From: Candidatus Deferrimicrobiaceae bacterium
Lineage (GTDB): Bacteria > Desulfobacterota > Deferrimicrobia > Deferrimicrobiales > Deferrimicrobiaceae
Assembly (NCBI GenBank): GCA_963792415.1
Contig: CAWBVY010000001.1
Location: 62,025-126,024, forward strand
Reading direction: 5' to 3'
Length of the DNA stretch: 64,000 nucleotides
Both the position numbers and the translations under genes were made by a program. This document shows, piece by piece, positions 1 through 64,000 of this stretch; the stretch's first letter is position 1, and each line of letters begins with the position of its first letter. The notes below the pieces were generated by a model that saw nothing but the letters and a program-made list of their open reading frames with translations, searched no databases and was not told where the DNA came from.

Positions 1-1410
1 GACGCACGTCTTCCCCATCTGGCGGGCGACGACCGCCGCGTGGGACGTCATCCCCCCCTTCGCGGTGAGGATCCCCCGGGCCACGCCCATCCCGTGGATG
101 TCGTCGGGACTCGTCTCCTTCCGGACCAGGACCACGTCCTTCCCCTCGGTGGCCCACTCCACCGCCCTGTCGGAGTGAAAAACCGCCACGCCGGTCGCGG
201 CGCCGGGGGAGGCCGGGAGCCCCCTTGCGATGACGTCGAGCCTGGCCTTCGGGTCGATCACCGGGTGCAGCAGCTGATGGATCTGGCGGGGCTCGAGGCG
301 CAGGAGCGCCTCCTCCTTCGTGATCAGCTTCTCCTTGACCATGTCCGCGGCGATCTTTACGGCCGCGGCCGGGGTCCGCTTCCCGTTCCGCGTCTGGAGC
401 ATGTACAAGGTTTTTTTCTCGATGGTGAACTCGAAATCCTGGAGGTCCCTGTAATGCTTCTCCAGCTTCGCGGTGATCCGCATCAACTGGTCGAAGACCT
501 TCGGGAAGTCCTTCTTCATGTCGCGGATCGGGCGCGGGGTGCGGGTACCGGCGACGACGTCCTCGCCCTGCGCGTTGACGAGGTACTCACCGTAATACTC
601 CCTGGCGCCCGTGGCCGGGTTTCGCGTGAAGCCGACGCCGGTGGCGCAATCGTCGCCCATGTTTCCGAACACCATCGCCTGGACGTTCACCGCCGTGCCG
701 ATGTCGTCCGGAATCCCGTTCGTCTTCCGGTAATATTTCGCCCGGTCGTTGTTCCACGATCGGAACACGGCGTCCCGCGCCAGTTCCAGCTGGATCCGCG
801 GATCCTGCGGGAACTCCTTCCTCAAGCTCCTTTTCACGAGCGCCTTGAACTCCCCGCACACGTTCATGAGGTCTTCGGCGGCCAGGTCGACGTCGTAGGC
901 GACGCCGCGCTCCTGCTTCTTTTCGGCGATGATCTGTTCGAAACCGCTCTTGGGGAGATCGAGCACCGCGTCGGAAAACATCATCAGGAAGCGGCAGTAG
1001 GAATCGTACGCGAACCGGGGGTCGCTGGACTTCCTCGCAAGCCCTTCCACCGTCTTGTCGTTCAGCCCGAGGTTGAGGACCGTTTCCATCATGCCCGGCG
1101 TGGGGAACTTCGCCCCCGACCGGACGGAGACGAGCAGCGGGTTTTTCGGATCGCCGAGCTTCCTGCCGATCGCACGCTCGAGTTTCGCGAGGTTCGTGGC
1201 GATCTCCGCCTTGAGATCCTGGGGAAGTTTTCCGCGATTCCTGTAATACAGGCTGCACGCCTCGGTGCCGATGGTAAACCCCGGAGGAACCGGCATGCCG
1301 AGGTTCGTCATCTCGGCGAGCCCCGCTCCTTTCCCGCCGAGGACGTCCTCCATCGCGCCGTTCCCTTCGGCTTTCCCCCCCCCGAAGAAGAAGATCCGTT
1401 TCACCGCCAT
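1..1410 (-). CDS. ppdK: Pyruvate, phosphate dikinase, N-terminal part; the gene runs off the window start.
   Basis: Reverse-strand translation from ATG at 1408-1410 reads MAVKRIFFFGGGKAEGNGAMEDVLGGKGAGLAEM...PVPPGFTIGTEAC, the PPDK ATP-grasp N-terminus. A GGAGGAG RBS sits upstream. The frame stays open to position 1. The ORF table did not list it because it is truncated. Confidence 0.85.
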   Translation of the reverse strand, partial: MAVKRIFFFGGGKAEGNGAMEDVLGGKGAGLAEMTNLGMPVPPGFTIGTEACSLYYRNRGKLPQDLKAEIATNLAKLERAIGRKLGDPKNPLLVSVRSGAKFPTPGMMETVLNLGLNDKTVEGLARKSSDPRFAYDSYCRFLMMFSDAVLDLPKSGFEQIIAEKKQERGVAYDVDLAAEDLMNVCGEFKALVKRSLRKEFPQDPRIQLELARDAVFRSWNNDRAKYYRKTNGIPDDIGTAVNVQAMVFGNMGDDCATGVGFTRNPATGAREYYGEYLVNAQGEDVVAGTRTPRPIRDMKKDFPKVFDQLMRITAKLEKHYRDLQDFEFTIEKKTLYMLQTRNGKRTPAAAVKIAADMVKEKLITKEEALLRLEPRQIHQLLHPVIDPKARLDVIARGLPASPGAATGVAVFHSDRAVEWATEGKDVVLVRKETSPDDIHGMGVARGILTAKGGMTSHAAVVARQMGKTCV

Positions 1411-1425
1411 TCGCCGCTCCTCCGA

Positions 1426-3516
1426 TCACCCTGGTTTCGATTGCCCGGGAGACGCCACCTTCGAAAAATCCGCCACCGACGCGAAAACCGCCGACAGCCC
1501 CTTCAGGAGGGCGAGCCGGTTGTTCCGGACCGATTCGTCCTTCGCCATCACGAGCACTTTTTCGAAGAAGGCGGCCACCAGCGGCTGGAGCCCCGCCATT
1601 TCGCGGAACGCCTCGCCGTACCGCCCGTCTCGGGCCGCCGCCACGACGCGGCCCGAGACATCGGCCGCTGCCGCGTGGAGTGCCCGCTCTTCGTCGTGTT
1701 CGAAGAACTTCTCCGAGACCGCGAGGGGACCGTCGTACGCCTTGGTGATGTTGATCGCGCGCTTGAAGACCTCCGCGAGGGGATCGAACGCCGCGTCCCC
1801 CCGGAAGGCGACCAGCGCATCGAGCTTCGCCCGAAGGTCCACCACGTCCGTGAGCCCCGGAGCCAGGACCGCCTCGACGAGGTCGGCCGGCGCCCCCTGG
1901 GAAACCAGGAGGTTCAGGTAGCGCGCGACGATGAATTCGAGGACCTTCTTCCGCACCTCGGCGGCCGGCAAGGTGAGCTTCGGCGCGAGGGTCGCGAGGG
2001 ACCGGTCCACCAGATCCGCGATCGGGATCCTGAGCCCCCGCGATTCGAGGATGGTGAGGATCCCCAGCGTGTGACGCCGGAGGCCGTAAGGGTCCGCGGT
2101 TCCGGTAGGGATGAGGCCCACTCCGAAGCAGCCGCACACCATGTCGATCTTGTCGGCGATCGCCGTCGCGGCCCCCACGTCCGTGGACGGAAGGTCGTCG
2201 GACTGTCCCTTCGGCAGATAGTGCTCGAACACGGACTGCGCGATCTCGGCCGACTCGCCGGTCTTCGAAGCGTAGTGCCGACCCATCACCCCCTGCAGCT
2301 CCGGAAACTCCTTGATGACGCCGGTCGTCAGGTCGGCCTTGCTGAGGAACGCCGCGCGGCGGCAATCCTCCGCCTTCTCGGGGAAACCGAAGGAGGCGAC
2401 GAACTCCCCGATATCGGCCATCCGCTCGACTTTTTCCCAGTACGTTCCCATGTCCGCCTGGAAAAGGACTTTCTTCAGCGCCTCGGAGCGGGCGAACAGG
2501 GGCTTCTTCAGGTCGTCCCCGTAGTAAAACTCGGCATCGGAGAGCCGGGCCCGGAGGACCCGCTCGTTCCCGGCGACGACCACCGACTCGTCGGGAACGA
2601 TCATGTTCGAAACGAAGGCGAACCCCGGGAACAGGTCTCCCTTCGCATCCTCGAAGACGAAATATTTCTGGTTGTTCCTCATCGAGGTGACGAGAACCTC
2701 CCTGGGAAGCGAGAGGTACTTCTCCTCGAACCGCCCCACCATGACGACGGGGTATTCCACGAGGTTCGCCACGGTCTCGACGAGCGGTTCGTCCTCCACC
2801 CACGTCATGCCGATTCGCTTTTCGGCCTCCCGGATCCCCTGGCGGATCCTCCCCTTCCGGTCTTCGAGGTCCACGAGCACCCGCGCCTTCGCAAGCATTC
2901 CGGGATACGCCTCGGTCGACGGGAGCTCGATGGCCGCGGGGGCGAGGAACCGGTGCCCGAAGGTCGTCCGCCCCGCGGCGACGTTGCCGAACGAAAACGG
3001 CAGGACCTCGTCCCCGTACAGCGAGACGATCCAATGGACCGGGCGGGCGAACCGCACGTCGAGGTCGGCCCACCGCATGGACTTCTTGAACGGAATCGCG
3101 GGGAGGAAGTCGGCGACGATCTTCGGAAGGATCTCCTGGACCGGGCGGGCCGCCTCCTCGCGAACGAAGCCGAGGTAGTCGCCGCGATCGGTCGGAAACA
3201 CGGTAAGTCCGGAGACGTCGATCCCCTGGGACTTCGCGAATCCAAGGGCCGCCTTCGTCGGCTTGCCGGCGGCATCGAGCCCCACGCTCTTCGGCGGGCC
3301 CATCACGGTCTCTTTCGACGCCGCCTGACGGTCCTCGAGGTCGCGGATAACGTACGTAAGCCGCCGCGGGGTGCCGTAGATGTCGACCTTCCGGAAGGAG
3401 AGGCGGGCCTTTTTCAGCGTCCCCTCGAACTGCTGGCTTCCGAACCAGAGCGCGGGGCCGACGAATCCCGCCGGGATTTCCTCGCAGCCGATCTCGAGCA
3501 GGTAGTCACGTTCCAT
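1426..3516 (-). CDS. glyS: Glycine--tRNA ligase beta subunit
   Basis: 696-aa ORF with full-length similarity to GlyS and the classic glyQ-glyS tandem. Confidence 0.95.
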   Translation of the reverse strand: MERDYLLEIGCEEIPAGFVGPALWFGSQQFEGTLKKARLSFRKVDIYGTPRRLTYVIRDLEDRQAASKETVMGPPKSVGLDAAGKPTKAALGFAKSQGIDVSGLTVFPTDRGDYLGFVREEAARPVQEILPKIVADFLPAIPFKKSMRWADLDVRFARPVHWIVSLYGDEVLPFSFGNVAAGRTTFGHRFLAPAAIELPSTEAYPGMLAKARVLVDLEDRKGRIRQGIREAEKRIGMTWVEDEPLVETVANLVEYPVVMVGRFEEKYLSLPREVLVTSMRNNQKYFVFEDAKGDLFPGFAFVSNMIVPDESVVVAGNERVLRARLSDAEFYYGDDLKKPLFARSEALKKVLFQADMGTYWEKVERMADIGEFVASFGFPEKAEDCRRAAFLSKADLTTGVIKEFPELQGVMGRHYASKTGESAEIAQSVFEHYLPKGQSDDLPSTDVGAATAIADKIDMVCGCFGVGLIPTGTADPYGLRRHTLGILTILESRGLRIPIADLVDRSLATLAPKLTLPAAEVRKKVLEFIVARYLNLLVSQGAPADLVEAVLAPGLTDVVDLRAKLDALVAFRGDAAFDPLAEVFKRAINITKAYDGPLAVSEKFFEHDEERALHAAAADVSGRVVAAARDGRYGEAFREMAGLQPLVAAFFEKVLVMAKDESVRNNRLALLKGLSAVFASVADFSKVASPGQSKPG

Positions 3517-3574
3517 CGGAATTCCTCTTCGCGGGTGGTTTCTTTGCGGGCCGTTTCATGAACAGGCCACCGAC

Positions 3575-4453
<879 letters not shown>

Positions 4454-4481
4454 CGTTCCCTCCCGGTGAAAGTGATAGGGA

Positions 4482-4511
4482 TAGTTATCATCCGGCGGGA
4501 GGGGTTGTCAA
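4482..4511 (-). promoter_or_regulatory. Candidate sigma70 promoter for glyQS: perfect -35 TTGACA and a weak -10.
   Basis: On the minus strand, TTGACA (forward 4506-4511) is followed 17-18 nt later by ATAACT/TAACTA, about 25 nt upstream of the glyQ GTG. The -10 element is poor. Confidence 0.2.
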
Positions 4512-4552
4512 GCCAAATCATTGAAAAATTGAGGGGTTATAGCACTCGAAGG

Positions 4553-5287
4553 TCATTTCTTGCCCAGGCTCCGGAGACGCTTGCCCAAGCAATACTCGAC
4601 ATATCCTGGGATAACCGTCCGTAATTCCTCGGCAATCACAACAGGAATCCGGAGTCGACCCCGCCCCGTGGTCTTCCCCGCCTGCAGGGCGCGCCATGTC
4701 TTCACGGCGCCGAGGGAGAGGGGGACCCCCCCCAGGGGGTTGCAGGCTCCGCACAGGACCCCCCCCTCTGCATCGAGAAAGCGGTACGACCGACCCTCCT
4801 TCTCCCTGCATCTCCGGCACCCGGAGAGGTCGGGCCCCCACCCGGCGATGACGAGGAATTCGGCCTCGGCCCTTCGGGCGGCCTCCGGCGGCGACTCCCC
4901 GTCCGCGATCGAACGCAACCCCCGCAGAAGGACCTCGAACGCCCGCGGCTTCCCCCCCCCCTGTGGAAAAAGCTCCGACGCGATCTCGAGCAGGTGGTCC
5001 GCGTGTCGCACGCGTTCCCAATCCTCCACGATCCCCCAGAAACTCCGGTTCACGGAGGCGGAGGAAAGGACGGCCATCCGCCCCGTATGCTGCGTCCACG
5101 CAATGTCGAGGAGGACGTACCGCTGCAGGGCGCCGCCGAACCGTTTCCGGCTGCGCCACGCGGATTTTCCGACGGTCACGAGAACTCCGGCGTCCCGGGT
5201 GAAGAAGGTGAGGCGTCGGTCGGCCTCCCCGAGGTCGATGGCGCGGGCGAGGAATGCGGGAGAGGAGTGGAAGGAGGGCCGGATCAC
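4553..5287 (-). CDS. recO: DNA repair protein RecO
   Basis: OB-fold N-terminus (…AFLARAIDLGEADRRLTFFTRDAGVLVTVGKSAWRSRKRFGGALQ…) and a C-terminal zinc motif (CRRC…CGAC). The start is placed at a GTG that overlaps the rodZ-like stop (GTGA), by alignment to E. coli RecO. The longer ORF-table start is an R-rich extension. Confidence 0.8.
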   Translation of the reverse strand: MIRPSFHSSPAFLARAIDLGEADRRLTFFTRDAGVLVTVGKSAWRSRKRFGGALQRYVLLDIAWTQHTGRMAVLSSASVNRSFWGIVEDWERVRHADHLLEIASELFPQGGGKPRAFEVLLRGLRSIADGESPPEAARRAEAEFLVIAGWGPDLSGCRRCREKEGRSYRFLDAEGGVLCGACNPLGGVPLSLGAVKTWRALQAGKTTGRGRLRIPVVIAEELRTVIPGYVEYCLGKRLRSLGKK

Positions 5288-6043
5288 TGGCCGAAGGTGA
5301 TCTTCTGGACCTGCCCCCGTTCTCCGAACGGCGGCAGCCGCCGGCCGTTCAGCGTTCCCGTGACGCCTCCCGCGTTGCCGAGTTTCAGGGTGATCCGTTT
5401 CCCGGCGTGGATGCTGATCTTGTCGCCGGCGTACAGCATCACATCGATCGGGTCGCCGTCGTCGAAGCTGTACATCACCCACGCGAGCTCGCTCGCCTCG
5501 AGGAACAGCTGGAAGGGGCCGACGAGGGGGCCGGAGTCGCCCACCGCCGTCACCGACGACGCAGGTTCCGCCGGAGCCGGCGGGACCTGCGTCGGTGGAA
5601 CGGCCGGCGCCGTCGTGTTATCGACCCCTGAAGGGAGGGCGACCGCCGGCGGGGAAGGAACCGCGACGACCGCGGGGGGCGGCGACGGCAACGGACGGCG
5701 CTCGGTGTGGAGGGACACCCAGGCGAGGATCAGTCCGACAAGAAGAACCGCCCCGGCGGCAACGGTGTAGGTCGCCCGGCGGCTCCCCCGCTCCCGCTCC
5801 CGCTCCACCCACCCGAACCGAAGCTGCGCGGCCATTTCGCTGTCGTCACGGATCCCGATCGACTGCTCGTACTCGGCGAGAACGGCCCCCGGATCCTCGG
5901 AGAGGTATTTGGCGTAACGCGCGGATGAAGCCGGTGGAGAACACGCGCTCCGGGAAATCCCGGAAGTCCCCTTCCTCGATCCCCGCGAGATACCGGCGAC
6001 TGATCCGAAGCTCGGTGGAAACCTGGTCGATCGTCTTCCCCAT
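5284..6043 (-). CDS. rodZ: RodZ-like protein (N-terminal XRE-type HTH, TM helix, C-terminal DUF4115), interrupted by an apparent 1-nt frameshift near 5913-5918.
   Basis: The HTH (MGKTIDQVSTELRISRRYLAGIEEGDFRDFPERVFSTGFIRA…) starts at ATG 6041-6043. After FIRA the frame decays. The +1 frame continues …YAKYLSEDPGAVLAEYEQS…MAAQLRFGW…, a TM helix and DUF4115 (…DPIDVMLYAGDKISIHAGKRITLKLGNAGGVTGTLNGRRL…). Confidence 0.7.
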
Positions 6044-6087
6044 CCTCTCGCGGCGTTCCTTCCAGGAGGAACCGGCGTATCCCGGCC

Positions 6088-6843
6088 TCATCGCTTCCCC
6101 GGTCCGAGCAGCGTCACGTAGGACGCCGCCTGTTTTCTTTCTTCGGGATCGCTCGATACCGTGAGAACCTTGTCGAACGCCTTCAACGCATCCTCCGGCC
6201 GCGAGAGGCGGAGCCAGGCGCGCCCCAGTGCCATCCAGCCCGGGGAGTAGTCGGGAAGGACCTCCACGCAGCGGGTGAGGACGGACGCCGCGTCGGCCCA
6301 CCTTCCCTGTCCGCCGAGGACCCCGGAGAGTGCGATATAGGCCGGTGCGTACCGGTCGTTCGCCCGCAACGCCCGCCGGTAGGCACCCTCCGCGTTCGCG
6401 GGATCCCCTTTGGCGCGATACGCCTCGCCGAGATTGAAATACGCCCGTTCCGGGGTCTTGTACATCACGTTCGCCGCGGCCGCCTCGAACTCTGGGATCG
6501 CCTTGTCCCACTCCTTGCGCTCCGCGAGGACGATGCCGAGGTTGTTCCGCGCCTCGGCGTAATCCGACTTCATGGAAATCGCCCGGCGGAGATGCTCCTC
6601 GGCCTTCGACAGATCGCCGCGCGCCTGGTAAGTGAGGCCGAGAACCATCTCCACTTCCGCGTTCTCCGGATCGAGTTCCGATGCCTTCGTCAGCTCCTGC
6701 ATCGCCATCGGCAGGTTCCGCTGGTCGAGATAGGTCACGCCCATCCGCATCCGCGCATCGGCTTCCTGCTTCCGATTCGCGGAGTTCCCGGCGCACCCCG
6801 CGAGGATCGCCGCGAAGAGGCATACCAAGGAGAGGAACGGCAT
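6088..6843 (-). CDS. TPR-repeat lipoprotein (PilF/TadD-like)
   Basis: Lipoprotein signal MPFLSLVCLFAAILAGCAG (lipobox LAGC) followed by TPR repeats. Only the C-terminal 251 aa of the 547-aa table ORF look like protein; the upstream part is R-rich junk. Confidence 0.75.
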   Translation of the reverse strand: MPFLSLVCLFAAILAGCAGNSANRKQEADARMRMGVTYLDQRNLPMAMQELTKASELDPENAEVEMVLGLTYQARGDLSKAEEHLRRAISMKSDYAEARNNLGIVLAERKEWDKAIPEFEAAAANVMYKTPERAYFNLGEAYRAKGDPANAEGAYRRALRANDRYAPAYIALSGVLGGQGRWADAASVLTRCVEVLPDYSPGWMALGRAWLRLSRPEDALKAFDKVLTVSSDPEERKQAASYVTLLGPGKR

Positions 6844-6857
6844 TTCCCGGGGACGGA

Positions 6858-7715
6858 TCACAGGTATTTCCCGATCAGAAGGTCGAGGCGCCGGCGTGCC
6901 GCCGGCGGGATCCGCTTCCGGTCCGTGATGATCGCGTATTTCAGCGCCTCGCCGCACCGGCACCCCCCCGGAAGAGGCAAGCGGAGGGCGATCTCCCGGA
7001 CGATCCTCTTCGAGTTCTCCACGTTGCGGCGCAGGAGGTCGAGAATCGCCTCGATCGACACATCGTCCTGCGTCTCGTGCCAGCAGTCGTAGTCGGTCGC
7101 CAGCGCGAGCGTCGCGTAGCAGATCTCCGCTTCGCGGGCGAGTTTCGCCTCCGGCATGTTCGTCATCCCGATGACATCGACCCCCCATTTCCTGTAGATT
7201 CGGGATTCGGCGCGCGTGGAGAAGGCCGGCCCCTCCATGCAAAGGTACGCCCCCCCCCGATGGACGCGCCGTACGACCTTGCGCGCCGCCGCGTACGCCA
7301 CGGCGGAGAGGTCCGGGCAGACCGGGTCGGCGAAGGCGACGTGCCCCGCCACGCCGTCGCTGAAGAAGGTGTTCGGCCGCAGCCGCGTGTGATCGAAGAA
7401 CTGGTCGACGACGACGATGTCTCCCGGCCGGATCCGTTCCTTCATGCTGCCGACGGCCGAGATCGAAAGGATCGCCCCGGCGCCGATCTTCTTCATCGCG
7501 TAGATGTTTGCGCGGTAGTTGATCTGCGAGGGGGAGAACCGGTGTCCCTTCCCGTGGCGGGGCAGGAACGCGAGCGTCCTCCCCTCGAGCTCGCCCACGG
7601 TGATCGCGTCGGACGGCGCGCCGAAGGGCGTCCGGACGACGACCTGCCGGACGTTCTTCATCCCCTCCATCTCGTAGAGGCCGGAACCGCCGATGATGCC
7701 AAGGATGCCCGTCAT
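6858..7715 (-). CDS. mtnP: S-methyl-5'-thioadenosine phosphorylase
   Basis: 285 aa with MTAP/PNP-family conservation (GIIGGSGLY…, MTNMPEAKLAREAEICYATLALATDYDCW). Confidence 0.9.
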   Translation of the reverse strand: MTGILGIIGGSGLYEMEGMKNVRQVVVRTPFGAPSDAITVGELEGRTLAFLPRHGKGHRFSPSQINYRANIYAMKKIGAGAILSISAVGSMKERIRPGDIVVVDQFFDHTRLRPNTFFSDGVAGHVAFADPVCPDLSAVAYAAARKVVRRVHRGGAYLCMEGPAFSTRAESRIYRKWGVDVIGMTNMPEAKLAREAEICYATLALATDYDCWHETQDDVSIEAILDLLRRNVENSKRIVREIALRLPLPGGCRCGEALKYAIITDRKRIPPAARRRLDLLIGKYL

Positions 7716-7776
7716 GAAACCTTCCTTCCACCGCGTGGAATAACCTATAAGACTATAGGCAGATCGGGAACGGCGC

Positions 7777-8835
7777 TCAACCCCTTTTTCCCCCGGCAGC
7801 GATCCGCAATTGCCCGCAGGCGGCGCGGATATCGGCGCCCCTCCGCTCGCGGGTGATCGTCTGGACCCCTCCCGCGATGAGAATCTTCCGGAACCGGATC
7901 AGCGTTTCCGCCTCCGGCGCCCGGTGCGGCGACCCTTCGTGCGGGTTGCAGGAGATGAGGTTGACCTTGATCCGCCCGCCGCGGAACAGGCGGGAGAGCG
8001 CAAGGGCGTCCTCGGCCGAATCGTTCACGCCCGCCAGCAGGACATACTCCGCGGACACCTTTCGCCCGCTTTGCAATGGTATCCGCCGCATCGCGGCGAC
8101 GACCTCCTTCAGCGGATATTTCCGGTTGACCGGCATCAGGAGGGAACGGAGATCGTCCCGGGCGGCGTTGATCGAGACCGCGAAGCTGACGGGGAATCGC
8201 AGCGCGAGCGGGAGCATCTCCGGAACGATCCCCGCCGTGGAGACGGTGACCCGCTTGCCGGAGATGCCGAACCCGAACTGCGAAAGGAGGATCCCGATCG
8301 CCCGCGAAACTTCCGGAACGTTCAGCAGCGGCTCCCCCATTCCCATGAAGACGACGTTCGACAGGCGCTCCCCCCGTTCCGCAAGTCGCTTCGCGGCGAA
8401 ACAGGCCTGCTGGACGATCTCGGCGGAGGTCATGTTCCTCTGGAAGCCGGCTTCGCCGGTCGCGCAGAAGCCGCACAGGAGCGGGCACCCCACCTGGGAG
8501 GAGATGCACAAGGTGCGCCGCCCCTCGTCCGGGATCAGGACGCTTTCGACCGCCTCGCCGTCCGCGAGCCGGAAGAGGTACTTCTCCGTCCCGTCGGAGG
8601 AGATCTCGACGCGCTCCGCCGTGAAACCCGAAATGCGGCACGACGCCGCGAGGATTCCCCGCAGCTCCTTCGACAGGTCCGTCATCGCGGCGAAGTCGCC
8701 GGCATGTTTCTGATAGATCCAGCGGAAGAGCTGCCGGGCGCGGTACCGCTCCTTCCCCCACCGGGATAGGAACTCCTCCAGCTCGGGGAGCGTCATCCCC
8801 TTCAGATCCATCCGTTCGGCACTCACGCCCGTCAT
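7777..8835 (-). CDS. rlmN: 23S rRNA (adenine2503-C2)-methyltransferase RlmN (radical SAM)
   Basis: 352 aa with CPLLCGFCATG radical-SAM motif and an RlmN/Cfr family profile. Confidence 0.9.
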   Translation of the reverse strand: MTGVSAERMDLKGMTLPELEEFLSRWGKERYRARQLFRWIYQKHAGDFAAMTDLSKELRGILAASCRISGFTAERVEISSDGTEKYLFRLADGEAVESVLIPDEGRRTLCISSQVGCPLLCGFCATGEAGFQRNMTSAEIVQQACFAAKRLAERGERLSNVVFMGMGEPLLNVPEVSRAIGILLSQFGFGISGKRVTVSTAGIVPEMLPLALRFPVSFAVSINAARDDLRSLLMPVNRKYPLKEVVAAMRRIPLQSGRKVSAEYVLLAGVNDSAEDALALSRLFRGGRIKVNLISCNPHEGSPHRAPEAETLIRFRKILIAGGVQTITRERRGADIRAACGQLRIAAGGKRG

Positions 8836-8928
8836 CGTTTCACTTTACCACTGCCAAACGCCTGCCGGGACGACGCTTCTCCGAAGGGGGGCTCCCCGCT
8901 CGCATCCGGGACTCCCCCTAGGCTGCGC

Positions 8929-9038
8929 CGCCTCGGAGGGCGGGGCTCCGTTCGTGGCTCGCCGTGCGGTGAACCTGCACGGCTGCGCTTTACCTCACTG
9001 CGCCCCCCTCCTGCGGCGACTCCGCCGGACCCTCCCGT
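8929..9038. repeat. Intergenic structured repeat, module 1, copy A (110 bp).
   Basis: 96% identical over 110 bp to 40893-41002. It contains hairpins CGGAG-GGCGGGG-CTCCG and GCCGTGCG-(A/G)TGAACC-(C/T)GCACGGC. The A/B difference in the second hairpin turns a G-C pair into a G-T pair. Confidence 0.8.
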
Positions 9039-9066
9039 TCCGTACGCCGCACCGTGGAACCCCCCG

Positions 9067-9138
9067 TGTGCCCCCCGTTTATCCTACAGCGGGGGTACCC
9101 CAGGGAGCGCTATTCGTATGGGAGTGGGGTGCGCTCAC
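9067..9138. repeat. Intergenic repeat, module 2, copy A (about 70 bp, contains palindrome GGGGTACCCC).
   Basis: About 85% identical to the reverse complement of 41021-41090. Relative to module 1 the orientation is opposite in the two copies. Confidence 0.75.
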
Positions 9139-9146
9139 CTCTGCGG

Positions 9147-9186
9147 AAAAAAGCCCGGGTTGCGTTCCCGCAACCCGGGCTTATTT
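9147..9186 (-). terminator. Rho-independent terminator of icd; symmetric, so potentially bidirectional.
   Basis: AAAAAA-GCCCGGGTTGCG-ttcc-CGCAACCCGGGC-TTATTT. On the minus strand this is a 12-bp GC stem followed by UUUUUU, 20 nt after the icd stop. Confidence 0.75.
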
Positions 9187-9205
9187 CGGCAAGATTGGCG
9201 ATCGG

Positions 9206-11491
<2,286 letters not shown>

Positions 11492-11896
11492 TTAACTTAC
11501 AATATCCAAATCACTGAAAAAGTAGCTTATTTCTGTTTTTGCCGTCTCCGGGGCATCGGAGCCGTGGACGATGTTCTGCTCCACGTTGTCGGCCAGGTCG
11601 GCCCGGATCGTCCCCCGGTCGGCCTTCTTCGGATCGGTGGCCCCCATCAGGAGACGGTTGCGCGCGATGACGTTCTCCCCTTCCAGCACCATCGCGACGA
11701 TCGGGCCCGACGACATGAATTCGGTGAGCGAGCCGAAGAAGGGACGCTCCCGGTGGACGGCGTAGAACCCCTCCGCCTCCTTTTTCGTGAGGTGGAGCAT
11801 CCGCATCGCCACGACGCGGATCCCCGACGCCTCGAACCGCCGGATCACCTCGCCCACGACCCCCTTGCGGACCCCGTCGGGCTTCACGATCGACAA
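11492..11896 (-). CDS. ndk: Nucleoside-diphosphate kinase
   Basis: …SIVKPDGV…, the HGSD active site, and [19 protein letters not shown] start, with an in-frame stop just upstream. Confidence 0.9.
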
Positions 11897-11923
11897 GGTG
11901 CGCTGCGATTCCCGCGGGGTGCG

Positions 11924-12472
11924 TCATTTCGCCTTCGCCTTCGCGAGGCCGTACCCGGCCATCAGCGCCTTCTTGTTCAGCTCTTCCGTCCCCTTCGGGA
12001 CGCGGGAGAGGACCGCCTTCTCCACCGCCTCGATGCTCACCTGCCCGGACATCGCGGCGATGGCGCCGATCGCCACGATGTTGGCGACGAACGCCTTCCC
12101 GATCTCCTCGGACGCGGTCCGGATGATGGGAAGCTTGATCACCTTGAAGGTCCCCTTGGGGATCTCCTTCACGAAGTCCTCGTCGACCAGCAGGGTGCCG
12201 TTCGGCTTGATATCCTTGTAATACTTCGAACACGCCTCCTGGGTGAGGGCGAGCATCATGTCGATCTCGGTGGCCTTCGGGAAGTCGATCGTCTTGTCGG
12301 AGATGATGACCTCCGACTTGGAGGCGCCGCCGCGGGCCTCGGGCCCGTACGACTGGCTCTGGACGGCGGTCTTCTTGTCGTAGATGGTCGCCGCCTCGGC
12401 GAAGATGACGCCGGCGAGGATCAGCCCCTGCCCGCCGGAGCCGGAGAAACGGATCTCGTATCGTCCGCTCAT
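11924..12472 (-). CDS. korC: 2-oxoglutarate:ferredoxin oxidoreductase, gamma subunit
   Basis: 182 aa from ATG 12470-12472 (MSGRYEIRFSGSGGQGLILAG…), the Por/Kor gamma fold. The longer table ORF upstream is spurious. Confidence 0.85.
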   Translation of the reverse strand: MSGRYEIRFSGSGGQGLILAGVIFAEAATIYDKKTAVQSQSYGPEARGGASKSEVIISDKTIDFPKATEIDMMLALTQEACSKYYKDIKPNGTLLVDEDFVKEIPKGTFKVIKLPIIRTASEEIGKAFVANIVAIGAIAAMSGQVSIEAVEKAVLSRVPKGTEELNKKALMAGYGLAKAKAK

Positions 12473-12477
12473 CGGTT

Positions 12478-13311
12478 TCAGGCCCTCCCCTCTCTCTGCT
12501 TCTTCAGCCGCTCGACGAGGCCGTAGTAGGTCTCGCAATACTCGGGGACCCCCTCTTTTTTGAAGAGAACGCCCATGGGGAATTTCCCGGCGGTCTTCTC
12601 CGGCGGCAGCTTCTCGAACGCCACGGCCGGGATGTAGGTGTCCTTCATCCACAGGAGCATGTCCGTGGGGCTCTTGAACTTGTTCCGGCGGCCGTGCGTG
12701 GTGGGGCAGGCGTTGATGATCTCGACCACGGAGAGCCCCTTGTGCTGCATCGCCTCGATGATGAGCTTGTCGAGCCCCGCCGCGTGGTAGGCGGTGCCGC
12801 GGGCCACGAAGCTCGCGCCCGCACCCTTCGCCAGTTCCGGGATGTTGAAGGACGGGTCCACGTTGCCGTACGGCATCGTGGTGGCCAGGTGGCCGGACGG
12901 GGTCGTCGGGGAGTACTGCCCCCCCGTCATCCCGTAAATGAAGTTGTTGAAGACGAGCACGGTGATGTCGATGTTCCTGCGGCATGCGTGGATGAAGTGG
13001 TTCCCGCCGATCGCCGTCGCGTCGCCGTCGCCGCTGACCACGAGGACGTGCTTGTCGGGCTTCGCCATCTTGAGCCCGGTGGCGAAGGGGAGCGCGCGCC
13101 CGTGGGCGGTGTGCAGCGTGTTGAAGTCCACGTAGCCGGGGAGGCGGGAGGCGCACCCGATCCCGGACACCATCGCGATGTCGTCCCGGTTGAGCTTCAG
13201 GGTGTCGACGACGCGCAGGATGGACTTGAACACGATGCCGTAGGTGCACCCCGGGCACCAGATGTGGGGCAGCTTCCCGCCGCGGATGTACTGATCGTAG
13301 TCGAACGCCAT
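12478..13311 (-). CDS. korB: 2-oxoglutarate:ferredoxin oxidoreductase, beta subunit (TPP-binding)
   Basis: 277 aa with the TPP motif GDGD…N and a Cys motif CPGC. Confidence 0.9.
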   Translation of the reverse strand: MAFDYDQYIRGGKLPHIWCPGCTYGIVFKSILRVVDTLKLNRDDIAMVSGIGCASRLPGYVDFNTLHTAHGRALPFATGLKMAKPDKHVLVVSGDGDATAIGGNHFIHACRRNIDITVLVFNNFIYGMTGGQYSPTTPSGHLATTMPYGNVDPSFNIPELAKGAGASFVARGTAYHAAGLDKLIIEAMQHKGLSVVEIINACPTTHGRRNKFKSPTDMLLWMKDTYIPAVAFEKLPPEKTAGKFPMGVLFKKEGVPEYCETYYGLVERLKKQREGRA

Positions 13312-13312
13312 G

Positions 13313-14443
13313 CTACTTGACCTCCTTTACCTTGGCCAGGATCTGCGCCGGGTTGATCGGGTCGCCGTCGACCCGGTAGATCCCCTCCACCTTGCACCGG
13401 CACTTCGCGCACCGGTCCACCTCGAAGATGATCTGGCCCAGGGAGAGTTCTGGAACGATGATCCCCTTGACACGCCCGGAAAGCTCGGCGACCTGCTCCT
13501 CGGGGAACGGCCAGATGGTCAGAGGCCGGAACAGCCCGGCCTTGATCCCTTCCGCCCGGGCCGCCTCGACCGCCGTTTTCGCGGAGCGGCCGGAGACGCC
13601 GTAGGCGAAGATGGCGACGTCCGCGTCCTCCAGCAGGTACTCCTCGTACCTGATGATATCCGCCTTGTTGGCCTCGACCTTCCGCATCAGCCGCAGTTCG
13701 TCGGTGTGGATCCTCGGGGAGGCGTTCACGGGGAAGCCGTCGGTCCCGTGGTTCAGCCCCGTCACGTGATACCGGTACCCCTCGAAGAAGTTCGCCATCG
13801 GGGGGACGTCGCCCTTGCTGTCGTCGTACGGCAGGTACTCGGAGGGCGGACAGGTCGGCTTCGTCCGGTTGATGACCTCCAGGACGCCGGCGTCGGGGAT
13901 CTCGATCCGCTCCCGCATGTGCCCAACGATCTCGTCGAACGCGATGATCACCGGGGTGCGGTACTTCTCCGAGAGATTGAACGCCCGGACCGTCTCGGAG
14001 AAGATCTCCTGGACGTAGGCCGGCGTGAGGCAGATGACCGGGTGGTCGCCGTGCGTCCCCCACTTGCACTGCATGATGTCGCTCTGGCCGGGGCCGGTCG
14101 GAACGCCGGTCGACGGGCCGCCGCGCATCACGTTGACGATGACGCAGGGGATCTCCGTCAGCATGGCGAACCCCATGTTCTCCTGCTTGAGCGAGAAGCC
14201 GGGGCCGGAGGTGGCGGTGAGGGCCTTGCTGCCCGCGAGCGAACCTCCGATCACCGCCGCCATCGCCGCGATCTCGTCCTCCATCTGCAGGAAGACACCG
14301 CCGATCTGCGGAAGCCGCCTCGCCAGATACTCGGCCACCTCGGTCGACGGGGTGATCGGGTAGCCGCCGAAGAAGGTGCACCCCGCGTAGAGGGCCCCTT
14401 CCGCGCACGCCTCGTTACCCTGGAGCAGTTTGATCTTGCTCAC
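13313..14443 (-). CDS. korA: 2-oxoglutarate:ferredoxin oxidoreductase, alpha subunit
   Basis: 376 aa from GTG 14441-14443 (VSKIKLLQGNEACAEGALYAG…) with a GGAGAG RBS. The rest of the 1015-aa table ORF is an R-rich artefact. Confidence 0.85.
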   Translation of the reverse strand: MSKIKLLQGNEACAEGALYAGCTFFGGYPITPSTEVAEYLARRLPQIGGVFLQMEDEIAAMAAVIGGSLAGSKALTATSGPGFSLKQENMGFAMLTEIPCVIVNVMRGGPSTGVPTGPGQSDIMQCKWGTHGDHPVICLTPAYVQEIFSETVRAFNLSEKYRTPVIIAFDEIVGHMRERIEIPDAGVLEVINRTKPTCPPSEYLPYDDSKGDVPPMANFFEGYRYHVTGLNHGTDGFPVNASPRIHTDELRLMRKVEANKADIIRYEEYLLEDADVAIFAYGVSGRSAKTAVEAARAEGIKAGLFRPLTIWPFPEEQVAELSGRVKGIIVPELSLGQIIFEVDRCAKCRCKVEGIYRVDGDPINPAQILAKVKEVK

Positions 14444-14481
14444 CGTAATCTCTCCTTTGTCCGGGTTCGTATGGTGGAACG

Positions 14482-14715
14482 CTATTTCTTCTCCACGAAG
14501 ATGGCGAAGTCCGGGCACCGCAGCTCGCAAGCCATGCAGATCGTGCACTTGTCGATGTCCACCACCCTCACCTTGAACACGTCCATCCCGAGCACCTTCG
14601 TGGGGCACAGCTTCACGCAGATCTCGCACCCCTTGCAGTAGCGGGGGATGATGCTGATCTTGACCTTCGAACTCTCGGTCGCCTCGATCTTCTCCGCAGC
14701 CTGTTCCGTCGCCAT
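14482..14715 (-). CDS. korD: 2x[4Fe-4S] ferredoxin, oxoacid oxidoreductase delta subunit
   Basis: 77 aa with two CxxCxxCxxxCP motifs. Confidence 0.85.
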   Translation of the reverse strand: MATEQAAEKIEATESSKVKISIIPRYCKGCEICVKLCPTKVLGMDVFKVRVVDIDKCTICMACELRCPDFAIFVEKK

Positions 14716-14733
14716 CGGTTCCCGTCCCTTCCT

Positions 14734-15615
14734 TTAGTTGGCTTTCAGCCCAAGACGGCGGGCCAGGGTCTTCCCCATGTCGGAGGGCGTCTCGGACACG
14801 GAGATCCCCGCCGCCTTGAACGCCTCGATCTTCTCCGCAGCGGTCCCCTTCCCCCCGGAGATGACGGCGCCCGCGTGTCCCATCCGCTTCCCCTTGGGGG
14901 CGGTCTGGCCCGCGATGAACCCCACCACCGGCTTGGTCACGTGCGCCTTCACGTAGGCGGCCGCCTCTTCCTCCGCCATCCCGCCGATCTCGCCGATCAT
15001 GATGATGGCCTCGGTCTTCGGGTCGGCCTGGAAGGCGGAAAGGACGTCGATGAAGTTCGTCCCGTTGATGGGATCGCCGCCGATGCCGACGCAGGTGGAC
15101 TGCCCCAGCCCCACGCCGGTCACCTGGTGGACCGCCTCGTAGGTCAGCGTCCCGGACTTGGAGACGATGCCGATGGTGCCCGGCTTGTGGATGCTGCCCG
15201 GCATGATGCCGATCTTGCACTCCCCGGGCGTGATGACCCCCGGGCAGTTCGGCCCCACCAGCCGGGTCTTCTTCCCCTCCATGAATTTTTTCACCTTGAC
15301 CATGTCGAGGATGGGGATCCCCTCGGTGATGCACACCACGATGTCGAGCCCCGCGTCGAACGCCTCGCAGATCGCGTCCGCCGCGAACGCCGGGGGTACG
15401 TAGATCACCGACGCGTTGGCGCCGGTGGCCTTGACCGCATCGGTCACGGTGTTGAAGACCGGGACGCCCTCCACCTTGGTCCCCGCCTTGCCGGGGGTCA
15501 CGCCCCCGACGATCTTCGTGCCGTACTCCAGCATCTGCTTCGCGTGGAACGTCCCCACGGAGCCGGTGATCCCCTGAACGAGAACCTTGGTGTTCTTGTC
15601 GATGTATATGCTCAT
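14734..15615 (-). CDS. sucD: Succinate--CoA ligase (ADP-forming) alpha subunit
   Basis: 293 aa with conserved SucD sequence including the phosphohistidine loop (MGHAGAVI). Confidence 0.95.
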
Positions 15616-15627
15616 GGACGCGCCCCC

Positions 15628-16797
15628 TTAGTTCGCCCGGCCGGCGGCGGCCAGGACGACTTTCCTCGCCGCGTCGCCCATGTCGGCTGCGGAAATGATG
15701 TTGAGCTTCGACGCCGCGAGGATCTCCTTCCCCTTCTCCACGTTCGTCCCCTCGAGCCGGACGACCAGGGGGACCGTGAGACCGAGGGACTTCGCCGCCG
15801 TCACCACGCCTTCGGCGATGATGTCGCACCGCATGATCCCCCCGAAGATGTTCACGAGGATCGCCTTCACGCCCGCGTCGGACAGGATGAGCCGGAAGGC
15901 GTTGGTCACCTGCTCGACGCCCGCGCCGCCCCCCACGTCGAGGAAGTTCGCCGGGTTGCCGCCGCAGCTCTTGATCATGTCCATCGTGGCCATCGCCAGC
16001 CCCGCGCCGTTCACCATGCAGCCGATGTTGCCGTCGAGGCGGATGTAGGAGAGGTCGTGGTTCGACGCCTCCGTTTCCGTCGGGTCCTCCTCGTCGAAGT
16101 CCCGAAGCGCCTGGATGTCCTGGTGGCGGTACAGGCCGTTGCTCTCGAAGTTCATCTTCGCGTCCAGCGCGACGATGTCGCCGTCCTCGGTCAGGACGAG
16201 CGGGTTGATCTCGACCAGGGAGCAGTCCGTGCCCATGAAGGCGTTGTAAAGCCCCGTCATCAATTTCACCGCTTTCCCGGTAAGCTCCTTGGGGATCCCC
16301 AGCCCGAAGGCCAGTTTCCGGGCCTGGAACGCCACCAGGCCTACCGCCGGGTCCACCCACTCCTTCAGGATCTTTTCCGGGGTGTTGGCCGCGACGGTCT
16401 CGATGTCCATCCCGCCTTCCGTCGAGGCCATCACGACGACCTGCGAGGTCGCCCGGTCGACGATGATGCCGAGGTAGAGCTCCTTCTGGATCTTCCCCGC
16501 CTGCTCGACCAGGACGCGCTTGACCTTTTTCCCCTGGGGGCCCGTCTGGGGGGTCACCAGGGTCATCCCGATGATCTCATGGGCGTACTTCCGCGCCTCG
16601 GCGGAGGTCTTGGCGAGCTTCACGCCGCCGCCCTTCCCCCGGCCTCCCGCGTGGATCTGTGCCTTGATCACGACGGGTGTGCCGAACTCCTCGGCGATGA
16701 CCTCGGCCTGCGCCGGGGTGTCCGCCACCTTCCCTTTCGGCACGGTGACGCCGTACTTCGCCAGAACGGCCTTCGCCTGGTACTCGTGTATGTTCAT
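15628..16797 (-). CDS. sucC: Succinate--CoA ligase (ADP-forming) beta subunit
   Basis: 389 aa starting [17 protein letters not shown]…, a canonical SucC. Confidence 0.95.
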
Positions 16798-16855
16798 ATC
16801 CTCCGGCTCCTCCCGGTTGATTTGTGATCGATCCGATCCTTCGCGGGCGCGGGGT

Positions 16856-19087
<2,232 letters not shown>

Positions 19088-19091
<4 letters not shown>

Positions 19092-21196
19092 GGGGCCTCC
19101 ACGATGGTCATCCGGCAATCGATCGCGCGGATGCCTTTCCCTTTCGGCAGGACCAGCAAGGGGTTGATGTCGAGTTCCTGGATCTCCGGGAAGTCGCACG
19201 ACAGGCGCGACACCCGGATCAGCGCCTCCACGATCGCTTCCTCGTCCGCAGGCTCGCTCCCCCGGTATGCGGCGAGAAGAGGCCAGGCGCGGATCTCCCG
19301 GACCATCTCCTCGGCGTCCCGACGAGAAACCGGGGCCACCCGGAAAGAGACGTCCTTCAGCACCTCCACGTAGATCCCGCCCAGCCCGAACATCAGGAGC
19401 GGACCGAACTGGGGGTCGCGGCTCATCCCCACGATGAGTTCCCTGCCTCCCGTGACCATCTCCTGGATGGAGACGCCGGCGATCCAGGCCGATGGGGCCA
19501 GCCGGCGAACGGAAGAGGTGATCTCCATGAAGGCCCGGGCCACGTCGTCCGCGCCGCGAAGGCCGAGTCGAACGCCTCCGACATCGGTCTTGTGCAGGAT
19601 CTGCGGCGAGACGATCTTCATCGCCGCGGAATCGCACCCCATCTCCCGGTACGCCGCGACGGCGTCGTCGCTCGTCCCGGCGAAGGCGTGGCGTGGAAAC
19701 GTGAACCCGTAGGCTTCGAGGATTCCGCGCGACTCCTCCTCCCCGAGCGCTCTCCGCCCACCGGCAAGGGCTTCGGCCACGAGGCGCTTCGCGCTCTCCG
19801 GGGGGGTCGACGGGGCCTCCTCCTCCCCCTGCCTGCCCTCCGAGCGGATGCGGGAGTATCGAAGCATCGCGGAAAGGGTCTCCACCGCACGTTCGGGTAC
19901 CGCGTAGTTCGGGATGCCTCCGTCGCTGAGGATCCGGCGCGACGAGGCCACCGTGGCCTCTCCCAGGAAGGAGGCGAACACGGTCTTGCGGGAACCGGCG
20001 AAGGCGGCAACGGTCGCTCTCGCGGTCTCCTCCGGCTCCGTCATCGCCTGCGGCGTCAGCAGGACGAGGACGGCGTCGATCGACGGCTCGTCCCGGAGCG
20101 CGGAGAGTACGCTCCCGTACCGGTCCGCGCGGGCGTCCCCGATGATGTCCACCGGGTTCCCCAGGCTCGCCGTGGCCGGAAGCGCGGGAAGGATCCGCTC
20201 CCGAAGGGAGGCGGAGACCCCGGGGAGGGAGATGCCGAGGAGCGAAGCCGTGTCCGCAGCGAGGATCCCGGGCCCTCCCGCGTTCGTCAGGATCAGGAGC
20301 CGATCCCCCCCGGGGAGCGGCTGCATCGCGAATCCGAGGGCCAGGTCGAAGAGATCCTCCACCGTCTTCGCCCTGAGCACCCCGCCCTGGCGAAACGCCG
20401 CCCCGTAGGCGCTGTCGGAGCCTGCGAGGCTCCCCGTGTGGGAAGAGGCGGCGCGCGCGCCGGCGGCGGTCGCTCCCGCTTTCACGACGATGACCGGCTT
20501 GCGGGGGGTGACGTTCCGGGCCGCGCGCAGGAACCGGCGACCGTCGTCGATGCTCTCCACGTACCCGAGGATGACACGGGTCGACGGATCGTCGGCGAGG
20601 AACTCGAGGATGTCCGACTCCGAGATGTCGGCCTTGTTCCCGAGGCTCACGAACTTGGAGAAGCCGACGTTCCGGCCGATGGCCCAGTCGAGCACCGCGG
20701 TGCAGAGCGCCCCGGATTGGGAGAAGAAGGAGATGAATCCCTTCGGGGGCGTCCCGCGGGAGAACGATGCGTTCAGCGAGGCGTGGGTATCGATCAGGCC
20801 GAGGCAGTTGGGGCCCAGCACACGGACCCCCGCGGACGTCGCCGCCTCGCGCAGGGACCGTTCGAGGGCGACCCCCTCCCCCCCGATCTCCTTGAACCCG
20901 GCGGAGATGACGATCCCCGCGCGCATTCCCTTCGCCGCAAGCAGGGGAATCCCTTCGAGGATGGCTTTCGGCGGGACGACGAAGACGCCCAGGTCGACGG
21001 GCCCGGGGATCGCGTCGATGGACGGGTACAGCGCGTGGCCGAAAAGCTCTCCGCCGCCCGGATTCACCCCGTAGATCTTCCCCTGGAACGCGGCCTGCAC
21101 GAGGTTTGCGAACACCCCGTACCCGACTTTCTCCGGGTTTCGGGACGCCCCGACGACGGCAACCGACCCGGGATGGAACAGTTCACCAGGTAGCAT
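19088..21196 (-). CDS. acd: Acetate--CoA ligase (ADP-forming), fused alpha/beta (NDP-forming acyl-CoA synthetase family)
   Basis: 702 aa with CoA-binding, succinyl-CoA-synthetase-like and ATP-grasp domains. The catalytic-His region reads SSHTGSLAGS. Confidence 0.85.
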
Positions 21197-21215
21197 GGCC
21201 CCTCTTTGACGCGGG

Positions 21216-23008
21216 CTACTTCTTCTCCGGCGCCGTCACCCGGATCGAAAGCTCGCGCAGCTGCTTCACGTCGACCCCGGACGGGGCCTCCGTCATGAGG
21301 CATGTCGCTTTCTGCGTCTTCGGGAAGGCGATCACGTCGCGAAGCGACTTCGCGCCCGAGAAGAGCATCGCCAGCCGGTCCAGCCCGAAGGCGATCCCGC
21401 CGTGCGGCGGCGCGCCGAATTCCAGCGCCTCCAGAAGGAACCCGAACTTCACCATGGCGGCTTCCGGCCCGATGTTCAGCAGATCGAACATCCGCGACTG
21501 AACGTCCTTCCGGTGAATACGGATGCTTCCCCCGCCGATCTCCGAGCCGTTCAGCACCATGTCGTACGCCTTGGCGCGGACCTTCCCGGGATCCGTCGCG
21601 AGCAGCGGGAGGTCCTCGTCCAGCGGCGCCGTGAACGGGTGGTGCATCGCCCCCCACCGCTTCTCCTCCTTGTCCCACTCGAGGAGCGGGAAGTCGGTCA
21701 CCCACAGCAGGTGATGCAGGGAGGCGTCGATCAGCCCGAGCTTTTCCCCGAGGTGGAGGCGGAGGCGTCCGAGGGAGGAGCACGCCACGTCGAACGAGTC
21801 GGCCACCAGCAGGATCAGGTCCCCCGTCTTCGCGCCCGCCGCTTCCCGAAGGGAGGTCAGCTGTTCAGCGCCGAAGAACTTCGCCAGGGAGGAGGTCAGC
21901 CCCGCATCGGTCACCTTGAACGAGGCAAGCCCGGAGGCCCCCCCGATCTTCGCCACCTCTTCGAGCGCGGCGATTTCGGAGCGGCTCGATTCGGCCATGC
22001 CGGGCGCCGTGATCGCACGGATCACGCCGCCGCGCGACGCCACCTCGGCGAAGACACGGAAGTCGGTCTTCGACAGGAGCGCCGTGTGATCCGTGATCTC
22101 GAGCCCGAACCGGGTGTCGGGCTTGTCGACCCCGAACCGGTCCATTGCCTCCCGGTAGCTCATCCGCGGTATCGGGCTCCGGATCTCTTTGCCGAGAACG
22201 TCCCGGAAGACGCGGGCCATGAGCCCTTCCATCATATGGAAGATGTCGTCCCGGTCGATGAACGACATCTCGACGTCGATCTGCGTGAACTCGGGCTGCC
22301 GGTCGGCGCGCAGGTCCTCGTCCCGGAAGCACTTGACGATCTGCGCATACCGGTCGTACCCGGCGATCATCAGGATCTGCTTGAACAGCTGCGGGGACTG
22401 GGGAAGGGCATAGAACATCCCCGGATTGACGCGGGACGGCACCAGGTAGTCCCGCGCCCCCTCGGGGGTGCTCTTCGTCAGCACCGGCGTCTCCACCTCG
22501 AGGAATCCGTTCTCGAAGAAGTACTCCCGCACGGAGCGGGCAAGCACCGCGCGTTTCATGAACATCGCCTGGATCGACGGCCGCCGGAGGTCGAGATAGC
22601 GGTACTTGAGGCGGACGTTTTCGGCCACGTCGGAGTCGTCCTCGAGCGAGAACGGGATCGGTTTCGACTCGTTCAGGATCGCGAGCGCGGTCGCCGACAC
22701 CTCCACCGCTCCCGTCGGGAGGTTCGGGTTTTCCGTGCCCGCGGGGCGACGGCGGACGACGCCGCGCACCGAAAGGACGTACTCCACCCGCAGGGCGTCG
22801 GCCTTCGCGTGCGCTTCCGGAGAGGTGACGGGATCGATGACGACCTGCGCCAACCCCTCCCGGTCGCGCAGGTCGACGAACACGAGCCCCCCGTGGTCCC
22901 GCCGCCGGTGGACCCAGCCGCACAGGACAACCTCCTTGCCGATGTCCTCCGGCCGGATCCGGCCGCAGTAGATGGTCCTCTTGTGTTCCGGCAGAAACGC
23001 GTCCAACG

Positions 23009-23012
<4 letters not shown>
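21216..23012 (-). CDS. aspS: Aspartate--tRNA ligase
   Basis: 598 aa from GTG 23010-23012 ([19 protein letters not shown]…) with an AAGGAGG RBS. The start overlaps the hisS stop (GTGA). The 400-aa N-terminal extension in the table is spurious. Confidence 0.9.
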
Positions 23013-24267
<1,255 letters not shown>

Positions 24268-24271
<4 letters not shown>

Positions 24272-25656
24272 GGGGCGCTCTGGGTGTGGGCCAGGTAGAC
24301 GACGTTCCGGGTGGATTCCTTCCCGCGGTACATCGCCTGGTCCGCGAGGGTGAGCAGGTTCTGCTTCGTGGTCGCGTGCTCGGGGAACGCCGCGATCCCC
24401 ACGGAGATCGTCAACCGGATCCGGAGCCCCTCCTCGTTGACGAACACCTCCTCTTCGACCATCTTCCGCATTCTCTCGGCGACGATCATCGCCTCGTGCG
24501 CGTTGGTCTCGACGAGGAGGACGACGAACTCGTCCCCTCCGTAGCGGACGACCGTGTCGGAATCCCGGACGCACGCGCGCAGGACCGTCCCCACCTCCAC
24601 CAGGACGCGGCTGCCGATGAGATGGCCGTGGGCGTCGTTGACCCGCTTGAAGAAATCGATGTCCATGAAGAGGACGCAGAAGAAGTTCCGGTACCGCTCG
24701 GACCGCTTCATCTCCCGGTCGAGGACCACGTTCAGGTAGCGGCCGTTGTACAGCTTCGTGAGGTCGTCGATGTAGATCAGGCTCTGCGCCTGCGCGTTGC
24801 GTTCCGCGTTGATCAGGGCGAGGCGCGCCTGCCGCTGGAAGAAGTTGAGCAGCGACGAGTTGAGGGCCTCCGAGTCGGGTGTGCCCCGCAGCCCCAGCAA
24901 GGCGTATACCCTGGACCCCGGGCCGAGGTCGAAGGGCACGGAGAGGAGGATGCGGTTCTCCGAGAGGAACCCCGCGCCGCCGGACGCGGACGCGTTCAGC
25001 GTGTCGGCGTGGGTCAAGGTCAGGCCGGGACCCGGCGTCGCGAGCTTCTCCCCGAAGCGCCGGAGAAAACCGGCGGGAACGATGTCATCGGGGAACCCGA
25101 GGGACGCGAGCATCGCGCACGGCCCTCCCCCCTTCTCCCCTCCCCGGAAAAGGATCCCGAAGGAAGATCCCAGCGCTTCGCGGAACTTTTCGAGGATCGT
25201 GGGGGCCAGCAGAGCCATGTCGGTCGAGGTGATCACCGGGATGCAGAAGTCGAACATTTCGTCGAGCGACAACCTCCGGTGCAGTCCGTAGCCCGAGAAG
25301 AGGTACTTCTCGACGCACGGGACGACGGTTTGCGCAAGGGATTCCTCGAAGAGGATCTCGGACACCCCGCCTTTCAGGGCTTTGACGACCGACGGGCCTT
25401 CCTTCTCCCCGAGGATGAGGATCATCGAGGTCTTGGAGGCAAGCGCAAGGAGGTCCTTCACGTACGCCTCCGTCCCCTGTTCCTTCGAGAATTTCCGGGC
25501 GACGATGACGGAGAAATTTTCCTTGCGGAGGGCTTCCGCGCCGCTTTTCCAGTCGGAGAGGATCGAGAAATGCACACCCTTCATGGAGGGAACCCGAACC
25601 ATCTCCTCGATGCGATTCGCGTCGGGGGCGAGGATCAGGACGCGTTGGGCGGTCAT
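24268..25656 (-). CDS. Diguanylate cyclase: pseudo-receiver N-domain, a middle domain, and a GGDEF domain with intact active site and I-site.
   Basis: RYGGDEF active-site motif, RDSD (RxxD) I-site and a DxLT motif. The start is taken at [12 protein letters not shown], with a GGAG RBS 7 nt upstream. Confidence 0.8.
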
Positions 25657-25702
25657 CGGCGCACTCCAGCGCCGCACAGGAGAATCCGCGGCAGGGAAAC
25701 CG

Positions 25703-28078
25703 TCACATCAGACTCCAAAGACATTTCCATACATCCCCGTGCCCTGACTGCGCAAAAAAGACCCCCCTGCCGTCGGAACGGACCGTAAATGCCCCATTTT
25801 CCAAGACGAAAAGCTTTTGCGAAAGTATCAGATTCCCCTCGGTAAAACAACGGCTATTTTGCGCGACCACGGCGTCGGGCCTGCAGAACGCGGTCCATCC
25901 CGCGGGGTCCGCTCCCGGGGATCCGTGGTGGGGCAGGAACAGGACCCTCCGTTCCCCCGCTGCCGTCGGAAACCGTCCCCAGACGGAAGCCCCCTTCTCC
26001 ACATCCCCGGGCAACCACATCGACAGGATACCAAATCGAATCTCAAGAACCATCCCCCCTTCATTCGCTTTCCCTCCCTCCCCCGGATTCGCGGGGCCCC
26101 GCACGACGACTTCGGCTTCGCCGAACCGTTCCCGCGCCCCACTGCGAACGGTCCGCAGCGGCCCGGCCCAAGAGGCGACGGCGGGACCGAACGCCTCCCG
26201 CGGAATCCCTTCCGGGATCCAGATCTCGCGGACAGGCAGCGCGGCAAGGACCGCAGCCGCGCCCCCGTAATGGTCCTCGTGGGGGTGGGTCAGCGCGAGG
26301 ACGTCGATCCGGCGGATTCCCTGGTTCCGCAGGAACGGGAGAACCGCGCGCGCTCCCGCGTTCCCGCGGAGGGCGCTCCCGCAGTCGATCAGCATATGCG
26401 CGCGCCCCGGAAACGATACGACGTGGGAGGCGCCTTTTCCCACGTTCAGCGCCGTGAGGGAAAAATCCCGCCGGGGGAGCGCCGCATAAGGGGCGTGGAT
26501 CCCGCAGAGGAAGAGCGCCGCGGACAGGACGGCCGCGGGCCATGGCCGCCTGCCGCGCCGGAGGAGCGCGATCGTCCCCGCCACGGCGGCCGCCATCGAA
26601 AGAGCCGGCCACGCGATCCCCGACGGAGGGACGGGGAAGCACCCCGCGCCGGACCCGGAGAGCCGATCCAGCAGCGAAAGTGCGAGCGTCAGCCCGTCCG
26701 CAACGACGCGGACCACCGGGGCGAGCGGATCGACGCCGAACACCCCCCCGACCACCGCGACGGCCGCCCCGGCGACTCCCGCCGTCCCCAGGATCGGCCC
26801 GAACAGGACGTTCCACAAGATCGCCCCGGAGGGGACCGCCTGGAAAAAGGCGGCGGATACCGGCAGCGTCCCGAGGAACGCGACGGTCGCGGCGACCACC
26901 GCCTCCTTTACCCACCAGGTCGCGCGCGGCCGCCATCCCGTCCCCCTCCCTCCCTGCGAAGCGGCGTGGTTCGCGATGAGGAAAAAGGTCGCCCCGTAGG
27001 ACAGGAGGAAGGAGGGGGAAACGATCTCCGTCGGCTTTGCCGCGAGCGTGAGGAGAAGCATCCCGGTCCAGACGATCCCGGGTGCGCGGACGCCCAGCCG
27101 GCGCCACAGAAGGACCGCGATCGTGATCATGCCTGCCGAGCGGACGGCCGGCGTGGGGGCCCCGGCCAGGAAGACGTAGGCCCAGGACGCCGGCAGCGCG
27201 AGGAGCGCCGGCAGAAGGTTCAGGTCGGGGGTTCCGTGCCTCCTTCGGAACGCCCAGATCCCCGACCGCAGGAGGAAGACGGTGAGGAGGTGGAAGATCG
27301 CCACGTTGACGCCCGATATGGCGAGAAGGTGGGCGAGGCCGGTCCGGCGCAGCAGCGTGACCAGCGGGTGGGAGTACGGCGGAACCTCTCCGGTCGCCAG
27401 GGAAAGCAGGTACAGGGAGCCGTTCGTGGTCCCGGCGACGCGCTTGACCCACTCCCCCGTTTCCCGACGCGCGCGCGGAAATGGATCCCTCCATCGATCC
27501 GCTCCCGCCGCTTCCGGGAGGAGGACGACCTTCGCGGCGTCGGCGGAAAATGCGTATTGCGCCCCCTGCGCCATCGCCGCCCACTCCCGCGGGATCTCGC
27601 CGGGATTTCCCCTGCCGCGCACCGGATGCAGGCGCCCGGCGGCGCGAACGCGTGCCGGGAAAGAAACCGAAAGGTCCGGATTCCGGATGTACAGAAGAAC
27701 GGTTCCCAGTCGGATCGATTTCGTACCGCCCGGCAGGGAGAGCACCGAACCGCGCGCGGCGGCGGCCCATCCGGAATCGGTGACGCGGACCTCATCGATC
27801 ACCCCATCGAGAAGCGCCTCGTTGTCGATGTACGGCAGAACGTTCCCCGGGGCGACGAGAGGAACCCTGCCGGCGGTCAGGGAGCCGCACAGCGCGGCGA
27901 CGGCGCAGGCCAGCGGTATCTCCCGGAAACGGAAGGATGCGAGGCCGAGGGCCGCCAGGAGCAGAACCCCGGAGACGGCGAGTCCCGAAGGCCCGGCGGC
28001 CAGCCCGAGGAAGAATCCGGAGAGGAAGGCGAGGAGGAGCAGGTACAGCGGCCCCTGCCCGCGGAACGGATGGTCCAT
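25703..28078 (-). CDS. comEC: DNA internalization-related competence protein ComEC/Rec2
   Basis: 791 aa with DUF4131, a polytopic competence domain and a C-terminal metallo-beta-lactamase (HPHEDH). Confidence 0.85.
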   Translation of the reverse strand: MDHPFRGQGPLYLLLLAFLSGFFLGLAAGPSGLAVSGVLLLAALGLASFRFREIPLACAVAALCGSLTAGRVPLVAPGNVLPYIDNEALLDGVIDEVRVTDSGWAAAARGSVLSLPGGTKSIRLGTVLLYIRNPDLSVSFPARVRAAGRLHPVRGRGNPGEIPREWAAMAQGAQYAFSADAAKVVLLPEAAGADRWRDPFPRARRETGEWVKRVAGTTNGSLYLLSLATGEVPPYSHPLVTLLRRTGLAHLLAISGVNVAIFHLLTVFLLRSGIWAFRRRHGTPDLNLLPALLALPASWAYVFLAGAPTPAVRSAGMITIAVLLWRRLGVRAPGIVWTGMLLLTLAAKPTEIVSPSFLLSYGATFFLIANHAASQGGRGTGWRPRATWWVKEAVVAATVAFLGTLPVSAAFFQAVPSGAILWNVLFGPILGTAGVAGAAVAVVGGVFGVDPLAPVVRVVADGLTLALSLLDRLSGSGAGCFPVPPSGIAWPALSMAAAVAGTIALLRRGRRPWPAAVLSAALFLCGIHAPYAALPRRDFSLTALNVGKGASHVVSFPGRAHMLIDCGSALRGNAGARAVLPFLRNQGIRRIDVLALTHPHEDHYGGAAAVLAALPVREIWIPEGIPREAFGPAVASWAGPLRTVRSGARERFGEAEVVVRGPANPGEGGKANEGGMVLEIRFGILSMWLPGDVEKGASVWGRFPTAAGERRVLFLPHHGSPGADPAGWTAFCRPDAVVAQNSRCFTEGNLILSQKLFVLENGAFTVRSDGRGVFFAQSGHGDVWKCLWSLM

Positions 28079-28127
28079 GGGCCGCGGTTAACGGCAAAAT
28101 CCATACCGCTCCCCTGCGGAGAAGCGT

Positions 28128-29795
28128 CTATTTTGCGGGCGCTCGTTTATCTCCGAAGGCGGCGCGGGTGCGGCGGGAGCGGTGGAAGGTGATCGCGAAG
28201 CGGTGGGCCTCGTCGCGGACGCGCATCAGCAGGTGCAGCACCGGGTCGTTGGGCGGGAGGTGGAGCGGGTTTTTCCGCCCGGGCAGGAACACCCGTTCCC
28301 TGAAGACCTTCTCGCCGCCGCGGACGCGCTCCTTCGCGAGGGAAAGGAGAGGGATCTCCTCCCTGCCGGCGGCCCGCATCGCCGCCGCCGCCGCGGAGAG
28401 CTGCCCCTTCCCCCCGTCGACCAGGACGAGGTCCGGCATCCCGCCGAAGTCCTCGTCGTGGGCGAACCGGCGGCCGACCACCTCTTCCATCATCGCGAAG
28501 TCGTCCGGGCCGACCACCCCGCGCACGGAGAATTTCCGGTACCACTTCTTCGCGGGCTTGCCGCCGAGGAACGCGACCATCGACCCCACCGCTTCCGTCC
28601 CCGAGAGGTTCGAGATGTCGTACCCCTCGATCCGCGCCGGCGGACCCGGCAGCGAAAAGAGGGCCGCCATCCGCCCCGCCACGCGGTCGTACGCCTCCTC
28701 CTTCTCGCGGCGCATCCGCGCTCCTTCCGCGGCGTTCCGGCGGGCGAGATCCGCGAGCCGGAACCGCTCCCCCCGCAGGGGAACGCGCACCGCGACGGGC
28801 CGACCCGCACGCTCGGAGAGCGCGGCGGAGAGCGCCGCGCGGTCGGTCACCGGGAACGGGAGGAGGATCTCGCCGGGAAAGAACGCATCCTCCCCATAAT
28901 GGTGCAGCAGGAAGGAGACGATCGCCTCCTCCTCCGGTCCCTCCCACCGGAAGTGCCGCTGGTGCGCGTCTTCAATGCGCCCGTTCCGCACATAGAGAAC
29001 GGCCGCCGTCACAGCGGGCCCGACGCGATGCCAGCCGACGGCGTCGACGTCCCCCCCGACGGTCCGGACGACGCGCTGGCGCGCCAGGGTCTTCGAGACG
29101 ACGGCGATCCGGTCCCGGACCTTCGCGGCCTCCTCGAACCGCATCCCCAAGGAGAGCGCATTCATCTCCGTTTTCCATCGGGCAAGGAGTCCGCGGTACT
29201 CGCCCCGGAGGAATCGCACCGCGTCGTCGACGACGGGGAGGTACCGCTCCCTCGTGACCAGGCCGGCGCACGCGCCGAGGCACCTTCCCATCTGGTGGTT
29301 GAGACAGGGCCGCGTGCGGGAGGCGAATTTCCGCCGCGTGCAGGAGCAGAGCGGGAAAAGGCGGAGCAGTTCCCGCATCGTTTCCCGGATCCCCCGCGCC
29401 GAGGAGTACGGGCCGAAATACGTCGCCCCGTCCCGCGCCGCCCTGCGGACCAGCTCGGGGCGCGGGAACGCCTCGTTCCGGTCGATCCGGAGGAGCAGGT
29501 ACTCCTTGTCGTCGCGAAAGAAGATGTTGAAGGGCGGGCGGTGCCGCTTGATGAGGGTGTTCTCGAGGAGGAGGGCCTCCTTCTCCGTGGCGGTTACGAT
29601 GCACCGGATCTCCCGGACCCTTGCGACGAGGTTCGGGATGGCCGGCCGCCCGTCCCCGCCCGGAACCGAATAGTTCCGGACGCGGGCCCGGAGGTCCTTC
29701 GCCTTCCCCACGTACAGCACCTTCCCCCGGCCGTCGCCCATGATGTAGACGCCGGGGGAGCGCGGGAACGTCTTCCAGTCCGACGGGATCCCCAT
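28128..29795 (-). CDS. uvrC: Excinuclease ABC subunit C lacking the C-terminal (HhH)2 domain
   Basis: GIY-YIG (GVYIMGDGRGKVLYVGKAKDL), the UvrBC motif and the RNase H-like endonuclease domain are present. The protein ends at …DEAHRFAITFHRSRR…. Only 49 nt separate it from comEC, so there is no room for a helix-hairpin-helix domain. Confidence 0.85.
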   Translation of the reverse strand: MGIPSDWKTFPRSPGVYIMGDGRGKVLYVGKAKDLRARVRNYSVPGGDGRPAIPNLVARVREIRCIVTATEKEALLLENTLIKRHRPPFNIFFRDDKEYLLLRIDRNEAFPRPELVRRAARDGATYFGPYSSARGIRETMRELLRLFPLCSCTRRKFASRTRPCLNHQMGRCLGACAGLVTRERYLPVVDDAVRFLRGEYRGLLARWKTEMNALSLGMRFEEAAKVRDRIAVVSKTLARQRVVRTVGGDVDAVGWHRVGPAVTAAVLYVRNGRIEDAHQRHFRWEGPEEEAIVSFLLHHYGEDAFFPGEILLPFPVTDRAALSAALSERAGRPVAVRVPLRGERFRLADLARRNAAEGARMRREKEEAYDRVAGRMAALFSLPGPPARIEGYDISNLSGTEAVGSMVAFLGGKPAKKWYRKFSVRGVVGPDDFAMMEEVVGRRFAHDEDFGGMPDLVLVDGGKGQLSAAAAAMRAAGREEIPLLSLAKERVRGGEKVFRERVFLPGRKNPLHLPPNDPVLHLLMRVRDEAHRFAITFHRSRRTRAAFGDKRAPAK

Positions 29796-29798
29796 CGC

Positions 29799-31787
29799 TC
29801 AGCGGGTTGACAGCTCCGCCTTCTCCAGGGCGAGAAGGCGGTCGCGCAGGTCCGCCGCGCGTTCGAAGTCGAGTTTTTTCGCCGCCCGCTCCATCTCCTT
29901 CCGGATCTTCCGAAGGAGTTTCGCGAGCTCTTCCCGCGAGGAGAAGCCCGGCTCCCCGACGGACGGGGTCACGTAATCCGCCTCGCACGCCTGCCCGATC
30001 GGATCCGCGATCATCTTCCGGATCGTCTCGGGGGTGATCCCGTGCTCCCGGTTGTACGCCACCTGCCGCTCCCTCCGCCGGCCCGTCTCCGACATCGCCT
30101 CCCGCATCGACCCGGTCTCCCGGTCCGCGTACAGGATGACCCTTCCGGACACGTTGCGCGCGGCGCGGCCGAACGTCTGCACGAGCGACCGGGCGGAGCG
30201 GAGAAAACCTTCCTTGTCGGCGTCCAGGATCGCCACCAGGCAGACCTCCGGCAGGTCGAGCCCCTCCCGGAGCAGGTTGATGCCGACGAGGACGTCGAAC
30301 GTCCCGAGCCGGAGGTCCCGCAGGATCTCGACCCGCTCCATGGTGTCGATGTCGGAATGGAGGTAGCGCACCCGCACGCCCTGCCCCTCGTAATGCTCCG
30401 TGAGATCTTCGGCCATTCGCTTGGTGAGGGTCGTGACCAGGACCCTCCCCCCGGCGGCGGCGCTTTTCCGGATCTCCCCGAGAAGATCGTCCACCTGCGT
30501 CCGCGCGGGGCGGACCTCGATCTCGGGGTCGACGAGCCCCGTGGGGCGGATGATCTGCTCCACCACCGCACCGACGCTCTCCCGCAGTTCGTACTCGGCG
30601 GGAGTCGCCGAGACGAAGATCACCTGCCCCACCCGGCCGTTGAACTCCTCGAACCGGAGCGGCCGGTTGTCGAGCGCGGAGGGGAGCCGGAACCCGAAAT
30701 CCACCAGCGTCTGTTTCCGGGACCGGTCGCCGTTGTACATCCCGTTCAGCTGGGGGACGGTAACGTGGGACTCGTCGAGGAAGGTGACGAACCCCTTCGG
30801 GAAGTAGTCGAGGAGCGTGTACGGCGGCTGGCCGGGGGCGCGCCCGTCGAGGTGGCGGGAGTAGTTCTCGATGCCGGAGCAGAACCCCATCTGGGAGATC
30901 ATCTCCAGGTCGTAGGTGGTCCTCTGCTTCAGCCGCTCCGCCTCGAGCGGCTTCCCCTGCGCGTGAAGCTCCGCGAGCCGCCCTTCCAGCTCCTCCCCGA
31001 TCCCGTGGACCGCCCGCTCGAGCTGATCCTCCGGCGTCACGTAGTGGCTGGCCGGGAAGATGACCGTTCCCCTCAACTCCCGGATCCGCGTACCCCGGAG
31101 GGGGTCCACGTGAAGGATCCGGGCGATCCGGTCCTCGTCGTACTCGATCCGAAGGACCTTCTCCTCCTCGTACGCGGGGAACAACTCGACCGCGTCTCCG
31201 CGGACGCGCAACGTTCCGCGGTGGAAGTCCACGTCGTTTCGCTCGTACTGCAGGTCGATCAGGCGGCGCAGGAGCGCGTTCCGGGGGAACTCCGCGCCGA
31301 CCTCGACGCGGACGGTCATCCGCCCGTAATACTCCGGGGAGCCGAGGCCGTAGATGCACGACACGGAGGCGATCACGATCACGTCGCCGCGGGTCATCAC
31401 CGATCTCGTGGCGCTGTGCCGCATCTTGTCGATCTGCTCGTTGATCGAGGAGTCCTTGTCGATGTAGGTGTCCGTGTGCGGGAGGTACGCCTCGGGCTGG
31501 TAGTAGTCGTAGTAGGAGACGAAATACTCGACCGCGTTTTCGGGGAAGAGGGATTTGAACTCGGAGTAGAGCTGCGCGGCGAGCGTCTTGTTCGGGGCGA
31601 TCACGAGCGCGGGCCGGTCGACGGCGGCGATGACGGAGGCCATCGTGTACGTCTTCCCCGACCCGGTCACGCCGAGCAGGACCTGGCGCGCAAGCCCGTG
31701 GGCGAGCCCCTCGGAGATCTCGCGGATCGCCCCCGGCTGGTCCCCCGCGGGGGCGAACGGCGCCGCAAGCTGGAACGTGGAACTCAA
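29799..31787 (-). CDS. uvrB: Excinuclease ABC subunit B
   Basis: 662 aa with helicase motifs GVTGSGKT and DESH. TTG start directly after the cysS stop. Confidence 0.9.
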
Positions 31788-31788
31788 G

Positions 31789-33233
<1,445 letters not shown>

Positions 33234-33237
<4 letters not shown>

Positions 33238-34424
33238 CCCTCCGCACCTCCGCCGTTTTCCGGGCGCGACCCCCGGAGCAGGGCCACCGCCCAGGCGGAG
33301 ATCCCTTCCCCGCGCCCCTCGAACCCCATCCCTTCCGTGGTCTTCCCCTTGACGCTCACGCACTCCTCCGGCACCGACAGGATCCCGGCGATGGAGGAGC
33401 GAAGCGCGTCCGCCAGCGGGGCGATCCGCGGAGTCTCGCAGACCACGACGGCATCGAGCCCGAGGAGGCCGAACCCCCCGGACGCCATCCTCCCCCGGGC
33501 GTGCGCGAGGATCGTGCGGCTCGAGATCCCGAGGGTCTCCTCCCGGCCGGGCGGAAAATGGAACCCGATGTCCCTGTCGCCCATCGCCCCGTAGATCGCG
33601 TCGGCCACGGCGTGCAGGAGAACGTCCCCGTCGGAATGGCCGAGGAGCCCCGTCGGGTGGTCGACCCGCACCCCCCCCAGCCACAGTTCCCTCCCGGGAA
33701 CGAGACGGTGGGCGTCCCCCCCGAGCCCGACCCGGAAATCCGGATCCCCGGACACGAACCCCGCCGCCATCCGGAGGTCCTCGGGAAGCGTGATCTTGAG
33801 GTTCGCCTCCTCCCCGGGAAGGGCGACGACCGGATGGCCGGCCGCCTCGACGAGGGAGGCGTCGTCGGTCCCGGCGCGCCCCTCGCGCGCGGCGAGGGCG
33901 TACGCCTCCCGGAGGATTTCGGCGCGGAACCCCTGCGGGGTCTGGGCGCGGAGGAACTCGGACCGGTCCCGCGTGACGAGGGTGCCGGCCGCCTCGTCCC
34001 ACGTCTTCACCGTGTCGCGGACGGGGATCACGGGGACCGCCGCCCCGTGCAGGAGGGCCTGTTCCGCGCACCGGTCGAAGAGGCCGGGGGTCGCGAACGG
34101 CCGGACCGCGTCGTGCACGAGGAGGATCGATGCTTCCTTCGGCACGGCGGCGAGGGCGTTGCGGACCGAGTCGTGGCGTTCCGCCCCCCCCTTGACCACC
34201 GCGATCACCTTCGGGAACCGGCGGTACGCCTCGCCCGTTTCGGGAGCGGCGTCGGCGGGGAGGGCGAGGACGATCGCGTCGACGCTGGGGGCGGCGGAAA
34301 CCGAGGAGAGCGTCCGGTCCAGGAGGGACCGGCCGCCGACGGAGAGAAACTGCTTCGGCACGGCGGAACCCATCCGGCGCCCCGTTCCGCCAGCGACGAC
34401 GATGACCACCGTACCGACCAACAC
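33234..34424 (-). CDS. ispDF: Bifunctional 2-C-methyl-D-erythritol 4-phosphate cytidylyltransferase / 2-C-methyl-D-erythritol 2,4-cyclodiphosphate synthase
   Basis: IspD N-half (VAGGTGRRMG…) fused to an IspF C-half (…HSDGDVLLHAVADAI…). Confidence 0.9.
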
Positions 34425-34509
34425 GCCTCCGGAATGGATCGGGAACCGACCGATCCCGGGGAATCGGGTCCGCGACAGTTAGTGAGGAACCGCGAAGAAG
34501 CCCGTCGCC

Positions 34510-34998
34510 CTAAAGGTTCAGGAACTTGCGAAGATCCGCCTCGACGACCGCCTCCGTGACGGATTTCGCGATGGAAATCTCCTTCACGAGCAGGGAACGC
34601 GCCGAGTCCAGCATCTTCCGCTCGCCGAAGGAGAGGGCCTTCCCGTTTTTCAGGAGGAGAAGGTTGCGCAGCACCTCGGCGATGTCGAACGGGGAGCCGG
34701 ACTTGAGCTTTTCCATGTACATCCGGTACCGCCGGTTCCACGGCTTCGGCTCGAGCTCCACCTCGCGTTCCTTCAGGATCTTGTAGACGGAGCGGACCGC
34801 CGAGGCGTCCATGATCGCCCGAAGGCCGACCTGCTCGGCGTTGCCCATCGGGATCATGATGGTGATCCCCGTGTCGAGGATCCTCAGGACGTAAAACGAC
34901 TCCTTCTTGCCGTCGTTGAAGCACTTCGTCTCGATCTTTTCGACGATTCCGACCCCGTGTGCGGGGTATACTGCCATATCCCCTGCCTTGAAATCCAC
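34510..34998 (-). CDS. cdnL: CarD/CdnL-family RNA polymerase-binding transcription regulator
   Basis: 162 aa from GTG 34996-34998 (VDFKAGDMAVYPAHGVGIVEKIE…) with a GGAGG RBS. The table's ATG (MRKYP…) lies inside the promoter spacer and is rejected. Confidence 0.8.
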   Translation of the reverse strand: MDFKAGDMAVYPAHGVGIVEKIETKCFNDGKKESFYVLRILDTGITIMIPMGNAEQVGLRAIMDASAVRSVYKILKEREVELEPKPWNRRYRMYMEKLKSGSPFDIAEVLRNLLLLKNGKALSFGERKMLDSARSLLVKEISIAKSVTEAVVEADLRKFLNL

Positions 34999-35050
34999 GC
35001 GGACCTCCAGAGGATTCTTGCCGACGAGCAGGATCCCTTTTTTTCGGTGT

Positions 35051-35079
35051 ATTATAGGGTATTTTCGCATTAACGTCAA
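35051..35079 (-). promoter_or_regulatory. Strong sigma70-type promoter for cdnL.
   Basis: On the minus strand: TTGACG, then 17 nt (TTAATGCGAAAATACCC), then TATAAT. The predicted transcription start is near 35043, giving an about 45-nt leader to the cdnL GTG. Confidence 0.7.
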
Positions 35080-35094
35080 CGCGAGGCATCCTCG

Positions 35095-36162
35095 ATGCAA
35101 TCGACCGTCTGGTTCACCGATCTTTCCGCGCGCCCGGGGAACAGCCTGATCGACAAGACGGGGGCGCTCCTGCGGGCGGCCGGGATCCGGGAGCGGATCG
35201 GACGGGGCGCCCTGACCGCCGTCAAGCTCCACTTCGGGGAGAAGGGGAACACCGCCTTCCTCCGCCCGATCTTCGTCCGCAAGGTCGTCGAGGAGATCGC
35301 CGCCGCCGGGGGCAGGCCGTTCCTGACCGACACGAACACGCTGTATGTCGGCACCCGGAGCAACGCGGTCGATCACCTGAACACCGCGATTACAAACGGA
35401 TTTGCCTGGGCCGTGGCGGGGGCGCCCCTCGTCGTGGCGGACGGGCTCCGCGGGGAAAGCGCCGTCCGGGTGCCGATCGCGGGGAGGATCTTCCGCGAGG
35501 TTTCGATCGGGGCCGAAATCGTTCACGCGGACGCGCTGGTCGTGGTCACCCATTTCAAGGGGCACGAACTCTCCGGGTTCGGGGGTACGCTGAAAAACCT
35601 CGGGATGGGTTGCGCGGCGCGCTCCGGAAAGCTTTCCCAGCACTCCTCGGTGTCGCCCGCCGTCGATCCCTCGGGGTGCACGGGGTGCGGGACCTGCGTC
35701 GCCCACTGCCCGTCGGGAGCGATCGTCGTCATGGAAACGAAGGCGGCGATCTCGCAGGAATCGTGCATCGGGTGCGCGGACTGCATCGTCGTCTGCCCCG
35801 AGGGGACGGTGAACGTGGACTGGAACGAGGCGTCCTCGACGGTACAGGAAAAGATGGCCGAGCACGCGCTCGGGGCCGTCTCTGGGAAGCGGTCGTCTTC
35901 CCTGTTCCTCTCCTTCGTCACCCAGGTCTCCCCGTATTGCGACTGCTACGGCCACAACGACCGCCCGGTCGCGCCCGACGTCGGGATTCTCGCTTCCGAC
36001 GATCCCGTGGCGCTCGACCAGGCGTGCGTCGATCTCGTCATCAAGGCGTCGGGGATCGACCCGTTCCGGGCGACGCACCCCTCCGTGGACTGGTCCATCC
36101 AGCTTTCCCGCGCGGAGGAACTGGGCCTGGGAACCCGCGACTACCGGCTGGAGTCCCTGTGA
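35095..36162 (+). CDS. DUF362-domain protein with an inserted 2x[4Fe-4S] ferredoxin module
   Basis: 355 aa. A DUF362 fold with CTGCGTCVAHCP and CIGCADCIVVCP ferredoxin motifs plus extra Cys (CDCYGH). Confidence 0.75.
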   Translation: MQSTVWFTDLSARPGNSLIDKTGALLRAAGIRERIGRGALTAVKLHFGEKGNTAFLRPIFVRKVVEEIAAAGGRPFLTDTNTLYVGTRSNAVDHLNTAITNGFAWAVAGAPLVVADGLRGESAVRVPIAGRIFREVSIGAEIVHADALVVVTHFKGHELSGFGGTLKNLGMGCAARSGKLSQHSSVSPAVDPSGCTGCGTCVAHCPSGAIVVMETKAAISQESCIGCADCIVVCPEGTVNVDWNEASSTVQEKMAEHALGAVSGKRSSSLFLSFVTQVSPYCDCYGHNDRPVAPDVGILASDDPVALDQACVDLVIKASGIDPFRATHPSVDWSIQLSRAEELGLGTRDYRLESL

Positions 36163-36956
36163 CCCCGGAACGGAAGCTGTACGCCGGGATCGACATCGGT
36201 TCCCTCTCCACCGACGTGGTCCTGCTCGACGGGAACCTTGAAGTCGTCGGATCGGCCATCACCGCCACCGGCGCCTCCACGCGGAAAGCCGCCCGGGAGG
36301 CGCTCGACGCGGCCCTCCGGGCCGGAGGGGCGGCGGAGCGGGAGATCGCCTTCACCGTCGCGACGGGGTACGGAAGGGAATCGGTGGAGGGGGCCGACCT
36401 CCGCGTCACGGAGATCACGTGCCACGCCCGGGGGGCGCGGCGACTCTTCCCCGACGCGCGCACGGTCCTCGACATCGGCGGGCAGGACAGCAAGGTGATC
36501 CGGCTGGGTCCGGACGGAAAAGTCGCCGACTTCGCCATGAACGACAAGTGCGCCGCGGGGACCGGGAGGTTCCTCGAGGTGATGGCCAGGACGCTCGAGA
36601 TGGACCTGGAACGGATGGGAGAGCGCTCCCTCCTCGCCACCCGGTCGCTCACCGTGAGCTCCACCTGCACGGTCTTCGCCGAATCGGAGGTCGTTTCCCT
36701 CATCGCTTCGGGAGCCGCGCCGGAGGAGATCGCCTGGGGGGTGCACCTCGCGATCTCGGAGCGGATCGCCGCCCTCGCGGAGCGGCCCGGGATGGCTCCC
36801 CCCGCGGTCCTGACCGGCGGCGTTGCGAAGAACCCGGGGGCGCGCAAGGCGCTCGAGGACCGGTTCGGGATCCGCTTCCTCGTGCCGGACGAGCCGCAGC
36901 TCACCGGCGCGCTGGGCGCGGCGCTGATCGCCTTCGAGCGCGCCGCGGCCCTCTAG
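36159..36956 (+). CDS. BadF/BadG/BcrA/BcrD-type ATPase (HgdC-like CoA-substrate-specific enzyme activase)
   Basis: 265 aa from GTG 36159-36161, overlapping the DUF362 stop (GTGA). Acetate/sugar-kinase fold (LYAGIDIGSLSTD…) with the cluster-bridging Cys region (MNDKCAAGTGRFLE). Confidence 0.75.
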   Translation: MTPERKLYAGIDIGSLSTDVVLLDGNLEVVGSAITATGASTRKAAREALDAALRAGGAAEREIAFTVATGYGRESVEGADLRVTEITCHARGARRLFPDARTVLDIGGQDSKVIRLGPDGKVADFAMNDKCAAGTGRFLEVMARTLEMDLERMGERSLLATRSLTVSSTCTVFAESEVVSLIASGAAPEEIAWGVHLAISERIAALAERPGMAPPAVLTGGVAKNPGARKALEDRFGIRFLVPDEPQLTGALGAALIAFERAAAL

Positions 36957-38128
36957 GCCCGGGAGCGTTCCTCGCGCAGGATCGCGAAGAATCGGTCGAT
37001 CTCCTCGGGGGTGTTGTAGAAGTGCGGGGAGACGCGGATCCCCTTGGCCCGGTGGGAGCAGACCGCCTTCCGGTTCAGGAGGGCCCTCCAGAGGGCGGCG
37101 TTGTCCGCCTCCGGAACGCGGAACGTGACGATCCCCGACCGCTCCTCGGGGTGGTCGGGGGAAACCAGCAGGCACCCCTCCTCCCCCACCCGTTCGCGGA
37201 TCCGCTCCGTGAGGCGGCGCACCCGCTCCCAGATCCGGTCCACCCCGAGCGACAGCAGCAGCTCGAGCGAGGCGTTGAACGCCGACAGGCCGACCGTGTT
37301 CATGCTTCCCGGCTCGTACCGCCGGGCGTCGGGGGAAAGGCGGAAGTCGTAATTCTCGAAGTCGAACCGGTTCTTCACGGAGTGCCACCCGAGGATCACC
37401 GGCTCGACCATCTCCATGACGTCCCGGGAGATGTAGAAGCCGCCGATCCCCTCCGGCGACAGAAGCCATTTGTGGCCGTCCGCGGAGAGGGCGTCGATGC
37501 CGAAGGACTTCACGTCCATCGGGAGGACACCCAGGGACTGGATCGCATCCACACAGAAGAAGATGCCGTGCCTCTGGCAATACTCCCCGATACCCGCCAG
37601 GTCGTTCCGGTATCCGTTCGAAAATTCCACGGACGAGAGGGTGATCAGGCGGGTCTTCCCGTCGCACGCGTCGAACAGGTCCTCCTTGCGCACCCTCCCC
37701 TCGCGCGCGGGGACCATCCGGACCTCCACGTTGCGCGTCCGGAGCCGGAGCCAGGGATACACGTTGGAGGGGTACTCGACGTTCGACGTGACCAGGTTGT
37801 CCCCTTCCTTCCAGGGGAAACCGGCGGCGATGAAGGAAAGCCCCTCGGAGGTGTTCTTCACGAAGGCGATCTCGTCCGGTGAGGCGCCGACGATCCGCGC
37901 GAACCGGCCCCGCGTCTCGTTCGCCAGCTCCTCCCATTTCCGGAGGCGGAAGGCGCCCTCGTCCCGGGCGAGCTGCAGCATGTGGATCCCCGCCTCGGCG
38001 GAGCTCGCCGGGATGGGCGATACGCCCGCGTGGTTGAAGTACAGGAAATCTCCGGTGACCGGAAACTCCGCGGCCCGGATCGGCTCGACATCGATCGGCA
38101 AAGTGTCCCCCCAGGCCGGCCTTTTCAA
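36953..38128 (-). CDS. Class-V aminotransferase / cysteine desulfurase-like PLP enzyme; start uncertain.
   Basis: PLP fold with SADGHKWLLSPEGIGGFY (Lys-PLP region). The N-terminus …LPIDVEPIRAAEFP… is typical of SufS/IscS-like enzymes. Candidate TTG starts at 38128 or 38101. Confidence 0.7.
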   Translation of the reverse strand: MKRPAWGDTLPIDVEPIRAAEFPVTGDFLYFNHAGVSPIPASSAEAGIHMLQLARDEGAFRLRKWEELANETRGRFARIVGASPDEIAFVKNTSEGLSFIAAGFPWKEGDNLVTSNVEYPSNVYPWLRLRTRNVEVRMVPAREGRVRKEDLFDACDGKTRLITLSSVEFSNGYRNDLAGIGEYCQRHGIFFCVDAIQSLGVLPMDVKSFGIDALSADGHKWLLSPEGIGGFYISRDVMEMVEPVILGWHSVKNRFDFENYDFRLSPDARRYEPGSMNTVGLSAFNASLELLLSLGVDRIWERVRRLTERIRERVGEEGCLLVSPDHPEERSGIVTFRVPEADNAALWRALLNRKAVCSHRAKGIRVSPHFYNTPEEIDRFFAILREERSRA

Positions 38129-38159
38129 GGCCGGTCCGGTTATACGGTATAATATTTCG

Positions 38160-38972
38160 ATGGTTTGGTCAGGCGAAAACACATTGCGGTACAGCCGGAA
38201 CATCCTCGTCGAGGAACTGGGAGAGGCCGGACAGGAGCGGCTCTTCGCGTCGTCCGTGCTCGTCGTGGGCGCCGGGGGGCTGGGGTCCCCCGCCCTTCTC
38301 TACCTCGCCGCCGCGGGGATCGGACGGATCGGGGTGATCGACGACGACCGGGTGGACATCTCCAACTTCAACCGCCAGGTGATCCACCGGTCCGACGCCG
38401 TGGGCCAGTGGAAGACCGCCTCGGCGGCCGCGGCGCTGCGGACGTTCCGGACGGACCTGACGGTCGACGCCTACCCGGAGGCGCTCACCGCGGCGAACGC
38501 CGCCGCGCTGTTCCGGAAATACGACGCCGTCGTGGACGGCAGCGACAACTTCCCGACGAAGTACCTGTGCAACGACGCGGCGGTGGTGACCGGCCGACCG
38601 CTCGTGCACGCCGGGGTCCTGCGGTTCGGCGGCCAGATGCTCACGGTCGTCCCCGGCGCGGGACCTTGCCTGCGGTGCGTGATCCCACGGATCCCGTCGC
38701 GGAAGGACTCCCCCGGGTGCGCCGAGGCCGGCATCGTCGGCGCGGCCGCGGGCGTCGTCGGCGCGTGGCAGGCGATGGAGGCGATCAAGCTGCTCTCGTT
38801 CGCCGCACCGTCGCCGGCGGGGAAATTGCTGACCATCGACACGCTTTCGAACGAGGTGTCGTGCCTCACGGTCGTCCGCGACCGGTCGTGCCCCGCGTGC
38901 GGGGAAGATCCCCGGATCACGGAGCCGCTGTCCGACGCCGAATACGATCCCGAACGGAGTTGCGCCGTATGA
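38160..38972 (+). CDS. ThiF/MoeB-family E1-like adenylyltransferase; probably MoeB, given the adjacent mogA.
   Basis: 270 aa with the GAGGLGS nucleotide loop and a C-terminal CxxC…CxxC zinc motif. ATG at 38160, with TATAAT immediately upstream (38148-38153). Confidence 0.8.
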   Translation: MVWSGENTLRYSRNILVEELGEAGQERLFASSVLVVGAGGLGSPALLYLAAAGIGRIGVIDDDRVDISNFNRQVIHRSDAVGQWKTASAAAALRTFRTDLTVDAYPEALTAANAAALFRKYDAVVDGSDNFPTKYLCNDAAVVTGRPLVHAGVLRFGGQMLTVVPGAGPCLRCVIPRIPSRKDSPGCAEAGIVGAAAGVVGAWQAMEAIKLLSFAAPSPAGKLLTIDTLSNEVSCLTVVRDRSCPACGEDPRITEPLSDAEYDPERSCAV

Positions 38973-40009
38973 GCCTCCCCGCGACCCTCTCTCCTCCACG
39001 GAAGGCGGTCATTCTCCTCTCGGGGGGGCTCGACAGCACCCTGGCGGCCCGCATCGTCCGGGACCAGGGGATCGAGCTTCACGCGATCCATTTCACCTCG
39101 CCGTTCTGCACCTGCTCCCACAAGGGCCCGGGGAACGGGAACGGGTGCCGCTCGGCGGCGCAGGAGGTCGCGGTGGGGATGGGGATCCCGATCCGGACCG
39201 TTTCGAAGGGCGAGGAGTACCTCGAGATCGTCAAGCGCCCCCGGCACGGCCGGGGGTCGGCGATGAACCCGTGCATCGACTGCCGGATCTTCACCCTGCG
39301 GAAGGCGAAGGCGTTCATGGAGGAGATCGGCGCCTCCTTCCTGGTCACCGGGGAGGTCGTCGGGCAGCGGCCGATGTCCCAGCGGGACGACGCGCTGCGC
39401 GGCATCGAGAAGCACAGCGGATGCGCGGGGATCATCCTGCGCCCGCTTTCCGCCCACCACCTCCCCCCCTCGCTGCCGGAGCGGGAAGGCTGGGTGGACC
39501 GGGAGAAACTGCTCGCGATCACGGGGCGCTCCCGCAAGGAGCAGATCCGGCTCGCGGAGGAGTTCGGAATCGGCGACTACCCGTGCCCCGCGGGGGGATG
39601 CATGTTGACCGACCGGACCTTCTCCCTCAAGGTGCGGGATCTCCTCGACCACCACCCTTCCTTCGGGATGCACGAAGTCCTCCTCCTGAAGGCGGGCCGC
39701 CATTTCCGCGTTCGGGGGATCCGGGCGATCGTGGCGAAAAGCGAGGGGGAGAACCGCCGGCTCGAGGCCCTCTGCCGGGGGAGGGACACCGTCTACGTGG
39801 CGCACAGCCACCCGGGCCCGTCCGTGACGCTCCTGGGCGGAAGCGAGGAGGAACGCCTCGATCTGCTCTCCCGGATCTTCACCCGGTACGGCAAGGCTGG
39901 GTCGGTCGGTTCCTACGAAATCCGGGAGATCGCGCCCGGCGGGGAGCGACTCGTGACCGTGCCCGAAAACCCGGACTTCGAGGAGGTCGGGCGTGGACTC
40001 CTCTGCTGA
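38969..40009 (+). CDS. PP-loop ATP pyrophosphatase, ThiI-like adenylation domain, without THUMP or rhodanese domains; it has CxxC and CPxxxC motifs plus an uncharacterized C-terminal domain of about 120 aa.
   Basis: SGGLDS PP-loop. …NPCIDCRIFTLRKAKAFMEEIGASFLVTGEVVGQRPMSQ…ILRPL…DYPC… is colinear with the ThiI PP-loop domain. ATGA overlap with the E1 gene stop. Confidence 0.65.
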   Translation: MSLPATLSPPRKAVILLSGGLDSTLAARIVRDQGIELHAIHFTSPFCTCSHKGPGNGNGCRSAAQEVAVGMGIPIRTVSKGEEYLEIVKRPRHGRGSAMNPCIDCRIFTLRKAKAFMEEIGASFLVTGEVVGQRPMSQRDDALRGIEKHSGCAGIILRPLSAHHLPPSLPEREGWVDREKLLAITGRSRKEQIRLAEEFGIGDYPCPAGGCMLTDRTFSLKVRDLLDHHPSFGMHEVLLLKAGRHFRVRGIRAIVAKSEGENRRLEALCRGRDTVYVAHSHPGPSVTLLGGSEEERLDLLSRIFTRYGKAGSVGSYEIREIAPGGERLVTVPENPDFEEVGRGLLC

Positions 40010-40880
40010 CAAACGGAACGGCGCCCCGACGCCGGACGACCTTCGCCGCTACGAGGCGTTGCTCGAGGAGCTCCGCCGGATGGGGTCGGCCGTCGTCGCC
40101 TTCAGCGGCGGGGTGGACAGTTCGTTCCTGCTGCACGCAGCGAAGGCGGCGATGGGAGACCGGGTCCTGGCCGTCACCGCGACGTCGCCGACGTACCCCC
40201 GCTCCGAGCGGGAGGAGGCTTCGCGGCTCGCCCGCTCGTGGGGCGTGGCGCACCGTCTCGTCGAGTCGAACGAGCTGGAGATCCCCGGCTTCTCCGCGAA
40301 CCCTCCGGACCGGTGCTACCACTGCAAAAAGGAGCTGTTCGGGATCCTCGCCGGGATCGCCCGCGAAGAGGGGTACGCGGCCGTGTGCGACGGATCGAAC
40401 GCCGACGACCGGCACGACTTCCGGCCGGGGCGCCGCGCCGCGAAGGAGCTCGCCGTCCGCAGCCCGCTGCTCGAGAACGGACTGGGCAAGCCGGCGATCC
40501 GCCGCCTGAGCCGGAGCTTCGGTCTCCCCACGGCGGACCGCGGTTCGTTCGCGTGCCTCTCCTCGCGCTTCCCGTACGGAACGACGATCGACGAGGAGTC
40601 GCTGCGACGCGTGGAGGCGTGCGAGGAGGTGCTGCGGGGGTTCGGATTCCGGCAGTTCCGGGTGCGCGTCCACGGCGCGGTGGCGCGCATCGAAGTGGGG
40701 ACGGACGAGATCCCGCGCCTCTTCGAGCCGGAGATCTCCGGGGCGATCCACGATCGGTTCCGGGAGAACGGCTTTCTCTACGTCTCCGTGGACATCCGGG
40801 GGTACCGCACGGGTTCGATGAACGAGGGGCTGCCGGCATCGACCCTGGGACTCGTCGCAGGACCGCCCGAAGATCTGTAG
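39993..40880 (+). CDS. LarE-family PP-loop ATPase (TIGR00268 sulfur insertase), three-Cys [4Fe-4S]-type
   Basis: FSGGVDSS PP-loop. …ACLSSRFPYGTT…FRVRVHGAVARIEVG… matches LarE. The Cys in CYHCK plus ACLSSR indicate the Fe-S-dependent, non-sacrificial class. GTG start with a GAGGAGG RBS. Confidence 0.8.
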   Translation: MDSSADKRNGAPTPDDLRRYEALLEELRRMGSAVVAFSGGVDSSFLLHAAKAAMGDRVLAVTATSPTYPRSEREEASRLARSWGVAHRLVESNELEIPGFSANPPDRCYHCKKELFGILAGIAREEGYAAVCDGSNADDRHDFRPGRRAAKELAVRSPLLENGLGKPAIRRLSRSFGLPTADRGSFACLSSRFPYGTTIDEESLRRVEACEEVLRGFGFRQFRVRVHGAVARIEVGTDEIPRLFEPEISGAIHDRFRENGFLYVSVDIRGYRTGSMNEGLPASTLGLVAGPPEDL

Positions 40881-40892
40881 GTGAGGCTCCAT

Positions 40893-41002
40893 CGCCTCGG
40901 AGGGCGGGGCTCCGTTCGTGGCTCGCCGTGCGATGAACCCGCACGGCTGCGCTTTACCTCACTACGCCCCCCCTCCTGCGGCGACTCCGCCGGACCTCCC
41001 GT
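40893..41002. repeat. Intergenic structured repeat, module 1, copy B (110 bp), immediately after the LarE-like stop.
   Basis: See copy A at 8929-9038. Confidence 0.8.
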
Positions 41003-41020
41003 AACGGGACACTTAGTGCG

Positions 41021-41090
41021 GCGGCGCACCCCACTCACCTACGAAATGCGCTCCCTGGGGTACCCCCGCCGTAGGAAGAACGGGGGGTAC
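41021..41090. repeat. Repeat module 2, copy B, in inverted orientation relative to copy A; overlaps the last about 18 codons of mogA.
   Basis: Reverse complement matches 9067-9138. It contributes the aberrant MogA tail …GGDCTPRSSYGGGTPGSAFRR. Confidence 0.75.
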
Positions 41091-41568
41091 AGTCGCCGCC
41101 TTCGCCGCGGATCTTTTCGATCGCGTGGGGGAGGGCGGGAAGAAGAACCGCCAGGTTCTCCGTGGCGCCGCCGGGGCTCCCCGGCAGGTTGACGATCAGC
41201 GTCTTCCCGCGGATGCCGACCACGGCGCGGGACAGCATCGCCGCGGGTACCCGCTTGAGGCTTTCCGCCCGCATCGCCTCCGCCATCCCGGGTACTTCCC
41301 GGTCCAGGATCTCCCGGGTGGCGTCCGGCGTGACGTCGCGCGGGTCGACCCCCGTTCCCCCGGTAGTCACGACCAGGTCGAGCTCGAGCGCGTCGCAGAA
41401 GTGGAGAAGGGCGCGGCGGATGAAGGAAACCTCGTCGGGGATCACCACCTGCTGCGCGATCTCCGCGGGAAGCGACCGGAGCATCTCCGCCACGGCGGGA
41501 CCGGAAGCGTCGGGACGCTCCTTCCGGAACGACCGGTCGGACATGGTGATCACGGCGGCGCGGAACAC
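41035..41568 (-). CDS. mogA: Molybdopterin adenylyltransferase MogA/MoaB family
   Basis: 177 aa with …AAVITMSDRS… and the TTGGTG motif. GTG start with a GAGGGG RBS. The C-terminal about 18 aa are encoded by the repeat element. Confidence 0.85.
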   Translation of the reverse strand: MFRAAVITMSDRSFRKERPDASGPAVAEMLRSLPAEIAQQVVIPDEVSFIRRALLHFCDALELDLVVTTGGTGVDPRDVTPDATREILDREVPGMAEAMRAESLKRVPAAMLSRAVVGIRGKTLIVNLPGSPGGATENLAVLLPALPHAIEKIRGEGGDCTPRSSYGGGTPGSAFRR

Positions 41569-41578
41569 GCGGCGCCCC

Positions 41579-43018
41579 TCAGTTCTTCAGGATGTTCGAC
41601 TTGAAGATCAGCTTCTCGTGGTCGTCGCCGTCTTCCGGGAACGAGGCGTGGCCGAACCGCACCTCGACGCGCGCGTCCCTGGCGCGGCGGCGGATCTCCT
41701 CGGCCTCGGCGGCGATCGCCTTCTTGATGCGCGGGATCGCGCTGATCTTGCCGTCCTCCGCCTCGGGAAGGATCATCCCGAACTTCGCCTCGCTGATCCG
41801 GGCCACGATGTCGTACTCGCGAAGGGTGGCGCGGATCGCCTTCGCCACCTGCTTCATCACCCAGTCCGCGCGACCGGCGCGGGAACGCGATCCCGCAGGC
41901 ACGTGCGCCTGGATCTCGCAGATCATCAGGACGAGTCGCCGCTGGAACCGCTTCGCCCGGCTGATCTCGTGCAGCAGGCGCTCCTGGAAATACTTGAGGG
42001 TGGGCAGCGAGGTCGTCTCGTCGAGGTTCCTCAGCCGGTCGTTCCGCTCGTAGGCGATCGCGTTCGCGACCGCCTTCTCGACGTACTTCAGGAATTTTCC
42101 GAACGTCGCGAGGTCCTCGGGGGTGAACGAGGAGGGGAAGAACGTCTTGTGGGGAAACTTGTCGAAGATCGTGGCGGTCCCGAGAATCTCCCCGTCACCC
42201 TGGAGCGGAATGCACGCGAGCGTCCGGGCGACCCCGGAGAATTCCTGCCAGCCGGGCTCCTGCGAGGCGTCGCGCACGAGCACGGACGGCTCCCCCTTGA
42301 GGACGGCGGTAACCGCCTTCTTGTCCATGAGGAAGAGGTCCTTCTGCTCCCCTTCCGTCTTCATCCCGTAGTACTCGCGAATCCCGTACTTCCCGGTTTC
42401 CGGGTCGAGCAGGCGGATGACGCACGTCTCGGCCTCGAGGATGAGGCAGGCGGAGGTGGCCACCAGCTTGAGAAGCCTGGTCAGGTCGAGCGTCGAGATG
42501 ATGTTGATCCCCGCCTCGTTGATCGCGGCGATCTTCGTCATCCGGAGGGCGGCGGACTCCTCCCGCAGGGACACCCCCACCGCGTCCGAGAGGAGGACGG
42601 CGGCGTCGGTGACCACCGACAGTTTCTCCTCGGGGAACTCCCCCTCGGAGACCGTCTGCACGACGAGCACCCCGTTGGGCTCCCCGGAGGAGAGGAGCGG
42701 GAACATCAGGACCGTCCCCCGCTTGCGGCTGTTCTCCGGCCTTTTCCCTTCGGAGAGGATGATGGGACGGTGCTCGGCGAGGCTGAGTTCCTCGAGCGTG
42801 CCTTCCGCCGGGAAGTGGAATTCCGGGGCGCCCGGCGTCGCGCGGCGGGTGCTGGTGCGAACGTAGAAGTCCTCGCTGTCGCGATCGAACAGGAGGACGG
42901 AGACGGTGCCCCCGCCGAGCCAGGCGGACAGCTCTCCGGAAAATTCCCGCAGACGTTCCTCGATCGGCTTCGCCGAGCGGAGGATCTCCCCGGCCTTTCT
43001 CGTGAAATCGTCGGGCAC
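41579..43018 (-). CDS. GAF-domain protein with a C-terminal degenerate GGDEF domain (no GGDEF motif; probable c-di-GMP-related regulator rather than a cyclase)
   Basis: 479 aa. Tandem GAF-like regions, then a GGDEF-fold with RISEAKFGMIL in place of RxGGDEF. Confidence 0.7.
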   Translation of the reverse strand: MPDDFTRKAGEILRSAKPIEERLREFSGELSAWLGGGTVSVLLFDRDSEDFYVRTSTRRATPGAPEFHFPAEGTLEELSLAEHRPIILSEGKRPENSRKRGTVLMFPLLSSGEPNGVLVVQTVSEGEFPEEKLSVVTDAAVLLSDAVGVSLREESAALRMTKIAAINEAGINIISTLDLTRLLKLVATSACLILEAETCVIRLLDPETGKYGIREYYGMKTEGEQKDLFLMDKKAVTAVLKGEPSVLVRDASQEPGWQEFSGVARTLACIPLQGDGEILGTATIFDKFPHKTFFPSSFTPEDLATFGKFLKYVEKAVANAIAYERNDRLRNLDETTSLPTLKYFQERLLHEISRAKRFQRRLVLMICEIQAHVPAGSRSRAGRADWVMKQVAKAIRATLREYDIVARISEAKFGMILPEAEDGKISAIPRIKKAIAAEAEEIRRRARDARVEVRFGHASFPEDGDDHEKLIFKSNILKN

Positions 43019-43019
43019 G

Positions 43020-44135
43020 CTATTCCCCGTCCATCGTTACCCGGATCCGCAGCCGGACCGGGTTTCCCGCCGAGTCGAGGAACAGCGCCGGCAAAACGGC
43101 CTGCCCGCCGGGAGCGACGAAGGGCGTCTCGAACTTGAGAAAGGTGAGTCCCGATCCCTCGTCGTCGGCGGACACCGTGAAGGACGGCGGCGGGACAGGC
43201 TCGGCAACGGATGGCGGTGGAATTGGCGGTGGTGCAGGAGCTGCCGGCGGCGGTGGTGGCGGCGGTTCGGGCCCCTTTTCCGGGATCTCGACGTCGATCA
43301 CCGAAAGTTCCTCGAACTCCACGGCCGGTTTCGGCGCTTCCGAAGACCGGAGCGTGGTCGGCTGCAGGTCGACCTCGGCAACAACGGGGTCGGGCGACGC
43401 CGCGGGGGCGACCTCGCCGCCTTCCCGGATCTCCTCGACGTCGGAAATTTCCTCGAGGGGCTCGGCCTCCTGCGGGCCGAAGGTCTTCCCGATCCGCGCG
43501 TCGGCGAGTTCCCCCAAATCGTCGTGCGCCGCCATCTCCCCCGGCATCAAAAGGGTTTTCCTGAGGTGGGAGAAGACCATCCTGGAGATCCCCACCAGCG
43601 TCTCGGTCACCCCCTTGCCGGTGGGCGCGACCGCCTCGAATGTGGGAACGTGGAGGAAATTCAGCGCGGTGTCCAGTTCCGCAACGGGGGCGGCGTTCCG
43701 GAGGTCCCGCTTGTTGTACTGGAGGACGAACGGGAGTTCCTCGAGCTTCTTCCCGTAGGACGAGAGGTTGTCCATCAGGTTCTTCAGGCTCTCCATGTTG
43801 CTGTTGACCATCTCCCGCTGGGAGTCCGCGACGAACACGACCCCATCCACGCCCTGGAGCACCAGCCTCCGGGTGGCGTTGTAGAACACCTGCCCGGGCA
43901 CCGTGTAGAGATGGAAGCGGACCTTGAACCCCTTGATCTGCCCCAGCTCGATCGGGAGGAAGTCGAAAAAGAGGGTCCGGTCGGTCTCGGTGGGAAGGGA
44001 GATCAGGCGCCCCTTCTGCTCCGGGCGCAACATCTTGTGGACGATCTCGATATTGGTGGTCTTGCCGGAGAGGCCCGGGCCGTAATAGACGATCTTCGCG
44101 CTGAGCTCGCGGGTCGCGTAGTTGAAGAGGGCCAT
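43020..44135 (-). CDS. mglA: MglA-like Ras-family small GTPase with a 170-aa C-terminal extension (acidic linker, poly-Pro tract, small C-terminal domain)
   Basis: The N-terminal about 195 aa are nearly identical in pattern to MglA (KIVYYGPGLSGKTTN…LISLPTETDRTLFFDFLP…TVPGQVFY…QYNKRDL). It then continues in frame with …PEPPPPPPPAAPAPPPIPPP… and about 55 more residues. Confidence 0.85.
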   Translation of the reverse strand: MALFNYATRELSAKIVYYGPGLSGKTTNIEIVHKMLRPEQKGRLISLPTETDRTLFFDFLPIELGQIKGFKVRFHLYTVPGQVFYNATRRLVLQGVDGVVFVADSQREMVNSNMESLKNLMDNLSSYGKKLEELPFVLQYNKRDLRNAAPVAELDTALNFLHVPTFEAVAPTGKGVTETLVGISRMVFSHLRKTLLMPGEMAAHDDLGELADARIGKTFGPQEAEPLEEISDVEEIREGGEVAPAASPDPVVAEVDLQPTTLRSSEAPKPAVEFEELSVIDVEIPEKGPEPPPPPPPAAPAPPPIPPPSVAEPVPPPSFTVSADDEGSGLTFLKFETPFVAPGGQAVLPALFLDSAGNPVRLRIRVTMDGE

Positions 44136-44151
44136 CGGTTCCCCCGGATCG

Positions 44152-44628
44152 TTAGTGACGCTGCGCCAGCAGCCGTCTTGCCTCCTGCCGCACCACGGCC
44201 GAAAGGCTGCGGTTTTGCGACAGGACCTTCAACTCGCTGGTCTGGTACGACTTCAGGAACCGGATCGCGGCCGGCGGCGGGGTCCTCGGGTTCTGGACCA
44301 GCGCGCTGATTACCAGCCGGTTCGCCGTCCATTGCCGGCCTTCGGCGATGAACCGGAGCACATCCTCGTGGGTCAGGGAGGATGCCGCGTAGGAGATGAT
44401 ATCGTCCTCCGTCACTTTCGGGCTTCCGATCACCGCGCGGGCCACCATGCTGCTCGCGTCCCGCGACAGGATCCGGCGGACCTCCCGGTTCCCCTTGACC
44501 GCGAGCTCCACCTTCTCGGGCACGGAGAGCCGGGCGACCTGCGAGGCGATGGAACTGCGCTCCTCCTCGCCGATCTGCCGCTCCTCCGTCAGGTTCGGTC
44601 CGGCCTGCGCGACTCCGGGACCTTTCAC
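44152..44628 (-). CDS. Hypothetical alpha-helical (HEAT-like repeat?) protein, 158 aa
   Basis: Non-biased sequence (…LSVPEKVELAVKGNREVRRILSRD…EDVLRFIAEGRQW…ISALVQNPRTPPPAAIRFL…) hidden inside an R-rich 737-aa table ORF. GTG start overlapping the EF-G paralog stop (GTGA), preceded by a purine-rich RBS. Confidence 0.5.
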   Translation of the reverse strand: MKGPGVAQAGPNLTEERQIGEEERSSIASQVARLSVPEKVELAVKGNREVRRILSRDASSMVARAVIGSPKVTEDDIISYAASSLTHEDVLRFIAEGRQWTANRLVISALVQNPRTPPPAAIRFLKSYQTSELKVLSQNRSLSAVVRQEARRLLAQRH

Positions 44629-46709
44629 TCCTCCTCCTCTTCCCCCATCTCCTTCTTCGACTCGGCGATCACCTTCTCCGCGATGACGGCCGGGGTCTCC
44701 TCGTAGTGTGACACCTTCATCGTAAATTGTCCGCGCCCCGAGGTGATCGAACGGAGATCGGACGAATAGCGGAGGACCTCCGCCAACGGCACCTGGCACC
44801 GGACGATCTGGCTCTTCCCGAGGGCGTCCACCCCAAGGACCCGTCCGCGGCGCCCGTTGAGATCCCCGATGATGTCCCCGACGTTCTCCTCCGGGATGAC
44901 GACCTCCATCTCCGCGATCGGCTCGAGAAGGACCGGCTTGGCGGCCAGCGCCGCTTTCTTGAAGGCGAGGGACCCGGCGATCTTGAACGCCATCTCGGAG
45001 GAATCGACGTTGTGGAACGAGCCGTCGAAGACGGTGGCCTTCACGTCCACCACCGGGTATCCCGCGATGACCCCCTTGCCCATCCGCTCCACGATCCCCT
45101 TTTCCACCGCCGGGATGTATTGGCGCGGGATCGACCCGCCCACGATCCCGTCCACGTACTCGAACCCCTTCCCGCGCGGCTGCGGCTCGAGGCGGATCCA
45201 GCAGTCGCCGTACTGCCCGCGGCCGCCGGTCTGCTTCTTGTGCTTCCCCTGGGCTTCGGCCTTCCCCTTGAGCGTCTCGAGGTAGGCGATCTTCTGCGTG
45301 CGCAGCTCCACCTCGACGCCGTACACGCGCTTCAGCTTCTCGACGGCCACCTCGACGTGGGTCTCCCCCATCCCCGCGAGGATGAATTCGTTCGTCTGGG
45401 GATCCTTGCGGAAACGGAGGGTCGGGTCCTCCTCGATCATCCGGGAGAGGGAGCTTCCCAGCTTGTCCTCGTCGTTGCGCGTCTTCGGACGGACGGCGAA
45501 GGAGATGACCGCCTCCAGGGGGGACGGCCGCTCGAAGACGATCGGGGCCTTCGGATCGCACAGGGTGTCTCCCGTGGAAGTCTCCTTGAATTTCGCCACC
45601 GCGACGATCTCCCCCGCGGAGGCCGACCCGAGCCCCTTCTGCTTCTTCCCCTCCAGCCGCAGAATCTGCCCGATCCGCTCCACCGCGTCCTTGCTCGAAT
45701 TCAGCGGGGACATGTCCGGCGTGAGCGTGCCGGAGAAGATCTTGAAGATGGAGAGCTTCCCCGCGTACGCGTCCGCCAGCGTCTTGAAGACCTGGCCGGA
45801 GAACGGCGCGTTCACGGAGATGGGCCGGTTCTCGGCGGCCTTCTTCTTCGGGTTGGTCCCCTCGACCTCTCCCCGGTACGAGGGATCCGGAAGGGCGAAG
45901 TTGACGAGGTCGAGCACCGGCTGGATCGCGATGTTGCGCAACGCGGAGCCGTAAAGGACCGGGAGGAACCGCATCGCCCGCACCCCCGCGCGGAAACCGG
46001 CCCGGATCTCCTCGTCCGTGAGGGCGGTCCCCTCGAGGAACTTCTCGATCAGCGCGTCGTCGGACTCGGCGCACGATTCGACGAGCTTCTCCCGGGCGCT
46101 CGAGGCATCGGCGGCCAGGTCGGCGGGGATCTCCTGGAGGGTGAACTCGCCGGTGTCGCCCTTGTACACCATCGCCTTCATCCGGAACAGGTCGACCACG
46201 CCGCGGAACCCGGCCTCCTTCCCGAGCGGCAGCTGCACGGGCACCGCGGGCACCTTCAGGATGTCGGCGATCTCCTCGACCGCCTTCGCGGGGTCGGCGC
46301 GCTCCCGGTCCATCCTCGAAATGAAGGCGATCACCGGGACGTCCGCCGCCCGCGCCAGGTTCCACATCTTCTCGGTCTGGACCTCCACGCCGGAGACGGC
46401 GTTCACGACGAGGATCGCGCCGTCCAGCACCTTGAGGCAGGACCGGGTGTCCGCCTCGAAGTTGATGTAGCCGGGGGTGTCGGCGAGGGTGACCTCGACC
46501 TTGTCCCAGGCGTAGTGATGGAAGGAGGTGCTGATCGTGATCTTCCGCCGGATCTCCTCCGGGTCGTAGTCGAAGTTGGAGCTCCCGTCGTCCACCTTGC
46601 CCATCCTGTCCGTCGCCTTCGCGTTGAACAGAAGGGCCTCCGCCAGCGTCGTCTTTCCCGCTCCTCCGTGCGCGATGATGCCGACGTTCCGGATCTGCTG
46701 GATATCCAC
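44625..46709 (-). CDS. Elongation factor G family translational GTPase (EF-G paralog)
   Basis: 694 aa with G1 AHGGAGKTT, DTPG, NKMD and EF-G domains II-V. Divergent from canonical fusA (AHGGAGKTT rather than AHIDAGKTT). GTG start with a TAGGAGG RBS. Confidence 0.85.
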   Translation of the reverse strand: MDIQQIRNVGIIAHGGAGKTTLAEALLFNAKATDRMGKVDDGSSNFDYDPEEIRRKITISTSFHHYAWDKVEVTLADTPGYINFEADTRSCLKVLDGAILVVNAVSGVEVQTEKMWNLARAADVPVIAFISRMDRERADPAKAVEEIADILKVPAVPVQLPLGKEAGFRGVVDLFRMKAMVYKGDTGEFTLQEIPADLAADASSAREKLVESCAESDDALIEKFLEGTALTDEEIRAGFRAGVRAMRFLPVLYGSALRNIAIQPVLDLVNFALPDPSYRGEVEGTNPKKKAAENRPISVNAPFSGQVFKTLADAYAGKLSIFKIFSGTLTPDMSPLNSSKDAVERIGQILRLEGKKQKGLGSASAGEIVAVAKFKETSTGDTLCDPKAPIVFERPSPLEAVISFAVRPKTRNDEDKLGSSLSRMIEEDPTLRFRKDPQTNEFILAGMGETHVEVAVEKLKRVYGVEVELRTQKIAYLETLKGKAEAQGKHKKQTGGRGQYGDCWIRLEPQPRGKGFEYVDGIVGGSIPRQYIPAVEKGIVERMGKGVIAGYPVVDVKATVFDGSFHNVDSSEMAFKIAGSLAFKKAALAAKPVLLEPIAEMEVVIPEENVGDIIGDLNGRRGRVLGVDALGKSQIVRCQVPLAEVLRYSSDLRSITSGRGQFTMKVSHYEETPAVIAEKVIAESKKEMGEEEEE

Positions 46710-46749
46710 TCTGACCGTCCTCCTAAAGGGCGTATGTTCCGCGGACTAA

Positions 46750-46913
46750 GTGTTGCGTTTCATAAATTCGGTTGCATTCGAGGCCCGCTGCATCCGCCCC
46801 GGCTTCGTTGCGCTCCCTCACCGTACTTGCCCAGTACGCCTCGGTCGCGACGCCTTGCCGGATGCGGCGCATCGACCCTCTCGGTGCGACACCGTATTTA
46901 TGAAACGCAACAC
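46750..46913. repeat. 164-bp imperfect palindromic element with 22-bp terminal inverted repeats (21/22 matching; 17 outermost bp perfect).
   Basis: GTGTTGCGTTTCATAAATTCGG … CCGTATTTATGAAACGCAACAC. The interior is partly self-complementary (GCATCCG/CGGATGC and others). It lies between the coaX 3' end and the EF-G paralog start. Confidence 0.7.
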
Positions 46914-46927
46914 TTCGCTCCCACGGG

Positions 46928-47695
46928 TCAGGAAAGGTTCCTCTCGTATATAATACGCAGCCCCTCGAGAGTCAAATTCTCATCGATTACGTTGATTTTT
47001 TGCGTCTCGGCGGCGATCGTCCGCGCGAGCCCCCCGGTGGCGATCACCAGGGGGTCGAGGCGGACCTCCTTCCGGATCCGGTCGATGATCCCCTCGACCA
47101 TCGCGACGTACCCGTAGAAGAGCCCCGACTGCATCGCCGCCACCGTGTTCTTCCCGATGACCGTGGCGGGCTTGACGATCTCGATCCGGGGAAGCTTCGA
47201 GGCCTGCCGGAAGAGGGCCTCGGCGGAGATGTTCACCCCGGGGGCGATCACGCCGCCCATGTAGTCCCCCGTCGAGGACACGTAGTCGAAGGTGGTGGCG
47301 GTTCCGAAGTCGACGACGATGGCGGGCCGATGATGCTTCGCGAAGGCCGCCACGGAGTTGACGATCCGGTCCGCCCCGACCTCCTTGGGGTTGTCCATCT
47401 TGATCGAGATCCCCGTCTTGATCCCGGGGCCCACGATCATCGGCGTCAGGCCGAAGTACCGCTCGCACAGCTCGATGATGGTGGGGGTGAGCGGCGGGAC
47501 CACGGAGGCGATGATGATCGCCTTGATCTCCCGGGACGAGAAATCGCTCGCGTCGTAGAGGTTCCGCAGAAGGATCCCGTACTCGTCGCTCGTCTTCTCC
47601 CGGTCGGTCCACACCCGCCAGTGGTGGAGAAGGGCATCCCCCTCGTAGACCCCGAGGACGGTGTTCGTGTTCCCAACGTCGATCACAAGGAGCAT
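46928..47695 (-). CDS. coaX: Type III pantothenate kinase
   Basis: 255 aa starting [12 protein letters not shown]…, with the canonical CoaX/Bvg-accessory fold motifs. Confidence 0.9.
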
Positions 47696-47705
47696 CGGGT
47701 GTTCC

Positions 47706-48614
47706 CTACCCCCTCACCGCCGAAAGTCCAGGATCTCTCCGCTGTGCACCAACTCGATCGCAGGGCCGCCGTCGGGGAGAAAACGGAGCGCCCCGGCCGT
47801 GTCGAGCCCGTCCGCGGTTCCCCACCCCTCGCCCGCCCTGCCGCCGAAGGAGGACGCGCCGCCCCCGGAGGAAGTCGCGTCGGTCCCACCCGTCGCGGAG
47901 CGAGGCGAACCCGCCCCCGAGGAATTCCGCGTACCGCGCCCCGAACGCGTCGAGCAGCCGGGCGAGGAGGTCGACCCGGCGGAACGCCCTCCCCGCGCAG
48001 ATCCGGAGGGACGTCGCCGTCCCGCGGAGATCCGGCGGGAAATCGGCCTCTTCCACGTTCACGTTGAGCCCCACGCCGATCACGACGTGGCGCACGCCGT
48101 CCGGGTCGGACGCCATCTCCGCGAGGATTCCCGCCGCCTTCCTTCCACCGCAATACAGGTCGTTCGGCCACTTGAGGGTCGCGGGAACGCCGACCGCCTC
48201 GACCGCGTCGGCGAGGGCGACGCCGGCCACGAGGGCGAGCGTCGGCGCTTCGACGGTCGGGACGGAAGGCCGAAGCAGCAGGGAAACGTACAGGTTCTTC
48301 CCCGCGGGAGACAACCACCGGCGGCCCATCCGTCCCCGGCCCGCGGTCTGCGCGTCGGCGACGACGACGGTCCCGTGCGGTGCACCGCTTTCCGCCATCT
48401 CCATCGCGACGCGGTTCGTGCTGTCGGTCACGTCGAGCAGAACAAAGTCGGTCCACGGCCCGCCAGAGCGGAGCCGCGCTCGGAGGTCCGCTTCGGAGAT
48501 CTGGCCCCCCGTTTCCCTTTCCCGCCCCGCGATCCGCACCCCCTCGGTAGCATCCCCGGAGGCGAAGCTCCCCTGCCGTTCCTCCAGGATACGGTGGAGC
48601 TTCTCCCCCATCAC
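47706..48614 (-). CDS. birA: Biotin--[acetyl-CoA-carboxylase] ligase BirA, with an apparent 1-nt frameshift in the C-terminal SH3-like domain (around 47830-47836)
   Basis: The catalytic domain is intact (…GRGRMGRRW…KWPNDLY…). After …[14 protein letters not shown] the listed frame becomes R-rich junk. The +1 frame gives a typical BirA end: [38 protein letters not shown]. Confidence 0.75.
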
Positions 48615-48779
48615 CCTCCCGCCGCGTCGAATCCGGAATTACACCTTCATTCTATTAAGCATTTCAGGGGTGTGGAAATCAACCGAAACATGTAGAAAAA
48701 GACAGCAAAGTTTCACGCCACCGGCCCAACCGATACGACATATATTATCGGGAATACAAAGGGAAGGGACCGAAAAACC

Positions 48780-49440
48780 GACTTGAACAAGGGTACTGGA
48801 CACCACCGGGGGACCAGGGACCGTCGAAGAGGATGCTGATCGAACTGCTCTCGGTCTTGTCGAGGGTCTCCCCGCCGCATACTTCGCGATCGTCTGCCTC
48901 GGTTTCTGGAAGAGCTTCGTCCAGACCGGCAAGTGGACCTCCCTGCTCGTGGAAAAATGGATGGGTATTGATGTGCCGAATTGGCTCCACTGGTTTCGGA
49001 GGGACTCTGATCATCCTCCTGCTCGTGTTCCGCCGGGAGTCGCGCCGGCTCTCCCTGCATCCGTGGGACTGGATCGTCGCCCTCGGGGGTTCCTTCACCG
49101 TCCTGCTGGTCCGTCCCGCGGCGGCGACGGTCGTCCCGGAGTTTCTCGGCGTCGCGCTCATACTCGCGGGAACCGCGTTCGAGATCTATGCGAAGATCGT
49201 TCTCGGGAGAAGTTTCGGAATCGTGGCCGCAGACCGGGGGATCGTCGTGGAGGGACCGTACCGCATCGTCCGGCACCCCATCTACTTCGCGCGGAGAGGG
49301 CCACCCTGCTGGTCTGGTTGAGGGTATCATTGGCGTCCGTACACGGAGGTGTTCCGGAGTTCATCCCCGTGACCAATTGCCTGTTCATCAGCATCCTTGC
49401 GCCTCTCTGCACGAGGATGACGGACTTTTCCCACAGCCCG
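48780..49440 (+). pseudogene. Degraded isoprenylcysteine carboxyl methyltransferase / phospholipid methyltransferase-family gene, with at least 2 frameshifts
   Basis: The family motif …VVEGPYRIVRHPIYFA… and TM segments are in frame 1 (48833-49321). The N-terminal TM segments (…GLVEGLPAAYFAIVCLGFWKSFVQTGKW…) and the continuation after RHPIY are in other frames. It sits in a lower-GC patch. Confidence 0.5.
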
Positions 49441-49762
49441 TAGCGCCAGCAGACTGTAAGACGTGGGAGCAACCCAGGAATGACATCGGCGGTCAGGATC
49501 ACCCACGAATGGAGTATCCTGACATGGGCCAATTCTGCTTCTCCAGTGTTCCCCGAAGTACTTAATAGAAATTCACCGCGCGATTCATATTTCTTATGCC
49601 GTTCGGACCACGCCATGCACATCGTCATCTATTTTTTCCAGATTTCGAGGATCCTGTAGTGCCCCGAGGAGCGGATTCTCTCGGAGGACGCCGCGTAGTC
49701 CCCCCCGGGACCCATATCGCGGGCGCGTCCGCTTTCGCCTGATCCCGGGGTCTTCTGACCCT

Positions 49763-50637
49763 TCACGAAGGGGCGACGAACACGAAGGGGTACAGGACTT
49801 CCACCGTGCGTCCCGCCGGCGGCTCGAAGGTCCAGCGACGGACCTTGGCGAGGACGACGTTCACGAACGCGGTGTCGGAGAAGGACCCGTCGGCCGGTTC
49901 GGCGCCCTGGACCTTCCCCGAGGGGTCGATGCGGAAGCGAACGAGCAGCTTCCCTCCAAGGTCGGGGTTTCGCCGGATCGCGTCGGCGTAGACCCCCTCC
50001 AGTTCGGGCAGGCGGTCGCGCACCCGTTTCCGGATCATCTCGCGGATCCAGGCGGGGATCGGCTCCCCGGCGGTGTCCCCGGCCCCCCCGAACATCATCG
50101 ACGCCTCGGTCTCCTTCCCGAACCCCACGCCGGGTCTGCCGGACGCGCGCACGCGGGCCTCAAGTTCCTCAAGGTGCTTCCCCAGGGCCGCGGTCCTCTC
50201 GGGTGCGACGGCGGGGGCGAAATCCCCCGGCCTGGCGGGGCCATCGTTGGTCCAGTGGCGCACCGGGATCCCCCCCGCCTTCCCCTCCCGGCGGGTGACC
50301 GGCGCCTCGGGCACATTGGCCATCCCCGCGTCGAGTTTCTCGAGCCACCGCCTTGCGGCGGGGGGCGCCTTCGGGGCGGGACGGGTCGAGGCCGGCCTGT
50401 CGGAGGACGCAGGAAAGAGTCGGGCCGGGCCGACGACGCGACCGGAGGCGGAGGCGCCGGCAGCTCCTCCGGAAGCTCCGACATCGGCAAATCGGTCAAT
50501 TCCACAACCACCGGCGGGGAGAACCTCATCGTGGGAAACAGCGGCGATATGGCGGACCCCATGACGAACACCACGAGGTGGACCGCGACGGAGAGGATCA
50601 TCATCTTCCGGATGATCCGCTCCTGACGGCGCGACAT
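49763..50637 (-). CDS. TonB-family energy transducer (TM anchor, Pro-rich spacer, TonB_C), with an apparent frameshift in the spacer (around 50395-50410)
   Basis: The N-frame reads MSRRQERIIRKMMILSVAVHLVVFV…PPVVVELTDLPMSELPEELPAPPPPVAS…. The C-frame reads …RRWLEKLDAGMANVPEAPV…LPELEGVYADAIRRNPDLGGKLLVRFRIDPSGKV…VLYPFVFV. Start alternatives are 50664 and 50679. Confidence 0.65.
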
Positions 50638-50686
50638 CCCGTTGATCTCCTGGTAGATGTTCATCTGGAAACCGTTCATCGTCGGT

Positions 50687-51991
50687 TCACAGCTCCGTGA
50701 AGTAGTCCCTGCACGCCCGCTCCACCAATTCGTTGTCCAGCCGGGAGGGAACCCCCTCGTACCGGCAGATCTCCACGACACGGCTCAGCACGTCGTTCGG
50801 GTGGCAGGCGCTCAAGCGAACCCCGCGCCTCGGGTGCTCCTCGTCCAGCAGATGGCGGATGACCTCCGGACGGAACGGAAGCCCCACGCGCTCGCACACC
50901 TGGCGGCAGATCCCGATGTACTCCTCCTCCCCCAGGTAGTCGATCTTGATCTTGTACCCGATCCGTCGCAGGAACGCCTCGTCGGCCAGCTCCCGCGGAG
51001 CGATGTTCGTGGAGAAGAGGATGATCTGGTCGAAGGGGATCTCGAACTTCTTCCCGTTCTGCAGTGTCAGGAAGTCGCGCGCCTTTTCCAGGGGGACGAT
51101 CCAGCGATTCAGCAAGTCGAAGGGGCGGACCAGCTGCCGCCCGAGGTCGTCGATCAGGAAGACCCCCCCGTTGGCCTTCACCTGGAGGGGCGCCTCGTAG
51201 AACTTGGCGATCGCGTCGAAGCTCAGGTCGAGCATCGCCAGCGTCAACTCCCCGCCGGAGACGATCACCGGGCGTTCGCACAGGACCCAGCGGCGGTCGT
51301 ACTCCGTCCGTTCGGTGAGGACGGCCTGCGCCGGGTCCATCGGCTCTCCGAGATCGACGCGGGAGTGGTTCACGGGGTCGAACACGCGGATGACCTGGTT
51401 GTCCACGCAGATGGCGTGGGGGATGAAGACGTTCCCGCTCATGACCTTCGCCAGCCGCTCGGCGATGAACGTCTTGCCGTTCCCGGAGGGCCCGTAGAGG
51501 AAGATGGAGCGCCCGGAGTTGACCGCGGGGCCCAGGCGTTCCAGCAGGCCGGGGGTCAGGATGACCCCCTTGAAGGCGCGGTCCATCGACTCGCGGTGGA
51601 CCGACATCTTCCGGACCGTCTGCTTCCTCGCCACCTCCGTGTACTGCGCGAGGGTGACGGGGGCCGCGCCGAAGTACCCGGAGAGCTGGAGGTACTCCCT
51701 GGCCCTCTCCCGTCCGAGGTCGGTGAGGGCGTGCGTGTACGCGGCGCGGATGTCCCCGCCCTTCTTCACCTCGGCCAGCCGCTCCTTTTTCATGAAATCC
51801 ATCACGTCGTTCGATACGCTGACGGGAAGCGCAAGCTGCTCGGAGATGGACGACAAAGACATCACGCCGCCGAAGTAGAGGGTCTTGCAGGCGAGCTCCA
51901 CGAGGAACCCGAGGGAGAGCCCGGTCTCCTCGACGGTCTTCGGCGACCTGGGCACTACGGACACGCGGATCTTGCGGGTCTCTTCAGTCAA
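50687..51991 (-). CDS. AAA+ superfamily ATPase of unassigned family
   Basis: Walker A GPSGNGKTFIAERLA, Walker-B-like FLIDDLG and a sensor region. TTG start with an AAGGAG RBS 6 nt upstream. The 80-aa N-terminal extension in the table ORF is R-rich and spurious. Confidence 0.65.
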   Translation of the reverse strand: MTEETRKIRVSVVPRSPKTVEETGLSLGFLVELACKTLYFGGVMSLSSISEQLALPVSVSNDVMDFMKKERLAEVKKGGDIRAAYTHALTDLGRERAREYLQLSGYFGAAPVTLAQYTEVARKQTVRKMSVHRESMDRAFKGVILTPGLLERLGPAVNSGRSIFLYGPSGNGKTFIAERLAKVMSGNVFIPHAICVDNQVIRVFDPVNHSRVDLGEPMDPAQAVLTERTEYDRRWVLCERPVIVSGGELTLAMLDLSFDAIAKFYEAPLQVKANGGVFLIDDLGRQLVRPFDLLNRWIVPLEKARDFLTLQNGKKFEIPFDQIILFSTNIAPRELADEAFLRRIGYKIKIDYLGEEEYIGICRQVCERVGLPFRPEVIRHLLDEEHPRRGVRLSACHPNDVLSRVVEICRYEGVPSRLDNELVERACRDYFTEL

Positions 51992-52282
51992 TGTAGGCTC
52001 CTTGTTCCGTGATTGCACCGGCCGGCGAAGATCCCGTCGGGATCTCCCGTGGAAGAACCGGCCGCGCCATGTCCGTGAGGAACAGATCGTAACGGACGGG
52101 GGATGGAATCGTGGTTCCCCGGCCAACGGGGAGATAAAGGACCCCGGGCTTCTCCCGGAGGCCGCGCACTTCCAGTTCCTCCATCCGGAGGGAGTGCGGC
52201 CCGCCGCCTGCGGCCGGCCTTTCCGCCGCAAAGCCGGGGGCGGCGGCGAGAATACAGAGCGCGAGGAACACGACTGCGCGCC

Positions 52283-55200
52283 TCATGGTCCCTTCCCTTC
52301 CTTCGCCTTCGCCGTCATCGTCTCTTCCAGGAGCGCCTGCGCGGTCTCCAGCCGCTTCCGGATCGGAACCGCGAGGTCCGCGGGCCCCTTCTCGTCCTCG
52401 AGCCGGTCCAGCGCGCCGGCGTACCGGTCGAGGGACCGTTCGTAGAACGATCGCGCCCGATCCCGCAACGCCTCCTCGTATCCATCGCGGTCGTCCCCTT
52501 TCAGACCTTTCGGCCGCTGGGAGGCGAGGATCGCCTTCCCGTACTCCACGAGGAGATCGCCGGATAGAAGAGAGGCCTGGAGCGCCACCTCGAGAGGGGC
52601 CTCGCTCTCCGCCTTTTCGAAGTCGCCGAGAGCCCGCCGGAAGAACCGGTCCTTGATGGCGAGACTCTTCTCGAGGGGGACACGGAGGGGCGTCTTGCGG
52701 AACTGTTCGGCCCAGTTCTCCCCGACGGCGATGCGAACCTTCCCCGCCAATTCCGCGAACTCCTCGGGCGCCTCCGCTTCCACGCCCGCGTCCGCTTTTC
52801 GCAGCCCTTCCTCCATCAGGCGGATCGACGCCTTCGTCTCCCCCCGCCGCCAGCCGGCCAGCCCCGTGTACAAGGTGGCGTACGTCCACTTCCAGCGTGG
52901 GTCCGCGTACCGCGCGCGATAGGCATTGAAGCGCTTTTCCGCCGCCCCGGGAGGGCCGTGCTCTTCCGCGAGGCGCGCGGCGTGGAAGAGGAACCGCGGC
53001 GCGGCCTCGCCCTTCGGGAACCTCTCCGCCACGGCCTCGTAGAGTTCCCCGGCCTCGGCGAACTCCCCCTTCTCCTCGAAGAGGGGGCCGACCACGCTCG
53101 CCACCTCCACGGTTTCCTCCCTTCGGGGAAACTCTTTCCGGAAACGGAGGCCGGAACGGATGGCCCCTTCCGGATCCCCCCCCTTTGCGTACAACCGCAT
53201 CGCCCGGAGCAGGTAGATCGGGACCTCCGGCGCCCCGGGGAAACGGATGGAGACCTCCTCGAGCACGGCCGCCGCGCCCGACAGGTCTCCCGCGGCCTCC
53301 TTTCCACCCGCCTCCTTCAGGGAGGAGAGGAGATAGAGATCCTTCGCCCGGGCGCCTGCGCCGGCCCCGACCGAGGGGTCCGAAAGGACGACCGAAGACC
53401 CGCTCCTCGCGGCGACCACATTCCCCTCGAAGAGGGCGGACTCGGCCAGAACCAGGCGAGCCTGGGCGGTCTGCGCCGGGGTGGCGTACCGGCTCCTCTC
53501 GACTTCCGCCGCTACGCGCCGCGCGCGATCATTCTCCCGGGCCGACAGGAACGCGCTCGATGCCCGAAGCCCGAGGGAGGCCGACTTTTCGGAGGGATGT
53601 TCCTCGAGAAGAAGCAGGATGGCGTATTCCGCGCCCCCGGCGGGCGTCTCCTTCCTCTCGTACCCGGCGATCATCGTCTCCGCGTACAGGACGGCCGCCC
53701 GCTCCCCGGTGGCGTCCGACCTCCGCTCTCCCACCAGTTTTTCGAGGAGCAGCACCCCGCCTTCCCGGTCCCCCGAGCCGAGGAGAGCGATGGCCCACTT
53801 CAGGCGAAGTTCCCCATCCCCGTCCGACCGGTCATCCCCCTTCACCAGGAAATACTCCCTCGTCAATGCGGCGGACGAGGAAAGCGCCGAGCGTTCCCCG
53901 GAGCGGATCCCCTCGTCGAATTTTTTCCCGGCGAGGGTCCTGAGCATTGCAGCCAGTTCCTTTGCGGTCTTCTCTCCGACCGGGGCCGGCTGCGACCGTG
54001 CCCAGGCCGAATCCGGTCCGTACTTCCCGCGCAGGGTCAGGGCGCGGTCGAGCGCCTCCCTTTCCCGCCCGACCCGCAGGAGCGACTCCACCGTCTCCAT
54101 TTCGAGGGCCGCAGCGTTCGCGTCCGACGGGAATCGCCGGGCCGCGACGTCGCGCACTTCCGCCGCCCGCAAGGCCTCGCCGCGTTTCTCCTCGGCCTCC
54201 CAGAGGGCGGCGAGGAGGACCTTCCCGCCGCACGTCCCGGCGTTCACGGGGGGGTACGCGTCCAGCCGTTCCAGGGGCGCCTCCCTCCATGCGCGGACCG
54301 AAAGGGAGACGACCTCCCTTTCGAAGGGCGACGGGACACCGCAGGGGAACGAGGGATCGGAAAGGGGTCGGGACAATTCCCGGAGCGCCCCGCCGGCATC
54401 CCCGGACTGGAACCGGACCCAGGCCAGCATGTACCTGGCGACGGCGGAAGCGTCCGGGTTCCCGGCATCCGAGGCCGCGCGGTACCGTGAGATCGCCGCC
54501 GCGGTATCCCCGGCCAGGAGCGCCTCGTGCCCGAGGCGGACTCCGATCACGGCGGAGAGCGGAGAGGCGGGGTACTTCTGGAGGTACTCCCGCGCGGCGG
54601 ACCCGGCGCCCGGGTCTTTCACGGCCAGCCCCAGGGCCGCTCGCAGGTAGAGTCCCTCCTCCCGTCTCGCCCCGGAAACCCCTTCCCGCGGGAGGAGCGG
54701 GAGAACGCGCGCGATCAACTCCTTCTCCTTCTCGTCGGCTTCCGTGCCCGGATACCGTGTCCACCGGTCCCTTCCCTCGGAAAGAACGGAGCCGATCCCG
54801 ATGGCGACGTCGGGCGCGTCCGCCGGCGCGAGGCGGTCGCCGGTCAGGAGGGAAACCGCGCGTCCGAGGGCGGCGAGGGATTCCCCGTGGGCCGGCTCTC
54901 CCGGCTCCAACCGCAGCCGGCGGGCCTGTCCGATCAGGGCGTCCGCCAGCTGACGGTCGACCACGGCAAGAAGGGCGAGCAACTCCGGCTTCCTCCGCTC
55001 CCAGGCGGCGGCCCGCTCCCTTTCCTCCAGGGTTCGCACGACCGGAAGGAGCGCGGTCACGCGGCCGTCGGCGTACGCGATCGATTCCCGCATCACATGG
55101 TCGAGGGGATCCTCCGCCGGCTCCTGCTTCTTCCTCAGGATGTCGAAGTACTGCTTCGTGAAATCCCGCGTTTCGGCGGCCATGGACCGGATCTTGTCCA

Positions 55201-56656
55201 GCTCGTTCAGGAAGAGTCCCACGTCCTTCAGGAGTCCGGGGGCGGTCCCGTCCCTGCCGGTCTCGATGGTGGCTACGGTCGCATCCCGCCGCTCCCGGAT
55301 CCGCTCCCGGAGAAGGTGGATCTCTTCCTGGCTCTTTTCCAGGCGCGTGAGGCGGCGGTATCGCTGGATCGGGTGGCCGAGGTTCTGGAGGGTATCGAGC
55401 GTGGCGGCCATCCGCTCCACCAGGCGGTCGACCTCGATGCCGTCCAGGGACACCTCCTCGATCCTCCGGACGATCTCCGCGATCTCCTCCGCGGTGAGGA
55501 ACCGGAGACCCTCGGGGGACGGCGTGTCCGCCGCTGCCAGGGAGACCGTCCGGTCGGCAAAGAGCATGCCGACCAGGAGTTCCACCACCTCGGCGCGCGC
55601 CGACGCGTCCGGCCCGGGCTCCCGCCAGGAGAGTTCCTGCCGGAGGGCCCGCAGCATCTCCATCTGAAGCCGGAGGGACTCGACGGTTTCGGAACGGCCC
55701 GACGGCTCGGAGGAAGGAGGCGACGGCACGGACAATGCGTCTTCCAGCTCCTTTCCTGCCCGGGTCAGGCGGTCGACCGCCGTCTCGTCGCGCCCGCTTT
55801 CCCTTGCGAGCCCCCCGAGAAGGAGGAGGAACCGGACCCGGTCCTCGAGGGGCCGCCCGGCGATCATCTCGGCCGGCAGATGGTCGAGGGCATGCACGGA
55901 ATTGTCCCCGGCGGCGGCCAGGCCGATCCGGTCCAGCGGGTTCTTCTCTTTCCACAGCAGGGCCTCGAACAGTGGCACTGCCTCGGGGCCGCGTCCGGCC
56001 GCAAGCAACACTTCCGCCCGCGATCTCGATGCCCTCGCCGCAAGAAAGTCGCTCCATTCGCTCCTCCCGGCCTCTTCTTCCACGCGTTGGAAGAGGTTCA
56101 GCGCCGTCGAGGTTTCCCTCCCCTCGGAGGCGATCTGGCCGAGGGAGTACAGGGCGAGGAGCCGGTACGGCTCTTCCGTTCCGACCTGGGCCAGGATGGC
56201 GGAGGCATCCCCCAGCCGTCCCCGGATCCGCCGCAGCCCCGTGCCGTAGGAATACAGGATCAGGGGCGTCCGGATCCCGCTGCGGATGGCGGTCTCGCAG
56301 ACCGCGACGAGGCGTTCGGGATCGTCGTATCGTCCCTGCGCGCTGACGACTTCATCGAAGAGCGGCGCCGCCGCCGTCGCCGGGAACACGCCCAGGCCGA
56401 CCCTCCGTTCGAGAAGCGATGCCGCTTCCGCAAGGAGCCCCAGGGACATGTATCCCTTGAAAAGGGAGCGGGTGCCGTCGATGGTCACCGCGTCGGACGC
56501 CTCGAGACGTGCCATTTCGGTGAGGGAGACGCCGGCACTCGCCGGGAACGGGATGGCAATAACCGAAAACAGGATCGCGCAGGCGAGGAAAGAGAGGAAG
56601 GGTCGTCCGGCGGCTATGGGGGAGAGGGTCGTTTCACGTTTCGAATTGGATTTCAT
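52283..56656 (-). CDS. Very large (1457 aa) secreted TPR/alpha-solenoid protein
   Basis: Signal peptide (…FLACAILFSVIAIPFPASAG). Continuous non-biased alpha-helical repeat sequence over 4.4 kb. GAGG RBS. Confidence 0.7.
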   Translation of the reverse strand: MKSNSKRETTLSPIAAGRPFLSFLACAILFSVIAIPFPASAGVSLTEMARLEASDAVTIDGTRSLFKGYMSLGLLAEAASLLERRVGLGVFPATAAAPLFDEVVSAQGRYDDPERLVAVCETAIRSGIRTPLILYSYGTGLRRIRGRLGDASAILAQVGTEEPYRLLALYSLGQIASEGRETSTALNLFQRVEEEAGRSEWSDFLAARASRSRAEVLLAAGRGPEAVPLFEALLWKEKNPLDRIGLAAAGDNSVHALDHLPAEMIAGRPLEDRVRFLLLLGGLARESGRDETAVDRLTRAGKELEDALSVPSPPSSEPSGRSETVESLRLQMEMLRALRQELSWREPGPDASARAEVVELLVGMLFADRTVSLAAADTPSPEGLRFLTAEEIAEIVRRIEEVSLDGIEVDRLVERMAATLDTLQNLGHPIQRYRRLTRLEKSQEEIHLLRERIRERRDATVATIETGRDGTAPGLLKDVGLFLNELDKIRSMAAETRDFTKQYFDILRKKQEPAEDPLDHVMRESIAYADGRVTALLPVVRTLEERERAAAWERRKPELLALLAVVDRQLADALIGQARRLRLEPGEPAHGESLAALGRAVSLLTGDRLAPADAPDVAIGIGSVLSEGRDRWTRYPGTEADEKEKELIARVLPLLPREGVSGARREEGLYLRAALGLAVKDPGAGSAAREYLQKYPASPLSAVIGVRLGHEALLAGDTAAAISRYRAASDAGNPDASAVARYMLAWVRFQSGDAGGALRELSRPLSDPSFPCGVPSPFEREVVSLSVRAWREAPLERLDAYPPVNAGTCGGKVLLAALWEAEEKRGEALRAAEVRDVAARRFPSDANAAALEMETVESLLRVGREREALDRALTLRGKYGPDSAWARSQPAPVGEKTAKELAAMLRTLAGKKFDEGIRSGERSALSSSAALTREYFLVKGDDRSDGDGELRLKWAIALLGSGDREGGVLLLEKLVGERRSDATGERAAVLYAETMIAGYERKETPAGGAEYAILLLLEEHPSEKSASLGLRASSAFLSARENDRARRVAAEVERSRYATPAQTAQARLVLAESALFEGNVVAARSGSSVVLSDPSVGAGAGARAKDLYLLSSLKEAGGKEAAGDLSGAAAVLEEVSIRFPGAPEVPIYLLRAMRLYAKGGDPEGAIRSGLRFRKEFPRREETVEVASVVGPLFEEKGEFAEAGELYEAVAERFPKGEAAPRFLFHAARLAEEHGPPGAAEKRFNAYRARYADPRWKWTYATLYTGLAGWRRGETKASIRLMEEGLRKADAGVEAEAPEEFAELAGKVRIAVGENWAEQFRKTPLRVPLEKSLAIKDRFFRRALGDFEKAESEAPLEVALQASLLSGDLLVEYGKAILASQRPKGLKGDDRDGYEEALRDRARSFYERSLDRYAGALDRLEDEKGPADLAVPIRKRLETAQALLEETMTAKAKEGKGP

Positions 56657-56978
56657 CCCCGACCTCGGTCCCCGTTCTCTCGATGGTGCCCGCCGGCAGC
56701 TCGAGGACCCCCCGGGCGTTCCAGAAGACCCTGGAAATGCGGTTCCTGCGGAACCGTTCGTACCGTCCCACCACCTTCCCGTCCGGACCGAGAAAGAGCG
56801 CGTCGAACTCGAAACGCATCCCGAAAGAGTGGATGCTGTTGCACGGCCGGATCCAGAGCCCCTCCCCCTCCGCGAGCCCGTCGGTCCGGAGGAGCCCTCT
56901 CATCCGCGGGAAGAATCGGTCCGCCACCCGGACGGCGTCGCCGATGACCCGCCCCCGCGTGAGGTTCCTGACGATCAT
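56634..56978 (-). CDS. DUF192-domain protein (COG1430)
   Basis: 114 aa with conserved DUF192 features (…GLW…PCNSIHSFGMRFEFDALFL…). Confidence 0.6.
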   Translation of the reverse strand: MIVRNLTRGRVIGDAVRVADRFFPRMRGLLRTDGLAEGEGLWIRPCNSIHSFGMRFEFDALFLGPDGKVVGRYERFRRNRISRVFWNARGVLELPAGTIERTGTEVGDEIQFET

Positions 56979-57005
56979 CGGAACGGCCTGGAACCTTGTC
57001 AGTCG

Positions 57006-57101
57006 CTACTTTTTCCCGGTCCGCCGGGACCTTACGTAGATGTAAATCGCGAGAACGACACAAAAAACAACGATCCAGGGAAGGGCATTGCCCAGATCCA
57101 T
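57006..57101 (-). CDS. Small single-TM membrane protein, 31 aa (MDLGNALPWIVVFCVVLAIYIYVRSRRTGKK)
   Basis: AGGAGG, then 6 nt, then ATG. Hydrophobic helix followed by a basic C-tail. It overlaps the tadC 3' end in another frame. It was hidden in a long spurious table ORF. Confidence 0.55.
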   Translation of the reverse strand: MDLGNALPWIVVFCVVLAIYIYVRSRRTGKK

Positions 57102-58084
57102 GTCCGACCTCCTTTGTTGGTTGCCACGGTCATTTTTGAATAGAGCGGAAAAAGTATCCTCAAGACCTGGATGACACCCGGCCCGAGAATGACGATGAAC
57201 AACGCCGGGAACATCAGGAACACGAGCGGGAATACGAGCTTGATGGTCGTCTTCGCCGCGGCCTCTTCGGCCTTCTGCCGACGCCGCATCCGCAGGGAGT
57301 CGGAGTGGACCCGCAGGGACTGCGCGAGGCTCGTCCCCAGTTTCTCCGTCTGGATCAGCATCGCAACGAGGGACTTGACGTCCTCCACCCCGGTTCTTTC
57401 CGTAAGAGCCCGCAACGCATCCTGCCGGGGTTTCCCCGCCACCATCTCCCGGTTGACGATGTCGAACTCTTCGCTCAACGCGGGACTGGAAAGCTTGAAT
57501 TCCTCCGTGATCTTTACGAAGGAGGCGTTCAGCCCGAGGCCCGCCTCGACGCAGACGACCAGCAGGTCCAGTCCGTCCGGGAGGGAGTCCGTGATCTCCT
57601 CCTGGCGCTTGCGGATCTTCGCTCGAAGCACGAAATCCGGAAGGAGAAACCCGGCGATTCCCGCCACGAGGACCATCAGGAAGATCGACTTGCTCGCAAT
57701 CCCGGTGACCTTCCCGTAGACCACGGCAAGGACCACCAGAACGACCGGCAACGCCCAGCGAACCCCAAGGTAGATCTGATACGCTCCCGAGCTCCGGATC
57801 CCCGCCTGGTTCAGGAGGAGGCGTCCGCCGGTAAGTTCCTTCCCCGAAAGCATCTCCACAAGTTCGATTTCCGTGGGCGCTTTCGCGGAAAACCACTTCC
57901 GTACCTTTCCGAGCCACTCTCCCGCGGATGCCACAATCCGGCCGCGGGGAGCGTCCGCCTCCTCCCCCACGATCTCCTTGAACCGTTGCGGCAGCGACTC
58001 CTTCCGGGATTCCAGCCACAGGTACAACCCGATCGATCCGATTGCCGTCGCCAGGAAGATCGAAACCGACAAGAAGAGAATCAA
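57032..58084 (-). CDS. tadC: Tad/Flp pilus assembly protein TadC (T2SS-F family)
   Basis: 350 aa polytopic GspF-like protein. The C-terminal about 25 aa overlap the small ORF and may not all be real. Confidence 0.8.
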   Translation of the reverse strand: MILFLSVSIFLATAIGSIGLYLWLESRKESLPQRFKEIVGEEADAPRGRIVASAGEWLGKVRKWFSAKAPTEIELVEMLSGKELTGGRLLLNQAGIRSSGAYQIYLGVRWALPVVLVVLAVVYGKVTGIASKSIFLMVLVAGIAGFLLPDFVLRAKIRKRQEEITDSLPDGLDLLVVCVEAGLGLNASFVKITEEFKLSSPALSEEFDIVNREMVAGKPRQDALRALTERTGVEDVKSLVAMLIQTEKLGTSLAQSLRVHSDSLRMRRRQKAEEAAAKTTIKLVFPLVFLMFPALFIVILGPGVIQVLRILFPLYSKMTVATNKGGRTWIWAMPFPGSLFFVSFSRFTST

Positions 58085-58097
58085 GGGTTCCCCCGTC

Positions 58098-59060
58098 TCA
58101 GATCTTGATCCGGATGATCTTGCGGATGGCCAGCATCCCGAGGATCTGCAGTGTCACGGCGATGGCGATCATGATCCTTCCGGTCCCCTCGAACCAAAGC
58201 GGTTTCAGGTACTCCGGGTTCATGATCCCGATGAGGACGGCCACTCCGATCGGAAGAAGCGAAAGGATGAATCCGCTCATTCGCGCCTGGGCCGTGAAGA
58301 TCTTGAGCTGTCCCTGGACGCGGAACCGTTCCCGGATCACATAGGCGATCTTGTCGATGATCTCGGCGAGGTTTCCTCCCGTTTCCCGCTGGATCAGGAT
58401 CGCCGTGACGAAGAACTTGACGTCGAGGATGTCGACCCGGTCCGTCATCCCGATGAGAGCCTGTCGAAGGGGAATCCCCAGGTTCTGCTCTTCGAACACC
58501 TTCGAGAACTCGGGGCCGATCGGATCCGGCATCTCCTGGGAGACGAGCTGGATGGCGCCCGTGAACGAGTGGCCGGCCCGCAGGGAGCGGGCGAACATTT
58601 CGAGCGCTTCCGGGAAGTGATTCATGAACCGTTTCAACCGGCGTCGCCGCCTGATGTCGACGATGAGGTTGGGAACGGTGAGCAGGCCGATGCCGACGAC
58701 GACCGACAGGATGGTTGGCCAGTGCAGGATGCGGCCGGCAACGATGCCCACGGAAAAGAGGACCAGGGAGAGGAGGAGGAACGTGCCCACCGGGATCTTC
58801 ATGTCCGCCTGCCGCAACCGCCGGTCGATCCTGGCGGCGATATTCACCCTCGACAGAAGCCGGTTGAGCAGCGGAACTTCGCTCAGCACCTCGTTCTTCA
58901 GGAATTCCGGAACATCCGCGTCCCGCAGGTTGCGGATTTCGAGCAGCGAGATCCTTCTCTTGACCTCCGCTTTCTCGCTGCGCCCGGCCGACAGGAGGAA
59001 GTACCCCCCGACAACCGCCAGGAGAACCAGCGCGAAGACGGCAATGGGGATCCAGATCAT
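58098..59060 (-). CDS. tadB: Tad/Flp pilus assembly protein TadB (T2SS-F family)
   Basis: 320 aa GspF-like membrane protein. Confidence 0.8.
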
Positions 59061-59073
59061 CCTCGGCCTCCCC

Positions 59074-60441
59074 TCACGATTTCCGGTTCGCGAAGATCTC
59101 GGAAGGGAGGTGGATCCCCGCCATGTGGATCATGTCGAGGAACTTCGGCCGGACGCCGCTTGCCCGGAACTGGCCGATGACCTTCCCCTCGGGATCGAGA
59201 CCCTGCTTTTCGAAGACGAAGATGTCCTGCATCACCACCACCTCCCCCTCCATGCCGGTCACCTCGGAGACCTTGACGATCTTCCGGGCGCCGTCGCTCA
59301 GGCGCGCCACCTGGATGATGACGTTCAGCGCGGCGCTGACCTGCTCCCGGATCGCCTTGGCGGGAAGTTCGAATCCCGCCATCAGGACCATGGTTTCGAG
59401 GCGGGAAAGGGCGTCCCGCGGCGAATTGGCGTGGACGGTGGAGATGGAGCCGTCGTGGCCGGTATTCATCGCCTGGAGCATGTCCAGCGCCTCGCCCCCG
59501 CGCACCTCGCCCAGGATGATCCGGTCGGGGCGCATCCGGAGGGCGTTGCGCACCAGGTCCCGCTGGGTCACGGCCCCCCTTCCCTCGATGTTGGGGGGCC
59601 GGGTCTCGAGCCGCACCACGTGCTCCTGCTGGAGGATGAGCTCGGCGGAATCCTCGATCGTCACGATCCGATCGTCGTTGGGGACGGAGGAGGACAGGAT
59701 GTTCAGCAAGGTGGTCTTGCCGGCGCCCGTGCCGCCCGACACCAGGATGTTGAGCCGCGCCCGCACCATCGCGTCGAAAACCTTCGCCATCTCCTCCGTC
59801 AGCGACCCGTTGGCGACCAGGTTCTCCATCCTCAGCGGGTCGATGCCGAAGCGCCGGATGGAGAGCGCCGGCCCGTCCAGCGCGAGCGGGGGGATGATGA
59901 CGTTGACGCGGGAGCCGTCGGGCAGCCGGGCGTCGACAAAGGGCGTGGACTCGTCGACCCGCCGCCCCACCTTGGAGACGATCCGTTCGATGATCGTCAT
60001 CAGGTGGTCGTCGTCCTTGAAGGTGACCTCGGTCTTGTGCAGCTTCCCGTGCTTCTCGATGTACACCTTCTCCGCCCCGTTGACCATGATGTCGGAGATC
60101 TCGGGATCCTGGAGGAGCGGCTCCAGGGGGCCGAGTCCCAGGGTCTCGTGCTGGATCTCGACGACCAGCCGCTCCCGCTCCATCCGGGTGAGCGGGATCC
60201 CCTCGGCGGCGATGAGGCTTTCCACGACGGTCTTGATGATCCCCGAGAGCTGCTCCGGGGAGATCTCGGCGACGGAGGAGAGGTCCAACCGGTCGATGAG
60301 CTTGCGGTGGATGCTGCTTTTGAGCTCCTGGTAGGCGTTCATCTCCGCCGCCGCGACGCTGCGGCGCTGCGCGAGGTCTCCGAACGCCGTGGCGGCACCG
60401 GCACCGTTTTTCTTCGACGCCATCCATTCGTTGATCGTCAT
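59074..60441 (-). CDS. tadA: Tad/Flp pilus assembly ATPase TadA/CpaF
   Basis: 455 aa with Walker [10 protein letters not shown] and Asp/His boxes of the T2SS-E/VirB11 family. Confidence 0.9.
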
Positions 60442-60442
60442 C

Positions 60443-61639
60443 TCACACGCCTCTCCGCCGGAAAAGGTTGTCCAGGATCCCCTTCTTCTTCTCCGGGACC
60501 GCCTTCTTCGGCGCCGGCCCTTCCAGCAGCTCCGCCATCCGGTCGAAGCTTTTGGTGACCTCCTTGTCCGGGGCGACTTCCGAGAGGAGCTTCCCGCGGT
60601 TGATGGAGGAGATCACGGTCGGGTAGTCGTTGGGAACGGAAAAGAAGACCGGGGTGTTCATGATCCCCTCGATGCTCTCCTTCGGGATCTCGTCGTTCGG
60701 AAGGTAGCGGCTGAGGAGGAGCCGCACCCGCTCGTCGCGCAGCCCGATCCGCCCGAAGAGCTCCAGGCACTTCTGGGTGTTCTTCAGGGAAGGGAGGTTC
60801 AGCAGGGACACGAGCAGGACGATGTCGGACATCTCCAGGGCCGTCAGCGTCCGCTCGTCGAACTGGTGCGGCGTATCCACGATAATGTAGTCGAACATCG
60901 ACCGCAGCGTCGAGAGGACCTCCCGCACCTGGGCCGGGGAGATCTGCTCCCCGTCCTCGATGGTCGGCGGGTCGGCCAGGACGTAGACCCCGCTGGCGTG
61001 CCGGACGAGGAGCGTGTGCAGGAAGTCGTAGTCGGCCTTCTCCGCGTTCTTCGCCAGGTCCAGGATGGAATAGGACGAGTTCACGTTGAAGAACATCGTG
61101 ACGTCGCCGTGGGAGAGCACGAGGTCGACCACGGCGACCTTTTTCCCCGTAAGCCGGACCAGGGCGTCCGCGAGGTTCACGGCGATCGTCGTCGTCCCGT
61201 TCCCCCCCTTGTTGCTGAAGACGGAGAGGATCTTCCCCCCGCGGCCCCCCGATTCCTTCCGGGTCGCCTTGAGCTTGGACGCCTTCTCCGCCGCCGCCCG
61301 GAGGTCGATCTCCTTGACCGGCTTGCAGAGGTAATCGTGCGCACCGGCGCGGATCGTCCGCAGGATGAGGTCGGAGTCGGTCCGGTCGGAGAGGGCGACG
61401 AGATACAGGAACGGGAAATCCTTCGCCATCGTGGAGATCGACTCGATCGCCGGTTCGGGGGTGGGGCCCAGCCCGATGATCACCATTTCGGGAAGGTGCA
61501 TCCGGATGATGTCGATGCCGGTCTTGACGGAGTGCGTCTTCCAGCGCACCTCGATGGCGCCGATCCGCTTGCTCAGGATGTCGATCTGCCGGATCGCCTC
61601 CTGGTCCGTCTCGATGATCAGGCAACTGATGCGGTTCAT
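60443..61639 (-). CDS. tadZ: Tad/Flp pilus assembly protein TadZ/CpaE (receiver-like N-domain plus MinD/ParA-type ATPase)
   Basis: 398 aa. The ParA-like P-loop is [14 protein letters not shown]. Confidence 0.85.
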
Positions 61640-61646
61640 TCCTCTC

Positions 61647-61988
61647 CTATTCCACCAGGGAGATGACTTTCACTTCCGTACCCGTGAGGGGACCGCCGCC
61701 GCCGCTGGAGGATCCGCCGAAGGCAGATCCGGGGATGTATCTTCCCGTCACGTAACCGTCTCCCCCTTGCCTCCCCACACCTTCGATCCAGAACCCGGCG
61801 AGAGTGTACCCGACCTGGACGGAGGCGCCCGTTCCCTGCGTTCCACCGGCGCCCCCACCGACGATGGGAATGCTCGGATCATAGATGACGACCCGAACGA
61901 CCCGGGGGGATCCCATTTCGTGGGTATTGGTAGCGTAGTCGCTCGGAAATGTTTGGCTGTAACCTTGCGCATTTGCATCATCGAGCAA
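61647..61988 (-). CDS. Gly-rich hypothetical protein (113 aa), possibly the frameshifted C-terminal continuation of the TadG-like gene
   Basis: Its frame is open from directly after the TadG-like stop (…GIRGFAR*/KVYEALLDDANAQGY…). No ATG start; TTG only. Confidence 0.35.
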   Translation of the reverse strand: MLDDANAQGYSQTFPSDYATNTHEMGSPRVVRVVIYDPSIPIVGGGAGGTQGTGASVQVGYTLAGFWIEGVGRQGGDGYVTGRYIPGSAFGGSSSGGGGPLTGTEVKVISLVE

Positions 61989-62826
61989 AGCCTCGTATAC
62001 CTTGAACGATCGGCCCCATAGCGTTCCCGGTCATCAGGTCGACGGGCAAGGACATGTCGATCGGGAAACACCCGCTGCTGATGAAAGTCCTCAGGTCGTT
62101 CGCGCCCTGAAACGTCTCTCCTCCCACGTTCCCCTGCATGAGGAAGAAATGCCCCGACGACTGTTGCCCGGAGGGGGAGTTATTGTCGGCGCTTGGAGAT
62201 CCCACCTTCAAGGTGATGGCAGCCCCGGGACACAAACCGACGCCCCCTGTGCAATCCTTGTAGATCGTCTCCCCGGGGGCGGGGGAACCGTCGTACTCGC
62301 CGTCGGGAGTCCCGTCACGGTTCGTTCCGTATGCCGGATCGTCAGCCCACGGGTAGGGGATCGCGAACGGCTTGATGCAGTTCACATTCGTCGGAGGGCC
62401 GGCCACCGCGGCCTGCGCCACGGCGCGCGCGGTAATCACTCGATTCGCCATCCCGAGAATCCGTGCGAAAAAGAGATTCGCGTTGCGGGAAGTGACCACT
62501 TCGATCCGGTCCAGCGAGGGAAAGGAGACGGCCACCTCGCCCGCGGGGTCAAGCCGCGTCCGCACCACCACGTCCCGGGACGCGTAATCCCTCGCGCGGG
62601 CGTCGGCTATGCCCCGGATGCTCGAATCGTTCCAGTCCCCGGTCGTAAAAGCGGAAGCGCCGGCCAACGCACCCGCATCGGCGCTGCGCTGGAGTTCGTG
62701 GCGAACGGAATACATGTGGCCCACGTCGATCCCGAGGGCCGCAAGGCCCAGGAGGACGAAAATGGCCAGAGCCACAAAAACCAGTATCTGCCCCTTTTCG
62801 TTTCTTTTCATCGTCGTACCCCTCAT
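61978..62826 (-). CDS. TadE/TadG-like pilus assembly protein (Tad_N domain)
   Basis: N-terminal MKRNEKGQILVFVALAIFVLLGLAALGIDVGHMY is the TadG N-domain. Confidence 0.7.
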   Translation of the reverse strand: MRGTTMKRNEKGQILVFVALAIFVLLGLAALGIDVGHMYSVRHELQRSADAGALAGASAFTTGDWNDSSIRGIADARARDYASRDVVVRTRLDPAGEVAVSFPSLDRIEVVTSRNANLFFARILGMANRVITARAVAQAAVAGPPTNVNCIKPFAIPYPWADDPAYGTNRDGTPDGEYDGSPAPGETIYKDCTGGVGLCPGAAITLKVGSPSADNNSPSGQQSSGHFFLMQGNVGGETFQGANDLRTFISSGCFPIDMSLPVDLMTGNAMGPIVQGIRGFAR

Positions 62827-62848
62827 ATTCCCCTGTTCCCGCGTCGGC

Positions 62849-64000
62849 CTACCAGATCATGTCCGGACTCAGCTCCTCGGGCTTCATCGTCTCCGAGGGG
62901 AGCGCCGGGATCTCGTCCTTGTTCAACGGACGGACGAGCTTCGGCGTGACCATCACCATCAACTCGGTTTCGTTGTTCTGGTACCTCGTGCTCCGGAACA
63001 GGGCCCCCAGGATCGGGATGTCGCCGAGAAGGGGGATCTTGGAGACCTGCTTCAGCACCTTGTTGTCGATGAGCCCTGCCAGGACGAACGTCTGGCCGTC
63101 CGCCAGCTGGAGTCCCGATTCCGCCTTGCGGGTTTTCAACGCCGGGATCCGGAAGCCCGAAAGGATGACGGCGTTGGCGTAATCAAGCTCGCTGACTTCC
63201 TGCGAGACGTTAAGATAGATCTCACCGTTCGGGGAAATCCTCGGCCGGAAAACGAGCTGGACGCCGAACTCCTTGTAGGTGACGGAAAAGGAGGACGTTC
63301 CCGTGCTCCCCGTGGAAATGACGACGGGGAACTCCCCGCCCGCCAGGAACTTCCCCTCCGCGCCGTTGGCGACGACGAGGTTCGGTTCGGCAAGGACCTT
63401 GAGCCCTCCCTTGTCGTCCAGAACGCGCAGGAACGCGGCGAAATCCGGGAACATTCCCGGCTTCGCGATGAAGACGTTCATCATGTCGCTGAACGAGGTG
63501 TTGGGCCCAATATCTCCGATTGCTGGTCACGGAGATTCCCGAAGGTGGGATTGAAATTGTTCGGGGGGCTCAAGGCGCCGCGAAGGGTGTTCCCCTCGAA
63601 CAGGTAGTTGAAGCCGAGCTCCTTCGAAATAGTGCGGTCGACCTCGGACACGCGGATCTGGAGAAGAACCTGCTCGAGCTTCTTCACCTTGAGGAGATTC
63701 ACGACCCCCTTGACGTGCGCCTGCGCGCCTTCCACCAGCCGGGTCTGGGTCACGTTGTCCGTAACCGTGCCGGTGAGGACCAGCTTGTCTCCGGCGGCGG
63801 TCACCTCGAACTCCTCCCCGGGTGCGATTTTCGTGAGATCCTCCCTCACGAGGTCCAGGTTGATCCCGACGACCACTTCGACCGTGGTGGCGACCTCCTG
63901 CTGGCTCCAGTAGACGAGCGTGGTCGTCCCGAAGGCCTTCCCGATGACCATCATCTGCCGGGGGGAGACGACCATGACGTCCGCGGTTTCCGGCCGTGCG
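62849..64000 (-). CDS. cpaC: CpaC/RcpA secretin of the Tad pilus, 5' end beyond the window, with an apparent 1-nt frameshift near 63500-63525
   Basis: The N-part (63481-64000) has the pilus-formation N-domain (…TADVMVVSPRQMMVIGKAFGTTTLVYW…). The C-part (62849-63484) is the secretin domain (…GLKVLAEPNLVVANGAEGKFLAGGEFPV…GDIPILGALFRS…). The two parts are in adjacent frames. Confidence 0.75.

Follow-up and report, generated by a model that had tools for sequence, protein, structure and literature searches.

The two repeat loci in the stretch of DNA analysed here (the window, 64 kb) are most probably sites of nested, lineage-specific mobile repeats that are non-coding and form hairpins, in a Deferrimicrobium-like (MBNT15 / Deferrimicrobiota) genome. 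They are best read as new MITE/REP-like mobile elements, and no description of them was found in the literature on Deferrimicrobium. The analysis provides an anatomy for a previously undescribed repeat system in an uncultured phylum. Genes near the two loci were assigned by Pfam to IDH, RlmN, a PP-loop ATPase, MoaB and a GGDEF protein. The pair of similar, two-module segments reported in an earlier note on this DNA is real. With refined limits, module 1 (M1) lies at 8921–9026 and 40885–40991 (100/107 identical), and module 2 (M2) at 9069–9131 on the plus strand and 41027–41089 on the minus strand (55/63 identical). A repeat search of the window returned a direct repeat at 8920–9008 / 40884–40972 (93%) and an inverted repeat of 68 nt at 9067–9134 / 41024–41091 (88%). 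In-window BLAST gave 96.2% identity over 104 nt for M1 (E = 1e-43) and 89% over 64 nt on the opposite strand for M2 (E = 5e-15), with no third copy of either in the 64 kb. The modules had been taken as parts of one composite structure. They are two different elements, M2 nesting in M1 or landing beside it.

The search for further copies that had been proposed turned up many, and the idea of a mobile REP/MITE-like element held up: both modules are dispersed multi-copy families with filled and empty orthologous sites. At least 119 sequence stretches from about 27 MAGs, nearly all of them Deferrimicrobiaceae/CSP1-8, contained a 22-mer of M1. In all, more than 130 copies were found in about 27 genomes. 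Individual MAGs, which are fragmented, held several to at least 14 loci and at least 10–17 exact-core copies. The repeats account for the frequent contig breaks that occur at them in MAGs of this lineage. Viral contigs gave 0 matches to the M1 and M2 motifs. M1 is an imperfect palindrome of 106–107 nt with arms of ~25 nt, a central hairpin and a core of ~70 nt. Its copies fell into length classes of 107 nt (70 copies), M1 plus M2 (17), plus two M2 (3), and plus M2 and a third member of the system, M4 (9). Inserts of 61–250 nt are tolerated at three internal sites. The elements have no coding capacity, and an ORF-sized interior was absent from M1 copies of every length class. A small ORF or type I toxin in M1 was considered and rejected, as the start codon is not conserved and the frame is shifted by indels.

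The closing helix and central hairpin (GCCGTGCG...CGCACGGC) described earlier were present in predicted folds of M1. The folds were more stable than shuffled sequence, with z-scores of -2.3 to -4.0 that were alike on both strands. The closing helix is backed by compensatory changes: 69 double-change cells were counted among 78 family members, compared to 27.9±4.6 in shuffles, and 0/500 shuffles reached 69. Double changes occurred at 6/10 pairs of the outer helix. Pair 55–63 was G·U in 53 copies and G–C in 25. A T/C difference between the window copies had been interpreted as a G–C to G–U change favouring selection on RNA structure. The difference itself is real, but it provides no evidence for RNA: mismatches across the family were balanced between G·T (80) and A·C (82), which favours neither strand as the RNA.

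Conservation of M1 is concentrated in its core. Alignment columns 26–98 are nearly invariant, while the arms vary with compensatory changes. Core sequences at orthologous loci differ by 0–2 changes, in flanking, mostly coding, DNA that is 74–89% identical. M1 copy A is identical to its counterpart at the orthologous locus L122 at 107/107 positions, plus one indel in a C run; rlmN and IDH coding DNA is 88% identical between the two, and the non-repeat spacer 68–76%. This excess of core over flank conservation suggests constraint beyond selfish copying. The pattern is the opposite of that in a classic MITE or REPIN: the compensated arms are variable and the asymmetric 70-nt core is nearly invariant. 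About half of the copies carry GCGTCGCC in the left arm and the others GCGCCGCC; the T/C position of this arm covaries with the other arm, and hence is no fixed tag. Left of M1, a motif termed a-left recurs as CCGGGACTCCCCCTTC, and its inverted partner GAAGGGGGAGTCCCGG occurs right of M1 in other copies. Many copies are followed by GGACCCTCCCGT. The edges of M1 are blurred by further palindromic layers. A search for an empty palindromic target, with a-left abutting a-right, was noisy and gave nothing clear.

Using crude gene calls, nearly every M1 copy was placed in intergenic DNA, usually close downstream of a gene and in either orientation. For many copies the distance to a stop codon, before or after it, is 0–30 nt. 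By the same crude calls, convergent gene pairs flank 22 copies and divergent pairs 3. Relative to tandem neighbours, 20 copies were sense and 30 antisense, and copies abutting a stop codon were about equally divided between orientations (19 versus 17). No conserved promoter or terminator flanks M1.

At locus A, in the IDH–rlmN spacer, the repeat exceeds the limits first given to it, and the composite spans ~8874 to 9147 on the plus strand. An outer left module (CGCTTCTCCGAAGGGGGGCTCCCCGCTCGCATCCG, 8874–8908) comes first, of which the initial 18 nt form the left arm of an 18-bp outer inverted repeat. This module is itself dispersed (loci L081, L118, L062, L082 and L077) and is 52/53 identical to that of L122, in which the outer arms CGCTTCTCCGCAGGGGGG / CCCCCCTGCGGAGAAGCG are perfect. 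A short a-left layer (GGACTCCCCCTA, 8909–8920), as precedes M1 in many copies, leads into M1 copy A (8921–9026, 106 nt), with its imperfect palindrome, central hairpin and invariant core. The right extension (GGACCCTCCCG...GGAACCCCCC, 9027–9065) is 84% identical to L122 and ends in CCCCCC, the first half of the outer right inverted-repeat arm. Next is a 75-nt block (9066–9140) that is absent from the L122 composite and, in the alignment of the two, splits CCCCCC^CTGCGGA. The block holds M2 copy A (core 9069–9129, plus TG to 9131). It has 14 nt beyond M2 proper, so the insertion at locus A was not a clean M2-only event. The rest of the outer right arm, CTGCGGA (9141–9147), abuts a terminator-like IDH hairpin (9146–9187) that is conserved in L122 and L099.

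At locus B, M1 copy B (40885–40991, plus strand, 107 nt) begins 4 nt past the TAG stop codon (40878–40880) of the PP-loop ATPase gene. Its right extension (GGACCTCCCGT, 40992–41002, plus strand) carries the same motif that follows copy A and many family members. M2 copy B (41027–41089, minus strand) lies within the 3' end of moaB, at the insertion point GGCGGCGACTG^CGCC, and is sense to that gene. Translation shows that 41035–41089 (minus strand) encodes the C-terminal tail of the MoaB/MogA ORF, CTPRSSYGGGTPGSAFRR, together with its stop codon. The MoaB/MogA Pfam domain ends at residue 148. Relatives are mostly 161–168 aa long and end in ...GGDCAP(LV/QH/RVG), and P0001 has the same tail. RlmN tails at the orthologous loci L099, L120 and L122 are likewise encoded by M1, M2 or M3 pieces, and L121 has a short RlmN tail with M2 just past the stop codon. 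The repeats explain these odd, variable tails on moaB and rlmN gene ends, which is relevant for annotation. The third member of the repeat system occupies 46748–46915 on the plus strand and comprises the M4 core with a flanking 25-bp inverted repeat that bears a TTTCATAAAT motif. M4 is also inserted in M1 elsewhere (L013), and 24 BLAST matches of M4 were found among the loci.

M2 is an independent element of 61–63 nt, with 41 near-full copies. It comprises two short G/C hairpins, CCCCCC..GGGGG and CCCCA..TGGGG, joined at GGGGTACCCC. Both stems have compensatory variants (CCCCA/TGGGG to CCCCG/CGGGG, and CCCCC/GGGGG to CCCTC/GAGGG), and the inverted ends measure only ~6 nt. Copies within M1 are always co-oriented with it and occupy three sites, GGCTG^CGCTTT, CACTG^CGCCCC and GGCTG^CGYCGCC. 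Other copies were found in unrelated contexts, at YG^YGC sites. The core was 60–61 nt long in the 20 junction contexts compared, which had G at -1 in 17/20, TG at -2/-1 in 12/20 and YGC at +1 to +3 in 13/20.

Orthologous loci with and without the elements were compared. A metagenome scan with RlmN yielded 3/80 loci close enough for use. Among orthologs of locus A, the composite of L122 lacks M2, and both elements are missing from L120 and L121. M2 is the sole difference between L008 and L040, and again between L072 and L085. At locus B the M2 site is empty in L200, with GGCGGCGACTG^CGCC exactly at the position of M2, and is filled by M2 at the same nucleotide in L204. In L200 the spacer orthologous to M1 copy B is 9 nt long and lacks M1. 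Filled and empty pairs indicate plain insertion of M2 with at most 2-nt ambiguity, limiting any target duplication to ≤2 nt. The architecture of M1 copies also varies between orthologous loci. In L099, an M1 copy follows rlmN at a position where the window lacks one, and the IDH–rlmN spacer holds M1 in opposite orientation.

We propose that M1 is a non-autonomous imperfect palindrome of ~107 nt that resides in intergenic DNA. M2 inserts in one orientation between ...YG and YGC..., typically at CTG^CGC. M1 has three such target sites, so M2 is often nested in it. In this reading, the outer layer of the composite received M2 at locus A, and a separate M2 insertion entered the moaB 3' end at locus B on the other strand, for which reason the module looks inverted between the loci. 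Both elements could be copied in trans by an enzyme that is encoded elsewhere in the genome and recognises folded hairpins. In the case of M2, the oriented and sequence-specific insertion, lack of target duplication and subterminal hairpins point most readily to an HUH/Y1 single-strand transposase of the IS200/IS605-RAYT type. If confirmed, such clean insertions of 61 nt in a fixed orientation at CTG^CGC would make M2 a compact natural substrate for finding the responsible enzyme. Inserted elements are presumably co-transcribed with their neighbours as stable stem-loops, and may remodel gene ends.

The surroundings of the repeats were searched for such an enzyme. A phmmer search (E ≤ 10) of 6252 ORF fragments from 863 kb of 8-kb tiles around M1, with an IS200 TnpA query, gave no IS200-like TnpA. 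No repeats of ≥350 bp at 97% identity were detected by megablast in the same 863 kb. ORFs between inverted M1 pairs matched RlmN, YjeF, M48 and S16 in Pfam, and only housekeeping genes were bracketed by inverted M1 or M2 pairs. No recombinase gene was present near the window loci.

The opposite strands of M2 had previously been taken to suggest an invertible segment, that is, a module flipped in place by a site-specific recombinase as in a phase-variation-type switch. In favour of such a switch, M1 and M2 share a strand at locus A but not at locus B, and M2 is centred on the palindrome GGGGTACCCC. However, a flip in situ would leave reverse-complemented flanks, and the observed flanks are unrelated between the two loci and follow M2: both copies fit the asymmetric rule ...YG^M2^YGC read on M2's own strand. 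Inversion is further contradicted by the plain insertion at CTG^CGC in moaB (empty L200, filled L204), the L122 composite entirely without M2, the constant co-orientation of M2 with M1 when inside it, and the absence of a recombinase gene nearby. We regard this reading as highly improbable. Even less credible, to the point of being negligible, is a chance or private segmental duplication without wider meaning. It matches the presence of just two copies in the 64-kb window, but not the >130 copies in ~27 genomes or the in-window E-values of 1e-43 and 5e-15. The alternative that M1, with or without M2, is a functional structured RNA (an sRNA or a cis-acting 3'-UTR/intergenic element) kept for its fold and core is better placed, although still unlikely. 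It would account for the compensatory changes in the M1 outer helix, folds that beat shuffled sequence in stability, a 107/107 match to L122 despite 88% identity in rlmN/IDH and 68–76% in the non-repeat spacer, 0–2 core changes in other orthologous pairs with flanks at 74–89%, and the location near stop codons with avoidance of divergent promoter regions. Against it stand both orientations relative to neighbours (20 sense, 30 antisense) and at stop codons (19 versus 17), the balanced G·T and A·C mismatches, the lack of conserved flanking promoters or terminators, the variable architecture at orthologous loci, and the continued propagation of M1 with 61–250 nt inserts at three sites. Rfam gave nothing at the gathering threshold in the window, and permissive scans of both loci and of 46700–46960 returned noise. 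The family of small RNAs envisaged in the earlier note is not supported on these grounds.

A classic TIR-type MITE, derived from a DDE-transposase IS and moved by cut-and-paste with a short target duplication such as TA, is likewise a doubtful origin for M1. The ~25-nt inverted arms, length of ~107 nt, long stem-loop and intergenic location all suit this reading, as do in-frame ORF fusions like those of Correia, ERIC, RUP and RPE (PMC2229807). Some copies are preceded by TA (TAGGCTGCG, TAAGCTGCG), and the locus-B unit may be bordered by a TTAC/CTAC direct repeat. In contrast, target duplications or TA ends were not consistent across M1 copies, the tiles around M1 contained neither an ORF-sized M1 interior nor a long repeat as candidate parent IS, and variable arms around a conserved interior are the reverse of a MITE. 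Lineage-specific, nested mobile repeats remain our preferred interpretation of both loci. Several other candidates were rejected. Neither attL/attR sites bounding a 32-kb island nor an inversion of 32 kb between the oppositely oriented M2 copies is compatible with modules that are dispersed repeats and whose orthologous sites can be empty. Integron attC sites were dismissed for want of cassette arrays and a GTTRRRY core. Template/variable repeats of a DGR, a retron, a ribozyme and a tRNA-like origin had no Rfam or ARAGORN support.

Among known repeats, BIMEs are comparable to the M1/M2 repeats. REPINs are likewise mosaics of several short modules in either orientation with no transposase inside the element, and share with M1 lineage-specific consensus arms and a preference for gene 3' ends. 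Like M1, they are extragenic hairpin-forming palindromes of ~100 nt that are multi-copy, lineage-specific and vertically persistent (bioRxiv 10.1101/2021.07.10.451892). In REPINs, however, conserved REP arms enclose a highly variable spacer (bioRxiv 10.1101/2021.07.10.451892), whereas the arms of M1 vary around an invariant core. REPINs have so far been described mainly in proteobacteria (bioRxiv 10.1101/2021.07.10.451892), in contrast to the Deferrimicrobiota host of M1. REP sequences are described as having a GTAG or CGTC tetranucleotide tag at one end (PMC3733652); in M1 the CGTC tag is only polymorphically present. REPIN–RAYT systems also reach hundreds of copies per genome, compared to the at least 10–17 exact-core M1 copies per fragmented MAG, and include a single-copy RAYT (HUH/Y1) gene flanked by repeats, where none was found in 863 kb around M1 copies.

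ERIC/IRU, Correia/NEMIS, RUP, RPE and YPAL, MITEs of 100–170 bp, resemble M1 in being imperfect palindromes with a long stem-loop. Like M1, ERIC-type MITEs are also intergenic and occur in either orientation; they are co-transcribed with neighbours, as would be expected of M1/M2. Wilson & Sharp reportedly attributed, in 2006, longer ERIC variants to ~70 bp insertions at fixed internal sites, a parallel to M2 inside M1. In-frame fusion to ORF ends is known for RPE and ERIC (PMC2229807), and is shared by the repeats described here (the MoaB tail from M2, and the RlmN tails). M1/M2 differ from ERIC-type MITEs in having no sequence relationship to them, in belonging to another phylum and in that no TA target duplication was seen. 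In addition, M2 as the inserted module also exists independently and follows a target rule of its own, and the M1 core is conserved more strongly than coding DNA. Bacterial MITEs are defined by terminal inverted repeats, a long stem-loop and a length of ~100–200 bp, often with TA target duplication (PMC2229807). M1 fits the size and TIR definition; M2, at 61–63 nt with ~6-nt inverted ends, falls below this range.

A bolder interpretation, to which we assign a low probability, is that M1 is not mere selfish DNA and that its invariant, asymmetric 70-nt core is a functional module maintained by the host, either a structured 3'-end RNA/DNA element or a domesticated recombinase substrate or guide. 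M2 would then be among the smallest known sequence- and orientation-specific insertion elements (61 nt, CTG^CGC), and the two together would form a previously unknown REPIN-like replicator system in Deferrimicrobiota. That the M1 core is better conserved than adjacent coding DNA bears on why REP/REPIN-like repeats persist: as replicators, as tools of the host, or both. For M2, the closest likeness is to miniature IS200/IS605 elements (PATEs), with which it shares subterminal hairpins, no terminal inverted repeat beyond ~6 nt, no target duplication, and a single orientation immediately 3' of a short sequence (...CTG). It differs from these in being only 61 nt long and in that a TnpA/Y1 gene was not found in the 8-kb tiles. 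The hairpins of M2 presumably lie closer to its ends than do those of IS608.

Repeat searches, and BLAST with loci A and B as queries on the window, bore out the earlier note's description of two composite loci, A and B, that share module 1 (M1) in direct and module 2 (M2) in inverted orientation. A 93% direct repeat links 8920-9008 (locus A) to 40884-40972 (locus B), and 68 nt at 9067-9134 are 88% complementary to 41024-41091. By BLAST, M1 was 96.2% identical over 104 nt (E=1e-43); M2, matching on opposite strands, was 89% identical over 64 nt (E=5e-15), with no third copy of either module in the 64 kb. Refined limits are 8921-9026 and 40885-40991 for M1 (100/107 identical), and 9069-9131 (+) and 41027-41089 (-) for M2 (55/63 identical). 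Locus A is bordered by the start of rlmN (7777-8835, -) and the 3' end of a monomeric isocitrate dehydrogenase (IDH) gene (9206-11437, -). Locus B is bordered by a PP-loop ATPase gene (39993-40880, +) and the convergent moaB/mogA (41035-41568, -). A bidirectional terminator-like hairpin, AAAAAAGCCCGGGTTGCG..CGCAACCCGGGCTT, follows the IDH gene at 9146-9187 and is kept in L122 and L099, two stretches from related MAGs, despite the repeat-rebuilt spacer around it. The closest named relative of the window MoaB comes from a 'Candidatus Deferrimicrobium' MAG, a genus of the phylum Deferrimicrobiota (formerly MBNT15). ARAGORN also called an 86-nt tRNA-Gly(TCC) at 54392-54477 (-), but this lies inside a 1457-aa ORF (52283-56656, -) and is probably a false positive.

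The earlier note had proposed a genome-wide search for further copies, and these proved numerous. Exact matches to an M1 22-mer occur in at least 119 stretches (one genome per species) and, among the matches listed, in about 27 MAGs, carrying from several to at least 14 loci each. Almost all M1-bearing MAGs among those listed carry one of the labels Deferrimicrobiaceae, Deferrimicrobium or 'Deltaproteobacteria CSP1-8', and several short contigs terminate within the repeat. Typical Deferrimicrobiaceae/CSP1-8-type M1 was also seen on contigs of MAGs labelled Actinomycetota (L015 and L032; JBLMYI) and Limnocylindria (L020, L033, L048 and L055; DATHRT), for which wrongly binned contigs or wrong bin labels are a likelier cause than horizontal spread. 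The M1 register holds 131 copies, and alignment of the 78 uninterrupted ones gave the consensus GGCTGCGYCGCCTCGGAGGGCGGGGCTCCGTTCGTGGCTCGCCGTGCGRTGAACCYGCACGGCTGCGCTTTACCTCACTGCGCCCCCCCTCCTGCGGCGACTCCGCC. Its arms (~25 nt each) form an imperfect inverted repeat whose mismatches are conserved, and its asymmetric core (~70 nt) is almost invariant across the aligned copies. A closing helix and central hairpin are visible in single-sequence folds, with z-scores of -2.3 to -4.0 that are about equal on both strands. Covariation, which the earlier note suggested analysing with more copies, supports the outer helix: changes on both sides affect 6/10 pairs, giving 69 double-change cells against 27.9+-4.6 in shuffles (0/500 reach 69), and slid controls fell far below the observed value. 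M2 is frequently found within M1, which therefore falls into discrete length classes: 107 nt (n=70), plus one M2 (n=17), plus two M2 (n=3), and plus a 185-nt insert of a further repeat core, M4, with M2 (n=9). None of these classes has a gene-sized interior.

Constraint on M1 could indicate a dedicated RNA. Between the window and L122, M1 is identical at 107/107 positions, compared with 88.0% for rlmN, 88.4% for IDH and 68-76% for non-repeat spacer; in other orthologous pairs the core carries 0-2 changes and the flanks are 74-89% identical. Copies also strongly avoid divergent promoter regions (3, versus 22 between convergent genes, by crude gene calls). Simple within-genome homogenisation does not explain the window/L122 pair, since copy A and the L122 M1 share polymorphic states distinct from copy B. 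However, architectures differ at many 'orthologous' M1 loci, which indicates frequent turnover or re-insertion and leaves a weaker case for purifying selection acting site by site. M1 lies both sense (20) and antisense (30) to tandem neighbours, and about equally in either orientation among copies no more than 30 nt from a stop codon (19 vs 17), both by crude gene calls. Mismatches are balanced between G·T, a wobble on the + strand (80), and A·C, a wobble on the - strand (82). M1 tolerates large inserts, no conserved promoter or terminator was found flanking it, and no Rfam family matches loci A and B at gathering threshold or in permissive scans. We consider a dedicated RNA improbable: orientation, mismatch balance, tolerated inserts, Rfam and flanking signals do not support the small-RNA family raised in the earlier note.

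M2 is an element separate from M1. Its sequence is TGCCCCCCGTTCTTCCTACAGCGGGGGTACCCCAGGGAGCGCATTTCGTCCGGGAGTGGGG, with a terminal YG present or absent, and its core measures 60-61 nt over 20 distinct junction contexts. It is co-oriented with M1 in every nested case, at GGCTG^CGCTTT, CACTG^CGCCCC or GGCTG^CGYCGCC, and also occurs outside M1, both within different repeats and in unique DNA. The preceding base is G in 17/20 junctions, TG precedes in 12/20 and YGC follows in 13/20. Read on the M2 strand, both window copies obey this asymmetric rule, with flanks CCCCGTG^...^TGCGCTC at locus A and GGCGACTG^...^TGCGCCG at locus B. Compensatory stem variants were found in one subfamily (CCCCA/TGGGG to CCCCG/CGGGG) and in one copy (CCCCC/GGGGG to CCCTC/GAGGG).

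Orthologous loci in relatives provide filled and empty sites. The L122 IDH-rlmN spacer (RlmN 87% identical) holds the same composite as locus A without M2; the window carries an extra 75-nt block (9066-9140) that splits CCCCCC^CTGCGGA. The L120 and L121 spacers (89%) have neither M1 nor M2. Among locus-B orthologs, L200 has the two convergent genes 9 nt apart with moaB ending ...GGCGGCGACTGCGCCCCCCTGGTGTAG, L204 has M2 exactly at GACTG^ plus an M1 remnant, and L202 has half an M2. M2 presence also varies within orthologous M1 (L008 vs L040, L072 vs L085, L034 vs L060). These pairs are consistent with M2 having entered each site independently by oriented insertion. Had the segment flipped in place, its flanks would be reverse-complemented relative to M2, and no such flanks were seen at the window copies. 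Of the mobile or invertible element envisaged in the earlier note, mobility is upheld by the filled and empty sites; inversion is not, as the flanks follow M2 orientation. M1 too is gained and lost among relatives. L099 bears an M1 directly after rlmN, a position with no M1 in the window. In its IDH-rlmN spacer (L099:5140-5480), M1 is opposite to the window orientation and the outer left module (a dispersed repeat, 8874..8908 of composite A) is oriented as in the window, indicating that this spacer gained or rearranged M1 independently.

Repeats also build gene ends, and the rlmN 3' end is a hot spot. RlmN tails beyond the conserved ...AACGQL differ among the window, L099, L120, L121 and L122. 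In L099 (rlmN 3' end at 4089-4130), L120 (2009-2130) and L122 (3119-3240) fragments of M1, M2 or a 'TTCATAAAT' module encode the tail; in L121 (3538-3660) it is short, with M2 directly after the stop. DNA at the relatives' rlmN 3' ends contains the M2 target motif CTGCGC, and the window rlmN end (7760-7800) has no repeats. M2 also supplies the last 18 codons and stop of the window moaB/mogA (41035-41089, -); minus M2, this ORF would read on into M1. MoaB relatives are mostly 161-168 aa and end GGDCAP.., or ...GGDCAPLV* or similar where M2 is lacking, and one relative (P0001) has the same M2-encoded tail as the window. In-frame fusion to ORFs is a known trait of bacterial MITE-like repeats (PMC2229807).

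The modules are thus dispersed, nested and polymorphic for insertion, follow a junction rule, maintain their hairpins and have no coding capacity. We regard them with good confidence as lineage-specific, nested, hairpin-forming mobile repeats. M1 and M2 may be mobilised in trans. M2 is small, has subterminal hairpins, makes no target duplication and inserts in a fixed orientation on the 3' side of a short motif, properties that match an HUH/Y1 enzyme of the IS200/IS605-RAYT kind acting by single-strand transposition; M1 could use such an enzyme or a TIR-binding transposase. No candidate enzyme was found in 863 kb around M1 copies, and M1/M2 motifs were absent from the viral contigs scanned, so mobilisation in trans stays hypothetical. 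The closest analogues are REPIN/BIME-RAYT systems (bioRxiv 10.1101/2021.07.10.451892; PMC3733652), and ERIC-type and other bacterial MITEs (PMC2229807); for M2 the closest are IS200/IS605-derived miniature elements. M1 departs from the REPIN pattern of conserved arms and variable spacer, with no RAYT seen in those 863 kb, and the target duplication of classic MITEs is missing at M2 and was not consistently seen at M1. No mention of such repeats was found in the literature on the Deferrimicrobium lineage. The very small, target-specific M2 and the unusually conserved M1 core merit follow-up.

The nesting extends further. Palindromic layers around M1 comprise CCGGGACTCCCCCTTC / GAAGGGGGAGTCCCGG, CGGGAGGGTCC / GGACCCTCCCG and TTCATAAATACGGCAACG / CGTTGCCGTATTTATGAA, and an 18-bp outer inverted repeat at locus A (CGCTTCTCCGCAGGGGGG / CCCCCCTGCGGAGAAGCG) is part of yet another dispersed module. 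A third member of the system lies at 46748-46915, where the M4 core (~115 nt, GCATTCGAGGCCCGCTGCATCCGCCCCGGC...GCCGGATGCGGCGCATCGACCCTCTCGGTGC) lies between the arms of a 25-bp inverted repeat (96%), AAGTGTTGCGTTTCATAAATTCGGT / ACCGTATTTATGAAACGCAACACTT; this core also forms the 185-nt insert inside M1 of L013, L015, L042, L092 and L102. In some M1 copies the left arm exactly complements the right, and in others the flanks lengthen the palindrome by 9-10 bp (such copies are L018:7532-7645, L119:71-184, L042:1200-1330, L044:2434-2560 and L035:4640-4800). In L044 the added stretch is a copy of the final codons, stop included, of the gene upstream. These forms suggest template-switch 'correction' or extension of quasipalindromes. 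The IDH-rlmN spacer of L120 (500-640) holds a different hairpin, GGGGACATACC...GGTGTGTCCCC, flanked by ~15-nt direct repeats (AGGCGCTTTCAGGGG), which looks like another MITE-type insertion, here with target duplication.

Follow-up and report, generated by a model that had tools for sequence, protein, structure and literature searches.

What does an ATP-driven electron donor reduce when the gene coupled to it encodes none of the donor's known partners? To our knowledge, just three classes of ATP-driven electron "energisers" have been described, and the archerases, ATPases of the acyl-CoA dehydratase activase family, make up one of them. The characterised archerases all work with a protein of the FldB/C (HGD-D) family, and the partners known so far are all Fe-S proteins that are reduced at a cluster; the ATPase genes usually adjoin, or are fused with, the gene for the partner (PMC7317905). 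We analysed a 64-kb stretch of DNA (the window) from an uncultured member of the Deferrimicrobiaceae, in which the gene for such an ATPase overlaps the end of a gene for a DUF362 protein. An earlier note on this DNA had proposed that the two genes form an uncharacterized ATP-driven reductive activation system.

A complete archerase gene is coupled to a DUF362 gene

The downstream gene of the pair (36159..36956, plus strand) encodes an HgdC/HadI-type [4Fe-4S] ATPase of 265 aa. The protein matches BcrAD_BadFG (PF01869; E 5.3e-62) and the acyl-CoA dehydratase activase model TIGR00241 (265.5 bits against a cutoff of 125.4), and has all of the ATP-binding motifs GIDIGS, DIGGQD, and GGVAKN expected of the BcrAD_BadFG ASKHA domain. 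Two cysteines, Cys131 (NDKCAAGTGRF) and Cys170 (SSTCTVFAESE), align residue for residue with those of MbdQ and HadI; going by the established structures of HgdC and HadI, we take them to be the ligands of a [4Fe-4S] cluster that bridges the subunits. We place the start at GTG 36159, as alternative in-frame starts would either add 45–74 aa that have no counterpart in homologues, which are 261–267 aa long, or remove the GIDIGS ATP motif. Judged by its sequence the ATPase is a bona fide and complete homodimer-type archerase, in agreement with the HgdC/BcrAD-type assignment made in the earlier note.

Comparison with known systems narrows its affinities. Among solved structures the best match is MbdQ (E 3.9e-72), followed by HadI (3.2e-68), HgdC (2.4e-65), and DCCP-R (6.7e-49). 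MbdQ belongs to the class I benzoyl-CoA reductases (BcrAD/BzdPQ/MbdPQ), but these combine two different ATPase subunits with BcrBC, whereas the window has one ATPase gene and no BcrBC; the protein also scores far below the equivalog cutoffs for BzdQ (176 against 380 bits), BcrA (155 against 578), and BcrD (114 against 313), and we therefore reject membership of this class. Like the ATPases of HgdC/HgdAB and HadI/HadBC, it is an ASKHA protein of homodimer type, encoded by one gene and equipped with both cluster-bridging cysteines and the ATP motifs; unlike in those systems, the 64 kb hold no HgdAB/HadBC-type (PF06050) gene, and the coupled gene encodes a protein of predicted lactate racemase (LarA) fold. 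The two-gene DCCP-R/DCCP system (YjiL/YjiM) is similar in joining an archerase to a multi-Cys Fe-S protein that lacks a known physiological substrate, but DCCP is an FldB/C (HGD-D) family protein with a 7-Cys motif (PMC7317905); both the fold and the motif are missing from the DUF362 protein.

The two genes meet at a tight junction (36150..36162, plus strand, read from the sequence), in which the ATPase GTG (36159-36161) overlaps the DUF362 stop codon TGA (36160-36162) as GTGA, and a Shine-Dalgarno-like GGAG (36150-36153) precedes the GTG by 5 nt. We found no terminator-like site between the genes. The overlap of GTG and stop is as the earlier note had read it, and tight coupling recurs in all related loci: in L001 and L003–L009 the genes overlap or lie no more than about 14 nt apart, in the forms GTGA, TGATG, TAGTG, or a spacer of ~14 nt. 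With L002 a duplicate of L001, these are the eight distinct clade loci besides the window, and DUF362 identity across them ranges from 71 to 93%.

The 35 kb upstream of the pair and the 27 kb downstream contain no gene of the HgdAB/BcrBC/DCCP type (HGD-D), in line with the earlier note, in which DUF362 was the only coupled partner. Pfam scans of the called ORFs in the window, apart from glyS, aspS, uvrB, and cysS, which were named by eye, detected neither PF06050 nor DUF2229, and in L001 the flanking 8 kb on each side hold no HGD-D/PF06050 gene; in both loci, the adjacent or fused FldB/C partner that marks archerase two-component systems was not found. In the published description of the genome of an MBNT15 member, benzoyl-CoA reductase and 2-hydroxyacyl-CoA dehydratase go unmentioned, which is weak evidence in the same direction.

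A ferredoxin module is inserted in a DUF362 core of predicted LarA fold

The upstream gene (35095..36162, plus strand) encodes a protein of 355 aa, DUF362-Fer4, of which residues 42–313 match Pfam DUF362 (PF04015; E 1.5e-51; 175.8 bits against a gathering score of 24). The match is split by ferredoxin-type 4Fe-4S motifs (Fer4 families, E 1e-9 to 1e-12, residues 188–240) belonging to an inserted module at residues 189–246 (35659..35832, plus strand). Eight of the 12 cysteines form the two CxxCxxCxxxCP motifs of this module (C195/198/201/205 and C224/227/230/234); in an alignment of the window protein with 150 representatives at 32–55% identity, all eight are present in at least 145 of the 151 sequences. 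The other four are C173, C282, C284, and C311. The two ferredoxin-type clusters and extra cysteines described in the earlier note are thus present, as is the DUF362 domain; the label "polyferredoxin" does not hold for a protein with one 2x[4Fe-4S] module only.

Outside the module, a Cys282-Asp283-Cys284 motif (35938..35946, plus strand) is invariant, being kept in 82 of 82 orthologues and in essentially every ungapped representative; the AF2 model places it in a low-confidence loop (residues 285–288). The presence of C173 in only 85 of the 151 sequences weakens the case for a third [4Fe-4S] cluster on C173/C282/C284. The family is large (at least 920 clusters at 50% identity for E ≤ 1e-30), and its members go by the database names "DUF362 domain-containing protein" or "uncharacterized Fe-S center protein" (COG2768-type). 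We found no literature on DUF362 function, and a PDB sequence search matched ferredoxin domains only, with no homologue of the core at the sequence level.

In the predicted structure the core is a LarA alpha/beta fold, unlike any known archerase-partner fold. This fold was not recognised in the earlier note, and it changes the likely nature of the "partner." The LarA superfamily comprises 2-hydroxyacid racemases and epimerases that depend on the nickel-pincer nucleotide (NPN). Alignment by hhalign, local as well as global, pairs His157, Lys167, and His183 with LarA His174, Lys184, and His200 (LarA sequence and numbering from Dataset S2 of PMC7583248), with statistics that are weak taken alone (E 0.023; P 6.5e-5). 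Together with their conservation, this pairing delineates a putative active-site segment, His157...Lys167...His183 (THFKGHELSGFGGTLKNLGMGCAARSGKLSQHS; 35563..35643, plus strand): the three residues occur in 147, 150, and 149 of the 151 aligned sequences, respectively, and each is at least 97% conserved among the 82 orthologues. The equivalents of the LarA residues that tether NPN (Lys184) and ligate Ni (His200) are accordingly near-invariant. Of the two catalytic histidines of LarA, His174 has its counterpart in H157, but His108 falls opposite the non-conserved Leu83 in the global alignment; the single-His LarA homologues known retain the equivalent of His108 and not that of His174 (PMC12611868). 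In the same alignment, in a region of low confidence, Asp72 (ribose) stands opposite Asn52, and Arg75 (phosphate/substrate) opposite a gap. DUF362-Fer4 gave no LarA_N match in a Pfam search at the sequence level, it is without the large C-terminal domain of LarA, and it has the 2x[4Fe-4S] module and the Cys-Asp-Cys motif that LarA lacks. Because the module is spliced in 6 residues C-terminal of His183, the putative metal ligand, it is probably a wire to the catalytic centre.

The window also encodes LarE, the sulfur insertase of NPN biosynthesis (39993..40880, plus strand; TIGR00268 LarE equivalog, 311.8 bits against a cutoff of 150). It is of the [4Fe-4S] type, with SGGxDS and CxxC...C motifs as defined in PMC9283937. 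Of the three genes for NPN biosynthesis (larB, larC, and larE) it is the only one in the 64 kb, as Pfam scans of the called ORFs found no LarA_N, LarB, or LarC. DUF362-Fer4 could conceivably represent a second, Fe-S-wired branch of the LarA superfamily that binds a cofactor of the nickel-pincer type, or a related one derived from nicotinate, at the conserved Lys167/His183 site, performs net redox chemistry rather than racemisation, and is driven by the archerase in Deferrimicrobiaceae. We regard this proposal, taken as a whole, as improbable; if true, the archerase would be the first ATP-driven electron injector acting on anything other than an HGD-D protein. The nickel-pincer cofactor is made by hundreds of prokaryotes that have no LarA (PMC13524815), so the search for new users of it is active, and DUF362 is a concrete, testable candidate since it keeps the Lys and His that anchor the cofactor in LarA and lies close to LarE both in this lineage and in a syntenic sister lineage.

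Proximity to LarE could also be read differently: the activase might serve the adjoining sulfur-transfer and nickel-pincer module (cysteine desulfurase-like, ThiF-like, and ThiI-like proteins and the [4Fe-4S]-type LarE), for instance as the reductant that regenerates the LarE cluster. The activase does sit between DUF362 and this module, and the [4Fe-5S] cycle of LarE is said to require an extra reductant (PMC9283937). We nonetheless consider this very improbable, as the activase is translationally coupled to DUF362 and not to the LarE operon. A convergent gene lies between the activase and that operon, and relatives have variable insertions of genes there as well; moreover, the sister lineage (L083) carries the module without an activase.

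The pair is confined to one lineage

The DUF362-activase pair is present in 10 of 10 Deferrimicrobiaceae-type loci, and among the loci examined the two-gene operon is seen only in this uncultured lineage. Across these loci the whole neighbourhood of ~13 kb is syntenic, so conservation of the pair within the clade amounts to one evolutionary event rather than independent evidence, and its adjacency may be inherited history.

Beyond the clade we found no activase beside DUF362. Across 82 loci it occurs in Deferrimicrobiaceae only: the flanks examined around 73 orthologues from other Thermodesulfobacteriota (49–60% identity), 64 of them with at least 0.9 kb downstream, contained none, nor did L083, in which the LarE operon is convergent with the DUF362 gene across a 62-bp gap. 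No other gene emerged as a conserved neighbour of DUF362-Fer4 outside the clade; the commonest (response regulator-HD, YkgJ-like Cys-rich protein, acyl-CoA dehydrogenase, thioredoxin, rhodanese-like protein, and D-Tyr-tRNA deacylase) form a mixed set, none of which occurs in more than 10 loci. The 10 longest of the 150 family representatives included no DUF362-activase fusion of the Rosetta-stone kind, and consisted of DUF362 and Fer4 only or carried unrelated pentapeptide or ankyrin repeats. A metagenome scan for a second, independent tandem, using a degenerate pattern with an anchor sensitivity of 47 of ~75 loci, returned five matches, none with an activase; a positive-control version of the pattern recovered 8 of 9 clade loci. 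Conservation of the pair in other genomes, which the earlier note had named as a check, therefore extends through the clade and stops there. The DUF362 proteins of the clade differ consistently from others at two residues only, A293 and P323, giving no sign of a clade-specific docking surface.

This distribution bears on the main rival to DUF362 as the partner, namely that an activase was inserted beside DUF362 in the Deferrimicrobiaceae ancestor, is co-transcribed with it, and serves an HGD-D protein (a 2-hydroxyacyl-CoA dehydratase, a BCR-like enzyme, or a double-cubane protein) encoded elsewhere in the genome. Such an origin would fit the exclusive pairing of characterised archerases with FldB/C (HGD-D) proteins (PMC7317905), the single phylogenetic origin of the pair inside a block of conserved synteny, the lack of independent tandems or fusions, and the fact that the clade's DUF362 proteins are ordinary orthologues. 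It fits less well with 64 kb devoid of an HGD-D gene, with the habit of known activases of adjoining or fusing with their partner (PMC7317905), and with an overlapping start and stop kept clade-wide, beyond what co-transcription needs. On balance we judge it unlikely, if seriously to be reckoned with.

A possible two-component redox system

Several features favour DUF362 as the partner: a complete canonical activase, overlapping codons, a junction that is kept though its form varies, and the lack of an HGD-D gene nearby. DUF362-Fer4 also brings a two-cluster module of its own for electron entry, as well as other invariant Cys and His residues. On the other side stand the restriction to one syntenic clade, the activase-free L083 and 73 orthologues, the lack of a fusion or an independent tandem, the lack of an adapted docking surface, and a fold unrelated to those of known archerase partners. 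Of the system proposed in the earlier note, an archerase coupled to DUF362 with no HGD-D gene nearby stands; generality does not, given one clade and no fusions. We tentatively favour a lineage-specific two-component redox system, in which the ATPase injects low-potential electrons into the Fe-S chain of the DUF362 protein. The pair may thus be a new kind of ATP-powered reductase, although the functional link between the genes is not proven.

Gene identities, motifs, the junction, the predicted fold, and the distribution come directly from the analysis; binding between the two proteins, the way electrons flow, and the kind of cofactor at the catalytic centre are inferences. We propose the following sequence of events. 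A ferredoxin or flavodoxin would reduce the homodimeric ATPase at the [4Fe-4S] cluster that bridges its subunits; the ATPase would then bind ATP and dock on the DUF362 protein; and a low-potential electron would pass from the ATPase to the Fe-S chain of that protein and reduce or re-activate a catalytic centre in a core that appears to keep the catalytic His, cofactor-tethering Lys, and metal-ligating His of LarA alongside the invariant Cys-Asp-Cys. Orthologues from lineages without the ATPase would presumably receive electrons straight from a low-potential ferredoxin, and the ancestor of the Deferrimicrobiaceae would have recruited the archerase to serve DUF362-Fer4 as a dedicated, ATP-driven reductant. 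Should an Fe-S protein of LarA fold prove to be a true partner, the range of chemistry that archerases can power would be broader than now known.

Electrons might also flow the other way, with DUF362-Fer4 oxidising a substrate at its LarA-like site and re-reducing the activase cluster through the ferredoxin module, and the activase energising some other acceptor. Archerases need a ferredoxin-like reductant (PMC7317905); DUF362-Fer4 has a ferredoxin module, and the LarA-type residues in it point to hydride or redox chemistry with a small molecule as substrate. We think this improbable, as no candidate acceptor is encoded nearby in the window, and the existence of activase-free orthologues means that electron donation to an activase cannot be the ancestral role.

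Gene order around the pair

Rfam searches of the junction and leader gave no family reaching threshold; a SAM riboswitch match at 36100-36179 was sub-threshold (20.7 against 44.4 bits, E 0.23), and we take it as chance. Upstream, the DUF362 gene diverges from cdnL (CarD/CdnL family, with CarD_TRCF_RID and CarD_C domains; 34510..34998, minus strand), and the 96-bp intergenic region common to the two (34999..35094) has the length given in the earlier note if cdnL starts at GTG 34998. We accept this start because it yields a protein of 162 aa, as in the L001 orthologue, and because of a sigma70-like TTGACG-17-TATAAT on the minus strand (35079-35051; 11 of 12 consensus matches, against a mean of 0.1 in shuffles). 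The ATG at 35070, which would shorten the spacer to 24 bp, adds 24 residues that are not conserved, and was rejected. On the plus strand of the 96-bp region we found no consensus promoter. The divergent cdnL|DUF362 arrangement is shared by the activase-free loci L010, L058, and L083. Downstream, a convergent class-V aminotransferase or cysteine-desulfurase-like gene (36953..38203, minus strand; Aminotran_5, E 1e-54, and cysteine desulfurase family models) overlaps the ATPase stop codon by 4 bp at its 3' end.

Coupling of a DUF362-Fer4 gene to an archerase gene

The DUF362-Fer4 gene (window 35095-36162, plus strand) encodes a 355-aa protein whose Pfam DUF362 match (E 1.5e-51, residues 42-313) is broken up by ferredoxin-type 4Fe-4S motifs at residues 188-240; NCBIfam matches the ferredoxin portion only. 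The earlier note called the product a polyferredoxin, which is too strong because it has one two-cluster module. The next gene on the same strand (36159-36956) encodes a 265-aa activase. Its GTG start at 36159 overlaps the TGA stop of the DUF362 gene (GTGA), and a GGAG lies 5 nt upstream. Alternative in-frame activase starts were judged implausible; homologues are 261-267 aa long.

The activase matches BcrAD_BadFG (E 5.3e-62) and TIGR00241, "acyl-CoA dehydratase activase" (265.5 bits, cutoff 125.4), and scores far under the cutoffs of the benzoyl-CoA reductase subunit equivalogs. Its closest solved structures are MbdQ (E 3.9e-72), HadI (3.2e-68), HgdC (2.4e-65) and DCCP reductase (6.7e-49). 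The NDKCAAGTGRF (Cys131) and SSTCTVFAESE (Cys170) motifs are intact, as are the ASKHA phosphate and adenosine motifs. We conclude that the ATPase belongs to the archerase family. Domain matches, motifs and the GTG/stop overlap together confirm the original observation of a DUF362 gene coupled to an HgdC/BcrAD-type ATPase gene.

Relation of the DUF362 protein to lactate racemase

We found no functional assignment for DUF362 in the literature; one published study takes it as the outgroup of lactate racemase, LarA, both being in Pfam clan CL0471. With LarA represented by sequences of Dataset S2 (PMC7583248), local profile-profile alignment to DUF362 gave E 0.023 and global alignment with a 150-representative DUF362 profile gave P 6.5e-5; these statistics are weak alone, and the probable homology rests on the predicted fold match and the common clan. 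In both alignments DUF362 His157, Lys167 and His183 (window 35563-35643, plus strand) stand opposite LarA His174, which is catalytic, Lys184, which tethers the nickel-pincer nucleotide, and His200, which ligates nickel, with identical spacing (10 and 16 residues) and a common G-F-x-G stretch. The three residues are near-invariant in 151 aligned sequences (the window protein and 150 representatives at 32-55% identity) and in 82 orthologues, as are His153, Lys179, Arg88, Asp116 and the Cys282-Asp283-Cys284 motif (window 35938-35946, plus strand), unlike Cys173, which varies. Our literature search found nothing on this His/Lys/His spacing or the Cys-Asp-Cys motif in DUF362. The global alignment yielded no conserved counterpart of LarA His108, and the LarA Asp72/Arg75 region aligned poorly.

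The protein thus appears, from model and alignment, to share the fold and the Lys/His residues of the LarA superfamily, but it lacks the two-histidine arrangement and the C-terminal domain of LarA. The ferredoxin module sits six residues past His183, an insertion which suggests that its clusters supply a putative active site. The nickel-pincer cofactor is made by many organisms without LarA (PMC13524815). Recent work describes new nickel-pincer user families, the AKR-type NphT and an ornithine cyclodeaminase, and makes no mention of DUF362 as a user; besides its unusual pairing, DUF362 is a testable lead.

Gene neighborhood

Upstream of the DUF362 gene lie the divergent cdnL and then ispDF, cysS, uvrB and uvrC. 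A near-consensus sigma70-like site (TTGACG-17-TATAAT, minus strand 35079-35051) falls inside the longest possible cdnL ORF, and cdnL orthologues are 162 aa long; we therefore favor the GTG at 34998 over the ATG at 35070 as the cdnL start, with which the 96-bp spacer previously described between the two genes holds.

Downstream, a cysteine-desulfurase-like (class-V aminotransferase-like) gene on the minus strand, with an end at 36953, converges on the activase gene; the 3' ends overlap by 4 bp (36953-36956), and we saw no terminator-like site between the two genes. This gene, a ThiF/MoeB-like E1, a ThiI-like PP-loop protein with NFACT-R_2, and LarE form a sulfur-transfer cluster (36953-40880), beyond which lie mogA and a GAF-GGDEF gene. 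The ThiF-like, ThiI-like and LarE genes form an operon. LarE matches the TIGR00268 equivalog (311.8 bits) and is of the SGGxDS plus CxxC...C [4Fe-4S] type. The cluster is kept beside the DUF362 gene in Deferrimicrobiaceae and a sister lineage (L001 10969-14908; L083 11133-15025). It is very improbable, in our judgment, that the activase assists this adjoining LarE/sulfur-transfer module.

A response-regulator/HD-domain gene stands between the activase and aminotransferase-like genes in several Deferrimicrobiaceae-type loci (L001 9879-10943; L006-L009 ~7.9-9.0 kb) and is missing in the window and L004; in a few unrelated lineages, relatives of it are likewise found close to DUF362.

Distribution of the pair

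The nearest homologues of both proteins are in Candidatus Deferrimicrobiaceae/MBNT15 MAGs; a few at 74-79% identity are labelled as other phyla, probably through binning errors. Conservation of the pair in other genomes, which the earlier note proposed as a check, held within the clade and was not found in the loci examined beyond it. Of the 80 DUF362-Fer4 loci from a genome-collection scan, only L001-L009, which are of the Deferrimicrobiaceae type (at least 71% identity), have the activase immediately downstream. Pairing in 10/10 clade loci is effectively one evolutionary event, because the entire ~13-kb uvrC-to-larE block is syntenic. Junctions stay tight though their form varies (GTGA, TGATG, TAGTG or a ~14-nt spacer).

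No activase lay within the available flanks of 73 orthologues at 49-60% identity (64 with at least 0.9 kb of downstream sequence, 47 with at least 3 kb) from Desulfobacterales, Geobacterales, Syntrophorhabdia, Syntrophales and other orders. In a sister lineage, locus L083 (59% identity) shares the comEC-uvrC-uvrB-cysS-ispDF-cdnL|DUF362 gene order but lacks the activase; its sulfur-transfer block, with the LarE operon, lies in the opposite orientation, converging on the DUF362 gene across a 62-bp gap. Another relative, L085, has unrelated genes around DUF362, and no conserved DUF362 neighbor was found outside the clade. A metagenome scan with a degenerate DNA pattern (non-clade DUF362, then the activase GxDxG motif) gave five matches, none with an activase, and none of the ten long proteins among 150 family representatives is an activase fusion. 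Clade DUF362 proteins differ from the others at just two positions. The pairing is real and unusual, and confined to a single clade.

Four representatives (P0248, P0260, P0261, P0265) have 230-480-aa N-terminal extensions without a Pfam domain, which may represent either unknown domains or, in GC-rich genomes, wrongly called starts.

Candidate mechanism

An HGD-D partner defines the HgdC-HgdAB, BCR and DCCP systems. ORFs of the window were called from codon-position GC content and Pfam-scanned (glyS, aspS, uvrB and cysS were named by eye, unscanned); among those scanned, none encoded HGD-D (PF06050), LarA_N, LarB or LarC. The canonical neighbor that, according to the earlier note, would make DUF362 a passenger was thus not found in the 64 kb. 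The pair, having no HGD-D partner there, is not classifiable as any of the three systems, and may nonetheless function like one. We think it rather unlikely that the true partner is an HGD-D protein elsewhere in the genome and the DUF362 adjacency historical; the MBNT15 genome paper leaves benzoyl-CoA reductase and hydroxyacyl-CoA dehydratases unmentioned, which is weak evidence against such a partner.

As the reading with the most support, we tentatively suggest, by analogy with HgdC acting on HgdAB and DCCP-R on DCCP, that the archerase drives the DUF362 protein, a partner of different fold. A homodimeric archerase would become reduced and, using ATP, pass a low-potential electron to the two-cluster module, from which it would move on to the catalytic center; DUF362 orthologues without the ATPase would rely directly on ferredoxin. 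Reverse flow, with the DUF362 protein donating electrons to the activase, seems improbable.

Other features of the window

A compact central-metabolism block (9206-21202, minus strand) comprises monomeric isocitrate dehydrogenase, ndk, four 2-oxoglutarate:ferredoxin oxidoreductase subunits, sucCD, mdh, a DRTGG/AAA_26 protein and an ADP-forming acetyl-CoA synthetase. A 1443-aa TPR protein (52283-56614) precedes a Tad/Flp-type pilus cluster (57032-63999) with TadB/TadC-like T2SSF, a CpaF-type ATPase, a CpaE-like response-regulator/ParA protein and a secretin.

Follow-up and report, generated by a model that had tools for sequence, protein, structure and literature searches.

The 64-kb window, that is, the whole stretch of DNA analysed, carries a gene for a 346-aa protein (MSLPATLSPP...GRGLLC) in which a ThiI-like PP-loop domain is fused to a C-terminal NFACT-R_2 domain, flanked by a ThiF-like gene, a LarE-like gene, and a divergently transcribed cysteine-desulfurase-like gene (Table 1). 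The gene is nested in a longer in-frame open reading frame on the plus strand (38165 to 40009), and its ATG shares bases with the stop codon (TGA) of the ThiF-like gene before it. The start at 38969 is supported because full-length homologues (63 to 93% identity, covering 97 to 100% of the 346 residues) are 340 to 352 aa long and match the protein in length. The open reading frames on the opposite strand here are the usual shadow frames of DNA with 69% GC.

When the whole protein was searched against Pfam, a ThiI/tRNA_Me_trans match was returned at residues 12 to 160 and an NFACT-R_2 match at residues 243 to 325, with nothing more at E values up to 1; neither THUMP nor rhodanese was matched in the 346-aa protein at this threshold. 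The PP-loop starts as early as residue 12, and the two usual ThiI accessory domains are thus missing. Pfam thus bears out the layout proposed in an earlier note on this DNA, namely a ThiI-like PP-loop protein with an extra C-terminal domain and with neither THUMP nor rhodanese, and the strings quoted there are all present in the protein (DYPCPAGGC at residues 203 to 211, EALCRG at residues 266 to 271, and the terminal GLLC). The tail, which the note put at about 120 aa, is real and slightly longer than that, with 135 residues after C211 (nt 39602 to 40006). The start that it gave for the tail, position 39630, falls inside the tail region but is 2 nt out of frame, the codons running from 39632 (about residue 222).

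Table 1. Features of the PP-loop/NFACT-R_2 fusion gene and its neighbours, in window coordinates (aa, residues of the 346-aa protein; A1, alignment of 39 full-length homologues)
Feature	Position	Strand	Remarks
Whole gene, ThiI-like PP-loop + NFACT-R_2 fusion, 346 aa	38969..40009	+	Stop codon included
Catalytic PP-loop ATP-pyrophosphatase domain, aa 1-211	38969..39601	+	Pfam ThiI match at aa 12-160
Two-helix connector, aa 212-242	39602..39694	+	AlphaFold helices 216-228 and 234-239, pLDDT >90; conserved L213, T214, K221, K241
NFACT-R_2 domain, aa 243-325	39695..39943	+	Pfam match; folded domain runs on to about aa 342
SGGLDS, PP-loop ATP-binding motif, aa 18-23	39020..39037	+	S18 invariant; G19, G20, L21, D22, S23 at least 90% conserved (A1)
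CxxC (C102-I-D-C105), two predicted Fe-S ligands	39272..39283	+	Invariant, 39/39 in A1; aligns with NPCVMC of MnmA 9hln
GRSRKEQ, family-specific GRxRxxQ loop motif, aa 186-192	39524..39544	+	R189 invariant; G186, R187, Q192 at least 90% conserved (A1); motif named in PMC4075521
C211 of GGC, predicted third cluster ligand or catalytic Cys	39599..39601	+	Invariant, 39/39 in A1
GRHFR, first conserved Arg of the family, aa 243-247	39695..39709	+	G243, R244 invariant; H245, R247 near-invariant
KSEGEN, second conserved-Arg position, aa 257-262	39737..39754	+	Lys257 here; N262 conserved
C269 (EALCRG)	39773..39775	+	Not conserved, 4/39 in A1
C346 (terminal Cys)	40004..40006	+	Not conserved, 4/39 in A1
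ThiF/MoeB-type E1-like adenylyltransferase, 270 aa, upstream, translationally coupled	38160..38972	+	PF00899, E = 3.3e-74; ATGA overlap
LarE-like PP-loop sulfurtransferase, 295 aa, downstream	39993..40880	+	17-nt overlap with the end of the fusion gene; TIGR00268, 311.8 bits against a cutoff of 150
Class-V aminotransferase, cysteine-desulfurase-like, divergently transcribed	36953..38203	-	PF00266, E = 1e-54; top-scoring NCBIfam models are those of cysteine desulfurase families, none of which reaches its cutoff

Profile searches identify the 135 residues at the C-terminus as an NFACT-R_2 domain, a family once called DUF814. PF18297 (NFACT-R_2, entered in Pfam as "NFACT protein RNA binding domain") matches residues 243 to 325 over positions 1 to 84 of its 104-position model; the score of 45.9 bits (E = 6.6e-12) lies well above the gathering cutoff, 26.9, and with the tail alone as the query the E value is 1.6e-12. 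The tails of 27 diverse homologues (alignment A2) were also made into a tail-only profile. Run against the PDB, it retrieved the NFACT-R region of B. subtilis RqcH (residues 457 to 531, E = 1.5e-8), the RqcH homologue 5h3w, a fibronectin-binding protein of S. pneumoniae (E = 1e-7), and, with a weak E value of 0.24, human NEMF. The alignment-based AlphaFold model (pTM 0.89) was used for the structure, the single-sequence model (pLDDT 39.6) being set aside; the structural matches are NFACT-R proteins, and the NFACT-R alpha/beta fold is common to the tail, RqcH, NEMF, and CCDC25. The same precomputed NFACT-R_2 domain is present in all but one of the 120 top homologues, and the tail is a real, conserved protein domain that occurs in thousands of homologues. 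A 1058-aa protein (P0172) with six apparent tail matches was rejected as a spurious match, since it is an EF-hand protein. The earlier note could not place this region in a known family; a Pfam match above threshold and the NFACT-R fold now place it, and the fusion itself had been published in 2014 (PMC4075521). The note had named a match to a known, annotated fold, such as a degenerate rhodanese, as grounds for giving up the claim of an unknown domain, and the tail does have such a fold, which is NFACT-R and not a degenerate rhodanese.

Conservation along the protein was read from alignment A1 (36 to 78% identity) and, for the tail, also from A2. Three cysteines of the catalytic domain, C102, C105, and C211, are the invariant ones of the family (39/39 in A1), and C206, close to C211, is found in only 10/39. 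The SLPE at residues 168 to 171 is a TxxE-type motif with Ser for Thr, in which E171 is at least 90% conserved, and an extra CxC...C motif (residues 47, 49, and 60) occurs in the window protein and in about a third of the homologues. Within the tail, H245, R257, N262, G283, P284, and Y307 are near-invariant in A1. At position 257, 100% of the A2 sequences have either K or R, and at least 90% of those in A1 have R; the window protein and its closest relatives have Lys. Eight tail positions are consistently basic (221, 223, 241, 244, 247, 252, 257, and 306), and the overall pI of the tail domains ranges from 5.0 to 9.7, that of the window protein's domain being 7.9 and not strongly basic. The conservation of basic residues despite this varying pI fits a putative local nucleic-acid-binding surface.

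This very fusion, of a ThiI-like PP-loop domain to DUF814 (renamed NFACT-R), was described by Burroughs and Aravind in RNA Biol in 2014 (PMC4075521). According to that paper, the family has neither THUMP nor rhodanese; it keeps the PP-loop residues, the CxxC, and an internal Cys, and it has an elaborated active-site loop with GRxRxxQ and TxxE motifs. Its NFACT-R domain is said there to have two nearly absolute arginines and to be without the DxxxH of RqcH-type domains, and the fusion and canonical ThiI are reported as nearly mutually exclusive across genomes. The same authors predict that NFACT-R stands in for THUMP as the tRNA binder, within an alternative route to 4-thiouridine that uses TusA, the only conserved neighbour named in their description. 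Measured against this description, the window protein has the same architecture (PP-loop followed by NFACT-R, with neither THUMP nor rhodanese) and shares SGGxDS, the CxxC and internal Cys, GRxRxxQ, (T/S)xxE, and the first conserved Arg; DxxxH is missing here too, and the host lineage (delta-proteobacteria/Desulfobacterota) is among those that the paper covers. The differences from that description are (i) the second conserved Arg, which is Lys257 in the window protein, (ii) the flanking genes, with no TusA in the 64 kb but ThiF and a LarE-like PP-loop gene on the same strand and the cysteine-desulfurase-like gene running the other way, and (iii) the extra CxC...C motif. Both the domain and the fusion are thus already known, through the Pfam entry and the functional prediction published in 2014, and the window protein is a typical member. 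As a discovery it carries little weight, being one copy among many thousands of a catalogued domain.

Scores for the catalytic domain do not clearly separate ThiI from MnmA, with 37.4 versus 34.5 bits in Pfam and 48.5 versus 41.4 bits in the profile search, respectively. For the ThiI equivalog TIGR00342, the score is 38.1 bits where 264.5 are required, over model positions 174 to 312 only, and the NCBIfam MnmA equivalog scores 32 bits against a cutoff of 284. The ThiI-type motifs GExxGQxxSQ and RPL are common to the window protein and the ThiI structures 2c5s and 4kr6. Compared with canonical bacterial ThiI/TtuI (NFLD-THUMP-PP-loop, with or without rhodanese; T. maritima 4kr6, B. anthracis 2c5s), however, the window protein has no N-terminal ferredoxin-like, THUMP, or rhodanese domain, it has a CxxC where bacterial ThiI has a gap, and its RNA recognition would presumably come from the C-terminal NFACT-R. 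The archaeal [4Fe-4S] TtuI (M. maripaludis, P. furiosus) is likewise without rhodanese, and there a CXXC + C triad binds an essential [4Fe-4S] cluster (PMC9825150). The same triad in the catalytic domain of the window protein suggests cluster-mediated sulfur transfer, although archaeal TtuI keeps THUMP, which the window protein does not, and the spacing to the third Cys is longer in the window protein (C105 to C211) than in archaeal TtuI (C268 to C348). The CXXC + C pattern of the [4Fe-4S] tRNA sulfurases (TtuI class 2, TtuA, and NcsA) is present in 39/39 homologues, and a cluster is predicted for the family.

With MnmA, the tRNA s2U34 synthase, the protein has in common the PP-loop core and a CxxC/DxxC with a later Cys at aligned positions, but it is without the middle and C-terminal domains of MnmA. 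Many homologues are nevertheless named MnmA automatically, and family members are routinely misnamed MnmA, ThiI, or QueC in databases. The C-terminal domain differs in turn from the NFACT-R_1 of RqcH/NEMF/Rqc2 and CCDC25, which acts in ribosome quality control or stands as a eukaryotic solo domain: the tail profile alignment revealed no DxxxH in the window protein in register with the DIWLH of RqcH (the DWH/DxxxH motif), and the family-specific motifs GRHFR and RYS are present in the tail instead.

Of the proteins encoded on either side, the ThiF-like one is matched by the MoeB, UbaA, and ThiF models of NCBIfam, each below cutoff, and the LarE-like one scores 149 bits to L. plantarum LarE and has a CYHC as well as a Cys at the C176 position. 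This gene block is kept in relatives down to 64% identity (loci L001, L003, L009, and L010), including the position of the divergent aminotransferase gene. Across 80 related genome loci, a LarE-like gene was found in 21 (immediately adjacent in 17, in either gene order, and within about 4 kb in the other 4), ThiF in 13 (10 within 400 nt and 3 within about 2.3 kb), a cysteine-desulfurase-like neighbour in 8, and TusA in 6. The TusA count comes from an HMM built from the first TusA matches after Pfam had confirmed TusA in locus L038; an earlier search at E = 1e-5, with an E. coli query sequence, had given only 2 loci. No TusA ORF was detected by the HMM in the 64-kb window; a nearby TusA is a matter of gene context and no part of what defines the family by sequence. 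In locus L038, the genes directly upstream of the family member run ThiF-PALP-JAB-DsrE-DsrE-DsrH-TusA-ThiF; an 84-aa ORF in the same locus (4488 to 4742) looked non-coding, had no Pfam match, and was discarded. A search for a ThiS/MoaD-type carrier for ThiF, among ORFs with a terminal GG and a length of 55 aa or more, gave nothing but shadow ORFs of high GC, which are implausible as carriers. The remoter homologues (L006, L007, and L008) lie in unrelated housekeeping contexts that are uninformative. The family is repeatedly embedded in sulfur-relay contexts in which the partners vary. The recurrent adjacency to a LarE-like gene and ThiF is a minor new detail, as we found no mention of such linkage in this subclade in the available part of the 2014 description (PMC4075521), and it provides concrete candidate partners.

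Taken with the conserved residues, these features make it likely that the NFACT-R_2 tail holds RNA, most likely tRNA, as THUMP does in ThiI, and that the PP-loop domain thiolates a uridine with the help of a [4Fe-4S] cluster. The RNA substrate would be held by the NFACT-R domain, in which the basic residues K221, R244, R247, R252, K257, and R306 are conserved and which would take the role that THUMP has in canonical ThiI. The PP-loop domain (SGGLDS) would use ATP to adenylate the carbonyl of the target uridine. Sulfur would then be supplied by a [4Fe-4S] cluster on the invariant C102, C105, and C211, rather than by a rhodanese persulfide, with cluster-bound sulfide replacing the uridine oxygen to give thiouridine. 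In the lineage of the window, the probable suppliers of this sulfur are the products of neighbouring genes: the ThiF-type E1, the enzyme resembling cysteine desulfurases, and the LarE-like sulfurtransferase. The product would be s4U8 according to the prediction of 2014 (PMC4075521). An s4U8 target fits the structure comparison, in which ThiI ranks first, and also the separate MnmA in locus L005, where the gene for a canonical MnmA with all three domains lies two genes upstream of that for a family member. The guess in the earlier note that the tail might serve in substrate recognition agrees with the tRNA-binding prediction of 2014 and with the explanation that we favour, itself inferred. Some observations count against this mechanism: the RqcH-type DxxxH/DWH motif for rRNA contact is missing from the subfamily; the second conserved Arg is a Lys, the pI of the domain is only 7.9, and the published partner TusA is absent from the 64-kb window; and the HMM scores give no clear choice between ThiI and MnmA, with the NCBIfam cutoffs missed widely. 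Our literature search found no experimental study of the ThiI-like PP-loop/NFACT-R family, so that for this very widespread predicted tRNA-thiolation enzyme it is inferred that RNA is bound, which nucleotide is the target, and that there is an Fe-S cluster. If the mechanism is true, the family would represent a third architecture for s4U synthesis, in which NFACT-R replaces THUMP and a [4Fe-4S] cluster does the work of rhodanese.

Other roles for the tail deserve consideration. A protein without a rhodanese needs some route of sulfur delivery, and the window protein has two cysteines in its tail, which might therefore act as a persulfide carrier or degenerate rhodanese, with C269 or C346 delivering sulfur to the active site. 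We regard this role, which the earlier note had put forward together with a check on the cysteines of EALCRG and the terminal GLLC, as extremely improbable. Neither Cys is conserved (each is present in just 4/39 homologues in A1), so a persulfide-carrier role of the tail is not supported; 7 of the 27 tails have no Cys at all, and conservation and the NFACT-R fold together effectively refute the idea. It is also unlikely, if less so, that NFACT-R_2 is mainly a module for protein-protein docking or oligomerisation, which would recruit a ThiF-activated carrier, the LarE-like protein, or TusA and leave RNA to be recognised by the PP-loop domain. Such a role would suit the recurrent adjacency of ThiF, LarE-like, and TusA genes, often with overlapping reading frames, the near-neutral overall charge of the domain in many members, and its tight packing on the catalytic domain, shown by the high pTM of the AlphaFold model. 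Against this, all characterised relatives of the fold contact nucleic acid: in RqcH-50S complexes, NFACT-R lies on the A-site finger (H38) of 23S rRNA, and mutation of the DWH motif in the NFACT-R of RqcH abolishes 50S association (bioRxiv 10.1101/2020.09.03.281279), while CCDC25 was crystallised with DNA (7eof). Moreover, the invariant residues are of basic or polar surface types (GRHFR, R/K257, and N262), the partners differ by locus whereas the domain is constant, and docking would leave the enzyme without an RNA-binding module in the place of THUMP.

The same contacts could be turned against tRNA as the ligand, since those defined experimentally for NFACT-R are with 23S rRNA H38 and DNA (7eof) and not with tRNA. 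NFACT-R might accordingly target another nucleic acid. RqcH would be the precedent for the ribosome or rRNA, and CCDC25 for DNA, and thiolation would then take place at a site not described so far. This seems very unlikely to us, because the DWH motif of RqcH, needed for 50S contact, is not conserved in the family of the window protein and because the characterised enzymes with such a catalytic domain (ThiI/TtuI, MnmA, TtuA, and NcsA) all act on tRNA. We also know of no thiolated rRNA nucleotide in bacteria. If the substrate is indeed tRNA, the product might still be s2U or another thionucleoside, as made by MnmA-, TtuA-, or TtcA-like enzymes, rather than s4U8. The Pfam score for tRNA_Me_trans (MnmA) nearly equals that for ThiI, the best PDB match of the single protein sequence is MnmA 2der, and the CxxC and GGC cysteines align with those of MnmA; many database names also say MnmA, including the automatic JGI name "tRNA U34 2-thiouridine synthase MnmA/TrmU". 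We nonetheless hold such a product to be quite unlikely. The complete MnmA near the homologue in L005 indicates that family members are no simple substitutes for MnmA and speaks against the MnmA label in databases.

A rather more speculative reading than tRNA thiolation with NFACT-R in the place of THUMP, and one that we would put forward only tentatively, concerns the gene block as a whole. In this Desulfobacterota-type lineage, the translationally coupled trio of a ThiF E1, the PP-loop/NFACT-R thiolase, and the Fe-S-type LarE-like protein, with the divergent cysteine-desulfurase-like gene, may constitute an undescribed, dedicated sulfur-relay module. The two PP-loop enzymes might cooperate in it, either (i) as a Ctu1/Ctu2-like heteromer or (ii) with the LarE-like protein making a thiocarboxylate donor, and the target might not be s4U8.

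The family comprises at least 8000 protein clusters at 90% identity and occurs in at least 598 species of the genome collection. A search with the tail only gave 543 clusters at 50% identity, nearly all of them either proteins of about 325 to 375 aa with the match at about residues 200 to 330 or fragments. Carriers include Geobacter, Geomonas, Syntrophus, Smithella, anammox Planctomycetes, Omnitrophota, Nitrospirae, Spirochaetota, and several archaeal phyla.

In the window, the gene for the predicted tRNA thiolase, a ThiI-like PP-loop protein with an NFACT-R_2 domain, is translationally coupled to an upstream gene for a ThiF/MoeB/UbaA-type E1-like adenylyltransferase, and a ThiF gene stands beside the thiolase gene again in about 13 of the 80 related genome loci. 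A search of the whole 64-kb window for a ThiS/MoaD-like ORF with a GG end found none. The gene set that precedes the thiolase gene in locus L038, from a Candidatus Abyssobacteria MAG, joins two systems, a thiocarboxylate cassette of the CysO/CysM type and a relay resembling TusBCD/TusA, and its two ThiF genes and TusA spacing are also found in L060, from Poribacteria. The coordinates of these and the other features are listed in the table.

Features of the window and of two related loci
Feature	Location	Strand	Remarks
DUF362 protein (two 4Fe-4S ferredoxin motifs), then BcrAD/BadFG-type acyl-CoA dehydratase activase	window 35095-36956	+	
ThiF/MoeB/UbaA-type E1-like adenylyltransferase	window 38160-38972	+	ATGA coupling to thiolase gene
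CxC...(9-10 residues)...C motif of thiolase	window 39107-39148	+	aa 47-60; C47, C49, C60
LarE-like PP-loop sulfurtransferase	window 39993-40880	+	TIGR00268, 311.8 bits
MogA-like molybdopterin-binding protein	window 41035-41568	-	PF00994
GAF-GAF-GGDEF diguanylate-cyclase-like protein, then small Ras/Arf-like GTPase	window 41579-44135	-	
ThiF, PALP enzyme, JAB protease, DsrE, DsrE, DsrH, TusA, second ThiF	L038 1139-5977	+	ahead of thiolase gene
Canonical three-domain MnmA gene	L005 2894-3979	+	two genes upstream of LarE-like/NFACT-R thiolase pair

Because the MogA-like gene lies just downstream of the LarE-like gene, the ThiF next to the thiolase could alternatively act as a MoeB in molybdenum cofactor synthesis; the 78%-identical locus L001 has no MogA-like gene at the matching position.

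On its other side, the thiolase gene overlaps the LarE-like gene by 17 nt, and the two adjoin directly in 17 of the 80 related loci, where both orders occur. By sequence, the LarE-like protein is the CxxC+C (Fe-S type) LarE variant, since CYHC occupies the WYYA position of L. plantarum LarE and a further Cys falls at the position of its sacrificial C176. Just ahead of the MnmA gene in locus L005 are HcyBio and NIL-ferredoxin (homocysteine biosynthesis) genes.

Further from the thiolase, the stop of the DUF362 gene overlaps the start of the BcrAD/BadFG-type activase gene, and this pair is kept beside the sulfur-gene cluster in four loci related at 64-78% identity (L001, L003, L009, and L010); BcrAD-type genes are also found near the thiolase homologue of L005. 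The Ras/Arf-like GTPase of the window bears a proline-rich C-terminal extension, and L001 keeps both the GAF-GAF-GGDEF protein and the small GTPase.

The thiolase itself carries an extra CxC...C motif, which only 10 to 12 of 39 diverse homologues share, about one-third, and which lies in a low-confidence loop of the predicted model (pLDDT below 50 at aa 54-59). This motif may be a lineage-specific metal site.

Follow-up and report, generated by a model that had tools for sequence, protein, structure and literature searches.

A dispersed 61-nucleotide repeat encodes the C-terminal tail of a MogA/MoaB-family protein in the Deferrimicrobium group

What does it mean for a conserved gene when its last codons are also found elsewhere in the genome as part of a repeat, and how did the repeat get there? 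This question is raised by a molybdenum cofactor gene, mogA, of a Candidatus Deferrimicrobiaceae bacterium, which is located within a stretch of 64,000 nucleotides (GCA_963792415.1 CAWBVY010000001.1:62025-126024), designated the window in the following. The mogA product matches the molybdenum cofactor synthesis domain model TIGR00177 with 120 bits (cut-off 85.35; NCBIfam), MogA/MoaB proteins from Ca. Deferrimicrobium and Deferrimicrobiaceae make up its 120 closest homologues, and PF00994 is present in all 120 listed homologues. Since the product does not reach the cut-off of either equivalog model, NF006932 for MogA proper or the one for MoaB, MogA/MoaB family is the safe name. The domain models reach residues 3-157 at most, so that the tail of the protein, whose C-terminal letters in the translated open reading frame are ...IRGEGGDCTPRSSYGGGTPGSAFRR (...LPALPHAIEKIRGEGGDCTPRSSYGGGTPGSAFRR) in front of the stop, lies outside the domain.

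The end that such a protein normally has can be read from its relatives. A G(D/E)C motif is located near the protein end in 115 of the 120 nearest homologues and a CAP motif in 70 of them; the commonest number of residues following the cysteine is four, and 17 residues are found in only three. A distant mogA orthologue, which lacks the repeat, reads GGG GAT TGC GCC TGA and thus ends in GGDCA. Judged from these sequences, the native MogA end is ...GGDCA(P) plus zero to four residues. The end near ...IRGE, which an earlier note on this DNA had taken as canonical, is off by 6-10 residues, since the homologues run on through G(D/E)C and in many cases through CAP.

Two blocks are shared between the mogA-larE junction and a second place in the window. 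The first one was detected by repeat finding in direct orientation (8920-9008 and 40884-40972; 93% over 89 nt), and gapped alignment stretches it to 8920-9038 and 40884-41002. The second one is shared in inverted orientation (9067-9134 and 41024-41091; 68 nt, 88%), and its 22-nt core has two occurrences in the window at up to three mismatches versus 0.00 expected from shuffles. These blocks are designated module 1 (M1) and module 2 (M2), and their occurrences near icd and mogA are termed copies A and B, respectively (Table 1); the relative orientation of M1 and M2 is not the same in the two copies. It had been recognized correctly that the mogA end is encoded by a repeat which is inverted with respect to its other copy, and the "about 18 codons" ascribed to module 2 correspond to 17 sense codons and the TGA stop, plus the third base of the Cys160 codon. 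The placement of copy A right after the icd terminator was likewise confirmed, as it is located between this terminator and the start codon of rlmN (8835); its M1-then-M2 layout is seen again in three other loci (L059, L074, L094). M1 of copy B begins 3 nt past the larE stop codon and contains two internal M2 sites, an empty one and one in which CTG has become CTA. At the position equivalent to the spacer of copy B, locus L082 carries an intact version of the inverted repeat, GAGATAAGTGCCCGTTTCATAAATACGG. No terminator-like or promoter-like site was found in the region 40700-41300. A scan for tRNA and tmRNA genes returned only a tRNA-Gly, which is unrelated to the repeats.

Table 1 Features of the two repeat copies and their neighbouring genes in the window, and position of the mogA stop codon in M2-carrying relatives
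Feature	Position	Strand	Basis and remarks
icd	9206-11437	-	Gene identification by NCBIfam search
Hairpin and T-run after icd	9147-9185	-	Sequence inspection
M1 copy A	8920-9038	+	Weaker family homology over ~8866-9056
M2 copy A	9069-9129	+	GTTTRTCC / ...GGGG/TGCGCT subfamily; 30 nt downstream of M1
larE (ATP-dependent sacrificial sulfur transferase)	39993-40880	+	TIGR00268, 311.8 bits vs cut-off 150; convergent with mogA
M1 copy B, truncated (core of ~120 nt from an inverted-repeat element of MITE type)	40884-41002	+	Alignment to full-length L025:1976-2225
Spacer between M2 and M1	41003-41028	-	Contains CTAAGTGTCCCGTT, left over from the terminal inverted repeat of the M1-bearing element
M2 copy B	41029-41089	-	nhmmer; boundaries from 117 full-length copies and flanks; mogA sense; starts at third base of Cys160 codon
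mogA (MogA/MoaB-family molybdenum cofactor gene)	41035-41568	-	Open reading frame, NCBIfam and homologues; 177 amino acids
MogA stop TGA inside M2 (consensus GGA to TGA)	41035-41037	-	Same change in L001, L082
M2-encoded MogA codons, n = 17 (TPRSSYGGGTPGSAFRR)	41038-41088	-	Translation; empty-site orthologues end in CAPLV, CAPRG, CAPVS and similar
TAG after CAPR			L013
TAA at Tyr codon			L004, L117, L120; L102 via 1-nt deletion
TAG at Tyr codon			L111, L113, L124, L116
TGA at Tyr codon			L002/L003
GCA to TAA			L112, L122
GGA to TGA			Window, L001, L082
TAA at junction with another element			L125

M2 is a dispersed repeat family with constant boundaries which occurs in unrelated contexts. When one genome per species was scanned for a 21-base core of M2, 95 DNA stretches from 18 assemblies were retrieved, which are of Deferrimicrobium, Deferrimicrobiaceae or "Deltaproteobacteria MAG" type with the exception of one contig in an Actinomycetota bin; in viral contigs the core was absent. 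With an nhmmer profile built from the core-bearing stretches, 147 copies of M2 were located, just two of them in the window. Full-length copies number 117, and 94 of these comprise exactly 61 nt, the consensus being TGCCCCCCGTTCTTCCTACWGCGGGGGTACCCCAGGGAGCGCATTTCGTACGGGAGTGGGG. In the flanks, position +1 is a C in 91, position +2 a G in 109 and position -1 a G in 85 of the 117 full-length copies, counts which are not independent because most copies are nested in M1. The insertion point is G^CG, preferentially CTG^CGC, and is most often situated in M1 at two fixed points. Head-to-tail arrays with a period of 61 nt also occur, as do copies in unique contexts whose left side is without similarity to M1, for example 2 nt after a stop codon; one copy abuts the start codon of a gene with an N-terminus that is TruA-like by eye. 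Terminal inverted repeats are lacking in M2, the ends TGCCCCCC... and ...GAGTGGGG sharing only CCCC/GGGG, and comparison of filled with empty sites at M1 site 1, M1 site 2 and mogA revealed no target-site duplication of more than 1 nt. Without inverted repeats and without duplication, M2 is not a MITE.

Folding of M2 and M1 as DNA and as RNA, on both strands, gave structures no more stable than those of shuffles (z = +0.2 to +0.9 for M2), and on this ground a strong hairpin or an intrinsic terminator was rejected as an interpretation of either module. The sole supported stem of M2 has 5 bp (C6-10/G26-30) and a 15-nt loop, with two compensated changes from C-G to T-A, each in a subfamily. A comparison with Rfam assigned no family at the gathering score in the window, and at E values up to 10 the repeat regions showed only matches at chance level, all far from the gathering score of the family concerned and none of them on M1 or M2. 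Of 38 M2 copies located between co-directional genes, 28 are in antisense orientation (binomial p = 0.005, with orthologous copies counted separately).

M1 is part of a different element. Its sequence with the two M2 points is ...GCACGGCTG^CGCTTTACCTCACTG^CGCCCCCCTCCTGCGG..., and M2 occupies one or the other CTG^CGC caret, both of them (at a spacing of 75 nt) or, as in the window, none, the empty M1 being GGCTGCGCTTTACCTCACTGCGCCCCCC. Site 1, GGCTG^CGCTTTACC, has only CGC in common with the M2 end. A 27-nt core of M1 is present in 44 of 106 loci. Full-length M1-bearing copies (e.g. L025:1976-2225) possess terminal inverted repeats of about 25 nt, ..AAGTGYT..TTCATAAATACGG.. and ..AAGTGYT.C..TTCATAAATACGGYAAC..; this outer element has a length of 165-250 nt, lies between genes and often abuts TA, but not regularly at both ends, as a TA duplication would have it. 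Terminal inverted repeats of the MITE type are present in the M1-bearing outer element of other loci and in a window element at 46748-46915; both M1 copies of the window align to the interior of the outer element only, their inverted repeats having been lost. The outer element as such is MITE-like, and in L125 one copy of it landed at a TA within an M2. Of the earlier view that copy B is one repeat inserted in mogA, the part holds that the mogA end lies in a dispersed multi-copy repeat, but copy B comprises two separate elements, as L004, L102 and L117 carry M2 at the same base and no M1.

For a comparison of mogA ends, the mogA loci of relatives were fetched via their proteins, which are close homologues of the window MogA. 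M2 follows GGCGACTG in the window and in L001, L013, L004, L052, L082 and L102. In L004 (GCA_036523415.1) and L102 (GCA_003598145.1), it sits at the same base as in the window, M1 is absent and 17-19 nt remain to the larE stop; L111 also has M2 at this base without M1. L001 contains M2 and a short remnant of M1, L052 contains M2 followed by the right-hand part of M1 (CGCCCCCCCTCCTGAGGCGACTCCGCCGGAGC), and L116 has a window-like layout of M2 and M1 with an internal deletion. The empty site in relatives is GACTG^CGCCCCCC. It is found in L100/L101 (GCA_021831745.1; MogA 90% identical), which read GGC GAC TG^C GCC CCC CTG GTG TAG and whose protein ends in ...GGDCAPLV. A metagenome scan on the mogA junction retrieved 19 mogA ends, ten with M2 and nine empty (GACTG^CGCCCC...), the empty ones encoding the tails CAPLR, CAPRG, CAPVS, CAPAP and others. 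Orthologues free of the repeat end differently and earlier than the window protein; a tail common to both, which would have refuted the earlier reading, was not observed. Between L117 (filled) and L100 and L110 (empty), the downstream sequence is identical up to the larE stop (...TGTCCGCT/TACAG), and the difference consists of a 61-nt insertion without duplication. In the window, the target-site duplication sought at the suggestion of the earlier note is present neither around the composite of both modules (CTGTAGGTG/ ... /GTCGCCGCC) nor around the 61-nt unit (GGCGACTG/ ... /TGCGCCGC).

The empty mogA site, ACTG^CGCCCCCCT, matches the commonest site of M2 in M1 (CCTCACTG^CGCCCCCCTCC) without a mismatch over 13 nt; elsewhere in the window, CTGCGCCCC occurs only once, at the M1 site of copy A. 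The end of mogA was hit because the codons for Asp-Cys-Ala-Pro mimic the M2 target. The start of M2, TGCCCCCCG, restores the Cys-Ala-Pro codons, with Thr in place of Ala in the window owing to a change from G to A at 41088, so that only the residues beyond Cys-(Ala/Thr)-Pro are new. Two candidates were set aside in this comparison. L002/L003, considered as an empty site, are better described as carrying a truncated M2 (first hairpin only), since CCCCCCGCTCTTCCTGAAGCGGGGGT is retained. The tails ...RSSNRSGTP of the homologues P0003 and P0023, considered as a variant of the repeat tail, are unrelated to M2; in L103/L104 they are encoded where mogA runs over the antisense strand of a larE truncated by a deletion.

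How long the M2-encoded tail is depends on the place within M2 at which a stop later appeared. Read in the frame of mogA, the consensus of M2 encodes C-A-P-R-S-S-Y-C/S-G-G-T-P-G-S-A-F-R-T-G-V-G and contains no stop. The 89 full-length 61-nt copies which are not associated with mogA include a single one with any in-frame stop and none with a stop at the Tyr codon, which is TAC in 68 of them. Among the 18 mogA-associated copies, 16 have an in-frame stop inside M2, and the two others are L052, which stops in the following part of M1, and L118, which reads through two tandem M2 copies and has no stop in range. The changes that created these stops are of at least six kinds, i.e. TAG at codon 5, TAA, TAG or TGA at the Tyr codon, GCA to TAA, and GGA to TGA (Table 1). 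Fisher's exact test of 16/18 versus 1/89 gives p = 6e-16, a value in which relatedness of the loci overstates independence, and 2e-7 when only the six kinds are counted; the variety of the stop changes is the robust point rather than the p value. The window tail of 17 residues is among the longer survivors, and the nearest relative with the same tail (P0001) represents a cluster of 95 member sequences, so that a long-tailed MogA persists in nature. One insertion open in frame, followed by at least six stop-creating changes across lineages, suggests that long repeat tails are disfavoured but tolerated, and MogA has probably been under selection for a short tail. We regard this repeated independent creation of stops inside an inserted repeat as the most instructive result.

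The insertion had implicitly been taken as recent, which does not agree with the divergence of the genes that carry it. The third codon positions of mogA are only 54-61% identical between L102 and the others, and all of these share M2 at mogA; by comparison of these sequences, M2 at mogA is old and common to many species-level relatives. By inspection, and with its 1-nt deletion allowed for, the M2 copy of L102 shows about 4 differences to the consensus in 61 positions (~93%). Many M2 copies are found at orthologous sites in different species, and in most pairs of such sites across assemblies with flanks of 78-91% identity, the M2 copies are 88-100% identical. This conservation fits sequence constraint, homogenisation between copies, or repeated re-insertion. 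In rough neighbour-joining trees of mogA, which are weakly resolved, filled and empty states are intermingled, a patchy presence that requires several gains or several precise losses.

The direct observations, namely the M2 family with its boundaries, the sites with and without M2 and the distribution of stop codons, are best explained by entry of the 61-nt M2 into the Cys codon of mogA in an ancestor, later origin of the stops, and a separate M1 element, an explanation which we hold with good though not full confidence. The order of events would then be as follows. The native end GAC TGC GCC CCC would by chance have matched 13 nt of the favoured site of M2 in M1, and an ancestor would have gained M2 exactly within the Cys codon. 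Cys-Ala-Pro would have been rebuilt by the start of M2, the reading frame continuing into the stop-free repeat, and descendant lineages would have gained stops at differing positions, the window lineage by a late TGA that left a tail of 17 residues. Separately, an inverted-repeat MITE carrying M1 would have entered the interval from M2 to the larE stop, with loss of its ends at a later time, which together would have produced the apparent two-module copy B.

Should M1 and M2 of copy B instead be a single mobile element, inserted fairly recently as a unit and replacing everything after ...IRGE, it would be understandable that M1 and M2 are found as a pair twice in the window and that the M1-then-M2 arrangement recurs in three further loci. 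This reading is nevertheless very unlikely, because the orientation of the modules differs between copies A and B, M2 without M1 occupies the identical mogA base in L004, L102, L117 and L111, GGDC(A)(P) is native to MogA, and M1 belongs to a separate inverted-repeat element and has two M2 sites of its own, of which copy B shows one empty and one mutated. Just as little probability attaches to the idea according to which M2 is native 3' or downstream sequence of mogA, e.g. a conserved hairpin or regulatory sequence, that served as source of the other copies without any insertion at mogA. The shared part does start exactly at the Cys codon and encodes the native Cys-Ala-Pro, and it is found at the same place in many relatives; but the 147 copies lie in unrelated contexts in 18 assemblies, the mogA sites of close relatives are empty with CAP intact and short unrelated tails, the distant orthologue ends in GGDCA with no M2, and the consensus is without a stop in this frame, which a gene end of native origin would need.

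A further possibility concerns the process by which M2 spreads and is lost, which might be recombination, gene conversion or template switching at short identities, with the mogA copy derived from a filled M1 via ACTG...CGCCCCCCT. M2 at mogA and at M1 site 2 has near-identical flanking octamers (TGCCCCCC ... CGCCCCCC), so that precise deletion or microhomology copying could mimic the pattern of filled and empty sites without transposition. The 13 identical nt of the mogA end and M1 site 2 agree with such copying, as do L052, where M2 and the right-hand part of M1 look as if copied jointly, the a-M2-c forms, which resemble products of recombination between two M2 copies, and the failure to find a transposase in 842 kb around copies. 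It is countered by the M2 copies in unique contexts with a left side unlike M1, by M1 site 1, which shares just CGC with the M2 end, and by identities far too short for recombination of the RecA type, and we consider it unlikely.

M2 was probably moved in trans by an enzyme encoded elsewhere. Insertion sequences of the IS200/IS605 type transpose as single strands by means of HUH/Y1 enzymes, insert 3' of a fixed target of 4-5 nt, and have neither target-site duplications nor inverted repeats. A single-strand HUH/Y1 mechanism (RAYT or IS200/IS605-like) fits M2 best, since the unit lacks inverted repeats, leaves no duplication, has a short fixed target and forms head-to-tail arrays; it is put forward tentatively, as a possibility rather than a probability, microhomology copying being the main alternative to it. 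M2 resembles IS200/IS605 derivatives in lacking inverted repeats and duplication, in that its complementary strand is always located 3' of GCG (GCA in tandem arrays), and in that the end of this strand, ...GGGGGGCA, mimics the favoured target ...GGGGGGCG. It differs from them in that its hairpins abut the ends instead of being subterminal at the usual spacing, in that the left-flank preference is loose in unique contexts, and in that no Y1 gene is linked to it in 842 kb around copies. Near the M2 copies, clustering of 703 GC3-filtered open reading frames yielded only housekeeping families and no transposase. Over the 842 kb surrounding them, E. coli RayT as tblastn query reached an E value of 0.38 at best and a search for an HUH...Y motif had no match; all three are weak negatives obtained on 8-kb stretches. 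The earlier statement that the locus is direct evidence of an element which is or was mobile therefore goes too far, as the sequence provides none for present-day mobility and no transposase was found in this range. It is also conceivable, if fairly unlikely, that M2 represents an undescribed kind of tiny mobile unit of 61 nt, without inverted repeats or duplication, aimed at CTG^CGC, nesting and arraying, which is near-consensus across species and so probably under selection for some role as DNA or RNA (e.g. as a protein-binding site or UTR element, given the 28/38 antisense copies), and whose movement depends on an enzyme so far not connected with elements like this.

Several consequences follow for the Deferrimicrobium group, which is uncultured and environmentally widespread. 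Differences in MogA length within the group come only from a repeat, and automated annotation will call repeat-derived "variant C-termini" in MogA. The repeats of the group are nested, M2 in M1, M1 in an inverted-repeat element and that element again in M2, and this system breaks assemblies; it is also a possible marker of population structure or a subject for studies of movement.

Among known systems, the Correia elements of Neisseria and MITEs of the IS630 type have terminal inverted repeats of about 26 bp and a TA target. It is the outer M1-bearing element, and not M2, which resembles them by its terminal inverted repeats of about 25 nt, its frequent location at TA, its size of 165-250 nt and its intergenic position, whereas TA does not regularly flank it on both sides and the M1 copies of the window lack the inverted repeats. 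Rickettsia palindromic elements are reportedly inserted in-frame in genes. M2 is like these in being a small repeat that was made protein-coding and is tolerated, but they are internal and translated throughout, whereas M2 is situated at the extreme 3' end and its translation was repeatedly cut short by new stops.

REPs are strong palindromes of 20-40 nt, which usually form inverted pairs (REPINs) and flank a single-copy RAYT gene (PMC3116915, PMC3337134, bioRxiv 10.1101/2021.07.10.451892). M2 is comparable to the REP, BIME and REPIN sequences of gamma- and beta-proteobacteria in that it is short, abundant, mostly extragenic and mosaic, has a long vertical inheritance at orthologous sites and causes no duplication. 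It is unlike them in its length of 61 nt, its weak structure and its head-to-tail arrays, and a RAYT gene was not found in 842 kb; the palindrome and the inverted pairs that characterize REPs and REPINs are absent from M2. A parallel to the event at mogA is provided by Coxiella burnetii, in which the short non-autonomous repeats QMITE1 and QMITE2 overlap functional genes at their 3' ends, by between a few and 50 bp (PMC5896051). In the Dugway strain, EnhC has gained 33 C-terminal residues from an in-frame QMITE2, and in RSA 493 an indel places the stop just before the element (PMC5896051). As with QMITE, M2 gives a repeat-encoded tail with lineage-specific stops. However, QMITEs are inverted-repeat elements with stable stems (PMC5896051), whereas M2 has neither terminal inverted repeats nor a duplication and folds no better than shuffles, and at mogA, unlike in the QMITE case, the stops arose inside the repeat and many times. 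The type of event, a small repeat lengthening the 3' end of a gene, is thus already known from Coxiella; the M2 family, seen here in an uncultured lineage, is new.

The intergenic region between the convergent genes mogA and larE is a hot spot for inverted-repeat elements and elements bearing M1, the approximately 120-nt repeat. In one of the related loci, L125 (region 103-134), an inverted-repeat element is inserted at a TA within M2, the 61-nt repeat associated with mogA, where TTCCTA is followed by AGTGCTGCGCTTCATAATTACGG, and the TAA stop codon of mogA is itself made by the junction of M2 with the inserted element. Two further loci (L107 and L123) carry an M1-bearing element immediately 3' of the mogA stop codon, their mogA site being empty, i.e. 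devoid of M2. A deletion derivative is present in L116 (region 177-208), in which the mogA end reads TGTGCCCCCCGTTCTTCCTAG, then GCGATGGAGCCTCACC and TACAG; it corresponds to the M2 plus M1 arrangement of the window minus everything from M2 position ~21 to the last 16 nt of M1. As L116 is a deleted form of that arrangement, the window-type organization is ancestral to its lineage.

Extended MogA tails also occur elsewhere. In the metagenome contig L118 (ERZ1292640...19775), mogA remains open through two tandem M2 copies and further, with no stop codon in the 190 nt examined, which represents the longest repeat-encoded MogA tail among the loci seen. In L103/L104 (GCA_037439645.1), the mogA-larE gap was lost by deletion, and the convergent genes overlap by ~50 nt; MogA has a 17-residue tail (..ATGAATARSSNRSGTP) derived from larE antisense sequence, and LarE is cut down to 283 amino acids.

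The window contains another inverted-repeat element, with the termini AAGTGTTGCGTTTCATAAATACGGT and ACCGAATTTATGAAACGCAACACTT; on one side of it the gene at 46928-47695 ends, and on the other the 694-amino-acid gene at 44625-46709 begins. This element belongs to the same inverted-repeat family as the M1-carrying elements of other loci and differs from them in its interior.

Repeat-related features and their positions
Feature	Sequence	Position	Strand	Remark
Inverted-repeat element, 168 nt	window	46748-46915	(-)	~25-nt near-perfect terminal inverted repeats
M2 copy adjoining ATG	L007	~2095-2155	antisense to gene	
M2 copy adjoining ATG	L019	~1950-2009	antisense to gene	
M2 copy adjoining ATG	L058	~4355-4415	antisense to gene	

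The M2/M1 repeats probably interrupt short-read assemblies of the Deferrimicrobium-group lineage. A typical M2 copy is present in the contig L086 (JBLMYI010000068.1, labelled Actinomycetota MAG233). Its orthologue is L015, from a Deferrimicrobium-type MAG (flank identity 88%), and the L086 contig has probably been mis-binned. Among loci L005-L099, many M2 and M1 matches lie within ~100 nt of contig ends (e.g. L014, L030, L056, L057, and L066).

In three species (L007, L019, and L058), an antisense M2 copy is located at an identical position against a start codon. The N-terminus of the gene that follows, MSRRVKLTVAYDG, resembles TruA by eye. The complementary strand of M2 ends in GGAAGAGGGGGGGGCA directly before the ATG and could provide the ribosome-binding site of this downstream gene.

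Follow-up and report, generated by a model that had tools for sequence, protein, structure and literature searches.

A conserved acidic tail with a terminal beta module on an MglA GTPase of uncultured Deferrimicrobiota

Introduction

MglA is a model for bacterial Ras-like polarity switches. To our knowledge, all characterised MglAs are bare G domains, and their localisation and cycling run through separate proteins: MglB, RomR/RomX, SgmX and others. In a survey of prokaryotic small GTPases (Wuichet and Sogaard-Andersen, 2015), members were defined as single-domain proteins of 150-240 aa; group-1 MglAs were recognised by a G3 motif TVPGQ in place of DxxGQ and by an intrinsic arginine finger adjoining the conserved G2 threonine, and coupling to mglB was scored when a Roadblock/LC7 gene lay within four genes (PMC4316618).

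Several MglA partners have been described at the level of short elements. The Ct-helix of MglB (residues 147-157, EISDDDIDNLF) binds a pocket on MglA and stimulates nucleotide exchange; many coupled MglBs have D/E-rich C-terminal helices, and the Glu-rich end of RomR resembles them. A Ct-helix-like element is recognised as a predicted helix that contains 2-4 Asp/Glu and follows a disordered stretch, together with a basic alpha5 on MglA (PMC6785124). RomR, which targets MglA, has an unstructured Pro-rich linker and a conserved Glu-rich C-terminal region, each sufficient for polar targeting (PMC3441718). In Bdellovibrio, whose genome lacks MglB, the degenerate-GGDEF c-di-GMP receptor CdgA is bound by RomR as well as by the MglA partner Bd2492, a TPR protein; in deltaproteobacteria, the MglA P-loop residue G21 co-occurs with a separate MglB (PMC3983030).

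Here, we analysed a gene, designated mglA-ext, in a 64-kb stretch of DNA (the window) from a Candidatus Deferrimicrobiaceae bacterium. Its product joins an MglA domain to a long C-terminal tail.

Results

The mglA-ext gene is a single open frame shared by many relatives

The mglA-ext gene (window 43020..44135, minus strand) starts with ATG, ends with TAG and encodes 371 aa without interruption, in agreement with the original prediction that neither a frameshift nor a stop breaks it. GC3 was 0.87 across the whole ORF, and GC by codon position was coding-like. More than 120 database proteins with 72-96% identity spanned 100% of the query. Extended MglA orthologs were aligned, as had been suggested. 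The same tail layout was found in 132 distinct full-length relatives, and the architecture was common to 25 independent loci. The genomic context was taken from relatives; the identical protein had no record in the contig index. In the ORF frame, NG86 dN/dS was 0.15 in the GTPase domain; in the tail it was 0.29 (helix alpha6), 0.14 (acidic motif 1) and 0.35 (C-terminal module). These three parts of the tail are under purifying selection.

The linker of the tail is GC-rich, repeat-like and error-prone, and a few relatives (P0075, P0107, P0115, P0134) contain out-of-frame Arg-rich stretches within it. These features could point to a frameshift, read-through or mis-assembly that fused a normal mglA to unrelated downstream DNA. 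However, the in-frame architecture recurs in more than 130 independent proteins and in the 25 loci, from different studies and assemblers, the tail is under selection in the ORF frame, and the C-terminal module never has its own start codon and is never a separate gene. Because of these relatives, loci and selected segments, the artefact explanation is effectively refuted, and the predicted fusion is genuine.

The core is a group-1 MglA domain

The GTPase domain covers aa 1-194 (43554..44135, minus strand). In a phmmer search against the PDB, residues 1-193 matched M. xanthus MglA end to end (E 7e-76), and T. thermophilus MglA was also matched (E 6e-66), so that homology to characterised MglA extended over the whole domain. 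Pfam Arf, Ras and Gtr1 matches fell on aa 12-185, and the domain was 75-96% identical across the family. The core contains a P-loop GPGLSGKT with G21, R53 beside T54, and the G4 motif NKRD. Both group-1 signatures were found: the G3 motif is T78-V-P-G-Q82, as read from the translation and from the alignment with M. xanthus MglA, and the arginine finger lies in D52-R53-T54, which was invariant in a 45-sequence alignment (A2). Since all catalytic residues are present, the core, judged by its sequence, is a canonical group-1 MglA and is expected to switch between its GTP and GDP states as in Myxococcus or Thermus.

Canonical MglAs are 195-197 aa long, in line with the ~195 aa assumed in the original prediction. 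Because the GTPase part aligns over residues 1-193 with M. xanthus MglA (195 aa), the tail is about 177 aa long, close to the 170 aa first estimated. At 371 aa, and at 328-518 aa among relatives, these proteins are longer than the 150-240 aa of the small GTPase survey and fall outside it (PMC4316618); extended MglAs may therefore be under-counted generally.

A predicted acidic helix and two acidic motifs follow the core

The first extra conserved segment, LLMPGEMAAHDDLGELADARIGKTF (aa 195-219; 43479..43553, minus strand), was nearly invariant in alignments A1 and A2. It comprises a Pro-Gly turn after alpha5 and a predicted acidic helix, alpha6 (aa 201-219), to which AF2 gave a modest pLDDT of ~58-62. 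It is followed by acidic short motif 1, EPLEEISDVEEIRE (aa 225-238; 43422..43463, minus strand). The family consensus of motif 1 is EEIS[DE]xEEI, and this pattern was matched in 130 of the 132 relatives; columns E225-I236 were nearly invariant, and the motif was kept in the divergent members P0129, P0131, P0138 and P0142. The motif-2 block, EVDLQPTTLR...EFEELSVIDVEIPE (aa 254-286; 43278..43376, minus strand), was conserved in A1; at its end, acidic and hydrophobic residues alternate, and Pro follows. Two to four copies of motif 2 occur in some relatives, with duplications in P0002, P0033, P0110, P0114, P0118 and P0129; in P0103, motif 2 directly adjoins the terminal module.

Both motifs bear some likeness to the MglB Ct-helix, whose sequence we confirmed from PDB entry 6h5b_B: EPLEEISD in motif 1 parallels SPFAEISD of MglB, and FEELSxIxVE in motif 2 parallels FAEISDDDID. 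Given that the Ct-helix binds the pocket and that MglB and RomR have D/E-rich ends (PMC6785124), alpha6 or the acidic motifs might fold onto the allosteric pocket of their own MglA (alpha5, beta2 and the beta2-beta3 loop), the one used by the Myxococcus Ct-helix. The pocket residues L64 and I67 and the basic alpha5 residues R185, R192 and K193 are present, with L64, I67 and R185 invariant in the family. In addition, no mglB adjoins the gene or occurs in the window or the fetched flanks: Pfam gave no Robl_LC7 match there, hence no coupled gene within four genes, and tblastn with M. xanthus MglB gave no match with E<=1, either in the window or among the 26 loci. On the other hand, the similarity to the Ct-helix was reached in 6-18% of composition-preserving tail shuffles (ungapped BLOSUM62 best scores), M. 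xanthus K181 is V181 in MglA-ext, and both motifs were unstructured, not helical, in AF2. MglA-ext also keeps G21, which co-occurs with a separate MglB, and an MglB may therefore exist elsewhere in the genome. Because the shuffle test was not significant (p 0.06-0.18), we kept the Ct-helix mimic only as a rival. We consider folding of this kind unlikely, along with its supposed effects: adjustment of nucleotide exchange or of GAP access, and partial substitution for an MglB function.

The spacer and its proline tract are variable

In the 132 relatives, the linker was 85-258 aa long, with a median net charge of -19 and a Pro fraction of 5-33%. In the full-length AF2 model, aa 223-327 had pLDDT <50, and the linker is probably intrinsically disordered. 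The divergent members kept the helix, the motifs and the module, with a wholly changed spacer.

The proline-rich tract, PEPPPPPPPAAPAPPPIPPPSVAEPVPPP (aa 289-317; 43185..43271, minus strand), had been quoted exactly in the original prediction, and belongs to the variable spacer part of the linker. In this copy it contains PPPPPPP and three more PPP runs, and no DNA tandem repeats were found in it. Ribosomes stall at runs of at least three prolines without EF-P. Such runs could thus throttle MglA synthesis in an EF-P-dependent manner, or the tract could adopt a polyproline-II form to which an SH3- or profilin-like reader docks. Against a functional tract of either type, the linker lacked PPP altogether in 53 of the 132 relatives (40%), and the longest Pro run ranged from 1 to 8. 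The tract was missing in P0103, the common 348-aa form has a KPAPPS-type sequence in its place, and 96%-identical proteins differed in it by indels; it was reduced or absent in many relatives, and others had expansions of a 13-aa PPPTPPPSVAVSV repeat. Among the neighbouring genes, none was SH3- or profilin-like. The SH3/profilin docking site suggested earlier is thus contradicted by the lack of PPP conservation, and a functional role of the tract in either form is very improbable. Instead, we propose that the poly-proline run is a variable, evolvable and stiff spacer segment.

The tail ends in a small beta module

The C-terminal module spans aa 318-371 (43023..43184, minus strand), with a core at aa 330-366; the C-terminal peptide GLTFLKFETPFVAPGGQAVLPALFLDSAGNPVRLRIRVTMDGE had also been quoted correctly. 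The core is predicted to be a three-stranded antiparallel beta meander (LTFLKFE, AVLPALFLD and VRLRIRV) with an Arg ladder in which R361, R363 and R365 alternate with hydrophobic residues. AF2 of a 57-aa construct, with the 27-sequence alignment A3, placed strands at 17-21, 32-39 and 45-52 with a core pLDDT of ~91-93. The full-length monomer model gave the same three strands at low overall confidence (mean pLDDT 56.7).

We found no Pfam, PDB or fold match for the module. A profile search of 1.84 billion representatives returned 23 matches, all of them MglA fusions or fragments thereof; the module occurs only at the C-terminus of MglA-ext. P0140 and P0141, which were considered as stand-alone modules, are fragments, one broken by a scaffold gap of Ns and the other by a contig end. 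The original prediction of a terminal domain of roughly 55 aa therefore stands as to the conserved module, and fails as to its PilZ-like identity: the module showed neither a PilZ profile match nor a six-stranded beta barrel of ~100 aa. PilZ domains bind c-di-GMP through RxxxR followed, 20-30 residues on, by [D/N]xSxxG. In the module, R361-LRI-R365 fits RxxxR but sits at the extreme C-terminus, where nothing follows it, and the upstream D354-S-A-G misfits DxSxxG. If the model is right, a module of ~40 residues with an Arg ladder and exposed hydrophobic faces could not be a self-sufficient globular domain, and would therefore most likely bind something. We infer a binding role for the module and the motifs.

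The gene belongs to a conserved cassette in one lineage

The genes around mglA-ext follow a conserved order: EF-G paralog, 158-aa orphan, MglA-ext and GAF-GAF-GGDEF protein. The EF-G paralog (694 aa; 44625..46709, minus strand; Pfam GTP_EFTU, EFG_III, EFG_IV and EFG_C) heads the string. It lies outside a ribosomal str operon context and holds the same position in relatives, with coaX before it. The orphan gene (44152..44628, minus strand) has a GTG start that overlaps the EF-G stop, and it ends 16 nt before mglA-ext. It was upstream of MglA-ext in 25 of the 26 loci. Its family comprises only ~140 proteins, all annotated 'hypothetical'; no Pfam, NCBIfam or PDB match was found even with a 31-sequence profile, and a sub-threshold LRV match was confined to one of the 31 members. 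MogA was a further neighbour.

The downstream gene encodes a 479-aa protein (41579..43018, minus strand), and its GTG start lies 1 nt past the mglA-ext stop. It was also present in 25 of the 26 loci, the exception being a contig that ended there. Pfam identified GAF domains and a GGDEF domain (1.2e-17), consistent with a GGDEF fold. In the window protein and three relatives, the GG[DE]EF active site was replaced by ISEAKF, ISEGKF, ISESKF or IADGRF, and all four kept an RxxD I-site (REYD or RDYD) five residues upstream. From these motifs, the protein is likely a c-di-GMP receptor.

The module or the motifs may thus serve as an adaptor that binds the GAF-GAF-degenerate-GGDEF protein, the 158-aa protein or both, and would make MglA a c-di-GMP-responsive hub. 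The three genes follow one another at distances of 1-16 nt and were together in 25 of the 26 loci, divergent ones included; the degenerate GGDEF domain with its I-site agrees with such a role, for which the Bdellovibrio hub of MglA, TPR protein, RomR and CdgA is a precedent (PMC3983030). However, all loci come from one narrow lineage, in which synteny can persist without function, and relative L005 retains the full tail although the 158-aa gene and one of the GAF domains are missing there. We regard the adaptor role as possible, but not probable.

MglA-ext was found in 21 GTDB species genomes. All were Deferrimicrobiaceae or MAGs named 'Deltaproteobacteria bacterium', except for one short contig from a bin labelled Actinomycetota. 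With that one exception, the family is confined to uncultured Deferrimicrobiota (MBNT15). The host organisms are uncultured. Within a single family-level lineage, conserved gene order offers little evidence of functional coupling. A rod-shaped cell without flagella, with genes for type IV pili, has been predicted for Ca. Deferrimicrobium (PMC9386147), and MglA-ext may be linked to type IV pilus polarity.

Discussion

MglA-ext has a conserved architecture under purifying selection, a restricted taxonomic range, a constant gene cassette and a tail without known fold or family. We propose that it joins a canonical MglA switch to a flexible leash, its tail acting as a built-in targeting, docking or self-association determinant, a reading that we hold with even confidence. 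The tail would consist of four elements: an extra acidic helix directly after alpha5; a strongly acidic, Pro-rich, disordered spacer whose length varies freely; inside this spacer, two acidic short linear motifs that are conserved; and a terminal three-stranded beta module of ~40 residues with an arginine ladder. Together they would tether, target or cluster the switch, and possible targets are the co-operonic proteins, further copies of MglA-ext or a partner at the pole or associated with the pilus.

A more far-reaching version, which we think quite unlikely, is a self-organising MglA in which motif 2 (E-I-E-V-E-I-P-E type, one to four copies) strand-pairs with the module edge R-L-R-I-R-V and RomR-like factors are dispensable. 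In cis, the pairing would close the protein into an autoinhibited state; in trans, it would produce head-to-tail multimers, a polar cluster or a condensate. Which form prevails would depend on the core's nucleotide state or on c-di-GMP via the degenerate GGDEF neighbour. If true, a small Ras-like GTPase would have its own polar-targeting scaffold.

Under the proposed tethering and targeting role, a phylum-level lineage in which MglA, elsewhere highly conserved, has a permanent tail with conserved short motifs and a terminal module of its own suggests that part of the regulatory and targeting network can be hard-wired in cis. The operon structure links MglA to a probable c-di-GMP receptor, and two parts of the tail, a motif of 14 aa and a module of 40 aa, are small and separable.

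Among known systems, the Bdellovibrio hub resembles this locus in that MglA is associated with a degenerate-GGDEF c-di-GMP receptor without an adjacent mglB (PMC3983030). The link there is a protein interaction, whereas for MglA-ext it is gene adjacency; Bdellovibrio MglA has 197 aa and S21, whereas MglA-ext has G21 and a tail. The MglB Ct-helix resembles the tail in its D/E-rich, amphipathic short elements that end a disordered stretch, in a local P[FL]xEISD and in the retained pocket residues. It differs in that it belongs to a Roadblock-domain GAP, whereas the elements here stand in cis on MglA, with a similarity that was not significant after composition control.

RomR, too, seems to be built alike, with a signalling domain, a non-conserved, Pro-rich disordered linker that differs in length and composition between taxa and a short conserved terminal element. 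However, the N-terminal domain of MglA-ext is MglA, not a receiver, and its terminus is a predicted beta meander instead of the alpha-helical, Glu-rich region of the RomR output domain. Because of this beta module, the comparison with RomR is an analogy only.

FtsZ combines a GTPase with a disordered linker that varies in length and, in some species, is rich in Pro or acidic residues; a conserved C-terminal docking peptide follows. Its likeness to MglA-ext (a GTPase core, a variable disordered linker and a short conserved terminal element) is likewise only an analogy, as FtsZ is unrelated to MglA in fold and family; we know of no polymerisation of MglA.

The closest relatives are the group-1 MglAs of M. 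xanthus (MXAN_1925; PDB 5YMX/6IZW/6H17) and T. thermophilus (PDB 3T12), with ~66% identity across the 193-aa G domain. They share with MglA-ext the P-loop, the Arg finger R53, TVPGQ with Q82 and NKRD; the switch and interswitch regions are also almost identical. Unlike them, MglA-ext carries a conserved 177-aa C-terminal tail, and the gene immediately upstream is the 158-aa orphan, not mglB.

A single open reading frame at 43020..44135 on the minus strand, running from ATG to TAG without interruption, encodes the 371-aa MglA-ext. Codon-position GC over the whole ORF (0.66/0.42/0.87) was typical for coding regions of the same genome, and the opposite strand's long ORFs were the shadows usual at high GC. 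Residues 1-193 gave a gap-free alignment with the same residues of M. xanthus MglA (E 7e-76), so MglA-ext runs about 177 residues past the canonical MglA end, in agreement with the original prediction of an in-frame extension of about 170 aa free of stops and frameshifts. The GTPase part also matched T. thermophilus MglA (E 6e-66). The predicted Pro-rich peptide PEPPPPPPPAAPAPPPIPPPSVAEPVPPP was found at aa 289-317 (nt 43185..43271), and the predicted terminal peptide GLTFLKFETPFVAPGGQAVLPALFLDSAGNPVRLRIRVTMDGE is the end of the protein.

Among 5.8 billion proteins searched, more than 120 clusters matched MglA-ext at 72-96% identity, nearly all of them over 100% of the query; several were annotated as Candidatus Deferrimicrobium. 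When the matches were pooled with loci from genomes and metagenomes, 132 distinct full-length proteins had the same layout, and the gene context was shared at 25 independent loci. Measured pairwise in the mglA-ext frame, NG86 dN/dS came to 0.15 in the GTPase and 0.29 in the segment that directly follows, with values of 0.14 in the first acidic motif and 0.35 in the terminal module. The layout of the relatives, the shared loci and the in-frame dN/dS effectively excluded an assembly or frameshift artefact; the fusion of MglA and tail is genuine.

Across 185,579 species genomes scanned, the tail was present in 21 species, all Deferrimicrobiaceae or unclassified 'Deltaproteobacteria bacterium' MAGs except one Actinomycetota-labelled bin. 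The latter locus (L026, JAENIX010000198.1) is a 3.2-kb contig with a Deferrimicrobiota-type cassette and is probably mis-binned. Another locus (L029, JABAOD010010388.1) had lower GC and was more divergent, with the same cassette and the gene split by a 55-N scaffold gap. Candidatus Deferrimicrobium belongs to the candidate phylum Deferrimicrobiota/MBNT15 and has been predicted to form rods that lack flagella and to carry type IV pilus genes (PMC9386147).

GTPase core

All catalytic and switch residues of group-1 MglA are present in the core (criteria of PMC4316618), which is 75-96% identical within the family. The P-loop keeps G21, a residue whose presence correlates with that of MglB in deltaproteobacteria (PMC3983030). 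Its sequence makes the core most likely an ordinary GTP/GDP switch, and by analogy with Myxococcus, Thermus and Bdellovibrio, MglA-ext probably controls type IV pilus polarity.

Anatomy of the tail

We dissected the tail with three alignments of relatives (A1; A2, 45 sequences; A3, 27 sequences of the C-terminal module) and the divergent members P0129, P0131, P0138 and P0142. It consists of islands of conservation amid variable sequence. The first island, LLMPGEMAAHDDLGELADARIGKTF (aa 195-219), is conserved nearly as well as the G domain and contains a helix predicted by AF2 at aa 201-219, preceded by a Pro-Gly turn. The second, EPLEEISDVEEIRE (aa 225-238), has the family consensus EEIS[DE]xEEI, which all but two of the 132 sequences (130) carry. 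The third, EVDLQPTTLR...EFEELSVIDVEIPE (aa 254-286), has an alternating acidic/hydrophobic end followed by Pro; it is copied up to four times in relatives and adjoins the terminal module directly in the relative P0103. The motifs of the second and third islands resemble the C-terminal helix of MglB, SPFAEISDDDIDNLF (helix sequence confirmed), and MglA-ext keeps the pocket residues for it, so the tail could mimic that helix in cis on the MglA alpha5/beta2-beta3 pocket (PMC6785124); the resemblance, however, did not stand out significantly from composition-preserving shuffles (p 0.06-0.18).

Between the third island and the terminal module (aa 318-371) lies the Pro-rich tract (aa 289-317). Among the 132 proteins, the linker was 85 to 258 aa long, and lengths from single assemblies need care because of probable indel errors. 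Four relatives (P0075, P0107, P0115 and P0134) carried short Arg/Ser/Gly-rich out-of-frame linker stretches that later returned to frame or ran on, probably through such errors in a GC-rich, low-complexity region. Net linker charge had a median of -19, Pro made up 5 to 33% of the linker, and the longest Pro run was between 1 and 8 residues; PPP was absent in 53 proteins. The commonest form, of 348 aa, has only ...KPAPPS... at this position, and P0103 lacks the tract. P0007 and P0097 carry expanded 13-aa PPPTPPPSVAVSV repeats, and P0001, 96% identical, already differs from the window copy by indels within the tract, in which no DNA tandem repeat was detectable. AF2 pLDDT was below 50 across aa 223-327. 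The tract is thus a spacer and not the main functional part. Since it is variable or absent among relatives, neither the SH3/profilin docking site first suggested for it nor an EF-P checkpoint is likely to be conserved. The seven-proline run of the window copy is still expected to stall ribosomes without EF-P.

Terminal module

In the AF2 prediction, the module core (aa 330-366) is an antiparallel beta meander of three strands, at a pLDDT of about 91-93. The fold prediction proposed earlier thus gave a confident structure, and the suggested PilZ identity did not hold: a PilZ barrel is far larger, and the module lacks ordered RxxxR...DxSxxG motifs. Five divergent copies gave no Pfam match even at E<=10, and a profile search gave no PDB match below E 0.5. 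Both faces of the central strand are hydrophobic. The modelled sheet is unlikely to be stable alone, suggesting that it pairs with something. In the last strand, V-R-L-R-I-R-V, Arg alternates with hydrophobic residues (Lys replaces Arg in the most divergent members). Speculatively, this R-x-R-x-R edge strand might pair with the E-x-E-x-E motif as a 'charge-zipper', a contact that was not predicted in the AF2 monomer.

The whole-tail profile had only 23 matches among 1.84 billion representative proteins. All were MglA fusions or their fragments, indicating that the module exists only as the C-terminus of MglA-ext. Two stand-alone candidates were rejected, one broken by a scaffold gap and the other by a contig end.

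Gene neighbourhood

The conserved order is coaX, EF-G paralog, 158-aa orphan, MglA-ext, GAF-GAF-GGDEF and MOSC/MogA, with gaps of 1-16 nt flanking mglA-ext. The 158-aa protein (44152..44628, minus strand) is encoded just upstream, in the usual place of mglB. No Roadblock/MglB gene was found adjacent to mglA-ext, in the window or in the fetched flanks. The 158-aa family counts roughly 140 proteins, all 'hypothetical', and matched nothing in Pfam, NCBIfam or PDB. An NPRTP motif is invariant, and there are weak hints of LRV-like sequence; like the terminal module, the proteins form an unannotated family. The gene is absent from the divergent locus L005, and a distant homologue, P0257, adjoins DnaJ-TPR, PP2C, FHA and EAL genes instead.

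Directly downstream, after a 1-nt gap, lies the GAF-GAF-GGDEF gene (41579..43018, minus strand). Its active site is degenerate (SEAKF in the window; SEGKF, SESKF and ADGRF in three relatives, versus GG[DE]EF), and the RxxD I-site is kept (REYD in the window; REYD/RDYD across all four). A lost active site with a kept I-site typifies c-di-GMP receptors, so the protein is likely a receptor rather than a cyclase. A second GGDEF protein (24268..25677, minus strand), with a strong full-length match (E 2.9e-44), is presumably an active cyclase.

The full-length EF-G paralog (694 aa; 44625..46709, minus strand) lies outside any ribosomal-protein operon, always immediately upstream of the cassette and after coaX, and its stop codon and the 158-aa gene's start overlap. 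MogA/MoCF (41035..41568, minus strand) follows the GGDEF gene at all loci, as does MOSC in relatives; this synteny is conserved but suggests no obvious connection to MglA function. A Tad/Flp-type pilus-like cluster lies some 8 kb away from mglA-ext (~52283..63484, minus strand) and encodes a secretin (62849..63484), a receiver+ParA/MinD CpaE-like ATPase (60443..61639), a T2SSE ATPase (59074..60441), a T2SSF platform protein (58098..59060), DUF192 (56634..56978) and a 1457-aa TPR protein (52283..56656), all on the minus strand.

Proposed role and comparison with known systems

The tail is built like a classic tether: its short conserved elements and its small terminal module are set apart by a spacer that evolves fast, is highly charged and rich in Pro, and is predicted to be disordered. 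Our preferred explanation, at roughly even odds, is that the tail gives MglA-ext its own determinant of targeting, docking or self-association. Of two more specific versions, one is the cis mimic of the MglB helix described above; in the other, the tail would dock to the co-operonic degenerate-GGDEF or 158-aa proteins, an arrangement that would echo the Bdellovibrio MglA/CdgA hub.

MglA-ext is lineage-restricted, its hosts are uncultured and its function is inferred only; it is nevertheless of interest to the polarity-GTPase field, and its pieces are tractable by experiment. By sequence it belongs to group-1 MglA. It departs from two operational criteria of the reference survey, a length of 240 aa or less and an mglB gene no more than four genes away; longer proteins were explicitly left out of that survey (PMC4316618). 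The searchable literature yielded no account of an MglA with a tail of this kind. Within the same pathway, RomR is the tail's closest functional precedent. RomR, which brings MglA to the pole, has a non-conserved Pro-rich linker and a conserved Glu-rich C-terminal region, either of which alone suffices for polar targeting (PMC3441718).
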